In this document: positions 1 through 59,078 of the stretch, piece by piece
Numbering within the stretch: the first letter of the stretch is position 1
How the letters are laid out: each line of letters begins with the position of its first letter
Assembly: GCA_002269645.1 (NCBI GenBank)
Contig: NIVC01002682.1
Location: forward strand, 1-59,078
DNA: 59,078 nt
Origin: Macrostomum lignano
Lineage: Eukaryota
Direction of reading: 5' to 3'
Program-made: the position numbers and the translations under genes
The notes under the pieces: generated by a model
The model's input: the letters and a program-made list of their open reading frames with translations, nothing else
Told to the model about the DNA's origin: nothing
Databases searched by the model: none

Positions 1-3000
1 TTTTGTATCAGAGCTGATGGTGGTCCAGTCTGTCAAGAAGTTAATCTGGGAGTCCAGCAACTCGAGCTGAATCAAGCGCGACTGCTAGTAAGAAAAGTTG
101 ATAGGTTGATTTTTGAAGACACGACTGTAGAATGTCCGTATGGCGTTGTGCTTGAGGATTCCTTAGTGGGCAGCTACGATGAAGTAAGCACTGCTGAAGT
201 GAGAATCTGTGCTCAGGAACTCATAGCAAAATCAGCCTTCGAAATGCGAAACATCAATGCTGTAGAGATTCATGCAGATAAATCCGCTTCACTTGGACCT
301 GGAAGCAAAATCACATTCTGCAAGACCTTACGCCTGATAAGTAAATTTATTGATAATCTGGCTTCTATACAAGACACGGGATCCATTGCTTGCGAAGCGG
401 AAAATGCTCTTGTCGTTGGAAGCTTAAAATGTCGTTCGAAGCTCTCCATCTCAGCATCAAAGCTTATTTACAACCAAAGTCAGCTGAGTGCAGAAGATGT
501 CATACTTAACGGAAAAGTGCTAATGCACTTGTGTAAACGCGACGATGGCGATGATGCAAGCAAATTCACACCAGCAAACGTTCAGGCCAAAAATTCGCTA
601 AAAATGAAAAGCTGTGCCCTCATCACGATATTTTCAAAGCTGTGTAGCCCAACGATATCCACCAGAAGCATATTGCACTTTGGCTTTGCCGAACAAATTT
701 GCACAGATATCGAATCGGGGTCTGACGAGCTGAAGGCTTCAATCAAAGATTTAGAAAAGGTACTGCAGCCAGATTCAAGCAATCAGATGTGTGACGCACT
801 GAAAATCATGGTGCTAGACGCTGCACAGGCTTTCAGAGAAAATCATAATCGGTGTGCCCAGGTTGTTTCGGCTGCATCTAAAATGGTACTTCAGACGGTG
901 ACAGAGACTTCTGGTCTGCAGAGAAATTCCTCAGTTGCTAGTCTGCTTGCAGGCTTTACTGCTTCCATCAAGGAAGGGTTTTCTGAAACAGAAGAAGACT
1001 TATCGGATTACTGGAAGAAGCTTTACAAGTGCGATTGGACGCCGCTGAAATCAAACGGACTGTTCGAACGAAGTCGGTGGTTGTGCCTGATCGGACCTAC
1101 TCGAATTGAGGCCCAGAAAGTCATGTATGATTGTGAAAGCTGGCGGTCTGATGGCTCCATGGCGGTGAAGGATGGAGCCCTCATCAAATCCGTCTGTGCC
1201 CAGCTTTGGTCCGATCAGCCAACAACATGGCTTGTGTGCACTGGGGATGTGCACATTTTTGCGGAGAAACTCTTGAAGACTCGAAGCTTGACATCTGAAG
1301 AAGCCTCTGTAACTCTAAGAAGTGCTCAAATTGAAGCGTACGGAATCTGGTCAGCACGGAATTTGCTGATGGCCGCGGAGGAAAGCCTCGGCATTGACGA
1401 GATCCTTGGTGAGACGGAGGTTTGGATCACCGCTAAGAATGCTCGAGTGGGCAATTTAGCATCTGAGAGACTTTGTTTACTGTCTGAATCAGCGAGTATC
1501 GTGAATAGTACAAGCACAGAGATTTTGGAGGCAATTATTTCCAATGAACTCGATGCAAAGCTTGTATTTGCGCCTAAAACCTATCTAATAGCATCTGATA
1601 GCTTTGTCAGCATTAAGCTAGATTCATCGAAGTTAGAAAACTGCACAATATTGAGCGACTCCTGCCAGATTCTAAAGTGCTCGTTTACTAACCTAAATTG
1701 CAACGTCACTGATGAGTTGCTGGTAAGAACATCGCACGTGTTTGAAAAGTTCTTGGCAAAAACTAAGCGACACTTTAGCATCGGTGAGTTTTGTTTCCTT
1801 AAAGACTTGCACTGTACCGCAGAAGAGAAAATCAGCATTCAGCAGGTAGAAGCACAGCACCTGACTGTTTCGTGCTCCGACCTTCAAATTGACGACTTAT
1901 TAGCTGCTGCACTTAAAATTGTCAAAGCTGAAAATATTACAATAACTGACTCGAGCGTCACCGATTTAGAAGTTCGCTCTAGTAACATGACGAAGATTGC
2001 AGGTAGCTCAACAAAGACCTGTCTAGGAACAGCAACCTGCACGAGCAATAACTTCGAAATTGCAAATGTTTATGTCACTGAAACTTTGGTGTTATGCAGC
2101 TTCAAAGCAAAAGTAAGTGAAACTATGCTCTCCAAACTTTGGTTCATATGCCCTAAAGAAGGAGAATTATCCATTGAGCAATCGATGAGTGACGAATTCG
2201 TCGCTTTCTGCTCAGATTTGACGTCAAAACAAAACAAATTCACTAGACTGGCATTCCAGGGAAAGCAGTTAAAATTTTTCGAGACAGAGACAGAGAAAAT
2301 GCATGTAGATGCTTACAGTGGTTTTCTTCTGTCCAAATCTAGCGTCTTTGGCGACCTCGTAGCCTGGTCAGAAACTGCGCACGCGTTTGCCAGCTTACTG
2401 GGCTCGATGAAACTTCGTGGCTGTTCAGTGGGAGCTACAGTAAGAATGTGTGAAGTCCAGAAGGACATTGAAATCTCCTGCCGAATGCTGAGAATGTCCG
2501 ACTCAAGCGGCAAGTCCCTGAAGATCTTGTCAAGAGGAAACACAATCTTAGAGAGGCTGATGATTGATGAAGGCTGTGATGTTGCCAGTTTGGGTCATGT
2601 TACTGTGAGCGATTGTCAGCTGGACCATTTCAAACTACTGGCTGATTCGTCTGTGAATGTCGAAAGGCTCATTACAAATAAGAGCACAGTCGTCATCGCC
2701 AAGGGTCATACAACACTGAAACAACTCCTAGTCGGAAGTCTCCATGTGGATATAGGAAATTCTTATCTCAACATTCATGATCTCAACTCGGTAGGTCTGA
2801 GTTGGCTGAACTCGGGTAGACTGTGCATTTCCGACTGTCAATCTCAGTCGGATATGAAACTGACTGTCTCGATAGCAGCTCGAGTTGCGCAATGTTTTTC
2901 ACGCACTCTAGAAGTCACGGGTACGACAAATGGAATCGTGGGAGTCCGGCTGCTCGCAGTAAAATCGGAAGAGATAAACATTACTGATGCACTTTTCGCC

Positions 3001-6000
3001 TCAGTATCGACAACAGAAATCGTTAACAGTGTCGTCTTCAAAAGAATTTCGGGTGATGTACGAATCAAGTCAAACTGCAGTCTGCACAATCTGACAGTAC
3101 AAAGTAACGGCATTCTGGCAATCAGTGACTCAGAAATTGGTCAGGTAACAGCCGTGTGCAGGCGTTGCTGCATTACAAGCACTTTTGGACTGCAGACAAG
3201 TCTCTTCATTCACGCCAAAGAAACCATGGCCGCACCAGCAGTGCTGTTGAATCTCGTATCGAGAATCGACTCTGTCGAACTCGCTGGCAAGAACATCGCC
3301 TTGACGGAATGCGTCTTCAAAAACGGTACCATTCAAGCGGATGCTCAGTTCACAATGACTGGCTGCAACATTCGGGATACAGCCTGCATCCAGAGCGCCG
3401 AAGTCCGCGTTGCAGACACTGATGCTACCAGAATTCAAGTCAGCGCCTCAAACATTTGCGAGATCAAAAGTTTGCGATATGCAGAGGTCCAACTTAAGAC
3501 AAAAAAACTCCAACTTCAAGGCTGTTGTGTTCAAAAGGTTGAAGCGAAAGTTGAAACTACTGCGCAGGTGACCGCGTGTGAATTCATTGAAAGCCTTCTA
3601 CTAAAAGCAGATGTTACAATGGTTTGTGGTGTTTTGGTGCAGGATCGAATGCAGGTACAGACAAGGGTGCTTGATCTAGACGGTAGAAATTCCAAACAAG
3701 AAAGCGAAGGATTCACAAAAGAATTGCTTGTGATGTCTGGCCCTGAAACATGCGCTGAAGGAACAGCTGTGAACATAAAAAACATCAGGACAATGCAGCT
3801 TCAAGTGAATTCGAGACCCAAGACGGTTGTGTTGAGTCACGTGACGATTGAGAATACAGCTCTTTTGACCGGTAATGATATAAAACTAGAAAATGTTGAG
3901 ACTTCGATGCTGATTTTGAGCGCTGAGCCGACACAATGTAAGATAAGCTCAGGATTTATTGATTCGCTAAAGGGCTCAGTGGAAAATATGTCAATTTTGA
4001 CTTCATCACTAAAGCACACGGAACTGTCATGCGACTCTTTTGTCTTAGCTGGTGAAACAGACATTCAGCAAGAGCTTGTATTGAAAGTGAACAAGCTGGA
4101 AATTAAAACTGCCAAAGTTGGATCAGCCTGGATTTGCCCCAAAGGATCCAAAGCTTCGGCCACTGCAACGATTGAAGGATTTTCAACAGAGTTGACTTTT
4201 AAAATCGACGAATTCAACAAAATTTCAATTAGCGAGTGCTGTGGATTCAAAGGAGAAGTGACGTTGAAATGTCACACATTTGACGCAATGAAACTTTGCA
4301 GGTTCGATCAAAATGTGAGCATCGACTGTGAGCGCTGTGAAATGGAAAACCCGGAGTTCTCTGCATCCCTAACACTGCGCAGTCATGATGGTTTTATCCA
4401 CGGGGCCAGAGTGAGCAACAGGTGCAGTCTGTTTGTGTCCGGATCACTGAGTCTATCGGACTGCCAACTTAACGGTGCAGTGAAGTCATTTGGCAAGCAG
4501 GGGTTGCTCAAATTAGAGAATTCCAAATGCAGAAGCTTCCACCTAGAGGGCAGCGAAGTGGAAATAAATGGTGCAGACACGAGTGAAAGATCTTGGATCA
4601 GTGCTGCCAGCAAAGTGCATATTCGCAAGTGCCTGATTAGCGATGAAGTGGCAGTATCAGCAAGAGTTGTCAGTATTGATGGAGAGATCTCATTTATTAA
4701 GTCACTTCGTATTGACTGCGCTAGCGAGCTGCACATCGGGAGCCTAAAAGTGGATTCCAGCCTGCAGGTCACTTCATCGGGCAGAATTCGGGTGAACAGT
4801 GGAATCACCGCAGCTTCTTTTCTTATTCGCTCAGAATCAGAACTGCCAGATTTTGGAGCTGCAAAAGACTGCCAGTTTGACGAACTTCAAATTGACTGCC
4901 CAAGTTTTGACAAGGAGAATTTGGTCCGATTCATCAATGCAAAAACTTTCGAGTGTGTCAGGAATGTATTGAAAATAAAAACTAGAAAGCCAATCAAACT
5001 TTCTGGCAATGAGTTCCGAGAAAGGGAACTTGCTCTGAAATTCGGCATAACACTTGCCGCTCCGTCCATCAGCTTCAGAAATATTTGCGTTGCGTCCTTA
5101 AAGCAGATCTGCCTCATAGCCGAGTCAGGTGGAATCGATCTGCAGGAATATACAATACAAGCTAAGCAGATCACACTGGATGAGAAAACACAGGGTATGC
5201 GAAACAATGGCAGATATACTGAGCACCTTGGCTTCGAAGGTTCCATCACAACAAAGGCTACATCTCCGTTTGCAAGCATTTCCAGTGCTTACACACGTCA
5301 CAACGAAGCTTTCAGTTTGTCTTCTCCGACTCAAATGAATCCTAAGACTACTCAAGCTTCACTAGCTAAAGAACTTGAAGAGCGCCTCCTCACTCCTTGG
5401 GAGTTGAACGCATTGACTAATGTTGAGGAGAGAATCAGCAATGATCCTAGATTCTCAGAAACAGCTGTCGAATTCCATGAGACACCGGAGCCGATCAGTT
5501 CACTGACAGAGGCAGCCAAAAGCCCCACTGAGGCACCACAGCCGATCAGTTCACTGACAGAGGCAGCCAAAAGCCCCACTGAGGCACCACAGCCGTTCAG
5601 TTCACTGACAGAGGCAGCCAAAAGCCTCACTGAGGCACCGGAGCCTTCAAGTTCAATCGACTTCAGCTCAGACGCAGCCACTGCCTGTAAGTTTCTGCCT
5701 GTAAGCGCAAAAGAATCAGATCAAGAATGGTGGCAATTCGATTCCGAGTGTCGCTCAATCAAAGCGGAAATTCAGGCCAAACTGGAAGCAGTGCCAAGCC
5801 AGATCAACTGCGACTTTGAAGTTCCAGACTATAAAAATACCGAACAACAGCTAAAACTGCTGGTGGATAAGGCCACGACGGATTTCAATAGAGAGTTCGA
5901 GGCACCTCAAAGAACTTTGGATGGACACCAGAGCTGGCGAGACTTCGATAATTCCTGCTCAGTGTGCACTCGGAGTGATCCAGAAGACTTCCATGAAGCC

Positions 6001-6333
6001 AGAAAAGCTATGCAGTCCTGCATCACTGATTGTAGAGACATTCTACCAGTGAGCATTCGCGAGAAATTGCCGGACCAACTGCCTCAAGAGCCGGAGAGCT
6101 ACATCAACCGAGTCCATCCTCTGATTCGCGTCTCCCAGTTTCGGGTGACTATCGGGCCCTCCCGTGTGACCGAAATCGACGGTAAAATCGAGCTGGCCAA
6201 TTTCTGCAGCGCCGGTACGACACCGCGACCCGCCTTTCTTCGGCCTGTGGACCGGCAGCCGGAATATAAGGCGAAGGAGTTCAACATCAGAGTGCCCGAC
6301 TACTACAGCCACCACTATTGGGATCTCAAGTAG
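1..6333 (+). CDS. Giant intronless uncharacterised protein (>2100 aa, 5'-truncated by the window); predicted beta-solenoid/beta-helix with Pro/Ser/Thr linker and C-terminal domain
   Basis: Frame +1 is open from base 1 (TTT TGT ATC...) to TAG at 6331-6333. The track start at 106 is a TTG, so the true start lies upstream of the window. Long runs of alternating hydrophobic/polar short strands rich in S, C, I, L, V, N. ORF is certain; the fold is inferred. Confidence 0.75.
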   Translation, partial: FCIRADGGPVCQEVNLGVQQLELNQARLLVRKVDRLIFEDTTVECPYGVVLEDSLVGSYDEVSTAEVRICAQELIAKSAFEMRNINAVEIHADKSASLGPGSKITFCKTLRLISKFIDNLASIQDTGSIACEAENALVVGSLKCRSKLSISASKLIYNQSQLSAEDVILNGKVLMHLCKRDDGDDASKFTPANVQAKNSLKMKSCALITIFSKLCSPTISTRSILHFGFAEQICTDIESGSDELKASIKDLEKVLQPDSSNQMCDALKIMVLDAAQAFRENHNRCAQVVSAASKMVLQTVTETSGLQRNSSVASLLAGFTASIKEGFSETEEDLSDYWKKLYKCDWTPLKSNGLFERSRWLCLIGPTRIEAQKVMYDCESWRSDGSMAVKDGALIKSVCAQLWSDQPTTWLVCTGDVHIFAEKLLKTRSLTSEEASVTLRSAQIEAYGIWSARNLLMAAEESLGIDEILGETEVWITAKNARVGNLASERLCLLSESASIVNSTSTEILEAIISNELDAKLVFAPKTYLIASDSFVSIKLDSSKLENCTILSDSCQILKCSFTNLNCNVTDELLVRTSHVFEKFLAKTKRHFSIGEFCFLKDLHCTAEEKISIQQVEAQHLTVSCSDLQIDDLLAAALKIVKAENITITDSSVTDLEVRSSNMTKIAGSSTKTCLGTATCTSNNFEIANVYVTETLVLCSFKAKVSETMLSKLWFICPKEGELSIEQSMSDEFVAFCSDLTSKQNKFTRLAFQGKQLKFFETETEKMHVDAYSGFLLSKSSVFGDLVAWSETAHAFASLLGSMKLRGCSVGATVRMCEVQKDIEISCRMLRMSDSSGKSLKILSRGNTILERLMIDEGCDVASLGHVTVSDCQLDHFKLLADSSVNVERLITNKSTVVIAKGHTTLKQLLVGSLHVDIGNSYLNIHDLNSVGLSWLNSGRLCISDCQSQSDMKLTVSIAARVAQCFSRTLEVTGTTNGIVGVRLLAVKSEEINITDALFASVSTTEIVNSVVFKRISGDVRIKSNCSLHNLTVQSNGILAISDSEIGQVTAVCRRCCITSTFGLQTSLFIHAKETMAAPAVLLNLVSRIDSVELAGKNIALTECVFKNGTIQADAQFTMTGCNIRDTACIQSAEVRVADTDATRIQVSASNICEIKSLRYAEVQLKTKKLQLQGCCVQKVEAKVETTAQVTACEFIESLLLKADVTMVCGVLVQDRMQVQTRVLDLDGRNSKQESEGFTKELLVMSGPETCAEGTAVNIKNIRTMQLQVNSRPKTVVLSHVTIENTALLTGNDIKLENVETSMLILSAEPTQCKISSGFIDSLKGSVENMSILTSSLKHTELSCDSFVLAGETDIQQELVLKVNKLEIKTAKVGSAWICPKGSKASATATIEGFSTELTFKIDEFNKISISECCGFKGEVTLKCHTFDAMKLCRFDQNVSIDCERCEMENPEFSASLTLRSHDGFIHGARVSNRCSLFVSGSLSLSDCQLNGAVKSFGKQGLLKLENSKCRSFHLEGSEVEINGADTSERSWISAASKVHIRKCLISDEVAVSARVVSIDGEISFIKSLRIDCASELHIGSLKVDSSLQVTSSGRIRVNSGITAASFLIRSESELPDFGAAKDCQFDELQIDCPSFDKENLVRFINAKTFECVRNVLKIKTRKPIKLSGNEFRERELALKFGITLAAPSISFRNICVASLKQICLIAESGGIDLQEYTIQAKQITLDEKTQGMRNNGRYTEHLGFEGSITTKATSPFASISSAYTRHNEAFSLSSPTQMNPKTTQASLAKELEERLLTPWELNALTNVEERISNDPRFSETAVEFHETPEPISSLTEAAKSPTEAPQPISSLTEAAKSPTEAPQPFSSLTEAAKSLTEAPEPSSSIDFSSDAATACKFLPVSAKESDQEWWQFDSECRSIKAEIQAKLEAVPSQINCDFEVPDYKNTEQQLKLLVDKATTDFNREFEAPQRTLDGHQSWRDFDNSCSVCTRSDPEDFHEARKAMQSCITDCRDILPVSIREKLPDQLPQEPESYINRVHPLIRVSQFRVTIGPSRVTEIDGKIELANFCSAGTTPRPAFLRPVDRQPEYKAKEFNIRVPDYYSHHYWDLK
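5482..5645 (+). repeat. Coding tandem repeat, 51 bp x3 (17-aa PISSLTEAAKSPTEAPQ)
   Basis: Units start at 5491, 5542 and 5593, nearly identical. Confidence 0.95.
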
Positions 6334-8111
6334 CTTAGTTGATCTTAATTCAATTATACATATAGCCATGGCAGAGAACCACCGTAATCCTGCCACTGAG
6401 AATTAGCTATACAGTGTAGCTGGTAACTTATCAATGAAGCCCGATCGTTTTCAATAATGTTTTCCCTAACCGTTGTTATATGATTTCAATCCCTGTACAC
6501 GAAAAGCATACACGTACTTGAAAATTCAAATGCGATAGCAAACTTTTTTTTATTTCCCCTAATTTTATATGTAGGCTTTTTAGGAGTAGATTTTTAAAGT
6601 ATCTCATTTATTAAACTCAATTGTTTGCCTGAATTAAACATTTACGCAAAACTTTAATCGCTTAAACGACCCATTCACACCACCATCAGATTCAGCCAAT
6701 TTTATTGAGGGGGTTTCACATCTCCGAAAACCATCCATCATGCAGCTTCTCTCACAACTCTGTATCTCCATCAACGGTTAGGGTTAGGGTAGGGTTAAGA
6801 AATTGTCGGAACTATGAGAGGTGCTGTCGACATTTTTAGAGGTATGAATTGCACCCCTTTTAGTGATTACACAACTTGCACCTCACTTTTCATTGGGTTT
6901 CTATTTTTTGCGTCGGTTTCATGGCTTACTATTCGATGGCGGTGTGTGAACGAGCCTTCAAACTTGCTTGTTTGTCACTACTATTTCGCTTTAATTTTAT
7001 TAATATGTTGGAGCCTTAAATTATGCAAGCTGAGCTAATTATAGTACTTGAACCCAAGCAGCCTTAAGCAAATACAAAATGATCGGCACTTTTAAACTTT
7101 TTTTAGGATGTACACGTGGCCCAATATCACTTAGGTGTATTATTTGCCTGTCAACTTTTTCAAGACAAATACACTGTACGCTCGTACGACCTATGCACTG
7201 CATTAGCTACTAGCTATGAATATAGCGTACTTTGAGCTAACTAGTGAATTCGCACTTTCATTAGGAAATTGAAATAAAAATAGCTAGTAATTACACTGCT
7301 AAACCGCTCTTACATGTAAAATACGAGCGTACAATATGGCTACCGCTTGTACATGTAAATGGTTTAACTCTTGCACTAACGTTACTGCATAGTATAAAAC
7401 GGTATCTAATGTTTTTTTTTTATTTCTGATAAAAATGCTTCAATGTGTCGAGTGCTACTCGGCGTACAGTAGTACAGCTGAATGATAGAAGTAAGCAATG
7501 TTGATATCTTAGCCGTTTGACGGCTTTACGAGCAACAACGGAGCTTTGTCTGGGTTAGTGCAAGCATTCTGTTAGGGATGCGTTTGGTTTAAGGCTCGAA
7601 TTTCTGGATTCAAAAATACATTGTTGCGTTAATTTGCGTTTATTTTCAAAATAGTGCAGTTCTACTAATATAGCCTTGGACTAATATACATGTAGTTCAG
7701 CAATGGTAACAATTGATTCAGAAAAAAATTAGTTGGCTCAAAGGCTTCATTAATGGTGGCGTGAGCGAACCGAAAGGGACTTATAGTTATATAATTGTAC
7801 GCATATTTGTACTGGATTGCATCTGGAATGAAGATTTGCTCGCTCATCAAAATAGTTACTCTGGTTAAATACAGTTGCAGTAAAAACCACTTTTCAGAAA
7901 GTTGACGATGCTACACTGAAAGCGTGCGCTTTGTGCTCAAATTTATTTCAAATTGATTAATTGTGGAAGCTTGTGAAACTAAACAATGCTGGTTTTCGCA
8001 CTGTCCAGAGACTATTAATGCATTGTAACACTACATTAAGTTGAGAGCAAGACTAATATTATGTAACATTGTAGAGGGAAAAGCAACAATTCTGCGGATC
8101 CCAAGCAGAAT

Positions 8112-8188
8112 AAAAAAGCAGATAGAATCAGCTCATCGAGCACTGCAAAATTGTCAGTTTTACTCGATGGCGTCATGAGCGCTTTTTT
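8112..8188 (-). promoter_or_regulatory. Type II SECIS element in the SELENOF 3' UTR
   Basis: Minus strand reads AAAAAAGC-GCUC-AUGAC-GCCAUCGAGU-AAA-ACUG(ACAAUUUUG)CAGU-GCUCGAUGAGC-UGAU-UCUAUCU-GCUUUUUU: helix I, AUGA/UGA kink-turn core, 10-bp helix II with one bulge, unpaired AAA and an apical mini-stem. It lies about 430-510 nt downstream of the stop. Confidence 0.88.
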
Positions 8189-8621
8189 AGCTGTGGGATA
8201 ACGACAACACATAGCTATATTTAATATCAAACCGACTAATTGCAGACCATTAAAGTTCATTTTGCTACGCATTTTCGCTTTTGCTACAGAGCAAAGCGAA
8301 TCGACAAAAGCAATTTGATCATTCACTTGCCCCTTCCCCAGCTTCATTTTTAATAATAAAGTAGTATGATATTTTGGTAACGCAGGTATCCCTTAGACTC
8401 GAAGCATCAAATGTAAACCGATTGTCTGTTGAAACTAGTTAAGACCATGAAATGCTTTTTTAAGTCAGTTCAGCTAACTGCTATCAATGCAGTTATCAAT
8501 TTTTATGCATAATTTAGCCCATTATTGCTATAATTTCATTTTATCAATTGCAATGTTTTACTTAGCACCCCATGGCCTTGTTATAGTAACCAACTCAAGG
8601 AACTGAACTCTACACCAGTCG

Positions 8622-8797
8622 CTACCGGAGGAACTCCTCCAGAGTGTCAGTGTCCCATCGATCGATGCCGAACTCCTCACCGGTGCCAGCAGACCTGGCA
8701 GCCTCGTCCTGCATCAGCCGGATGACCGGCTCAGCGCCCCGCTTGTACTTGATGCTCAAGCCCGGGAACTGAGACGGTCGGTTCGACTTAATGAATG
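8622..8797 (-). CDS. SELENOF: SELENOF last coding exon
   Basis: ttgcag| then (A)FIKSNRPSQFPGLSIKYKRGAEPVIRL...WDTDTLEEFLR*, a Sep15/SelM thioredoxin-like C-terminus. Confidence 0.9.
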
Positions 8798-11700
8798 CTG
8801 CAATATCCAGTTTTGCCAGAATTGGCTAACTTTGAGTTTCAGCTTGTGCGGTGACTGTGTTAACTTTAAATTTATTTTGGTTTTATTATCTATCACTTTA
8901 AAAGCTACAGCTTGAGTCAGTCAGACTACTCTGTGTTAAAACTGTATCCAAAGACGTTTATTTTATTGAATTTTAACGACGACATCGTTTTACACGCAGG
9001 TACAATCCGATATGAATTGTTCTTCTTTACGTAACTTCCAAATTTCAAGCTCGCTGTGTTTAAATTATTACAAAATTAAAATGATTTCATAGTGAAAGTA
9101 TTAAATCACATTCATTTTAAATTGGCTGTTAAAATTGGAAAAATATGCTTCGAAATTACGATATATAACTGCTGAAAACTCAAAGATTTCCGTCAACAAG
9201 TGTCGCGCGTACTACGTTCATACAAATAATAAAACCAAAACCAACTAGTTAAATAGAACAGTCAGACTTGACACCCTTTCTACTACTTGCGAAACAGTAG
9301 GATACTTGGACATACACGTACAACTATTTCTAAGTCTATGAACTTAAAAAATTGCCTATACCTTAAACCTCGATACTATTAGTATAGTAAATGAAAAACG
9401 AAAATTTAGCATTAACTTTAATAACTTACCCTCAATCTGTGGATACCTGCCCAGTTTTCATCCGCATATCTCCAGCTCAGCAAATTGGTAGCGCTAAAAC
9501 GAAATTAAAAGAGAAAATAATGACGATGATTTTGTTGCTAAGCCTATCCTCATCTACATGTGCCTAAATGAGTTGGCATTGATGAACTATGGCAAAAATG
9601 ATTAAGACCTCAAGCAATTCGCAACAATTTTAAGACATTTTGAATAGCTTTTCAGGTACTTAATAACTGTTAATAGTAAAAGGGCACATGTATTGTTTGG
9701 GATTTTTATGAATGTGCAAATCTGCACTTTTCATATCGACTTTATTAATATTTAATAGATATTGTTAGCTAAATGAGTCGCATGCACAGCTAAAACTGAT
9801 CGAATCAGATTGGGGTGAATTGGTATTTTAGGGTGAAGAATTTATCAAAAAAGTCAACGTGAATCAAGAAGGTCATAAAGGTAGAATATTTGCTGATAAT
9901 ATTGAATATCTGCATACTGGAATGTAACAGCTAATAGGATCACGGAATGTGGGGCAGTACACAGGGACAGAGAAAAACTTTTCATATACAATTAAATGGA
10001 AACGTACAAGAGCATTAAATAGCATAGCTCGTAGAATAATCAAAATGTAACCAGACAGCCCGGACTAAAAAGGTGCTGTCATACAAGTACAGGTAGCCAG
10101 GGAGTTGCAAAAACACATGGAGCGCAGGAATGTGCAGTCAACAGGCCTTCGTATAGAGAGCTTCACCTATTGTGGAATGTCTATAGTGGCATTTGAAATT
10201 TTGTTGCTTATAAAAAACACATTTGAAGCAATATTTATTAAATCTGTAAATTTAAATATGGAATCATTATATGCCGAACTAAATTACTCAGTAGTAAGCG
10301 CCAGTTAATAATAAGCACATTGATTTTTTATCATAGAACAAGCTACGATAAATATTATGAAAAACGTGGTGTATATAGTAGGGGACTAAATCACAATGCA
10401 GGCACAGCCAAGCAGATTTGGGTTGTCTTTAGAAAAAATACATAGCGAGAGAGGTTTACAATTATTGGACTGATTGTGTTTTCAATAACCGAGTTACAAT
10501 AAATGGCTCAGTTCTACAAAAAGATGGATGCATACTAGAGATACTAAAGGATAAATGTCCTCTCAACAACTAAAACTAGCTTATGCATGGCAAATGGAAA
10601 GTTAACAATATAATTTTGTCAAGTTGGTATACTACTCCAAAAAAGTTGTTTGTTGAAGTGGTGGTGAATAAGTCGAATGTGAATCATTTAGAAGTTTTTC
10701 ATATTTTTAATGATAGCTATTAGATACACGTCAATAAATCTAACATCGATACGCTTTGTTTAACACAATATTTTAGTCATTTAATACTTTACACTTAGCT
10801 GATATGCTAGCTCTCTTCTGGAGTACTTTGAGCACACTGAAACTGTGCCTTCTCTTGACGCCAAATTCGACTCAACAATTAGTAAAAAAAATTCTTTAAC
10901 AGTCAAGTCAGTTAGTAAAGCTTGGCATATTTTAAAAGACAAGAAAAAAAGTCACGTACGAGCGTAGAAAAGACGAATCGAGAAAGCGGAGAAACAGAGA
11001 GATGGGAAGTCTTTAAAGAGCGAACGAATGCAGCAGATTTGGACCAATCGATCATTCAGGCGGCGGCACCGGCTGCTCCTGCGGTGGCGGCGGATCCGGA
11101 CCGTCCCAGACTTTGACGCCGCCGCGCCACACCCATTTGCCCTGACGCTTCTTACTATCTGGAACGTGAATCCGAGCTCGACCAGTCTTAACAGTCATGC
11201 CGCTGGCTGTCTCGTCAATGGACAGAATTGGCGCCTGTGGCTGAGGCGGAGGTGCAGGCATCATATTAGGAATGAGGTTGATAGGTAGAGTAGCCTGTGG
11301 CGGATGCGCGGGTCGCCTGAGCGCTACCTCGCCGCCGTCGCCTAGATCGTCTCGCGGCAGAGACGCGTCCCGTGGCAAATTGAGCGATTGGAATGGCAGC
11401 GGCTGTGATTGAGGCGGCTGCTGCTCAAATTGTTGCTCGTACATTTGCTGCTGTGCGATTGCTACACTCCAGTGAGCATTGTTAACAAAAATGGCCCGAA
11501 GAGTTCTGCGCTGATAAAAGAGCAGATAAGCATCCGAAGAGCTAACGGCGGTCATGTCGGACAGAGCTTCAACTTGGCCGTCGTTGAATCGCCACCACTG
11601 ATGATCAGATTGACTCAACGTGAAGGCGGTGTAGTGGCCAGATTGTAGGCTGCCAGTGTGGTTGACTACGCCAACCAGATCGTAGGTGAAATCGGCCGGC

Positions 11701-14700
11701 GTTGCTGACTGCGGAGGCCGGCCAGTGGCAGACAGCGAGTAAGGATTCAGGCGGCCAAGATTCTCCTCGTCAAGGTATTCGGACATGTCCAGCGATTCGA
11801 TAGGAAACTGGACAAAAGCGGCAACCTTGGATTTGCGCGTTCCAGTCTGTTGAAATCGTTTCAATTGAATGACCAACAGATCAGGGCAAGTCCACATTCG
11901 TGAGATTTGTTCAGCTTGTTGAACTCGGCGACAGTTCGGACACATCCAAGAAGCTGGGAAGCCCTGCATGTACTCGGCCAGACAGTCCTGCAAGCTGACT
12001 GGCCTGTCCTGCTGTTGAGCAGCCGCCGTCCGAAGACTAGCGTCGGCTTCAATTTCGTCAACATAAGCGGCAGCGTAGCGCTGTCGTTCGGCGACACCCC
12101 AGACAACTGTGAGCTTAAGATGGCGCGGCCCGCCATCGGCCAGATTAAAGTTCAATGCCCGGTCTACAGCGGGACCAACAAGTGGCGGCGAACGCTGATT
12201 CTGCTGGAGTACAGAGGACTGCGGTGGTCCGTCAACAAGGCGCAGTTCAACATAGACATCGCGCTTATTAGCAATTCGAGCCAGATCTCCAGCCGTTTCC
12301 AGTTCGGTTAGTAGGGCCTCTTTAAGCTCGGCATGAGTACAGTGTACCTGGAGCTGAGTGTGCAACGGGCCAGTAAAGCGGCGCAGCTCTCCGCTGCGGG
12401 TGCGCTCGCAGTGAACGGACACAATGCGAATGTAGCTAAGGTCCTCCTCCTGTGGTCGGATGCCAGCACCGATACCGTCTGGTCGATAGACGGGCTCTGA
12501 GTCGCTCGAGTCAGAATCGTCGCCATCGTCCATGACTGGATTGGGCAGTTGAATAGCATAAAGGCTGCCTGCCTCGCCCAGCTCGCACAACAGCGCCGTA
12601 GAATCCGTGTCGCGGAATGTGCGCCGGAATCCGTTTGGTCCAATTTCGCACAGGAGCAGATGACGGGGATCCTCCAGCTGCCAGCGAGTTGTCAAACTGC
12701 GTCGAAGCTCGCGCACAGAACCATCGGCAGCAACTTCCAAGCCGAATCGAGTCTGACGGCCGCGCTCGTCAGCTAGTACGATAGTGAGCGCTCGAGTTGT
12801 GCCTACAGGAATTGGCAGAGACAAGCAAGTGATAGGCTCCGTAGTGCTGGTGGTGAAGCTGCATCCGGGACACTGCAGTCGATTGCGTTGGTAACCATAG
12901 AACAGCTGGTAGACAACAGAACGGTTTCTTTGAGCGTGGTCCTCGGCAAAAGTGGCACTATCGGCATTGACAGAAGGCGGTAGCGGCGGCTTCTGTTTAG
13001 CCTTTGGCTGTCTTTTATAGCCATTGAGCTCATCGTGGAGATGATCCAGCAGCAGCAGCATGAACTCATGGGCGTCCTGTTGGTCCCGCAGAGCCAGCTC
13101 CGGTCGAGTCTGAGCAACAATCTGACGAAGATTGTCAGACAGCTGAGGCTGATAGTTGCCAAACCAAAGCGACTTTAGTAGCTGAGCGAATGCCTCGGTG
13201 AGTTCAGTGCGATATTCGTGTGGGATGGGGCGGCCTTTTTTATCAACTGTGCCCGCGTATAGATCTTGTAGGTATAGCTCGGACGCAAAGTAGTGCGCCA
13301 GCGGGTCAACATGGCAGATGCATTGCACTATGGCATTCATGTAGCAACTATTGCCGTGATTAACAATGCCAACTAAGCCAGGACCGAAATTATCAACTGG
13401 TACGCCGCTGGCGGATGGCTGGCTGGCAGCGGTGGTGCCATGGAACGATTGAGACTGTTGCGGCTTGCTTGCTGCAGCAGCGACTGCGGCATTAGGCAAC
13501 ATAGGAGCAGCGGATGTGATAACAGCTCCGCTGGTGGATCCGCTCGCATTTACCGGTTGATTGCGAGGCAGAGACGAAGATCGCAACTGCTGCTGCGCCT
13601 GCGCTGGTTGGGGAGGCGGTAGAGTAGGCGAAGGCAGTTGCTTCGGTGACGGCACCGTTTGAGGCAAAGCGTGAGAGCGCGGTTTCGGCTGTGGTGGCGC
13701 AGGCTGTGTCTGTGGCGGCGGCGCCTGGGAAGGCATTGGCTGCACTGATGGGGGCGGCTCTTTCTGCAGTGGTGGCTGCGCTACTGGCGGCGGTGGCACT
13801 GGCGGCGATGAAGCAGAGTCCCTATCCTTGTCTTTTTTCTTTTTCTTCTCTCTGTCTTTGTCTTTCTCTTTCTTATCTTTTTTCTTGCCCTTAGGCTTCG
13901 GTGCAACTGGCGGCGGCTGCTGAGGCGGTTGAATATTGTCGCCATCCAAATCGGACGAGTTTCTATTTGCTGATTCGGCAGGTGGCTGGCGCATCACTAT
14001 ATTAGGATTTCGCTTAGCCGAGCTGGCCTCCTTGCCCGGGGCTGCTCCGGGTCGAACAGCTGTATGAGCAGATTGGTCTTGCATGCGATCAGCCATGATT
14101 TGCAGGCCAGATAGCGAGTTGCAGTCGAGAGAAAAGAAAGAAGATTGACTGAATCAGATGCTTGAATACAGAAGCAGATTATTGAATACCACGGTTGGCA
14201 CAGTGATCAAACGAAAAAATACACAGCACTGCAAACCAAATAGACTGATTCACAAAAGCAGAGTTGTAGAAGAAGAGTTCAGCAGTCAGCAAATTACCAG
14301 TTTGGTACTGTCTAGACTGTCGCCTTTGCAGCACTGCTGGCAGGCTTGATCCAACTGAGACAGGCCGAACTGCTTCAATTGCGAGCAGGAGGAGCACTCT
14401 AGAGCACTAGTGAAGCCAGACTGCTTGCATTGGTCAGGGCTCAGAATCTGGCACTGGAGCACTGCCTGTGAGGTGAAAAAAATGGGTAAAAAAATTGTTT
14501 TGAACTTCATTTAGTATTTTTTTGCCAACTTAATGAAGATAATAATTAGCAATGGAATCAAACTACGTTTTATTTCAGATTGAAAATGCTATAGTGCCAA
14601 CTTAAACCTTGGCTTTGTAAATATAAATTTCATTAACTTACTCACTCTTTAAGGTTTGATATTTTCTATCAAATCTTTTTCTAAAAAATCAATCTAATAA

Positions 14701-17038
14701 ATTTTAATGCAAGCATAAAATAGTACTATTTATTTATTATATATGTTGCTAATTTTTTTGTAAGTCAGCACATTTATACTTGCTTCCCCCTCATTCCTTT
14801 TTGTATCTACCTAGCTTAATTTACACCTTATCTTTAATTGCGCAATGCCTCAACCCCAATATGTATATCATTCTATTATTCCACCTATCTTTTATCTATC
14901 TCTCTGATTAAAACCTAATATTTAATACCTTGCTTCTTTTATCTGTGGAACAAAAAATTATTAATTAACAAACTTGTTTATTTACACTTTTTTCATAAGC
15001 TCCTTAGCTCTTACAGGGGTCACTTTAAAAAATTACAAACAAATTTCAATTGAGCATTTTTATCACTTATTGTATTCAAAGTTATAACAATATATAATGA
15101 ATATAGTAAGTCTACTAGTCTTTGATTATTATATAAACAAAATTATTTTATTGATAACTTTTAATTATGAGTTTAAACATGCACTTAGATAACCAAATAG
15201 AATATTATTAGGCTAGGAGTATGGATTGACTTATAAATACTATTCAAATATAGTAATTGGATACCACTTTATAGTTTACTATTTTGTCCTTTTTAATATA
15301 AAAATTATTTTTACTTTTATATTATTAGGTTTTACTTGGAAAAAATATTGAATTTTCAAATAATATTCAATGGAATAAAATACAATTTTACAAATATTAA
15401 CTTTACAATATTTACCAAATGACTAAAATGGAATATAAGTTAAATTCATATGAAAGATTCATAGCCAAAGATCTAAAAGATAAATAGGCCTCCTTAATAT
15501 TATTTTTTGTCATAGGTTATTTAATAAAATTAAAACTTTACCTTTATTACTTATTAAGTCTATTTTTATATTTAACTAAATATTATAAAAATGTTTATTA
15601 GAGGGCTTAAAAATTCTTAGTATACTAGGTCTAAGACTATTAGTGAAAAACAATAATATGCTAGACTTTCTAACATTAGCAAAAATGCATTCTTTGGTTT
15701 GGACTATAGTATTTACTAATCTAATTTGTATAAATTAGGAAAAAAATAAGGTTAAATAGGACTATGGCCATAAGATATATTTATTTTAAAAGCATAAATT
15801 ATAAATTATAGTAAAATTATAATAAAATTTACTTTAATTTCAAAAACAAAAAGCTATAAAACATCTCAATAAACTATACCCAAAAACTGTTAATTTATCA
15901 TTAAACTTTGTATATCATTAGAACTTTAGAACCAAAAATGAATTTTTGCAACATTTTTCAAAGCAAAAGGCAGTACAAATCATTTGAATTGTCTTGTCCG
16001 AACTAGGCCTAGATAAAATAAGATAGGCCTAATCATTACACTAACATGATATGCATAGTACCCAATTTGTTAGACTACAATGATGATTTTACAGCAACAA
16101 TTTATAGTTTAAAAAGCCTGATTCCGACTGCCTACACTATGTGTTATTTTTATTTTAAATAATCTATATTTGCTTGTATTGTGGTTGTGGGTTGCGACAA
16201 AATAAGACAAAGCAGAATGTGAGCTTCTGAGAAAACGTAATACGTTTTCTACACTTAAGAACAACGAAAGCGAAAGTCATAGCCAAACAGATAGATGCAA
16301 TAAGTTCCTTACCGCTTGCAAAACGATTAAAAACGCAGTAACAACCTGCATAAGGCGGAAATGAGAAAGCTCAATACAAAATTACTCGGAAACACAATAA
16401 TTTTAAAAGTGTGCCCTTATATTGAGAAGTAACCAAACTGATAAATAGTATTATAACAAGTACCTTAAAAATAAAAGCAGACAAATTAACACAACAATCC
16501 AATAGTTTAAAATAATCTTAAAATTAAACGTGCGCATTTTTGAAGACGTTTTTTAAAATTTGTTAGCTAAATTTAATTTAAAGAATTTTTGCAGTAGAAA
16601 TTTACAAGAAATAGTTAATTTATTTTCTCAACTGATTTAGACTAGGCCTAAGAAAGCCGCTTGAGGTTTAATACAACGAAATTAAAATAGAAGTGGCCGT
16701 TTAAAATTGTAAATCTACCATATTACCTTATTTTTGACGCTATATTCAGAACACCGAATTTCAAAAAGTATACGCCTAAACTAAACGGAAAACGTGAAAA
16801 TCGACATCTGCTGATCTGATGCTGATGCTGATAATGAACTTTTTTGTGTAGGCCTGCATAAATTCGTTTAGTACTTATGGACGTGTGGTGGTGTGTCTTT
16901 ATAATAACGCGTATGAATTCATTAGAGGCTACTTTATTTATGTATTTAACTCTACAGTATTTCTGTAAAAAATAGAGGCCTAGCACCAACCAACCAAGCA
17001 GTGGCAAGCACTGCAGCAGCAGCAGTATCTAGATGCAT
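8622..17038 (-). CDS. SELENOF: Selenoprotein F (Sep15); exons 17038-16991 (tentative), 14465-14298, 9493-9430, 8797-8622
   Basis: Spliced translation ...QCKQSGFTSALECSSCSQLKQFGLSQLDQACQQCC...STKL|RYQFAELEICGUKLGRYPQIE|AFIKSNRPSQFPGLSIKYKRGAEPVIRL...IDRWDTDTLEEFLR* matches the Sep15 Cys-rich N-terminus and CGU redox motif. GT/AG boundaries with consistent phases (0, 0, 1); UGA at 9460-9458; SECIS present. Confidence 0.92.
9430..9493 (-). CDS. SELENOF: SELENOF exon 3 containing the Sec codon (CGU motif)
   Basis: ttttag|CGC TAC CAA TTT GCT GAG CTG GAG ATA TGC GGA TGA AAA CTG GGC AGG TAT CCA CAG ATT GAG G|gtaagt. Confidence 0.92.
11052..14096 (-). CDS. USP31: Ubiquitin-specific protease, USP31/USP43-like (1014 aa, single exon)
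   Basis: Cys box GIVNHGNSCYMNAIVQC, QQDAHEFMLLLLDHLHDELN, CPGC...EPITCLSLPIP, insertion with LCEIGPNGFRRTFRDTD (USP31/43-type), His box YDLVGVVNHTGSLQSGHYTAF, WWRFND, AYLLFY. Confidence 0.9.
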   Translation of the reverse strand: MADRMQDQSAHTAVRPGAAPGKEASSAKRNPNIVMRQPPAESANRNSSDLDGDNIQPPQQPPPVAPKPKGKKKDKKEKDKDREKKKKKDKDRDSASSPPVPPPPVAQPPLQKEPPPSVQPMPSQAPPPQTQPAPPQPKPRSHALPQTVPSPKQLPSPTLPPPQPAQAQQQLRSSSLPRNQPVNASGSTSGAVITSAAPMLPNAAVAAAASKPQQSQSFHGTTAASQPSASGVPVDNFGPGLVGIVNHGNSCYMNAIVQCICHVDPLAHYFASELYLQDLYAGTVDKKGRPIPHEYRTELTEAFAQLLKSLWFGNYQPQLSDNLRQIVAQTRPELALRDQQDAHEFMLLLLDHLHDELNGYKRQPKAKQKPPLPPSVNADSATFAEDHAQRNRSVVYQLFYGYQRNRLQCPGCSFTTSTTEPITCLSLPIPVGTTRALTIVLADERGRQTRFGLEVAADGSVRELRRSLTTRWQLEDPRHLLLCEIGPNGFRRTFRDTDSTALLCELGEAGSLYAIQLPNPVMDDGDDSDSSDSEPVYRPDGIGAGIRPQEEDLSYIRIVSVHCERTRSGELRRFTGPLHTQLQVHCTHAELKEALLTELETAGDLARIANKRDVYVELRLVDGPPQSSVLQQNQRSPPLVGPAVDRALNFNLADGGPRHLKLTVVWGVAERQRYAAAYVDEIEADASLRTAAAQQQDRPVSLQDCLAEYMQGFPASWMCPNCRRVQQAEQISRMWTCPDLLVIQLKRFQQTGTRKSKVAAFVQFPIESLDMSEYLDEENLGRLNPYSLSATGRPPQSATPADFTYDLVGVVNHTGSLQSGHYTAFTLSQSDHQWWRFNDGQVEALSDMTAVSSSDAYLLFYQRRTLRAIFVNNAHWSVAIAQQQMYEQQFEQQPPQSQPLPFQSLNLPRDASLPRDDLGDGGEVALRRPAHPPQATLPINLIPNMMPAPPPQPQAPILSIDETASGMTVKTGRARIHVPDSKKRQGKWVWRGGVKVWDGPDPPPPQEQPVPPPE
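14298..14465 (-). CDS. SELENOF: SELENOF exon 2 (Cys-rich UGGT-binding domain)
   Basis: CxxxGF-x-LxCSSC...C..CC pattern; pyrimidine tract plus CAG acceptor; GTAATT donor. Confidence 0.9.
16991..17038 (-). CDS. SELENOF: Candidate SELENOF exon 1 (signal peptide MHLDTAAAAVLATAWL)
   Basis: ATG, 16 hydrophobic codons and a GTTGGT donor in phase 0, matching the cacctcacag acceptor at 14466. The joined sequence gives a plausible signal peptide. Confidence 0.5.
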
Positions 17039-17664
17039 TAGTGTTATAATGTGCTTAGTCATTTCGCCTGCAGACAGTTGAACCAAAAGAAAATGCTAAT
17101 AAAAAGTGAAATTTCATTCAAATTGTTATATTTATACTAGAAGTAATTACTTTTTGTACTTGTAGTTTTTACTTATTGATAGGCCCATGGCCTAGGCTAA
17201 ATTTTTTTTATATATCATAGAAAATTAGACATAGGGAAAGTTATCTTTGACTTGTCTTTGATATCCTAAGACATTAATATAATAGGCTTAGATCATAGCA
17301 ACAGGCATAGACACCTGACATTGTCCTAAAGGGCATATATATGTAATCATCCATCAATATAGGCCTACCTAATATAGCTGGTATACAAAGTGTGACAACT
17401 AAGTCTAAGGTCTAAGGCTAATTTTTTCATAAAAAATTATAACATTGAGTTGAGTAGTATGTTTTTTTGTATTTTCCTGATAAATACCATGTACTATATA
17501 AGTCTATATACTATTTAAGCAATGCTTGTTTTATAGCTAGGCCTATACAAATCCTATATATATTTTTCATAGTTTGGATTTTGTATTAGTATATATATAT
17601 ATATATATCCACACTCTAGATCATGTAGTATACACCCAAAAATTCAAGTGTGCATTGGCCTTGC

Positions 17665-18325
17665 AGGCTTGCATACCATATATGCACATTAGTTAGTCAA
17701 GTTGGCTGATCTGGCTAACCAATTTGATAGCCAACCCAGGTAAGTTGCAAAAATGCCCATCCAAATAAATACCAAAGAAGTACTAAGGCCTAAATGATAA
17801 GGCATTTTGCTAATAGGCCTAAGAAGACAGTCATAATTACTCCTGCCATTTATTTCAAGTTGCATTAATTTTGCTTTAAGACTTCTTTTCTTATATGTAA
17901 GTCACATTTTTGGCCAAAAACTATGTTGCATTTTTGTTAAAACTAAGTTGCATGGCCAATGGAATTTTGGAGGTTCTGCATATATGTTGCATGCCAGAAG
18001 TAGACATGCACAGTTGGCATACATGCGCAACCTCCAAAATTTGGTCGGCCGTGCAACTTAGTTTTAACAAAAATGCGACGTACTTTTTGGCTAAAAATGT
18101 AACATGTAAAAAACCCTAAAGCAAAATTAATGCAACTTTGGGTAAACGTCAGGAGTAACTATGACTGTCTTATTAAGCCAAAATGCCTCGTCAGCTACTT
18201 AGTACTACTACTTGGGTGTTTTTTTGGGTGAGTGTTTTTGCAACTTCTTTGGTTGGCCACCAAATTGGTCGGCCAGATCGGCCGACTCGGCCGACTGTTG
18301 CGCATGTATGACAGTTGGCATGTAT
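17665..18325. mobile_element. About 660-bp imperfect palindrome (foldback/MITE-like), centre near 18000
   Basis: tttttgttaaaactaagttgcatggcc (17931-17957) pairs with ggccgtgcaacttagttttaacaaaaa (18047-18073); agacagtcataattactcctg (about 17826) pairs with caggagtaactatgactgtct (about 18150); homology continues out to about 17665/18325. Confidence 0.75.
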
Positions 18326-18641
18326 CAATCTTAAGAAAAAAGTATACCTGCACAAGAGTTATTGTAAAATAGAAAAGAGATGAAAAAAGGTTCATTTTTG
18401 AGCAGAAATTTCAAGCCTTCTGGTTTTTTCAAACTCTGAACCATTTTCTACTATAAATAATATTGCCAAAAAAGCATAAGAATCAACCAGATTGTCTGCT
18501 AAAAAGGGTTGCAATGTAAAAAAGGTCATTTATTGTTGCAACACTGGCATATTTTTTAGAATGGGTGTGAACTAAATTTTTTTGGTGTGTATTTGTAATT
18601 ATTTAATTTTGTTTTGGCATGCACCCAGCATAATGTGGACT

Positions 18642-19712
18642 CAAGGATGACTTAAGTAGAATGATGGGAAACCTTGTTTCTTAGAAAATTTTAGAAGGCA
18701 GGTTTTCCCTAGTCTTCAGAGTCAGGTGCGAATTTGCGCCTGGTGCAAAAGGGATATCAACTTAAGCACCAAAATTGAGCCCGAAGTTCAGCTCCAGCCC
18801 AAACCGACTGCAATCGATAACTTGTCGGCCCAGATGACTAGAATCGCCGAGACATCCCATCCGGCTCCCTTCCTTGGGGTCCCAGGGGATAAAGGGGATA
18901 AAATGGGGATCTCATGTCAACTTAAGGCTCTGGAATGGAGCCCGAAGTTCAGCTCCGGACCAAACCGACTGCAATCGATAACTTGTCGGCCCAGACGACT
19001 AGAATCGCCGAGACATCCCATCTGGCTCCCTTCCTTGGGGTCCCAGGGGATAAAGTGGATAAAATAGGGATCTCGTGTCAACTTAAGGCTCTGGAATGGA
19101 GCCCAAAGTTCAGCTCCGGCCCAAACCAACTGCAATCGATAACTTGTCGGCCCAGACGACTAGAATCGCCGAGACATCCCATCCGGCTCCCTTCCTTGGG
19201 GTCCCAGGGGATAAAGGGGATAAAATGGGGATCTCATGTCAACTTAAGGCTCTGGAATGGAGCCCGAAGTTCAGCTCCAGCCCAAACCGACTGCAATCAA
19301 TAACTTGTCGGCCCAGACGACTAGAATCGCCGAGACATCCCATCCGGCTCCCTTCCTTGGGGTCCCAGGGGATAAAGGGGATAAAATGGGGATCTCATGT
19401 CAACTTAAGGCTCTGGAATGGAGCCCGAAGTTCAGCTCCGGCCCAAACCGACTGCAATCGATAACTTGAATTGCAGCCAAATTTGTGTTGATGTTTGCGA
19501 ATTCAATTATTTTGTTGGAAGTACATATATTTGATATACATCTTGGCAGTAGCAAATGCAGGGGAGAGGGCTTTGCTGGCTGGAGCCAAGGATGACTAAA
19601 GTAACGTACATATAGGACTCAAGACTCAACTTTTGTGGAAAATTTGTTGGAGGCTTTCAATGAAATTCTCACCAATTCTGAGTTTTGCATCCTTCTACTT
19701 AAGTAGTCCTTG
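18642..19712. mobile_element. Non-autonomous TIR element (about 1.07 kb) carrying an internal 161-bp satellite
   Basis: Left tcaaggatgacttaagtagaatgatg vs reverse complement of right end tcaaggactacttaagtagaaggatg (23/26 identical). Termini CAAGG...CCTTG flanked by ACT on both sides (candidate 3-bp TSD). Confidence 0.6.
18777..19468. repeat. 161-bp tandem repeat, about 4.3 copies
   Basis: gagccc(g/a)aagttcagctcc recurs at 18777, 18938, 19099, 19260 and 19421 with very few differences. Confidence 0.95.
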
Positions 19713-20936
19713 ACTAGAGCCCCCATTTACCCCAAAAAAGCCATTTTTGTGGGCATACAAACCCCTAAAAAGGTCATTAAAAACGTCTATCTAAAAAAAG
19801 TCATTCGACACGCAGACTTGTCAAGTTAAGCTCCTGTTTCTGCCACTGCACCTACGCTAGGTTTTATAGTAGAGAACTCATAAGCCTGAAAATTTATACA
19901 AGGCACGAAAAATTGCATACCCCCTCGCGCCAAACACTGGTTTTCCCCAAAAAATACAGACACTAAACATTCCCCAAACACTACAGAGATAGGAAGTTTT
20001 CATTTTTTCAGCACAAAAATTTACTGCTTTAGATAGGAGGCAGTTCCAGTGTTCATCTTTTGATATGTTGTGCCATTCTTATTGCTCTATCACTATTAAT
20101 AAAGCTTTTCATTTAGAAAATTAGTATTTTGTTGTTTTCTTTATTTTCTTATTTAATGTACATTTGCGCATGTCTTGTGCCTAAAAACCATTAAAATAGC
20201 ACAGCTCGGCTCTTTGGTTTTATGAGTCTATTTTCTCATTCTTAGCTGACTGCGTAAAAAATGTGCATAGCACAAGCTGCATAAATGATAAAATTGATTC
20301 CTAAAACCAATGATTTGGAGCTATGCAATGCATTATTATTATTTTTAGGTACAAGAAATGTATAACGAATAAAAAGTTAATATAGAATCCTAATTTTCTG
20401 AATGAAAAGCTTTATTAGCTTTTGTTATTATTCTCTTCCTATATAGGTTTTTACCATTGGTAACAATAAAAAATTATAATTTAAAAGTTATTTTGAATAG
20501 ATTAGACAATATTTCTTACTTGTTGATGAATTTATAAGAACCTATAGATCCTTCCTAGTCAGTTAAAAATCCTATTCACTTCAGTCTTAATAATTTAGAT
20601 CTCATTTGCTATTCTACTTGGCAAATTCTATCTTTATTCTATAATCATTATTTTATTATTTTTTTACTTGGTTTAAAGCCGAATAGTACATAGTTCCCAT
20701 CTGTATTAGATATGAAAGTATATTAAAGCAGCTAGAGATTTTTGCAGTCATTGTCTATAAAATTCTTGTGTACATGTTCGATGTTATGAACTAAATGCTG
20801 TTTTTTTACTCCTTTGAAGAGCCAAGGCACTGCATTGTGTGCATTGGGTGTCCATCTACATCAGTTATGATTAATTCCAATAAGTAATGATATAACAGCA
20901 CAAATAAACATCTTATCTTTTCTTCCAGCTCCAAGT

Positions 20937-21779
20937 ATGATTCGCCAAGAGCTCTACGAAGAAGTGAAATTGTATCGAAATACTCGAGAACGTGAAAAGT
21001 AAGTCTATTAAAAATGGCCCCATTCCCCAACCAACTGAGATGCTGTCACACAATTTTGGTATTATGAAGCCCCCCTATGCCAAAGCAGAGCTGGCCTTCT
21101 TTTACAAAATTTCTGATTGCTAAATTTTAATTAGAATATTGTCCATCTTGACTTTAGTAGACATGAGACTTGTTTTGACAATAACAATGTTTTTACTACT
21201 TTCAATTCTGTCAGATACGACAACCTAGCGGAACTGTACGCTGTGCTAAACACCCTGCAAAATCTGGAGAAAATGTACATTAAAGATTGCATCCCGGCTA
21301 AAGAGTACACAGCCGCCTGTTCTAAGCTAATTGTCCAGTACAAAGCAGCTTTCAGGCAGGTGCAATGCGACGAATATCCCGATTTGGAGACATTCGTAGC
21401 CCGCTACCGAATGAACTGTCCAGCCGCTATCAGTCGGATTAAAGAGGACCGACCAATCACTATTAAGGATGACAAAGGCAATACTAGCCGCTGTATTGCT
21501 GATATTGTGGCCCTGTACATCACCATAATGGACAATCTGCGATTGAATATGCTGTCCAAGGATCAATTGGATCCGAATCTGCGTGAACTGATGGAAACTA
21601 TGAATAGAATGTCAATGCTGCCGACTGATTTCGAGGGCAAAGCCAAGGTGAAAGAGTGGCTGGACGTGCTAGCTGGGCTAGGCGCGTCGGATGAATTGGA
21701 TGAAGCTCAGGCTCGACAGATGGTGTTCGACATGGAGAGCGGCTACAATGCGTTCAATAGGATTCTGCACAGTTCTTAA
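20937..21779 (+). CDS. VPS28: ESCRT-I subunit VPS28; exons 20937-20998 and 21215-21779
   Basis: [21 protein letters not shown]|[10 protein letters not shown]...[17 protein letters not shown]...[16 protein letters not shown]...[10 protein letters not shown]. gtaagt/tcag intron in phase 2. An extra acceptor at 20927-20928 means an upstream exon or trans-splice is possible. Confidence 0.95.
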
Positions 21780-22491
21780 ATCCATCTATTCGGTCTATTT
21801 GTCGGCTTTCTAGATGTGTTTTACTGAAGAAAAACAATATAATAAACCAAATTTATTCTGATTGACTGATTGATTTATATAATTGACATATTGTTTGATG
21901 TTGTACTTTAAGTAGTAAACGTAGTAAAACATCTGCAAGAAAACTATATATTTTCAAAATAAAGTAAATTTCTTTCTGTTATGTTCGTTATACGCTACTA
22001 AACCGTAAAATCAGTAGTATGAATAATGTTTTATTCTAGCTCGTATGGGATATTTTCCGTTTGTACCCTGTACTATAAAAATTAAATTGGCAATGTGACG
22101 TGAATAAAGATCTGATTTAAATACTAAGCTTTTTTGTGTATTTTTATGTACAAAAAAACAAATTATATTGTGATTATAAGTCACTTGAAAGCATGTTTTA
22201 CTACTAAATAGTTTTGTATTATTTTTTTATTTAGTACTCATAGTAGTTGATTTAGTGCTAGGTAAATAATTTAAATTAGAAACACTTTTCTAGTAATATT
22301 TCAATATGATAATTTTGTATTAAACTTAACTTTACCTTTACCTTTTCTGATTATTCTACCGACAGTTGCGGTAGTCAGTGCATTTTTAGCTAGATGAATG
22401 GTGTAAACAATCATTTATAATAACTCTAACTAATTCGATTTGACCCATGTTGTAATAAAACCGATCACCAAAGTGAAAACAAATAGTGGGC

Positions 22492-25400
22492 ATGAAGACA
22501 GTATCTCGCCCGCTGTTGCGGGTGAAAATTGACGAATTATTTCTAAGATGGTTCACCGAAGAGGCTACAATGTCTGTGCTGAGAGAAAATCTGCAACAAT
22601 TATTAGAAGGCGAATCTCTAGCTGCTATGCTTGCCGTTGCTGAGCCAACGCCTACGCTTGGCCCGCATCAGCACGCAGCTGGCGGCATGTTGACGTCGCC
22701 TAGGCCTCAGACTCCGCCGCATCATCATCTAAATACGCCTGGCGGCCTTAGATCCTATAGTCCTAGGTCGCCAAGGCGACAGGCGCCGATTAAGAATGGC
22801 GGCAATGGTAGTAGCAGCGGTGGAGTATCGCCTAGAAGAGCTATGGTGAGCTTTTTGATTTCTTATCAATTTGGGTTGTTTTTTGCGTGATTTTCACATT
22901 TTACGAATGTTTTTGGTGAATAATAAGAGCTTAGGTATGATCAGTTTGGCCAATCAACACTGGTTGGTTGTGATTTGGTAGGGGTACAGAGGGACGAAGG
23001 GCTTAGCCAATCAGCACTGAGTTATTATTTGGTAGGGGGTAGAGAGGGACGAAGGGTTTAGCCAATCAGCGCTAGGGTGTGATTTGGAAGGGGTAGAGGG
23101 GACGAAGGGCTTAGCCAATCAGTGCTGGGGTGTACTTTGGTAGGGGGTAGAGTAGGATTAGATGTTTAGCAAATCAACGCTAGGGTGTTATTTGGTAAGG
23201 ATGAGTTCGACTGTGTCAAAACTTAAGGTACTTTAATCGACGTATGCCAAGCTGTTGCAAGCTTATTTCTAAATAATTGAATGTTTTATTGCAGTGTTGG
23301 ATCAATATTTTTATAGTTTCTATAGTGCCATCACTGCTATGTACATATTCTCGATGTGTAATTCAAAATCCAAGAGAAACGCTATACAGTAACAAAATAT
23401 TTTGTTTATGATTTATGAGCAAAAAATTTTCATTAATAGACTGAAACAGTTTTTACGCAAAATGTCAATTGACCGTGTAATTTTTTCCACTGCTTTTTAG
23501 ACGAAATGAAATTACTGAAAAATATATACTGACTGTAATTGGTGGCAAAAAATGCGTGTGAATTTTTGTTCGTAGGATGGACATTTTTATGGCCTATTTT
23601 TATAAAACCCAATCCAAACGAGTATACATTCGAATTTAAGGATTTTATATCTCCCCCTCGCCTCTCTCGTGATAATACTTCATGAGCCAACTCCATCGGG
23701 AATAAAAACGTAGGTAGTAAACGAATAGAAAATCCTAACATTTTTTCGTGAACTTAACTCTGTTACTCAGGTCCGCCATTTTTTTCACAGCTCAAATGCT
23801 CAGCCAGGCGCCAGACACAAGCTCTTTATTTTTAGCTGTAGGCACCCCGCAAGGGCAGGCCCCCCGCAGCGCACTACCAACCTCTATATATATCGTTACT
23901 TAATTTATATTTGTCCAGTTCAGTCTAAGTATAATAAGGGGGTAGGAAGTGGAATTGAGGGGCTGTCTGGGGTGGGGGTGCTGCGGCAGGGGCTGTTGAA
24001 GAGATCGGAGTGTCTCGCGCGGCGCTTGAACAGGAAGCCGGGCTGAATGGGGGTGTCAGATTGCATGCCTGCTACCCCCCGCTGTTATTTTGGTCTTGTA
24101 CAATGTACACTCTACACTGTGGGGTCTGTGTACATTGTTGCCCCACCTCCCTAACCGAGAGCGCTCCTGAAAGTTTTTGGTTTTCTTACCCCTCCCCGCG
24201 AGTGGCCTGTTCAAACGCCTCAATTTTTCTGACCAGGCTATCAGGCGGAGTGCACGATGAATCCATCCTCTCCCCCTCCCCCCCACCTCCCTCACTCGTG
24301 CCATCGCATACTGGTTGGTTCGTGAAGGGAAGAGAGGAGAACAGGCAGGCCAAAGCAGAGAAGGAAAACGATGATCCAGAATTTTACCAAGGCGCCTCCG
24401 CAGCTGCTGTCCTTCCCCCCTAGCTCTACGGGTTTTCTTCTCTTTCTTTCTCTTGTTCGTTCATTCAGTTCAGTTCCTCCTCTCCCCCCCCCCTCCGCTG
24501 AATTCCGCGTGGCAAAAACATACTTACAGCTAGTTGTGCACAAGCTCGGAAGCAGAGAAAAAATATATTGCTAAGCAAGTCAAACTGGAGCACAGTATTT
24601 AAAGATATAGGTAGAAAGGCCAGTTTATGTTGTTTGCAGTCTATAAAATACATATAATTTAGTTACCGTTAGCTGGACAACTGCTGTACATAATATACTG
24701 TATACAAAAGAAAGAGAAAGGACCTCAACAAGCATGCACTCCACAGCTGGGCTACTGTTCTATTCGTGTTCCTTCGCTCTACTATGGCTATTAGACACGT
24801 CATCTGGTTCGATATTCGTACTGCCAGTACTATTTCCACTATTGGTATTCCAACTGACTATTGTTTGTCACATCTACTGCACGCTGGCTTGTAAAGCTCG
24901 CGGTTTCGTCTCGTCAGCGACAGGCGGTGGTTGTTCTTACCAGCAGGAGCAGCAATTGTTGCAACAACAGCAACAACTGCTAACAACTATAGATGAAGAG
25001 GCTGAGTCTGACTAGTCTTTGTAGACAAAGAATTTTCTATATTTGCCCTTTATTTGATAATTGCTTTCGATATCTATTATGTATCAAAATTTGCCACATA
25101 TATAACTTCTTTCTTTCCCTTAAATGAATATTCTGTTATTGCTGCCTCAGCTGATGTGTACACTTGCTTGTACACAATGCACAATGCTGCTTTTATCCAC
25201 TTCTGTGTAGGTCGTAGGGTGCGTTTTCTGTATCTAATTCTACCTTTATTTATTTAGCTTCATTAGATTTCGGGTTGTAGATCTCTTGGTTTCAATCATT
25301 TTTATAAATGTTATCCAAAAAGTTTTAAACGGAGCTCAAATTCACCCTGTACCACCGGTATGTAGTGAAATAACCGCGTAAATATTATTGAATAACGGAA

Positions 25401-28400
25401 CAATTGGCTTTTATTCAGATGTCATTTTTAGCACTCTTCTTGATGGATTACGAGCGTATTGCATTGGTTCCTATGCAGTCTTTTTTTAAATGTGTACTGA
25501 TTACTATATCTGTTCTGAGTCATTTTTTATTTCATTTTTATCACTGATTTGTGACGCTGTGGATGGCTTGTGAGTTCATCTTCATCATGTTTATTTGCTT
25601 TTTCTGACATGTATGAAGAGTAAGTTATTCTGAAAGATTTCCCCCTGAGCTTATAGACATTGTTGTTTTATTTTTTTGATTAATAATTTTTGGAATATTT
25701 GGTGACTGACTATACAAAGAACATTAAACAGGTTTTTAATGGGAAAATTATGGTTATAAATCAAAGATATGTTTTTAAAACTCAGAAGCTAAGTCTAACC
25801 GCCTTGATGCGGCTGTAAACTGTTCATTGTTCATTTAATCAACAGCTTTTCTGACTATATTCCTTTAATAAATTCTTGATAAAATTTTGTTCAGCGTTAC
25901 TAAATATCCTGCAGTCTACAAGCCTAAAAGTTAACCAAATCATCTCAGTTTAAACTACTTTATTAGTGTTCTCCATTTTAATAGGGATTATAGATTTTTA
26001 TGGCCCAATTTCCAGGTTAACTGTTTATATTTTTCTTTTATGCAATATAATGTTCAGCTGATACCATCTTTGCATTGTATCCTTCTAGTGCAGTGCTTCT
26101 TTTTATATATCAATCTACTATCTTGTCTTCGCACTTTACAGGTCTTTATTATTTCTCTTCTTGAACAGCCAGTGCAATTTCTGTAGGACAATCTGCTTCT
26201 TATCTGTGCTTTATTTGATGCAAGCTTGGCATAAAAAACCACTCTATGGGTATCATTACAGTGCGTGTTGTTTTTTAGTTGTAAATTAACAAAGACTGTA
26301 TATAAATATTTGAAATTCAATTCCATACCTAAGACTAAATGCTTACTGTAATGCTTCGCAAATCTACTGCCTACTTATGTCTCGTATTGCGAGTAGTTTA
26401 GCTTGTATCAGAAATTTTACTGAGTACACTACACATTGGTCATTTCACTTTATTTGACATCAAAATGCTTTTTCACTTGATTTTTTAACCAAATAAAAAT
26501 ATGCTATTCATGTCATGCTAACTGAAGAAACGCACACCAAAATGTGCAAAGTTGAGGAAATTTACTAGATTCTTTCTCCATTCATAGATCAAATGATTTT
26601 CGGCTTTTGTTTCATTTCGAACTTCCTTCACACAAATGGCCTGTCAACTTAAACTCATAAAGTGAAGCTTAAGTAACCTATGCACACAAATGATACGTCA
26701 GTCGGCTCACAGTGATACCAGATAGCTTGATTTGGCAAAAAGTGACCATAATTGGATCTGAGATAGGAGAGAACAAGTAAGGGGATAATTAGGGACTCCA
26801 ATTTATGAGACATACTCGTAATAGTCCCTAATTATCTCTGGTGTCACTTTGAGCAGAATAACGTATCATTTGTGTACATAGGTTACTTAAGCTTCACTTT
26901 ATGAGTTGAAGTTGACAGGTCCTTTTAGTTAACAGGTTCGATTAAAAGCTCAAAAAAAGTTAGGCAGCAATTTTTTTGCTCCGCAAGTTACTTTGAAACC
27001 AGCTAAAAGTATATTTAGCAAGAAAAAATGTCCCTATTATAAAGTATCTTTATATGTCCTTTGTAGCAAATGAGCTGCCCGGGCTTTAATGATCACTGCA
27101 CATAAAAAGTAGAAATTCGAGTCAGAGTTACACTGGCGTCTTAAGCTTCCCTTGATCTTGTGCGCACTTTGCATTTTTCTTACCTCTTATACATCAAATT
27201 CAGTTTGCGACTTTCTCATTCCCTAACGCTACCATTGCAGAGCGGAATTTTTCGCAGATAGTTTGGTAAGGTCTATACCGTCGGAAAGTTAAGATGCAAT
27301 TATATTTTTAGTGGCTTTTGCCTGCATTTCTCCTGCGATACACGCTGTCTTGCGTGTGCGCGCGACTTTCGCTGGAAGCCAGTGCCAAGAGCCAACTATA
27401 GTTCGTTCACCCTTGATCTGTAGGTTTAGAAACGACCCCACAAAATTGAATCTCACGATATTTGTACAGCCCGTAGCCAAATTCGTGCGGGGATTATTTC
27501 CTTCGGATAGAAATAAAGAGGGAAAGAGCCGTAGGATAGACTGCATTGCCTTTGCGCCTGAACGATCCTAGTGCGCATTTTGGGATGCCCATTTTCAAGC
27601 CTACGTCATCCAGCGTTTCTGTCGCTAGAAACGCTGCGTTCAAAATTTTCAGTCCTTCCTTTTCTATATCTGTGCCGGACGAATGTGCGGTGCGAATAAG
27701 CTAGTGAAACTTAAGTCTTTCGTACGGCATGAACGTATAGGGGATTAGTCGCTGTTTGCTGCAGTGTAGCCGCATTATACAAGCTTTATTCCCTTGGAGG
27801 TTCATTCCAATACTTTGCTTCAACGTCTGACTAAAACCTTTTCCTTCTATCTCCCAGTTTTTTCTGAACCAGCATCGAATGACGGCGCAGCGAGTGCTGA
27901 CGTACATACCCAGCTTTAATGGTCACTGGGTCTTAACCTCCCTTTCTGGCCTCCCACCCTCCGTTCCTCTCGTTTTACAGCATCTGACGGTGACGCAAAA
28001 CAGCCGACGCTTCCAAACGAACTGGTTTGGGAAGGATTTGGGCGATGTTTAGATGGCCTAGGGTTAGGAAGTGAGGGTAAAAGAGGGGATTACTGGAGGC
28101 AACAGTAGGTAGAGGAAACGCTTCGGTACGGATGGAAAGGGAAAGGTCAGTACGGAGTAGAGCGCCACGAATAGATATAGCCTGCATTGTGCCCCCGACC
28201 CCCTGTGCGTGCTGTTTTTGCCCACTTCCTCTTCACAGCTGGCAACCTCACTCCCGGATCCCAGCGCTTGACGGCATCTGCTGCCTCGCTTTTCCCTTCT
28301 GCAGCTAGATCGCAATGTCTATCTCCTAAGATTCTCACCTACAGAGTGAATTACGATTAGATTATTTAATTATATCTTTCAAAATATATTTACATAATGT

Positions 28401-31400
28401 CGCTATCTGTGAGCCCTGTTGGCTGCAGCCTAGTAACTAGCCGAGTTAGCGTCTACCACAGCTGTCGATTAGAAGTTGCAAGAGCTCGTTCAGTTCACGT
28501 CACAAACGGTTGTTGGGGATGCGGCGGCGTCCATCTCTCTCGGTGTCGTCGGCTAGCCGCGGCAACCGGTGCAACCATTGCCCCGGGCTCGGTCCCCGCA
28601 AACGCTCGCCCGCCGCAGCAGCCGCCTCATGTACACCAGCATCAGCATATGCAGCACCTGTATCCGTCGCAGCAGCAGCACCGAAATCAACAGCACGAAG
28701 TCACGCGCTATCACATGCTATTGCCGCCACAGTCGACTTCCTCTGCTCCTTCGTCTACTGCGACAACGCCGTCTGGTGCCGACGATGACGCGGCTTCGTC
28801 TACTTCGTCGATGCGTCGATTGGAGCTTGTCAGCGGTCGGCCGCCTAGTCCGTCATCGTCCGTGTCGTCAGCTGGCGGCATGGGCAGCGTTGGTGTTATT
28901 GGCGTCGGACCAGCAGGTAGCGGCACGCGGTTCCGTATTCGTCTCCATCCGCGCATGGGCCGAACAAGCGGACAGTTTGTACTGACTGGCGGTGACAAAC
29001 CCGTCACTGTACAATATTCTGTTGGCGGCCCGCCTTCAGTCCCACCGCAGTCGTCGCCATCGCCAACTCCGCTAAGTGTGCAAACCAGTGCCGGTAGTAG
29101 CGTCATCAGCGGCGGAGGCAACAGCAGTGGCGATCCGCAGAGTCCTAGTTTTGCTTCGCAGTTTCATGCCCGGCTTGAGTCGCCTATGACGGCCCCAGCG
29201 ATTGCTTCGCCTGGTGCGGGCTCCTCTCCTACGACTCCTCTGTCACCAGTACGCCGGCCGGAAGCTCTGTTGAGCGGTCCCGGGCCTCGTTTAGTGAAAG
29301 ACAAGCCCCTGGCTCTGCACGATGCTGGCACGCCGCCTGAAGTTGTTCGCATACCGCTAGGCGAAACGACCGACTCTACTAAACAGGCTGCTGCTTCAGA
29401 AACTAATGACACTACGCCAACGACATTCCCGACTCCGATACCTGTGCTCGTTGATGCACCGTCAGCTGGTTCGTCTAATGCAGATGCTGCCGAAGGTGGT
29501 CGTCTGACCTCAGATCGGCCGGATGTACTCAAGAATCTGCCTGACACTGTTGACTTGAGCGACGACGATAGTAATGCCGCTGCAGCCGCGGCTGCAGCCG
29601 CCGCCTCTGCCGCTGATACAACTTTGACAAAGGATGATTCTGTTACTCCAGTTAAATCTCCAACCGAACCAAAGCCACTAGAGGAAGTAGCGGAGCCTCT
29701 GGAGCCAAGTGTAGACAAAATCGAGCATGATCAACCATCGGTGAAGACTGTGGACACTGAAGATGACTCCGGCGCACCAGCTGTTGTTTCGTCTGAGATT
29801 GAAACCACTGGCAAAGACGACAGCGACGCAGTTATGGATAATGTCAGTTTGATGATTTTTAGCTTGCAACTTAGCAACTTTCAACTCATAATAATATTTA
29901 TTATGATTTTTTTGGGGGGGAGACGCTCGTTTTTATGCAGTTTCTATTCTTTTTTATATACTCGTACACTTTTATTTTCTCATTAAAACAGTCGGGCGAC
30001 TCCACCACTACCAAGGAGGCTTCTAATTCGCCGCAAACTTCGGCAACCTCGCCAACCGGCCCCTCTTCGCCAACTGCGACGGCTACTCCGTCTGAGGACG
30101 CCGCGTCAACCCCAGCCGGCCCGGTGGTGACGGCGCTATTGAAAGAGGCGGACTCGCTGCGCGGTCAGGACATTCCCAGATTCTACTTCCCCGATACTGG
30201 CCGAGTTTCTTCGGCCGCTCCCGCCGCTCCGGTTGATGATAGTCGATTAGTTCAGGCTTTAGATGAGATTCAAGGCCAAACTGTGACGCTGGCACAGATG
30301 GCCGACATTGCCAAAGCGATGGGCTATCCAAAGTTCTGGAAGCAGCCGCTGTTCTCAGCTGCTGGCGGCACAGAACAACGACCGGCTGCTAAAGACCGAC
30401 TGTTAACTTTGCGACGAGAGTTAACAAAAAATTTTCGCGACGATTCGTCCAGATTTGTGCACCTGTTGACCCGAGGCGCTAGGCAACACCTAGTGTCGGA
30501 CGACTTTCTGCCACTAGTACAGGACATTGTGGATTCGCATCCCGGCTTGAGCTTCCTACAGGAGGCGCCCGAGTTTCACGGTCGCTATGTGAATACAGTT
30601 ATTGCTAGAATATTCTACGAAGTGAACGCCTCTTGGACTGGTAGAATCACCTGTCAGGAGTTGCGCAGATCTAAATTGTTAGCAACTATAGCCTCGTTAG
30701 AGCTTAAAGACGATATTAATGAGGTTACAGACTTTTTCAGCTACGAACACTTTTATGTTATCTATTGCAAATTCTGGGACATCGACACGGATCACGATCT
30801 GTTCATTAGCAAGGAGGATTTGAGGCGACACAATAACTATGGTTAGTTTGCTCTGCTTTGTATGACTTTATTATTGTTTACATGAGACACTAAATAATGT
30901 TCTGGGTTTATAGTGCGACGCTAGCACGCCTCAGATACGACTCTACGGTCCGTGAGGCATTATAGAAGTGCCCCAGAGTCGCAGACAAATTTTGACGACT
31001 TTTACCGTGACATCTCGTCCTTTTAGTGTCGTCGAAAGTCACTTCTTTCTTATAGTATCTATTTTACCTACAACCGACTCTAGGGCGACGTAAGTGACTG
31101 GTACGCTTGTTAGCCTAGGGGGGGTACCGAATCGAATTAATACATTTCTACCGCTAAAACAAAATCGCTGCAAAAATTCAGGTCGCTACCTGCTTCAAAT
31201 GCCACCCGCCTCAGCATTGGCTTTGGCATTTTCGTTAGGCATTCCAGGTAACTGCAATTAGGAAATGTATATGCAGCAGCTATGCTATGGGAAAAAGAAT
31301 ACTCATGTTTGACTTTCAAAGTGCATCTTAACAGCATGCTGTTTATGTCAGAACATTCGTCAGAAGTAAACAAGTGCCTGCTCAAAAAAATGCACGAAAG

Positions 31401-34400
31401 TAAAAACTTTAGATTGTCTCAGAGATGTGACGTATCTATGAGAATTTCCCGCGGGAAGTTTTCCCCGCCGAGGTTTGCCCGCAGGGTTTTTACAGTCGGA
31501 ATTTCAAGTCAAATCTAATCGGGTTTGAAATCTAGTCTAGTTCTAATCTAGTCTAGTTTATGTCTTGTCTAGTCTAGTTTAGTTCTAATCTAGTCCAGTA
31601 CTGTCTATAGACTGGATTTGACTTGAAATTCCGACTGTAAAAACCTTGCCCCCGAAGTGACGTTAAATCATGTCTTTTTTTCTAGGGCTTTTAGCATGCA
31701 TCGATCATTTACGGAGCCTAAGACTAGTCAAAACAGGAGACTTGCTTGAATCCCCCTTTTGCTGTGCCTCTAATCGTATGTTAATGATATGATCCTCTGT
31801 TTTTTGCATGCGTTTTTTTGCTGAGGATTCGTAGACTCATTAAGCTTTTACAAGCTTGAAGCTTCACAAACTCGAAAACTTCCCAATTTGATAGATGTAA
31901 AAAATTTCCAAGCTTGTAAAAGCGACCGGGTTCAAAGACAAGGACATCGTCAGGTTGGCACTCTTACGCATCCTCATCTCTAGGCTACAGCTGCATTCCG
32001 GAAGAGAAAGTGTGTAAATTTCATCTGTCGGCCACTCGACCACTGAGTACCGAAGCTATAGCCCTTGAAAATAGGCAGAAGTAGCTATAAAAGAGAGATT
32101 GACAGAATCTATCTTTGGCCTAAATGGCATTCATTTTTTGCGCTCCAGCCCTCTCAGACCGGATTATCGATCGGATTTTCTCCGGCGCCGTGTCGCGCAA
32201 CAAATCTCTGCTGACAGAGAGTCGGATGTCCTATCCAGACTTTGTCTGGTTTCTCCTGGCCGAAGAGGACAAACGGCATCCTAGGAGGTGAGTTGTAATG
32301 CCCTTTTTTGAGCCTATTGAATAGTTCTATAAGGTGTTGAGTCTTTTTTATTGCTTTGTAGTCTTTGTAGTGGATCCTTAATAGTCTTTAACAATCTTTC
32401 TATCGACTCTTCAATAGTTCTTGTAAGTTTATTTGATTATATAAGCAGACGGCTTATCATAAGACGGCTGCTCTCATGTGCCAGCGGCCCAGGCTCGATT
32501 CCAAGTGCAGTTGCATTACATTAATCTGGGGCTAAATTGGAATCTCGGCTAGTTAGGACCGCTGTACACTCCTGTGTGAGTGTGTGCCTGTGCGTATGAC
32601 TGCGTACGTATCCGCGCGCTTGTGTGCCTGCTTAGGAGAGTCGGCGGAATGGGCAGTATTGCATCTCGCCGGTTGTGTGACAATGTCGCTTAAAGTGCGC
32701 CAGTGTGCACACAACCCCCTGCCCTCTAAATAAATAACTGCCTTATCATTTTTCAATTGATATTACTTCCAGTAGTAGACTATCTAAATACGCAACAACC
32801 GTCTTAAAAACCTCCAACTAAACAGCATAGAATACTGGTTCCGCTGCATGGACCTAGACGGAGACGGGGTCATATCCCTGTACGAAATGGAGTACTTCTA
32901 CACTGAGCAGATGCGCCGAATGGAGGAGGCCCGCATCGAGGAGTACCAGGGCCTGCAGGACTGCGTGTGCACCATGCTAGACATGGTGAAGCCCGCCCAG
33001 CCGAATCGAATCGCGTTGGGCGATTTAAAGCGCTGCAAATTGGCCGGCGTGTTCTTTGACACCATGTTCAACCTGCACAAGTTCCTGGACTATGAGCAGC
33101 GCGACCCCTTTGCCAATCTGCGCGATATTCAAGAGTGCGCCGGCATGTCCGACTGGGAGAAGTACGCGGCTGAGATGTACGAGATACTGGTGGCTGAGGA
33201 GAGCAACGGAGCTATGCACGATGAGTGAGTGATGTTAGCTGATATCTGGTGTGCTCAGTGTCCTCAGCCAGCCTCCCAGATCCTCAGTTGCTGGGCTGCC
33301 AGCCTCCCAGATCCTCAGATGCTGGGCCAGCCTCCCAGATCCTCAGTTGCTAGGCTGCCAGCCTCCCAGATCCTCAGATGCTGGACCATAGCCTCCCAAA
33401 TCCTCAGTTGCTGGGCCAGCCTCCCAGATCCTCAGTTGCTAGGCTGCCAGCCTCCCAGATCCTCAGATGCTGGACCATAGCCTCCCAAATCCTCAGTTGC
33501 TGGGCCAGCCTCCCAGATCCTCAGTTGCTAGGCTGCCAGCCTCCCAGATCCTCAGATGCTGGACCATAGCCTCCCAAATCCTCAGTTGCTGGGCCAGCCT
33601 CCCAGATCCTCAGTTGCTAGGCTGCCAGCCTCCCAGATCCTCAGATGCTGGACCATAGCCTCCCAAATCCTCAGTTGCTGGGCCAGCCTCCCAGATCCTC
33701 AGTTGCTGGGCCAGCCTCCCAGATCCTCAGTTGCTGGACCATAGCCTCCCAAATCCTCAGTTGCTGGGCCAGCTTCCCAGATCCTCAGTTGCTGGGCTGT
33801 CAGCCTCCCAGATCCTCAGTTGCTGGCTGCCAGCCTCCCCGATCCTCAGTTGCTGGGCCAGCCTCTCAGATCCTCAGTTGCTGGGCCAGCCTCCCAGATC
33901 CTCAGTTGCTGGGCCAGCCTCCCAGATCCTCAGTTGCTGGGCTGCCAGCCTCCCAGATCCTCAGTTGCTGGGCCAGCCTCCCAGATCCTCAGTTGCTGGG
34001 CCAGCCTCCCAGATCCTCAGTTGCTGGGCTGCCAGCCTCCCAGATCCTCAGTTGCTGGGCCAGCCTCCCAGAGTGTCAGTTGCTGGGCCAGCCTCCCAGA
34101 GTGTCAGTTGCTGGGCCAGCCTCCCAGATCCTCAGTTGCTGGGCCAGCCTCCTATGGTCCTACATGCAATAGTCCAAAATCTTAGCATTTTCTTAAATGA
34201 AATAATGATAAAAAATAAAATATTTTTGCATAGCACTACTTTTAGTACACGCCTGAGAACTAAATCAATCTAATCAATAATTTTCAACTTTCGCAACGCA
34301 GTGCCGCCTACGCGGACGACTTTGAGAACATGGAGGAGGACCCGGCTGAGAACTTTCGCAGTGGGGAAGGGTTGAAATTTCTCGAAAGTTTCAAAGGCTC

Positions 34401-34413
34401 AAAAGAAATCTGA
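22492..34413 (+). CDS. PPP2R3: PP2A regulatory subunit B'' (PR70/PR72/PR130 family); exons 22492-22845, [alternative first exon 28397-29842], 29992-30841, 32149-32287, 32826-33224, 34302-34413
   Basis: VKIDELFLRWF N-terminus; [48 protein letters not shown] (EF-hand); ALSDRIIDRIFSGAV; FVWFLLAEEDKRHPRS|IEYWFRCMDLDGDG (EF-hand). All junctions are GT/AG with matching phases (0, 1, 2, 2). Confidence 0.92.
22949..23200. repeat. About 55-bp tandem repeat x5 (CCAAT plus G-rich) in PPP2R3 intron 1
   Basis: gccaatcagc...tttggtaggggtagagggacgaagggctta repeated with degeneration. Confidence 0.8.
26640..26919. mobile_element. MITE, 280 bp, 59-bp TIRs
   Basis: 26640-26698 vs 26861-26919 are inverted with 2 mismatches; internal 14-bp inverted repeat gataattagggact/agtccctaattatc. 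Confidence 0.8.
28397..29842 (+). CDS. PPP2R3: Candidate alternative first exon of PPP2R3 (PR130-like long low-complexity N-terminus, 482 aa)
   Basis: ATG-initiated ORF with a gtcagt donor at 29843 in phase 0 with the 29992 acceptor; S/P/T/A-rich; the first ~45 aa resemble the recalled PR130 N-terminus. Confidence 0.7.
31481..31649. mobile_element. MITE, about 170 bp, 35-bp TIRs, (CTAGT)n interior
   Basis: gcagggtttttacagtcggaatttcaagtcaaatc / gatttgacttgaaattccgactgtaaaaaccttgc (1 mismatch). Confidence 0.8.
31844..31923. mobile_element. Small inverted-repeat remnant related to the 46.5-kb foldback
   Basis: Perfect 15-bp IR gcttttacaagcttg/caagcttgtaaaagc; interior ttcacaaactcgaaa resembles the 16-bp unit at 46540-46770. 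Confidence 0.5.
32445..32750 (+). mobile_element. SINE-like insertion in a PPP2R3 intron
   Basis: B-box-like ggctcgattcc (32492); ctgtacactcctgtgtgagtgtgtg shared with the 55.3-kb SINE copy; (AATA)n tail near 32730. Confidence 0.4.
33262..34152. repeat. Minisatellite of 27/31-bp units (cagcctcccagatcctcagttgctgggc) with an 89-bp higher-order repeat, filling the last PPP2R3 intron
   Basis: 89-bp period (31+27+31) is evident from identical ORF starts at 33378, 33467, 33556 and 33645; the order breaks down after about 33720. Confidence 0.95.
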
Positions 34414-36047
34414 CGGAACTACTGTAACCCCGTGTTTATGATTAAGAAGAGTTTTGAAGGCTTACAGCAACACTCGATTCTCCTTATTGTATGCATGTTG
34501 AGATAAATTATTTTATTTGTTAAAGAAGTTCATAACGGGTACTTGATGTACTTGATGTTATTGCATGGTTAAACAAAAGAATGAATGCACTGTCTTCAGG
34601 GACACGGCGCATCTTATATTGTTATTGTTGTGTGTACAGCATTCTTCGTTCGGGCCTTTTTCTAGCAGAGCTACCTGCCTCTCTGTTTCCCCCCTATTGA
34701 CCAGTTATGTTAATCAGTTATTAACTGTATCGATTGATTTGCAGATTGATTTGACTGATTGATGCCTCAGTTGCGGAGGTTGTGCTCACCTCAATTGTTA
34801 TTTGTAATCGTAAATGTAATGACGATTATTGTAAAACCGGATTTAACCCTTATTCGAATATTGGCGCTGCACACACTTCTTAACTCTGCTCTAGACCAAT
34901 TTATAATTTGTCTGTTTTCCTTTATATAATATTTCATATTTCATGACCTTCACTGTTCGATAAGTAATCATATGATATAATATAGCAAAGTGCACTTGAA
35001 GTGCATGTATTTCACATAGAATAAATATATGACCTATTATATTTATTTATATTTATGTTTGATATACTTTGATGTCAATTGATTGTCATTTTTAGTAAAT
35101 CAAAAAAGTTTAAGACATGAGTTTATTCTCTTTTCAATTAATTTTTGGGGCTATAAATTTAACTCATAACGTAGTCATCGCGTTAAACAGGGGCACTTGC
35201 GTCTAGATCATACGCTCGCAAAGCTTTCGGAGGTCTGTGCATTCTTCGAGGTCTTTTGTAGGCGTAGGAGAAGGATTAAACTTAGTACGAGCTATTGTCT
35301 ATGGTCCTCATCCACTATTTGACCGTGTCGCCTGTTGAAGAAGTTCACGGCGTCTGGATGTTCAGTCTGGACTAGTTCAGGATACCTAACAGCTGAGACT
35401 TGATCAGAGACAGAAATCCACAACAGGTTGTCCGTAGTTACCTGGTGCCAGTTGTTAAAGGTACCGACGCTGTGGGGTGATGATGGAATGGTTGAGAGAC
35501 TAGCTGCGCATGTCCAGCTGTTGGGGCTTGGGTAACAAAACTAGAGAAATTGCGACAGGGTGTCCATAGTTACCGGGTGCTTTTAACTGTTTAATGTCCA
35601 GAAGCTTCGTCTGGGTGAAGGCAGGTGATCAACGGAGTCAGAGCTTGTCAAGGCTGCACTGATGGGTAGTGTTGATTGGTGCTCAGGTGTATATTATGCA
35701 CGAGGAAAATCCGACCTTCTGGTAAAATTGTTGAATATCTCGACGGTCCGTAGGGCTGGCGACTTGATTCTTACGAAATAGAGACCTATATCTAAATGTA
35801 CAAGTACTGGGTTTTTCGACTAGCTCGTGTTCAGGGATTGATTTACTGTATAACCGATGTCTTAGATAAAATCTCCGGACCAAACTCTATAGCATGGTAC
35901 AGTTGACATCAGTTCGCTAGAAACTAACCATCTAACTGCGAATACAAGAAACTCCTGTGCAACTTTTAGATTTAGAATGTTGTGATAACGACTGAATTCC
36001 AGACATAAAAGCTCCTCGGGGACACTGAAAGCTGCTGCTCATTTCAA

Positions 36048-39000
36048 TTAGGGCAGTCGGGGTATCTCCAAACAGGCCAGGAGCCAAGACCCGGATGGCA
36101 GCGGCACCCTGACGCTCTCGTCCCAGCGTCCTTTGCGAAGGCAGAATCGCAGCAGCAGCTTGTCGCTGCAGCCGGATGATTGGCTGTCCCCTGCTGTCAC
36201 GCTGATTGCATTCGATTCCACTTCGGCTATAGCGTAGGCCTCTCCTCCTCTCCGAGCCACGTCCAGCAGGCGACGGCACCCTGTCGGCAGACGTTCCGCT
36301 CGTATCTGCCAGCCCGAGCTCGGCACCGCGTGCGCGTCGTCCAGGCTTTCAACAGACTGGCAGGGCACCGGCTCAAGACCGTCCAGTCCAACACAGTCGC
36401 CGCCGAAGGCCCACAGTCGACCGCGTCGCAGCAGAAGGCAGTGGTTCCAACGAGGCGCCCGAAGCTCCGGCAGTAGTTGCCAATGCCGACGGCGCGGTTT
36501 GTCTAGCGGCAGCCGATACAGCCACGGCAGAGGCAGCGGGTCCTCCGAGCGGCCGGAGATGCCGCCGCAGATAAACAGGTGTCGGGCGTCGGCCACTGAG
36601 GCCTGCGAATGCATCGGGCGCGGCAGACGGCACAGTCGAGTCCAGCGAGAGTCGGCAAACAACTCGATAGTGTCCAGCACGGTTTCGGTGGTCGAGGCGA
36701 CGGATGCTGAACCTGCGACGTCTGCACTGGCCTCGGTGCGCTGCACGCCACCCGTTGCTACCGCGGCGCCGCAGCCAGCCGCTGTCAGCGAGCAGCGAGT
36801 CCGCGCCGTTGCGGCTGGCGGCAGCGGCTCGAGAGCTGGCAGAGACGACTCCATGGTGGTGACCCCCGGTCGGCAAAGACAGGCCCGCTTTACGCTGATG
36901 AAATTGTCTGGAATAAAAGAGGTTGTATGTAGTTCTAAACGTGCCTAGAGTGGCGTACCTGAAGTACTTGTGCCTTTTATCCAAATTTCCCCGCATAAGC
37001 ATTGCATAGTAGATATCTGAAATCAATCTTCGCACAGTCGAGTGATAAAATTGCATTTCGGGGTGTCTAAGCATCACCCACTGCACTTTTGCAAGTTACC
37101 ATTGCGCCTAAGCCGCCTGTATTGCACTGCAATTTTTCAAGGAACTTTTAAGAGGACGAAATGTACTTAGCATTCATTTATAGCAGAACAGCTCAGTGGA
37201 AAACGTGTCTTATTGTCGCACCACGATCCCTGGGTTCGATTCTGTGCGCTGCCACATTCAATTGGAGCTTGTGCACGATAATTGGCCCGGGGAATTGCCA
37301 GGATTCACACCCATGAGGGCCAACCTCCAAGGCACAGAGGGTGTACCTGGCTGACGATTAGAAAATGAGGGCCGTTATAAACTCTGTATGAATGTGTGCG
37401 CTTCCATGTGCTCGGAAGTCGGTGGAATGGCCAAAATTGCCTTATCGCTGGCTGAGAGGTGATGTCGCCGAAGGCGTTTCGCAACCTCCCCTATGAATGC
37501 ATCGATCAGTATCAGTGCAGTATCGTGGGTCAGCACTTATTTACTAATCCTGCAGGTATATGAAGGTGATGTAGCCCGTACTCGTATTAAGGGTTAGCAT
37601 GGCTAAGTCACAAGCTTGAATGATTAGCAGAGTCCTGGGGCTCAGTAAGTGAGTGCTATTCTCACCGGACGAGCCGAATGCCATGAGCAGGGTGTCAGCT
37701 CCAAACTGCGCAGCGGCCGCCGAATCAAGTCTCCAACCGGGCGGTCGCGGCATGTTCGTCATACGAAGTCGTTTCTCAAGCTCGTCAGCTTCGTCGCCCA
37801 CTGGCGAGAGAGTTGCCGTGACGGTGAGCACGACATCTTCGGTGACGTCCTCATCTCCAGCAGAGTCAGCGCCGCAGCAGAGAACGCAAACTGACGGTCG
37901 AGCCCCACGTTCAACCAATGAGCGCCGCGATCTTGACGCTCCGTTGTCTGGCATCTCTTCGACAGTCTCTGCTGCCTCTTCTGGAGCTACCAGTAGTGAC
38001 GCTAGGGCTTCATCCAGCCGCTCGATCAGGTTTGGATCACGAATCAGGTGACGGCGAACCCGTCGACACAGTCTCTGGTTGGGCAGCAGCCTTCGACATG
38101 CAGGCGAGTCAAGTAGCAATCGGCAGAGCAGCTCTTCGTCGGAGTCCAACGGCCGGTCGCTGGCCAGCAGCCGATCCAAACGAGTAAAAAAATTTTCCAC
38201 TCCCTGCAACTGCAGCCTGTCAAGGTTCGCCAGGAAAATGCTCAGATTGGAAGCCAAGTACGCGGAAATCTCTGCTTCATTCAGACCATCCGATGGCCCA
38301 GCGCGGAACAGGCAACGGTGAATTCGCAGAAGGCGTGCCGACTCAATCAGGTTCGGCATAGCGAATGCTGTTCCTGCCGCTTCCACGTTCGCTAGATCCT
38401 CCGGGGTCAGCTCTACAGAGCCGGTGTAGGCGAAATTCAAGCCGATGCGCATGACAGACGGTGGATAGCGTTCATCGGATAGACGATAACGCTGGAATCG
38501 AGTCCATAAAGCATCCGAAGGTCGTTCATCATCGGCGTTGTCTTTCATATAAATGGGTTCGTCGACTGCTTCGGTGGTTGAAACTTCCGCTGCCAGTTCA
38601 GTGCCTCCCGATGCAGTGTCTTCCAGTTCAAGCTGGTCTTCTGAATCGTCTGAATCGGATGTGCTGCTGTCCTCTGACCTCTGTCTTGTGAGCCGCATGG
38701 CCACTGTTGATTTGATCTCATCATCATCATCGTCTGTCGTTGATCCGTCCGATTCTTCCAAAGCTGTAAAAGTTTTTTTCATCATGGAAGCTTCAGCCAA
38801 CGTGCTGACTTTCGTCACCTTCGACCAGTCGGCAAAAGGTAGACGCGTACCATTTTTCACGGCTTCTAACAACCGCGGGTAGCTCTGCAGAACGCTCTCG
38901 TGGGTGCCAATCTCTAATTTAGCATCTTTGTCGGCGTCGCTATCGAACTCAATGCAAATGTCGGCAAGTGGATCATCCAGTTGATACTTGACGGAGCGCG

Positions 39001-39112
39001 GCGCTGCGGGGAAGTCGACCTGAATCTTGTCAGGATCAAGCAGAGTCATCCGGCGTCCATCGCGATGGCTCGGACGCAGACTAAGTGAACTAAAAGAATC
39101 CTTAGATGTCAT
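36048..39112 (-). CDS. BTB-BACK-Kelch protein (divergent KLHL-like); exons 39112-37666 and 36907-36048
   Basis: BTB motifs LADICIEF..THESVLQSY and PSVMRIGLNFAYTGSVELTPEDLANV; BACK-like segment; Kelch repeats (LMAFGSS|DNFISV, AVATGG, LFICGG, LWAFGG...W). G|GTGAGA donor at 37665 and ttttattccag acceptor at 36908 share phase 1. ATG at 39112 follows an acceptor at 39124. Confidence 0.82.
37185..37420 (+). mobile_element. tRNA-derived SINE (copy 1), in the BTB-Kelch intron
   Basis: A-box-like cagctcagtgg (37189), B-box ggttcgattc (37233); body shared with 55325-55540. Confidence 0.65.
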
Positions 39113-39839
39113 GCGGCAATATGCTGTCGAGAGCTTGAAGTTAGAATTGGTAGAAATTTCTATTCTAACGGCACATAATCCTTTAAGTCTGCGTGGCTGG
39201 GAGCTATCAACATAGTTCCTGACTAAATGCATGCATGCTTATATAGGCTTGAATGCCGTTAACTACTGCGTGTGCTACTTGCATTCAAGAGTGCCTGCCT
39301 GTGATTCTGAGGCTCCCCAACTTTCCTGCACTAATCTTATAGAGTCGCAGAATGTTAGTGAGACTAAATTCAATGGAGCACTCCGGATGCAACTTTCCAT
39401 TATTGACGCTTAACTGAAAGCTTAATGATCAGGATTTAACAGTCGGGGCAAGTATGGATAGCTATTGTATAGTACATTCGTGTAGCATTGATGGAACTTT
39501 AGTGCATCTGAATTGCGCAAAACAGACAGTAAACAACATGCAGAGTAGAGTGACTTTGTTTATTTTGTGATCTTTTTGCGTTCAGTTTATGAAGCTAAAT
39601 AAATGTACTTCTACAACCGTAGAAGTATGTGCAAACGGTGTAATGCACTATAGCGAAAATTTCAAGTGTGCTTTTCCTATCTAGCTACTGAAAGTAGACA
39701 TTGCGTTGCTCACTCTTTCTATGAAATGAAAGTGTACATACATGTGTCTCTCTATGAACCGAAAGTATCCTAATTACCTAAATTACACTGAATTTCCTTC
39801 TCGAATGGGGCTTGCAGGTGTGGTCACGATGAAGTACAG

Positions 39840-40050
<211 letters not shown>

Positions 40051-40584
40051 GTTTTGAGGCTTTGTGCATGTAAATCGCTCAATTTGGTCGTGTCGTAGGT
40101 TATGCGACAGACAGATATGAAGGCTCCGCACCAGGGCACATATAAGTGTGTAAACTGTGTCTAACTAATTTCGAGGGGTGTCTAAAAAGTAGTGATACTT
40201 TTAACCGTAGCTCTTGTTCTACAGCTTCCTGTGATTTAAAATTTTATGAACTGATCTCTTCTAAATCTCTTCTACAGACTGATTTTTGAATTTTTAAAAT
40301 TGATACTAGAAAACAAAAGTTATACTCACGAAAGTAACAGTACCTGTACCATAGAGTTTCAGAAACTATATCGAAATTTATAATAGTCGACTTCTGCACT
40401 CATTCATTAAGAAGGAATCGATAAATGTCTTGTTTAAGCAATACCAAAGCCCATTTGCAAAATGATGCTCACTGTGACTGACTGAAATTTGTCTATGGAC
40501 GGAATCATGCGCAAAAAAAAAGCATTAAATTCATTACTTTACTTGCAAACAGAGGAGCTTGCATTTTGCGATTCGTTCATGCTT

Positions 40585-42796
40585 TCATTGTTCTATGGCC
40601 CACCCGAGTCTTAATGATTGTCCAAAAAACGCCATTATTTCAGGCTTCCAAAGCGAATTTAAACCATAGACAAAACTTGGTGAATAATCAGTTAACAGTT
40701 TATTTAACAAAAGTGACGATAGATACACTAGGCAATTGAGAATGGCATAAATAGATATGAAAAATGCGTACAGGCACAACAAACAATGATATAATAACGC
40801 AAACTATGCGTAAATTTTGTATTTTGAAATAAATTTGATTAGGAGGGTGTCATTAAAGAGATTGGAAGATTGTGACTACTAGAATTGAAAGAGTGGGATT
40901 CCTAGTAGTAGGATATTTGGATTCCTAGCATTGGAAGATTAAGATTTTAAGAAATTAGAAGATTCAGATCGGGATTAAGCATTGACAAACAAATCATTCA
41001 GAAGAAAAAGTGGTCTCAAAAGCAAACTTTGTCACTGTCCAAATACGAAGTCCAATGTCGAAGCCTAACTTATTATAAATTAAAAGTACAATTAGAAAAG
41101 CTACAGTTGGCAAACATCGGCTGACGCACTGCTGTACTCACATCCAATTGTTGTTGCGCTACTGAAACGGCCACTGTGCTACCGGCTGGTGAAGTAACAA
41201 ACGAAGTACCTGCTAAATTGTTGAATGGTGTAGTCAACGAACTATCCAGCGTGCTGTCACTTGCAGCTGGCAGACTTTTCACATCTGACACGTCACGTTG
41301 AAGACTAGTGCTGACAGCAGTCACGTCACGTTGAGACTAGTGCTGACAGCAGTCGCGACCTTTTTCAATGCTCTATCCCTTTTGCGCGATAAGTAACGGC
41401 GCACAGTAGCTTCACTACGTTGTCCCGTAACGGCCATTATCTCGTCCATGCTGTGACCGCTGTCATATAGGTCCGAGATGCGCGTGACGCGAATGCAATG
41501 GTTCGTGCATCGCTGCGAAAGCGAACACACTTCACTGAGATGTCCCATGAATGAGCACAACCAGTTGACGCCACGCACTTGGCGACTAGAAAACCTCAAG
41601 ACTCCATTAGAAGCATTAGCGAGTGGTCGTGGAAAGAAATTGTCGACTCCTTCTGGCAACAATGACTGGTAGTGAAGAATAAGATCTCTCTCAGCTCCAT
41701 AGATGCGACTCTGCTTTGCAACGTTGCCCTTGCACTTTGTCGGATCCGAAGACTGGTTTTTAGTTGGCAAAGGTGGAAGCTTCAGGTAGCTGTGCCCATC
41801 CGCGTCTTTACAATCTAGTAGTGTCCCACGTTTTCGAATCGACTCCACATGCTCCTGGCCTCTCTCTCCTAGAGTATAGAAAATGACAAAAATTACCTCA
41901 TCTTGAAGTTTTTCTGCGGTCGATCTGTCAAAATGCTGCCTGATTTTTCGAAGGTCTCCGTCCTCAATACGTTGAAACTGTTGAACAACTCCACCCTCAG
42001 CGCTGAACTGACGAACTTTCACTCGAAGCATTCTGTTAGCCGCTTCAAACTCTGGCCCATTCATAATGTCTGTCTGCATCTTGAGTATCATTCTTAGGTA
42101 ACGCTGCACACCAGCTCGAATGCATACAAGGGTAGCAGGCGAATACAGACTTCCATCAGATTTCTTTAGTCCAAAATAATAGAAACGAAGATACTCTCCT
42201 AGCTTCTCGTTGGTCATGCTTTGTACTTCTTCAGTCGTATGCTTGCGCATGAAGGCAATGAATCGACCTCCCTGTTGCATCATTTGTTCTTGGGTGGAGC
42301 GCGGTAGCGAGTCTAACTCGACGTGGTCCATGTCGGCAGCCACGGACTCAGGTAATTCTGGCAATTTGACTCCGGAAACATAATCTTCCGAGCTAGCCTG
42401 CAGATCCGTGAGGAAGCCAATAAAATTCTGCAGATCGGTGTCGTCGTGGTGATCAGTATAACTTAGCGCAGTAATAAAGCTTAGTTCACTGTCGCTAACT
42501 CCATCCAACGAATCGCAGGGAAGATGTTTCCAATTGATCAAAGCCATTTTAAGACGAGCGTAAAATTCCTCTGGTCTTGCCTTAGAAAACAGACCCTTTA
42601 AAGAGCCTTTAGTCAAGGAAAATCATAGTCTATGGTACCCTCCAACTCTTCCCTCAAGTCTTTTCACCCAAGATTAAAAATTGTCTATGGCCTGTTCTTC
42701 GATAAATTCTAAGCGGTACGCAATGAAAACATCTATGCGGTACGGAATGATCGGTACGCAATGATCGCGGGACTCGTTTAGGCCATAGAACAATGA
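40585..42796 (-). mobile_element. Crypton-like tyrosine-recombinase DNA transposon, 2212 bp, bounded by perfect 16-bp inverted repeats
   Basis: tcattgttctatggcc (40585-40600) is the exact reverse complement of ggccatagaacaatga (42781-42796); encloses a single YR ORF; subterminal repeats present. Confidence 0.75.
41073..42547 (-). CDS. Crypton/DUF3504-type tyrosine recombinase, C-terminus split by a 32/33-bp duplication (stop at 41321-41323)
   Basis: YSPATLVCIRAGVQRYL, LGERGQE (catalytic R), TKNQ (K), TNHCIR (HxxR), TGQRS (H usually here), VRRY (Y), and a C-terminal FSNCTFN motif in the downstream ORF 41073-41324. First ATG at 42547 (the track start is TTG). Confidence 0.85.
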
Positions 42797-42869
42797 GCGT
42801 GTGTAGTATGTATTAGCCTTGAATAATGATCGCTGTCACGAGTGGCGAATGCAATCTACCATTGCCCAT

Positions 42870-43241
42870 ACTCGACAACACACATGGATGTGCACTCAGT
42901 TGTTGCTCAGCAAAGTACCATCTTCACTCTCTGGGGTGCTGGCCATGTGCCTCAGAAATTCACGCAAACTTTGCTCTGCGCACGGATCCTCTGCGGTCAG
43001 CAAAATGACAGTTTATCGATGGATTGAGCAGTTCAGCAAAGGAAGGACTGACTTGGCAGATCAGCATTGAGCGGGGCGGCCATACGTTCATCGACCTGAT
43101 GTACTGGCGGACTCCATTCTGGATCTTCTTGACGAGGGCTCCCGAATGACCATTAGAGAGATCGCTGACAGGTTGGACAAGCCGAAATTAACAATTCATC
43201 GAAGCTTACTCGGCATGGATCTCGTGAAGCTCAGGCTATAA
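42870..43241 (+). pseudogene. Tc1/mariner transposase N-terminal (bipartite HTH) fragment
   Basis: ...AHGSSAVSKMTVYRWIEQFSKGRTDLADQH*AGRP...ILDLLDEGSRMTIREIADRL...TIHRSL: mariner HTH-GRP-HTH pattern with an internal TGA; no DDD domain follows. Confidence 0.7.
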
Positions 43242-44680
43242 TTTGTGTAACTCTATGGTACAGGTACTGTTACTTTCATGGGTATAACTTTTCTTCTCTG
43301 GTATTGAATCTGTAGAAGAGATTTGCCGCTATCAGTTCATAAAATTTTAAATCACAAGAAGCTATAGAACGAGAGCTACGGTTAACAATTGCTATAAACC
43401 ATTTAGATTTTTTCAAAGAAATACTCTCGCACTTACACAAATTATTTTTCAATTAGCTACTCACATAATTCGCTTGCATGTCATTTTATTGTCTGACTAA
43501 CATCAAAAGTTATCGTGCAAATTTACTTTACAATTATCTAACATTTTTAATCTAATATTTCAAATAAACATGGCTGTTTATGAAGTATAATTGTGGATAA
43601 AATGTAGACATTTATGTTTCTTTAAGGAATTGAATATACTACATTGATAACTTTCACCGTAAAATCCTTTGAAGTTACGGTAAACGACTTAAAAACGGAT
43701 TTGCTTATTTATAATCAATATTGGTGACTGAATGATGACGGGCAATCATATATAAATTATTGGTGATGGAGTGCCCAGCCATATTAGTAAAACTACCAAC
43801 TGAGACTGAGACACACGATTGCACTGATGTAATCGGTGTAAAGAAGGTAGATTAGAAATAGAAATCGAGAACAGTGCGAGTCGTTAGTGCTTCCAGTACA
43901 TTCATTGACTGTCGTCACATTGTCAACGTACACTCGTAATCTCCGGCTCTTTTAACTTCAACTATTATGGTGCTATTCACATATATAGCTAGCTGTACTC
44001 TTGAGCAGGCACAACGAGGCATTAATTTTGCCCCAGTTCAATAAAGTACCTCGTCACAATGAACTCAAGTTTCTTCTCAGCTTGCAACATGAATACGACG
44101 CGATCAAGGCTCTATTTAGCGGACTCCGCATCCCGCATGGATCTTTTTCATTGTTGGCGGGAAGAACTGTGCAGTTATAAGCCTCTCATGATCGGATCAG
44201 GCCTTCATTGGTTGTTCAATTTTTTACAATGGTTTATATAAATAGCTGCTTTTTCTGTTCCAAAAGTAAACGCAAGTTATATCTACGAGTATGCTAGCAA
44301 CTATAGACGAATTCTCCTTAGTTTCGTCAATTATAGAATATTCTAAATCGATATAGTCGATGTCTAAAACTACAATACTCAAAACACTACTACGGCGTTT
44401 TATACTGTCAATGCATGTTTTCTTCTCGATATCATAAAGCGTTTCGAAGTAAATATCATTTCAATTTGTTATAATTGACTAAATGTAATTGCTTAAAAAT
44501 TTCCGGTGATGGAGATTTAGGAGATATGGTATTAAGGTTTTCAGAATCGCTATAGATATTTAGGCATAATTTCTACTGCGGTAGTGTTCATAATCATGCA
44601 TTAAAGTTCCGCAAACTAATTTTTCAACAGTGATAAAAACGGGACTGCTCGAACAAGATTTTCTCGGAGGAATTTCCTCA

Positions 44681-45056
44681 CCTAAGAGACAGGGACGCCC
44701 ACCTAAGAGACAGGGACGCCCATCTAAGAGACAGGGACGCCCACCTAAGAGACAGGGACGCCCATCTAAGAGACAGGGACGCCCACCTAAGAGACAGGGA
44801 CGCCCATCTAAGAGACAGGGACGCCCACCTAAGAGACAGGGACGCCCATCTAAGAGACAAGGGCGCCCACCTAAGAGACATGGACGCTCTCCTAAGAGAC
44901 AGGGACGCCCACCCAGGGACAGGGGGCGCCCACCAAAGAGACAGAGGCGCCTACCTAAGAGACAGGAGTGCCCACCCAGAGACAAGGGCGCCCACCCCAG
45001 AAACCGGGGCACCCATGCACCCCAGAGACAGGGACGCCCCCTAAGAGACAGGGGAG
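44681..45056. repeat. 21-bp minisatellite (cctaagagacagggacgccca) with alternating 42-bp dimers
   Basis: About 17 units; CCA-CCT/CCA-TCT alternation early, degenerate at the 3' end; related copies near 47130-47170. Confidence 0.93.
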
Positions 45057-45699
45057 ACAATCACATACTCATTGCGATGATGACTCTCAGCTCCAGTGGA
45101 TTTTGGGCCTCTAGAAGGGCGCGAAAAACACGATAGAACTAACAATTCTTCAGCTCATTATATACTATCATAAATATTGTTGGGTGATTAATGACCCAGA
45201 TTATTTGTAACATTTGTTCAAACCCTGCATGCAGCCAATACTTCAGCTGACAGAATTCAGTTTCCTTTTAGCTGACAGAAACGGGAAATTCTGTAAATCA
45301 GTTGAATAAATTATCCATAATCATATTATTGCCTACACCTTCTACAGTGGTTGCGGCATGCATAAACTGCATCAATAAATTCAATAATATTTCAGTTCCA
45401 ATCGTTCATGTTTTCGGCTACCTAGAGACAGTCTGTGTAGCTCATGTCCTTAATAGGACTTGGATTCTGAGCTTGATTGCAGGTTGTAACGGTTTTGCAT
45501 TTTACCGAATTGTGTAAAATGATGAACAAGTATAGAAAAAGGGGAAAAGTACGTTTCTTTCAAAAATGATAGGAGGAAGATTCAATGTGTAATGTTTATT
45601 GATATTCACAGAGCTTTCTTTTAGAAAACTAGGATTCTATGTTACGAGAAGATTTTATCTTCCTAGCTGACGCTTATAAAGTGTGTAACAGAACACTCC

Positions 45700-46263
45700 A
45701 GGGCAATTTTGTCATGTCAAGCGATGGCCCCACAGAAGAAGAGTTCGGCACCAGCTCAGGTGTCTTTCAGGGCGACACGCTGGCTCCTCTGCTCTTCCTC
45801 GTGGTTGTGGACTACGTGCTTGGTCGGTGCCTCCGCGAGGATGACAGCTACTTGCTGGTCTCACGCCGAAGCTCCAGACATCCTGATCCAGCTGCTGACT
45901 AGCGCGCTCTCACAAGGCTTTGCAACGAAGGCGCCCGTCTTGGGGCTGCTGGTGAACGCTCGCAAGATGGAGGCCCTGCACGTGGGCACGAATACCGCCC
46001 CAACTCTCACGCTGCCCAATGGAGACCGCATCGCAGTGTGCGAGGACTTCCGGTACCTTGGCGCCCTGGTGATGAGCCCCGATGCGATTGTCTCCGACAG
46101 GAGGAACCAAGTCTGACGCGCCGCGCACCTCCTCAGGAACGTTTTTAATTCAGCTGCCAGAGACGACCTGAAGGTGCGCCTGTTCCGCACGGCCGTCGAG
46201 CCGATCCTGCTGTACGGCATGGAGGCTGTGCCGCTGACCGAGACGCGAGAGCGAGCCCTGGAC
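45700..46263 (+). mobile_element. Degenerate non-LTR retrotransposon (RTE-like) reverse-transcriptase fragment
   Basis: GVFQGDTLAPLLFLVVVDYVL, GLLVNARK, FRYLG, KVRLFRTAVEPILLYG.E; frameshifted, contains a stop, and the YADD segment is deleted. Confidence 0.8.
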
Positions 46264-46533
46264 TTACCGATCGCTGCTGCGAAATTAGGTTTTGTTATAC
46301 TGAATGACAATTTTAAATTGAATTAATTTCAATGGCTTCACAAGTTGCTATACATACTCCATTTTTTTTCAAGAGCTTCGAATCTGTCTGTAGGCTCGTA
46401 TTGCATAACTTTGAACGAATTCAGTCAAATGCTCCCTTAAATGCTCCCTTTGAGATCCAGGATGTTTGGGAAATCTGAAAAAGATACTTTTGACTTGATA
46501 CTGTGGCACACAAGCTGCAGTAAAATTTAGCTA

Positions 46534-46772
46534 GGGTCGCTTCACAAGCTCAAAACTTCATAAGCTCGAAATTTCACAAGCTCGAAAATTCACAACCTCG
46601 AAAACCATTCTAGCAGCCTGCTAAAATTTTCGAGGATATGAAATTTCGAGCTTATGAAGTTTCGTGTTTGTGAAAGTGGGCTGCTAGAAGGGTTTTCGAG
46701 GTTGTGAAATTTCGAGCTTATGAAAGTAACTGGTTTCGAGCTTGTGAAATTTCGAGCTTGTGAAAGCAACCC
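46534..46772. mobile_element. Foldback-type MITE built from 16-bp tttcgagcttgtgaaa units in opposing orientations
   Basis: Termini gggtcgcttcacaagctc / gagcttgtgaaagcaaccc; internal inverted ttctagcagcc/ggctgctagaa. Confidence 0.7.
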
Positions 46773-47949
46773 ATGTAGCTGTAGGGAAAAAAGAAACTCG
46801 CAAGTATAGAAGCCCAAAGCAAAGCACACGCAAGCATATACTTCGTATTTGCTATGAGTACACACTCACTCATTACTCAAGCCGATGCCCAAATTAGGAT
46901 GTCTGCAAACCCCGGCAGAATTCAGAATAGAAGTTAGTAGGACTGACTGACAGAAGCTCAGAAGCTCTACTAAGGGTGAGCATCACTGAGACAAGATGAA
47001 TAACTGGTATAGAGTGCGGACTAATGGTATAGTTTGGGCATGTCAACCTTTACAAAAATTAGTTTTTTTCTCCCGTGATTGCATGGAAGATGGAGTCCTT
47101 TGATTGAAACAAAATTTCGTAAACAACCCCCACAAAGACAGGGGCGCTCACCAAGAGACAGGGGCGCCTATTTAAAAGCAGGCTATACATGTAAATGCTA
47201 AAAAATATGAACTTTATCTGACCTGTAAAGTACATTTGATTCAGACAGTTGCTGTAAGTGCAGTTGCACTTATTTCTCAAAAGAGAAAAGTTTGAAGACA
47301 AGGAGCCTTTTCAGCTAGTGCATGTTTCTGGCAAACTCAAAATGATTTATGAGTGTTTTTTTTAATCAGTGGAGCGATTTGAAGAGAACTACATGTCAGA
47401 CAATGCTGGGTGTCACAACAACTTCCGATTCAAACAAAGTTAGCTTATTTTCAACTGGCCGTATTTGATGATTCTTTGACTTTTACATTCTCGATAACAA
47501 TCGTTTCTTCGATATACTCGTATTTTTGCTTTTTCTTGAGGGCCAACCCCCAGGGCACATGCCCAAGAGTGCAGGTGTAATTAATTATTATTATTATTCT
47601 TTGTTACGAGTATTATGGTTATTAAGCAACTTACTAGTATCAAATGCTACTGGAAAGTCATAAAGAAGTCTTTTTAACGTGTGGCAAAAGTAGTTTAAAT
47701 GAGGCACAGAAAGATGGCAAAATCTTCAGCGAACGTTCCAGGATAATTTCAGGAATTAGACATTTATTTCTTCGGTGGATAGGCCCGGAGGTAGAGAATT
47801 ATATTTCGTAAAACTTTCTTCAGCAGCAACGATGCAGTCTTCTCATAATGTATCCGATCGCTTGAGTTGATCGGGTCCAGTTCTGTTGATCTATAAGCCA
47901 GAGGATGGAAAGTAGCTAGATAGAAGCAAGAAATAAGGAATTACTTATT

Positions 47950-48330
47950 CAAGACAACCGAATTGCTTCGGGGAGGAAGATCGGAGAATTGGGATATGAG
48001 GCTATAGGATGGAGAGCAAAGCGGAAAGGGGTGCCACAAGGAGGCTGTATGAGTCGTCGGGAATGGGAAGCTGGGAGGATCGAGAAAAAGTGATGGGCCT
48101 CGGGGGATTCATTCGGAGAGAAGGGAAGTTTGCATTGGCATCGCGTCTGGCTGTGCAAGCTGTGGCCGGGAGACTAAGGAGAGGGATTCTGGATAAAAGG
48201 GCGCACCACAGGGAGAGAGGATGAAAGGGGCTAGCTATAGGCAATCTGAAAACTGCCCGCGCCACATTTCCATTTTCTTTGAACTGACCAAAGTCTTGAG
48301 AGCTTGGTGTGTGGAGAGCACAGCGAGTAG
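47950..48330 (-). mobile_element. Possible eroded LINE 3' end
   Basis: HHFFSILPASHSRRL...IFLPEAIRL resembles the HPxHxxFxxLPSG-R...SFxPxAIRL C-terminal motif of non-LTR ORF2 proteins. Confidence 0.35.
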
Positions 48331-49336
48331 CAGAAGATATGATAAGACTCTGCAGGCACCCCTAGTAGTTTGAATTCGAACACCTACCTACCTATAGCTA
48401 AGCTCGTAAGCTCATGTACAGTGCCTATAGCTCGTGACTCTGCCAGTCGAAGATAAGGGGAAGAAAAATACAAGACTCGGCTGATATTCCTTCAGAGGAG
48501 GAGTTGAGGGGTCGTATTTTATTTTGCTTTTCTTCGCGTGCCTCCAAGTGCTATATTTAGTGTCCTTTTCTTTCTGCCATGTGCCTATGCCGACTTATAA
48601 AAGCCCTGCGAAACTGAAGACCCACGGCTGAACAATCTCTCTTAGACACCTCACCTACGCAAGCCCGTCTCCTCTGCTCGCACACCCTCCTGACTGCCGC
48701 GATACTCTCTGCCCAGCTTCTCTCTCTCCATCATCATTGCTCCCCCTCTCTATTTTCCCTCTCTCCCATTTGTCTCCCTCGCGGCCTCTCTACCCCTTAT
48801 CCATCGATCAGGCGTGGGCGAAAAAAAGGATTCCAAGAGAAGAGAAGATAGAGAGAGATTTGAGCTCAGCCTCTGAGCAGTCAAAGCTTTGCTTTTGAGA
48901 CGCCCGGCAACCCGAGGAGGAAATAGGAAAAATAGGGGCGGGATAGACCAAGGGAGAAGGGCAAGGGCGTTGCCCCTGACAACCGAACAGCGGCTGAGAA
49001 TCGATCATTCTATCCTTTGCCCCTCTCTCTTCGCCCGCTTCCTTCCCTAACCCTTCTCTCCTCCCCACTCCCCACCGAGGAAGAGGAGAGGGAGAGCGCG
49101 AGGCGCACTCTAGTCGGAAGACGAGGCGAAGGGACGGAGGAGGAGGAGAGGACAGAAGCCGATCCCCTATTTGAGCCGAGTCGTGAGGTTTTTCACAGCC
49201 TCCTCTCCCTTCCTCGCGCTCGTCACCGCCGCTCGACTCCAGATCGTATTCGATAACCGGAAGCGTCCGGATTTTTCGCTCGATAACTTCGACAACCTTT
49301 CAGTGAGTTCGCGCAGTCAAGCTAGCTGAATAAATA

Positions 49337-50632
49337 ATGAGCGCCGAAAGTGTTGGAATTCCGACTGACGATATGGTCAAGGCTGCGGCCAACGTTGGCA
49401 AAGCAGCTGCCCACGGTGGCAGCAGCGGCGGCGGCCTGTCCAACACCACCGACCGATCGGTCGCCATGGGCACAACCAAGAGCTCCGGCGAGAAGGCAAT
49501 TAACAAGATTGACAATGCGCTGAACGTACTATCCGAGAAAGCGCATATGGGTAAGCCGGCCATCGTTACTATCATTATCGGAGTATTGCTGGTGTTCCTG
49601 CTCATCATGTACTGCATCTGCAAGCGCTGCATCTGTCGCCGAAAGAAGGGCGGCAAAGACGGCAAGAAAGGCAAAGGTGCCGTGGACATGAAGAGCGTTC
49701 AACTGCTCGGCAATGAGTACAAGGAGAAGGTGCAGCCGGACATGGAGGAGCTGGTCGAGACGATGGAGGACAACGAAGGCGCCCAAGAGAAGGAAGTCGA
49801 AAAGCTGGGCAAGCTGCAGTACTCGCTTGACTACGACTTCCAAAAGGGCGAGCTGTCCGTAGGCGTGATTCAGGCCTCGGACTTGCCCGCCATGGACATG
49901 GGCGGCACCTCGGACCCATACGTGAAGGTCTATATCATGCCAGAGAAAAAGAAGAAGTTCGAGACCAAGGTGCATCGGAAGACTCTCAACCCGGTGTTCA
50001 ACGAGACCTTCATCTTTAAGGTGCCGTACGCCGACGTGCCCTCGAAGACTCTTGTATTCGCCGTCTACGATTTCGATCGCTTCTCGAAGCACGACCAAAT
50101 TGGTCTGATTAAACTGCCGCTTGGCGCCATCGACCTGGCCCGCCTGATCGAGGAGTGGAAGGACATCGACCCACCTGAGAGCGAGGACGACAAGAGCAAT
50201 CGTCTCGGCGACATCTGCTTCTCACTGCGCTACGTACCCACCGCCGGAAAGCTGACTATCGTGATTCTGGAGGCCAAGAACCTCAAGAAGATGGACGTCG
50301 GCGGCCTCTCGGATCCGTATGTGAAACTGTCGCTGATGCTCAACGGCAAGAGGATCAAGAAGAAGAAGACCACCATTAAGAAGTGCACCCTGAACCCGTA
50401 CTACAACGAGTCGTTCTCTTTCGAGGTGCCGTTCGAACAAATCCAGAAGGTGTCCCTGATTGTCACGGTAGTTGACTACGACCGCATCGGCACCAGCGAG
50501 CCCATCGGGCGCATCGTGCTGGGCTGCACAGCCACCGGCGCCGAGCTACGCCACTGGTCCGACATGCTGGCCAACCCGAGGCGCCCCATTGCCCAGTGGC
50601 ACACGCTGCAGGAGATGCCCGAGAAGTCCTAA
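49337..50632 (+). CDS. SYT1: Synaptotagmin-1-like Ca2+ sensor (431 aa, single coding exon)
   Basis: TM helix plus Cys cluster; C2A ([27 protein letters not shown]); C2B ([32 protein letters not shown]); C-terminal IAQWHTL. Confidence 0.97.
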
Positions 50633-53129
50633 ACTCGGCGAATTTAGATAGGTAACTGCTGCAGACTCTGCTAGGTAAGGGAGCCGATCGATCTCTGTCA
50701 GGCGTGATTGAGAGTTACGACCAGCACGACCGCAAAATATAGCTCGCGTTTTTTACAAGCTGTTAACAACTGATCCAGTGAGGTGGTTGGAAAAATCTTA
50801 TTTTTTGTCGTTCAAGTTTTCGCCTATTTTTTTCTGAAATTGATACGGGGATTTAGCGCATGTTTAAAACCTAGCGCAAGCGGGACGAACCTTATGGAAA
50901 TCGGATTGTTGCTAAAATAGCTTATAGTTGGGCCTTTATCTGTTCAAAATACCCGTTGATGCACAAGAAAAATCACGGCCGGAGATTTTCATACCGTTAT
51001 ATTTCAACCACCCTATATAGTAATACGAGCATATATATACGCCCAACACAATTTTCACGATCGATTCTTAAAAAGTTCATTCTCGTGTTTTTGTGTGGTC
51101 AGTAGAAACTTTCATGTGCGTGTTTTATTTTCAATGTTTTTACATTCATTCGATTCGCATTATATCAGAAACTCGTTTTTAGCATAATCGTCAGAAGCAA
51201 CATATATATATTATTTCTATATTTAGCTTAATGGTTTACACAGTCCCATATCGATCCCGTACTGCCATCAACGCTTATATTTATATTTTGTGCGCTCCTG
51301 CTTTGTTGTGATTTTGATTTAGATAACTGTGCACTGTGCCGATATTGACAATATTCTTGACGCACTATATAGTTCACGACGTGCTGCTGACTCTCTGCAA
51401 GAATTTGATACAGTCTGCATTAGCTAGACCAAACTGCAGTAGTTTGAAAACTTTGAATATTCTCAGTTGTAGTCAGCAGACTCTGAACTGTGCGCTTTAG
51501 TCTACCGTAATGTTCGCTTACAAACAATGAGGCTTTTCCAAGCTAATAAAATGCGTATTTATGCACGTTTATCATTGATTTGTATAACCTACTTTATTAA
51601 TTACCGTGTTTTAAACGAAACAGTGATTGTCAGTTTTTGTATTTGTTTTATTATTATTTGTGAATTTTGTGATTTTATGGACGTATAATTGTACACTCTG
51701 CGCTTTATCTATTTTGTGCGCGTATTTTTGTCCAAATGCTTGATTTCCACACCCTATTTCTGTAATACGCTAACTTTGAGTAGCTTTTCTGACTAGGCGT
51801 TCCCCCAGTGTGTCACTGATAAACCGATCAGATATGGCAAAAAAAGGTTTTTTAATGGCTATATTTAGTTCAGTTTTTGTCAGTATATGTCGTTTATTCT
51901 TTATATTCTAAACCGGATTACTGGATTTGAGAAATCCAATAGCAGTAAATCAACTCAGTCAAATAACAGTGAGAATATCGATCAACAAAGTCCATAAAAT
52001 TATAACAGATATAACAAATCCTGGCACTAAATCAAAATCGTACGCAGCTGTATTTCAGTACAAATTGCGGTAATCCGAATTTTCATTTTTTGCAAGTTAA
52101 TTCCCGTTTTTACAAGCGCAGGCATACGTGTTCCAAAGCATATTTATTGTATTAGTTACACGTGTGCTACATAAATTATTTATTAAATGTTGCTATCCCG
52201 TAGGTTTCAGAGCCTCGCAGTTAAACCTTACAATTTACAAACGCAGATTTAACCCCTCTGACGATAAATTGCTGTGCCGTGAATTTTTTGTCCGCTTTCT
52301 TGCGCTCGTTATCTCACGTTTTTTAGTAAGCAGTCTTATTCATTTTGTGTGCAGGCTTTGAGCAAAAAACCACTAAGCAATATTTTTTCTGTATTTTCGA
52401 TGTTTCCGTTGTCGAAGGTAAGAATCGTTATAAGCAGACGAAATTTATTAGAGTTCAGCTGATAAAATTTCACCAAGGTTTTCGCATGTTAAAGACACCA
52501 CTGGATAAAATCAGTAGATTGAATTTGTAGGTTTCCCTGTTTATTTGTGCGACGTTTTCAGTGTGTTTTAAATATATAAATATATGATATATATTTAAAC
52601 ATCATCTATGTTTATATGTGTACAAAAAGACACAAAAAAGCACAAAAGTTTGTTTGAATTTGCATGTTTGTTTGTTTTCATCTGATAATATAGAATCGTT
52701 ACAAAAAACAGGCAGCAGTATTTTACTATGCCTCGTTATACGAGCGTACATGCATGCACACTCCTGGGCTATTATAACTATAGAAGTCAAGCGGGTTTTT
52801 AAATGAATCGGCATGGGCAAATGTAAAGTCAACTTTAGTCAAGCGAAAGAAGGCTAGAAAGAAGAATCCACGTCGGACAAGTGAGAGGAGCTGATGGTCT
52901 GTGTGGATAGACAATTCGTTGAGGATTATTGTCAGTCACGCAGGGCAAACACGGACTGCTCTGTACTATACAGGTGAGGAGAGAGAGATGAGATGGATAG
53001 ACAGACGAGACGCTCCAGGATGATGAGCTAGAAGTCTAGTGCTGTGGCTAAGATGGAAAAGAAAATGACGATTTTGATTAGGAAGAAAAAGAGGAGAGAA
53101 GGTAGCCCGAGCATTAGCACGGCTTGTTA

Positions 53130-53700
53130 GCCACGTGTGCGCAGTGTGGAGCAGGGAAGTGAAATGGATAGTCAAACTTACTGAACAAATTTGCATCCGT
53201 CTATCGGAAACGCCTCCCTTTTCGTCCGACTGTCTGTCTGCCCTGTCTGTCTCTGCGCCTCTACCCCCCAGAATGCTGCTCCCTCGGCCTAGACGAATGC
53301 TGGGACTATCGATCTTGACTGTGGACTGAGTGGATGCGGGGTGTTGCGGGTTTGCCGGTTCACCCCTGGCTTGAATAGGATGGTGGATGCAGAGAGCGCG
53401 CCTAAGTGCGTCTCAGATTCGGACAAGCTGAGAGAGTAAGAGAAGGAGGGGCAAGCGGAATCGGAAGAATTTCTGAGCCGAATTCTCTCCCAATGTGCCA
53501 AGCTCGCTTTCCAATAGACTCTCGCAGGTTTGACCAAATCGTAAATTGGATTTTCAGCCAGCTCGTGCTATAGGAATTGAGTCGGTATGGATTCCGTGTA
53601 TATTACTGCTCGGCTCTAGTGAGGAAACTTGAGCCAACGACTTGAAGAAATCTACTAGCCCTGACAGAAGAGTGGGCTCAATCATTTTCTAGTTAAGAGT
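53130..53700 (-). mobile_element. Possible eroded LINE remnant
   Basis: Broken frames with MIEPTLLSG, NTPHPLS and SRTKREAFP resemble post-RT LINE motifs; weak. Confidence 0.25.
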
Positions 53701-54009
53701 ATGAAAAATTTAAGAATTAAAGCTATAGTAGGAAAGATGCTTGAGAAGCTGTCCGAATGAGGAATCTAGAGGGACGTGCTTTTGACGAGGAAAAGCGAGT
53801 AACTACACTTGGAACTTCTACTTACCGAAAGCAGCAATGGCAATGTATAATTACCTTCGTTTACAGCACGATTTTGGATTCAAGTGTAGAATCTGCAGAT
53901 GGACGCAAATACGAACTAAGGGTCGCGGTGTGGGGTGGGCGCCTTTCTTAGTCATTTCTTATAGTTCATCTGCACTTGTCTGTGTCTTCTCTGTTTACTC
54001 TCCAGCTCC

Positions 54010-54196
54010 GTCCAGTTCAGTCTTGTTATTCTTATCTCTCTCCCTCGCTGCCTTCTGATTGGCTCTTCAATCTCGCCTGTTCTCAGTCGCGCGCTTCACC
54101 CCCTTCGTCTCTGTTTCTCTCCCCTCTGTCCAGTTCAGTCTTGTTATTCTTATCTCTCTCCCTCGCTGCCTTCTGATTGGCTCTTCCATCTCGCCT
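54010..54196. repeat. Direct repeat, about 69 bp x2 (period 118 bp)
   Basis: gtccagttcagtcttgttattcttatctctctccctcgctgccttctgattggctcttc at 54010 and 54128. Confidence 0.9.
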
Positions 54197-54806
54197 CTTT
54201 CCTTAGTCGCGCACTGACACCCCTCCTTTTCTTATCTGTACTCAGCCCCGCCAACCCCCTTAGGTTAATGACACATTGTGAATATATCCGTTAGTTTATC
54301 TTATTTTCCTTAAGAAAAATTTCCTTATTCTCTTTACATATAGAAATGAAAAGTGCAAACATCTCATTTTACACTTTCAGAATGCCAAATATGAATATTT
54401 GTTTTGTAAAAATGCATCCTGAAAGTTTCAACTTCCAGTAAATCATTTCCAAGAAATAATTTTCAAATTCAAGTCGATAACCAGTGGCCCACTGCATGCC
54501 AAAAACTTTATATTTTTTCAATTAAAAGTAACAGCTGCTTTGATATAGGCAGTTTTTTCTATTCGCAGTATTTTGAAAGCAGCGGAAATAAATTTCTTTG
54601 CTTCAAAATATTTTTTAATTAGCAGTCTGTAGGCTTCGCTGTACTTTTTAAATCAAGTAACATCTGAATCTATAGGTTGCTACTTATACTGTTTTTAAGA
54701 CGGAGGAAAATATTATTTAACACAAGCGGATTCTATAGATTGATAAGCTAATTCTCGAACCGAAATCAACAAAAATCCTATAGAAGATAAGCAAATCTTT
54801 AATCTT

Positions 54807-57800
54807 TTACTCTTCTTTAGCCTCCGACTCAGCTGCCGGCTTGTCCCCTACTTCAGCTTCCATCGCTGGCTCTCCATCAGCCGCAGCCTCCTCCTCTGCT
54901 TCATCATCAGTGTCAGCATACTCTGATTCTTCGGCCCTCGGCTCGCCAAAATCAGCCGGAAGTCGAAGGCGCATCCGCAATGTGGCAATCGACATCGACG
55001 GCAAGGCCGCAGTTGCCGACCAGGAGTTGCCCCAGATCGACTGCTTACCGCGGCAGCCCGACAGCCGGACCAGACCTTGGACGGCCTCCCGACAATCGTC
55101 GGCCTCGTCCAGGCGGCGGCACTCGATGCGCCAATAGTCGGCGCCGTCGATGGTGTCAGCCGTCCGAGCAGGAGCCTGGAGGCCCGCTACGAATCTGTAG
55201 TGGGATCGGCAGTTGGCGGTGTTGCAGCTGTTCAGAATAAGCAACGTCTTTGGCGATCGAGATATCGTCCCAGGCAACACATGCAATTCTGCTCATTCCG
55301 CTGACTACTGAGCACATACTCGACTCACACACACGCTCACACAAGGTGTACAGTGGCCCTGACATTCTAAACGTCAGGCATGTACACTCTCTGGCCCTAG
55401 AGGTTGGCCCTCATGGCTGTAAATCGCACGACAACCAACCCTCTGACCAATTTTCGTGCACAAGTCCCAATTGAATGTGGAGACGCCACGGAATCGAACC
55501 ACACGAGAGGTCGTGTGGAGCGAGAGTCGAATAAGATTCAGTAAAAAACTAATAAAACGGGACCGATCCAAAGACAGACTGGTTTTAGAGGCTTGGAAGG
55601 GAGCGAGGAAGGCCGAGGATAGCCACCCTACATGACTGGGTTGTTTTGTCGCTCTTCGAACTACATACCTGCTGTGTACAGTCTAAGTACCTATACTGTG
55701 TGCCCTCTAACTTGAAGTTCAATAGAAGTTGAAGTGAACTGGATTGTACTGTTATGCTGTACGTGACTTCTGGGGGCATGATGGTTCAACGCTCTTTTAA
55801 GCACTTAAAGATTCTTACACTGATATTTGCTGGGGTAACTCTGTCAAGCATATCTAGCTCTTCAGCCACTACTCCACGACAGCAAAAAGACACCAACTAT
55901 TGAATACAAAGAAAGCAAAGAAAACAACCGACCTGGCCTTCCGTCGAACCATGACTCGTTCAAGTCCGGGCCTGGCCGAGTAGCCGAATTCGCCCAGACT
56001 CAGTCCCGGCACGAGCAACACGCCGGCGAACCGTCCAGCGCAGCTGTCGTTGCTCACTGCGCCGCCGCCATTGTCGCTACTGGTTGCCAGCAACGGCACC
56101 GACACCAGTTGGCCCGACGACAGAATCTGCGCTAGTCTCGCCTGGGCAGCCGCCACCTCCGCTAGCCGTTCCGGCGATCGAAACGCCTCCTCGTTGATGC
56201 AGCCTTTGGCTAGGCGCAGTGCCCGATCCTTTAGCGCGGCTCCTTCCGTCATCAGTTCGCCCTCGGCGTCGACACCATCTACAACTTTGTGCCAACCGTC
56301 GGCCAAAACGCGAAGCTGCGGCTGGCGCTCATCCAAATAGTCGAGCACCTGTTTAAATATTCATCTAGATCTGTTCAAACTAAACCACAGGAGCAAGACA
56401 CTATATTGGCAGGCAACGTTGCAGTGATTTCGCAATGTGATGCAAACTAACCTGCCAAGCGGCCAGCTCCTGATCCAGCTCGGAGGTGGCCACCGCCCGC
56501 AGCAGCTTGTCGAAGTCCTCGCTGACCGCCAGCCGATAGTCGGTGCAGCAGAATTGCCGGAAACGGGCAATGGCCAGGGCCGGACGAAGACTGGCCGGCG
56601 GTCGACGACGAGCAAGGGCCCACACCTGCGGATGTCGGTGGCAGCTTATGAAGAGATTCTTAAGAAACAGAGTGGTTCTCATGAAATGGAGAGATTCTCA
56701 TGAAACGGAGAGATTCTCATGAAACAGAGAGATTCTCATGAAACGGAGAGATTCTCATGAAACTGTGAGATTCTCATGAAACTATGAGATTCTCATGAAA
56801 CGGAGAGATTCTCATGAAACGGTGAGATTCTCATGAAACTGAGAGATTCTCACGAAACGGAGAGATTCTCATGAAACGGTGAGATTCTCACGAAACAAAG
56901 AGATTCTCACGAAACGGAGGGATTCTCATGAAACGGTGAGATTCTCATGAAACTGAGAGATTCTCACGAAACGGAGAGATTCTCATGAAACGGTGAGATT
57001 CTCACGAAACAAAGAGATTCTCACGAAACGGAGGATTCTCATGAAACGGTGAGATTCTCATGAAACTGAGAGATTCTCACGAAACGGAGAGATTCTCATG
57101 AAACGGAGAGATTCTCACGACACGGAGGATTCTCATGGAACGGCGAGTTAGTTCCTAGGCAAGTATAAAGGTCTCGAACACGAAATTTGGTGGAAATGCA
57201 TCAACGAGCCGAAATGTTTTTTTTAATATTGCTGCAATTACTGTGTCGTATTGCAAAGGGAATTCTGTGCATTCATATTATTTTGATTTGGACGTCTAAA
57301 AAAGAAAAAATCAAACAAAATCCAGAAAATATTTATCCAAACTGCCACCCCAAGAATACTTTCAGCGCAAACAATTTCAATGTGGGTTCCGATCTCTGTA
57401 GAAAAAACATCAAATAAAAAATATGCCATCCTCATGCAGCAAATAATTTGAAACAATTCGAGTCAAGACAAGTAACTAACTAACTAACTAACTAAATAAC
57501 TAAAAAGCTGACCCATACTCCGCACCTGCGCAGCGGGCAACTCTCCATCCTGATGGTGCAGAGCCACATGCGGCAGCCCCACCAGTCCCATGTCCCGGGC
57601 CGTCGGCAACCCCGAAGACGTGCACCACAACTCCTCGATTGGCCAGACGCCTCAGGAAGCCGGCCTCTGCCAGGCTGTCGGGAGCGCAGTCCAGGTACAC
57701 CAGCACCAGGCGACAGGCTGTCGTTTCACCCGAGGCTGCAGCTGCTTCAGAAGACGCCGAAGCGGCCTCCTGGTGCGCCAGGGTGTCCCGCACGGCTTCC

Positions 57801-58107
57801 TGCAACTCGGCAAGGCTCAATTCCGAGCCGTCGTGGGCCACCGCGTGCCAGTCGATGCCGCCAGCCGGTACTCCGCATCCGTTGACGTCGACCTCTTCGG
57901 CCTCTTCATCTTCATAGTCATCCTCGTCGGCATTATCTCCGGCGGCTGTGCTGGAGGCGGAACAGCAGCTAACGGCGCCGCTCAGCCGAGTGGCGTGCCA
58001 GCTGAGCACAGACACGAGAGCCTGGTATGGCACCTTGCCTGATCGCGATCGCACGGCACCACCAGAATATGATGCTGAGCCATTTCAGACTCGTCCTGCG
58101 ACTGCAT
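54807..58107 (-). CDS. Uncharacterised ~540-aa protein; exons 58107-57513 (apparent frameshift near 58037-58041), 56644-56452, 56348-55933, 55227-54807
   Basis: Four GC-rich segments join with GT/AG and consistent phases (2, 0, 2). An alpha/beta segment RLVLVYLDCAPD...LANRGVVVHVFGV and an acidic C-terminal tail are present. Family not recognised. Confidence 0.68.
55325..55540 (-). mobile_element. tRNA-derived SINE (copy 2), intronic
   Basis: ggttcgattcc...ccacattcaattgg..cttgtgcacga.aattgg...ccatgagggccaacctc...gtgtac...ctgacg.ttagaa, shared with 37233-37370. Confidence 0.65.
56676..57140. repeat. 19-21-bp minisatellite (gagattctca(t/c)gaaacg...) in an intron
   Basis: More than 20 units; variant blocks repeat at longer range. 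Confidence 0.93.
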
Positions 58108-58667
58108 GCCTGGTAGTTTTTGCTACAAGTAGGCGAAGCTAAATAATGAATCCCTATGTAAGAATACTTTTTCGGTAGTCAAGGCAAAATTGGTGAGGGG
58201 CCTTCGTTTCTTTTAAAACAGAGAGTGATATTAGTGGCAGTAGCTGACCACCCTATTCTCAGTCTTAGTGCTGTCTCTTAGTCTGCATTGCCTGCTCCGT
58301 TTGAAATGAATTTACGAGTATGGCTACAGACAGGCAGAAAACATTTGAGACTGAGCAGTGCTCACTTGCTGGGTCACCTGCTATCGCCTCTCCGCGAGCA
58401 ACTGTTCACACGAATCTCGTCCACTCGTCCGTTGCAAAGTTTTTTTTATTCTTCTGTGTGAGTGAAATACAAGCTTCACCTTCAATTCTCGCTCCTAAAG
58501 CTGTTGTTAGTTCTGGCTTCTTAGAGAGACAGACAGAGAAAAATAGACACGCAGGGAGCGATGCAAGTACACCATTACTGTCTAATTTAACTGAATTTGG
58601 ATGATGGAAATACGCAGTTGGTCTACGCTGTTCTATGGAGGTTTTTGTTTTGTTTTCAACCTGTACA

Positions 58668-58741
58668 AGACAGACAGACAGACAGACAGACAGACCTAGA
58701 CAGACAGACAGACAGACAGACACAGACAGACAGACACTAGA

Positions 58742-58802
<61 letters not shown>

Positions 58803-58816
58803 GGACAGACAGACAC

Positions 58817-58853
<37 letters not shown>

Positions 58854-58912
58854 ACAGTGACAGACAAGATAGACAGACGGACAGACAGACAGACAGACAG
58901 ACCAGACAGACA

Positions 58913-58983
<71 letters not shown>

Positions 58984-59008
58984 GCACAGACAGACAGACA
59001 GACAGACA

Positions 59009-59078
<70 letters not shown>
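58668..59078. repeat. (CAGA)n microsatellite, interrupted, runs off the right edge
   Basis: Direct inspection. Confidence 0.98.

Follow-up and report, generated by a model that had tools for sequence, protein, structure and literature searches.

The stretch of DNA analysed here (the window, 59,078 nt) is the entire contig NIVC01002682.1 of Macrostomum lignano (assembly Mlig_3_7), so the preliminary description, made from the letters alone, was right to place it in an animal genome. Positions 1–6333 of the forward strand are occupied by 2,110 sense codons in frame 1, followed by a TAG stop codon (6331–6333, forward strand). They represent the 3′ two-thirds (codons ~1070–3180) of the gene Mlig022560, deposited in GenBank as PAA55961.1, “hypothetical protein, partial”. 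An open frame arising by chance can be excluded, because the next-longest ORF overlapping positions 1–6333 has only 141 aa. The neighbours in the window that could be identified with Pfam were USP, VPS28, PP2A-regulatory-like EF-hand, Kelch-like, and QRICH1-like ORFs and a synaptotagmin-like gene; contamination was ruled out, as the contig carries the synaptotagmin-like, VPS28, and USP genes as well. The GC content of the ORF (0.46) and its GC3 (0.47) both fell within the range of the neighbouring host genes. A search of the window against Rfam gave no match.

The ORF is open at the 5′ edge of the contig. On the sister contig NIVC01000490.1, the copy designated L003 extends the frame by ~1,070 codons upstream and constitutes an intact gene of 3,180 open codons in one exon, whose first ATG is codon 42, giving a protein of about 3,138 aa (“hypothetical protein Mlig022560” in GenBank). 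No intron was found across 9.5 kb of L003, whereas M. lignano genes contain an average of 4.9 introns (PMC5730564). A 51-nt gap in the annotated models was rejected as an intron: its size is that of one repeat unit (see below), and no placement of it allows GT-AG boundaries. There are three near-identical copies of the gene, each adjoined on its 3′ side by a USP gene. The M. lignano annotation models were built from RNA-seq data with StringTie/TACO/TBONE/TransDecoder (PMC5730564), and Mlig022560 is therefore transcribed. In other words, Mlig022560 is a genuine, transcribed, single-exon M. lignano gene, and the window starts inside it, and the earlier claims of more than 2,100 codons, no intron, and continuation past the window edge all held. 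Of the suggested checks, extension upstream located the start on the sister contig, and transcript support comes from the RNA-seq-based models. The identifier Mlig022560 did not occur in the text or supplements of the M. lignano literature searched, which yielded neither a site of expression nor a phenotype. In the public annotation the gene is incomplete and carries a frameshift; its full 9.4-kb CDS can be recovered from NIVC01000490.1. At the contig end, positions 1–59 of the forward strand are probably read in the wrong frame, judging from the sister copies: the window has AA at nt 59 where both of them (L002 and L003) have AAA, and with the extra A restored the upstream part reads on in window frame 2.

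Most of the encoded protein has the character of short beta-strands. The strand-type hydrophobic moment exceeded the helix-type moment in every 100-aa block except window aa 201–300 and 1801–1900. The hydrophobic autocorrelation was negative at lags 3 and 4 (z −6.3 and −5.7), near zero at lag 2 (z −0.3), and positive at lag 19 (z 3.6), and the hydrophobicity spectrum peaked at a period of ~6.15, one-third of a ~18.5-residue coil. AlphaFold2 was given single sequences with no alignment, and it was confident only for window aa ~1400–1665 (about 260 aa; positions 4198–4995, forward strand), which was predicted to be all-beta with pLDDT 70–90 in two independent runs, while more than half of each model had a pLDDT below 50. 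This segment consists of direct rows of ~19 residues of the type hxh..S/G..hxhxG/N.hxh. The strand runs assigned to it by DSSP outlast one 19-residue period, which fits stacked coils better than a hairpin meander. When the models were compared with the PDB by Foldseek, neither had a significant match; the nine best matches of model 1 were right-handed beta-helix proteins, at E about 1 or worse and TM about 0.2. Foldseek matches in BFVD reached E 1e-5, but with TM 0.1–0.2 and rmsd above 16 Å they were judged compositional. Internal sequence repeats did not rise above controls in an all-against-all BLASTP of 150-aa tiles (best 31 bits, versus up to 28.9 for shuffles), and when eight 19-residue coils were used to train a profile HMM, it matched only within the training region. 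In a lag-similarity scan, 12% of positions exceeded the 95% null for local periodicity, with a patchy distribution and favoured lags of 17 to 27. According to these models, at least one part of the protein (aa ~1400–1665) probably forms a rod-like beta-solenoid, and we infer that the same geometry may continue beyond it. Of the ~1,700-aa beta-solenoid proposed earlier, the strand-like sequence and a confident core of ~260 aa with a direct 19-residue repeat are borne out, but the full length is not, because most of the modelled sequence has a pLDDT below 50 and the periodicity is patchy; likewise, the suggested AlphaFold and Foldseek check returned an all-beta coiled segment with beta-helix proteins as top matches, but non-significant ones and a model mostly of low pLDDT.

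The remaining regions differ from this pattern. A non-beta insert at window aa ~195–450 (positions 583–1350, forward strand), for which no homologue was found, shows helix-type amphipathicity in aa 201–300 and is less hydrophobic in aa 301–450; the helical look noted in the preliminary description is thus reproduced, on the evidence of the moment analysis. A linker rich in Pro, Ser, Thr, and Glu follows the beta runs (positions 5122–5715, forward strand), with no predicted secondary structure, pLDDT below 50, and 9% Pro in the blocks spanning aa 1801–2100. Within it lies a tandem repeat of a 51-nt (17-aa) unit in 3.2 copies with 95% matches (positions 5478–5639, forward strand), one unit of which is missing from the annotated protein models; both the linker and the 17-aa repeats agree with what had been described. 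The C-terminal region of ~205 aa (positions 5716–6330, forward strand) is separate and compositionally distinct, as claimed, with predicted helices, a terminal beta-hairpin, a CxxC...CxxxC arrangement, and no homologue, but its predicted fold is of low confidence (pLDDT below 50). Cysteine, described earlier as high, is raised to 3.7% of the window ORF (79/2110), but this is not extreme. The protein contains four CC pairs and is acidic (D+E 12.8% versus K+R 10.8%).

Sequence searches against Pfam, NCBIfam, PHROGs, and the PDB gave nothing above threshold. When the last 1,200 aa were compared exhaustively with 1.84 billion representative proteins by HMMER, the scan returned the protein's own copy (P0001) and a low-complexity match (P0002) and nothing else, and scans of bacterial and archaeal genome and metagenome contigs gave no relatives. 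Word-index searches were empty for the entire window ORF, for residues 1–604 of the full-length protein, and for the helical insert joined to a 71-aa control. Because that control matches the known copies P0001 and P0003 exactly and yet went undetected, little can be concluded from these negatives; for the first ~1,900 aa of the full-length protein, the word-index tool was the only one used to look for relatives, and the negatives there are correspondingly weak. At E values up to 5 in Pfam, the N-terminal 1,138 aa contained no TPS domain (PF05860), and the Beta_helix, NosD, and PbH1 families, which would mark animal pectin-lyase-fold proteins of the fibrocystin, CEMIP, or SHCBP1 type, were absent from the matches. 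The sub-threshold matches included Bactofilin (PF04519; 10.6–11.8 bits against a gathering cut-off of 27.9, E 0.3–0.7) and DUF4097, the family of GIN-type adhesins (PF13349; 7.4 bits against 22.9, E 3.5). The empty profile libraries and the scan of the C-terminal 1,200 aa support the view that the protein belongs to no known family, as the preliminary description said, and appears to be lineage-restricted, one of the two origins considered there.

The window copy might be a 5′-truncated, non-functional duplicate that ends at a palindromic junction with contig NIVC01002681.1, leaving the NIVC01000490.1 gene alone as the working copy. The contigs NIVC01002681.1 and NIVC01002682.1 do have consecutive accessions and both run out within the ORF, at points separated by 192 nt and with opposite orientations; in addition, the window has the frame-changing indel at nt 59, and the ORF of L002 has four single-base indels. 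However, apart from nt 59, only 1 base in 6.3 kb distinguishes the window ORF from that of the intact L003 gene; the indels are single-base length changes, of which two fall in A runs and several near contig ends, a pattern that suits long-read assembly error; and the RNA-seq-based annotated model P0003 maps onto the window copy. We consider such a duplicate quite improbable. The cellular location of the protein is a separate question. The full-length N-terminus on L003 (MSMKMNECIRIAASRVSVADRSQKF...) showed no hydrophobic core of a signal peptide (best 9-residue Kyte–Doolittle mean in the first 40 aa, 1.4), no clear transmembrane segment was present (best 19-residue mean, 1.72), and the regular expression NPN[LG] had 0 matches across 3,139 aa. 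The earlier suggestion of an adhesin, toxin, or extracellular filament is therefore unsupported, the protein having no signal-peptide-like stretch, TPS domain, or NPNL/NPNG motif. A secreted structural or adhesive protein (e.g., of rhabdites, eggshell, stylet matrix, or glue) would need its signal peptide in an unannotated upstream exon, and a polypyrimidine tract with a “cag” acceptor (tattctttcag; L003 nt 4522/4523) does lie 66 nt upstream of the first ATG (nt 4589), in phase 0 with the ORF and not separated from the ATG by any in-frame stop. Rods of the beta-helix kind typically belong to secreted proteins. The cysteine content and CC pairs point the same way, as do the giant cysteine-rich, homologue-less adhesion proteins that M. 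lignano secretes (PMC6410801). On the other hand, the 4.4 kb upstream on L003 contains no coding-exon-like ORF of 80 aa or more; the acceptor is equally compatible with spliced-leader trans-splicing, which affects 38.8% of M. lignano genes (PMC5730564); the 17 N-x-S/T sequons are not enriched over the estimated 22 or so expected by chance; and the lectin, vWD, EGF, and TSP domains of known adhesion proteins are all absent. Secretion thus seems unlikely, although less so than a truncated duplicate.

The horizontal acquisition raised in the preliminary description would make the gene a domesticated bacterial adhesin or toxin of the two-partner-secretion or autotransporter type, or a viral fibre. 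The ~19-residue coils, the passenger domains of HxuA, EtpA, Hap, Hbp, EspC, and IgA1 protease among the top Foldseek matches, the weak likeness to Bactofilin and DUF4097, and the lack of introns could all be read in this way. Yet those Foldseek matches are not significant, and no bacterial, archaeal, or viral relative emerged from the 1.84-billion-protein scan with the last 1,200 aa, PHROGs, NCBIfam, or the genome and metagenome contigs. Furthermore, a barrel domain is absent along with the TPS domain, NPNL/NPNG motif, and signal peptide, the base composition is host-like, and three homeologous copies stand in a conserved host context beside the same USP gene. A bacterial origin is disfavoured, and the whole scenario of transfer strikes us as extremely unlikely. 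It is also improbable, though decidedly less so than transfer, that the beta-rich body is something other than a solenoid, namely a repeating beta-groove bridge (VPS13/ATG2/BLTP-like) or a series of tandem small beta domains diverged beyond profile detection. Bridge-like lipid-transfer proteins are, in outline, ~3,000 aa long and beta-rich with inserts, with no signal peptide and a separate C-terminal region, and the present protein of ~3,100 aa, with its helical and disordered inserts and a confident model for only a minor part of its sequence, resembles that outline. Against this, there was no match to Chorein_N, VPS13, ATG2, or any other Pfam family; the lag-2 periodicity expected of long amphipathic groove strands is missing, while lag 19 is positive; the 19-residue rows of the confident segment are direct, not mirrored; and the best PDB matches in Foldseek are parallel beta-helices, not grooves.

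Taken together, we would give an even chance to the reading in which the window holds the 3′ part of the genuine, transcribed single-exon gene Mlig022560, encoding a ~3,138-aa protein of no known family that is probably a fibrous structural protein. Such a protein would consist of long runs of short beta-strands, stacked as parallel ~19-residue coils at least in aa ~1400–1665 and interrupted by two non-beta inserts, followed by the acidic Pro/Ser/Thr/Glu linker, which would be flexible and contains the three 17-aa repeats, and by the ~205-aa C-terminal domain. The rod may serve as a rigid scaffold or spacer, in which case the specific contact would be made by the C-terminal domain tethered to it. 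Because the sole exon seen has no signal-peptide-like N-terminus, we lean towards an intracellular structural role, possibly in some flatworm-specific rigid structure; location and function are put forward here as suggestions. A bolder version, which we hold to be rather unlikely, is that of a new metazoan family of mega beta-solenoids: an animal-born, probably cytoplasmic rod of ~3,100 aa with more than 100 irregular coils of 18–25 residues (about 50–60 nm) that would build or brace such a structure (for instance the stylet, the sperm bristles, or scaffolds of the anchor cells) and attach to it through the tethered C-terminal domain. Many bacterial surface proteins and phage fibres contain long rods of parallel beta-helix; to our knowledge, few animal proteins do, and fewer still that lack a signal peptide. 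If the Mlig022560 protein really is a relative-less animal solenoid of 3,100 residues, it would help to show how a very long orphan protein emerges and could be a candidate component of one of the hard structures of macrostomid flatworms, which are molecularly uncharacterised; if it is just another fast-evolving lineage-specific structural gene, its main practical value is smaller. The function of the gene is directly testable, since RNAi, in situ hybridisation, and transgenesis are all established in M. lignano. Giant cysteine-rich proteins that have no homologues are already known from this species, namely Mlig-ap1 and Mlig-ap2 (PMC6410801).

Among known systems, the passengers of two-partner secretion and autotransporters (FhaB/HxuA/EtpA and Hap/Hbp/EspC) are similarly very long and largely beta, and in them, too, a distinct C-terminal part comes after a rod. 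One segment of the M. lignano protein is predicted to have direct ~19-residue coils like theirs, and they are its top, though non-significant, Foldseek matches in the PDB. They differ in that the M. lignano protein has no sequence homology to them and its gene sits among ordinary flatworm genes. It also lacks their signal peptide and TPS domain, the NPNL/NPNG motif, repeats of the Fil_haemagg type, and the barrel or partner transporter: Fil_haemagg repeats were not found with Pfam or NCBIfam, no TpsB transporter gene was present among the Pfam-identifiable neighbours, neither the autotransporter barrel (PF03797) nor a pertactin-like passenger was matched in Pfam, and the C-terminus is predicted, with low confidence, to form helices and one hairpin. 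Bactofilin, a beta-helix of the cytoplasm, has turns of about 18 residues, close to the ~18.5-residue coil implied by the ~6.15 period; however, compared with Bactofilin (PF04519) and the “toastrack” DUF4097, the M. lignano protein scores far below the gathering thresholds and is about 30 times longer. The likeness to VPS13/ATG2/BLTP proteins lies in size, the lack of a signal peptide, a non-repetitive sequence that is rich in beta-strands and carries inserts, and a C-terminal region set apart from it, and the difference lies in the missing Pfam matches and lag-2 signal, with direct 19-residue rows instead. Lastly, Mlig-ap1 (5,407 aa) and Mlig-ap2 (14,794 aa) are giant, cysteine-rich, secreted proteins with no homologues in public databases (PMC6410801). 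Unlike the Mlig022560 protein, which is acidic and non-repetitive apart from its 3 × 17 aa and shows no signal peptide, they have large repeats, Lys/Arg-rich regions, and lectin, vWD, EGF, TIL, LDL, and TSP-1 domains, none of which it contains; common to both are the lack of homologues, the cysteine richness, the size class, and the species itself (PMC6410801).

The reading frame at window positions 1–6333 of the forward strand (frame 1) contains 2,110 open codons and ends in a TAG stop at 6331–6333. The next-longest ORF overlapping this interval in any frame is only 141 aa, so the giant ORF is not a chance occurrence. An exhaustive HMMER scan and a cluster look-up led to annotated GenBank proteins of the same gene, Mlig022560, which is already deposited as a partial "hypothetical protein": PAA55970.1 (Mlig022560.g1), encoded on contig NIVC01002681.1, and PAA55961.1/PAA82174.1 (Mlig022560.g3, "partial," 1,318 aa), which maps to window positions 2326–6333 and to contig NIVC01000490.1. 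The latter contig carries the complete gene (locus L003) as a single open frame of 3,180 codons (L003 nt 4466–14005), in which the first ATG is codon 42 (L003 nt 4589), giving a protein of approximately 3,138 aa. In the alignment, window nt 1 corresponds to L003 nt 7675, so the 3' two-thirds of the gene lie in the window. The preliminary description, which had reported an intronless ORF of more than 2,100 codons open past the window edge and had recommended upstream extension to find its start, was therefore correct on this point. Within the ORF, the window and the NIVC01000490.1 copy differ at only two places: a G/T substitution at window 1623, and the length of an A run at window nt 59, which reads AA in the window but AAA in each of the other copies. 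The extra A places the upstream sequence in window frame 2, so the first 19 residues originally read (FCIRADGG...) are most likely out of frame. On NIVC01002681.1, the frame is broken by four single-base indels, two of them within A runs, and more indels gather near the contig end, a pattern that looks like long-read assembly error.

No intron was found across the 9.5 kb of the gene. The 51-nt "intron" of the annotated models was rejected because it equals exactly one unit of a 17-aa repeat and none of its possible placements yields GT-AG. All three genomic copies have three repeat units and both annotated proteins have two; the gap is probably a repeat collapse in transcript assembly. Because the Mlig_3_7 annotation was made from RNA-seq (StringTie/TACO, TBONE, and TransDecoder; PMC5730564), the gene models imply that the giant gene is transcribed. 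Given that M. lignano genes have a mean of 4.9 introns (PMC5730564), a single-exon gene this large is unusual for the species.

Searches of Pfam, NCBIfam, PHROGs, and PDB sequences gave no match above threshold; sub-threshold Pfam scores were recorded for Bactofilin (10.6–11.8 bits against a cut-off of 27.9) and DUF4097 (7.4 bits against 22.9). An exhaustive phmmer search of window aa 911–2110 (residues counted from window nt 1) against 1.84 billion cluster representatives recovered only an annotated copy of the protein itself and a 278-aa protein whose match is confined to the 17-aa repeat. This sensitive search covered window aa 911–2110, and the first ~1,900 residues of the full-length protein were reached by less sensitive searches. 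The cluster of the giant protein has only two NCBI members. Three word-index searches also returned no relatives, but these negatives are weak because a query with 71 residues identical to both annotated proteins recovered neither of them, apparently because the index does not extend to them. The earlier proposals of an unknown family and a lineage-specific protein thus stand, with "orphan" meaning without a relative among annotated proteomes, in collections where other Macrostomum species are apparently not represented.

The protein is composed of 11.2% Ser, 9.8% Leu, 3.7% Cys, and 2.5% Pro overall, with 0–0.7% Pro across aa 451–1200. The strand-type hydrophobic moment exceeded the helix-type moment in all 100-aa blocks except 201–300, which agrees with the helical-looking insert noted before, and 1801–1900, in the repeat/linker region. 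Hydrophobic autocorrelation in the beta-rich body was strongly negative at lags 3 (z = −6.3) and 4 (z = −5.7), positive at lag 19 (z = 3.6), and absent at lag 2 (z = −0.3). Several local windows had their maximum at 19–20, and the hydrophobicity spectrum peaked at a period of ~6.15, one third of ~18.5. These periodicities suit short strands in three-sided coils of 18–19 residues better than long amphipathic strands. No residue-level sequence repeats rose above shuffled controls, and local periodicity was patchy (12% of positions above the 95% null, with preferred lags of 17 to 27); a solenoid extending over the whole protein would have to be very irregular.

AlphaFold2 was run on single sequences in two overlapping pieces. 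The first (window aa 1051–1700) had a mean pLDDT of 54.8, with values of 70–90 at its residues ~350–610 (window aa ~1400–1660); the second (aa 1401–2110) again gave a confident all-beta block, at aa ~1485–1665. The confident stretch consists of direct 18–19-residue rows, such as RSWISAASKVHIRKCLISD / EVAVSARVVSIDGEISFIK / SLRIDCASELHIGSLKVDS / SLQVTSSGRIRVNSGITAA, with hydrophobic pairs and Gly/Asn/Ser turns in register. DSSP strand runs of 17–25 residues exceed one period, which, together with the direct rows, would be expected from stacked parallel coils in these models. Neither model had a significant Foldseek match in the PDB. The nine best PDB matches of the first model were all right-handed beta-helix secreted proteins, including HxuA, IgA1 protease, EtpA, Hap, Hbp, and EspC (E 1–8, TM about 0.2), and the two best of the second were a phage tailspike and an ice-binding protein, none of them significant. 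Matches in BFVD reached E 1e−5, yet with TM 0.1–0.2 and very large rmsd, and were set aside as compositional. After the beta-rich body, window aa ~1708–1905 have no predicted secondary structure and are rich in Pro, Ser, Thr, and Glu; here lies the tandem repeat at 5478–5639 (51-nt unit, 3.2 copies, 95% identity), matching the linker with 17-aa repeats described previously. For the final ~205 aa, helices and a terminal hairpin are predicted, and the cysteines follow a CxxC...CxxxC pattern; this part has no relatives in the exhaustive scan and no confident AlphaFold2 fold; in the second model, pLDDT was <50 for both the linker and the C-terminal region.

The reading we prefer, and hold at about an even chance, is that of a fibrous structural protein restricted to this lineage, in which at least one segment, and probably several, would form beta-solenoid rods. 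Two non-beta inserts would interrupt these segments, and a flexible linker followed by a small C-terminal module would terminate them; if ~2,400 residues form 19–22-residue coils at 4.8 Å per coil, the rod would be about 50–60 nm long. The rod-like character given in the preliminary description is partly supported: a beta-solenoid is probable for the confident, all-beta, directly repeating rows at window aa ~1400–1660, the Foldseek matches are not significant, and periodicity along the beta-rich body is patchy. A non-solenoid beta fold, for instance a repeating beta-groove, appears improbable. The full-length protein begins MSMKMNECIRIAASRVSVADRSQKF, which lacks a hydrophobic core of the signal-peptide type, and none of the protein's 19-residue windows clearly resembles a transmembrane segment. 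The adhesin, toxin, and extracellular roles suggested earlier were accordingly not upheld, and because a signal peptide is absent on present evidence, we lean towards an intracellular role. A polypyrimidine tract and a "cag" acceptor lie 66 nt 5' of the ATG, in the same phase as the ORF. This could be a spliced-leader acceptor, as trans-splicing affects 38.8% of the genes in M. lignano (PMC5730564), or a cis-splice acceptor, so an upstream exon is possible, although the 4.4 kb upstream of the gene contain no convincing coding ORF. We consider it unlikely that the protein is secreted, in a structural or adhesive role, by way of a signal peptide encoded in an unannotated exon.

Neighboring ORFs on the contig encode a USP deubiquitinase, VPS28, a PP2A-regulatory-type EF-hand protein, a Kelch-like protein, and a synaptotagmin-like double-C2 protein; such ordinary eukaryotic and animal genes rule out contamination and confirm the placement in an animal genome, here that of the free-living flatworm Macrostomum lignano. 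The GC (0.46) and GC3 (0.47) of the giant ORF are within the range of the neighboring genes (GC3 0.47 to 0.80), the same USP gene follows it in all three copies, and a scan of bacterial and archaeal genome contigs and metagenome contigs revealed no relative. No sign of a donor among bacteria or viruses was seen, and horizontal acquisition of a bacterial adhesin or toxin, raised earlier, is highly improbable. Three copies, each followed by the same USP gene, fit the recent polyploidy known in M. lignano (PMC10733133). The sister copies match the window at 99.7% identity across the giant ORF and the next 4 kb (window 1–10320), with an abrupt fall to 94.7% in the USP gene region (10390–15419), a step that suggests either that homeologues were assembled into a mosaic or that the giant gene was recently homogenized by gene conversion. 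The accession numbers of NIVC01002681.1 and NIVC01002682.1, the contig that makes up the window, are consecutive; both contigs break off inside this ORF at points separated by 192 nt, with opposite orientations and with abundant small indels at both ends (window 1–59; nt 1–200 of locus L002, at the end of NIVC01002681.1; L003 nt 7483–7733). The ends reflect either a real head-to-head duplication truncating both copies or a long-read palindrome/scaffolding artefact; that the window copy is a duplicate cut short at a palindromic junction we also regard as improbable.

Elsewhere on the contig, a short TTAGGG-like run (ggttagggttagggtagggttaag, ~6777–6800) just 3' of the giant gene looks like an interstitial telomere-like repeat. 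The intronless synaptotagmin-like ORF (49337–50632, +, 431 aa, two C2 domains) has a GC3 of 0.80, far above all other contig ORFs (0.47–0.56). Two ATG-initiated ORFs in the GC range 0.53–0.55 have no Pfam match: 28397–29986 (+, 529 aa), which adjoins the PP2A-regulatory-like EF-hand ORF (29935–30846) and may form one gene with it, and 37544–39232 (−, 562 aa). Tandem arrays occur at 18773–19468 (161 bp × 4.3, 96% matches), 33267–34152 (28/89 bp × 30, overlapping ORFs at 33645–34273), 39840–40050 ((CTGT)n), 56652–57147 (19 bp × 26), and 58668–59078 ((AGAC)n, reaching the 3' contig end).

The fold class proposed here is known and the family is not; what is unusual is the setting, an animal protein of ~3,100 aa apparently without a signal peptide. 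The structural evidence is thin, and M. lignano is open to direct tests. The same species has the adhesion proteins Mlig-ap1 (5,407 aa) and Mlig-ap2 (14,794 aa), which are giant, cysteine-rich, and without database homologues (PMC6410801). The present protein resembles them in species, giant size, and lack of database homologues; in contrast, Mlig-ap1 and Mlig-ap2 are secreted and highly repetitive, with lectin, vWD, EGF, and TSP domains (PMC6410801), all of which are absent from the giant protein.
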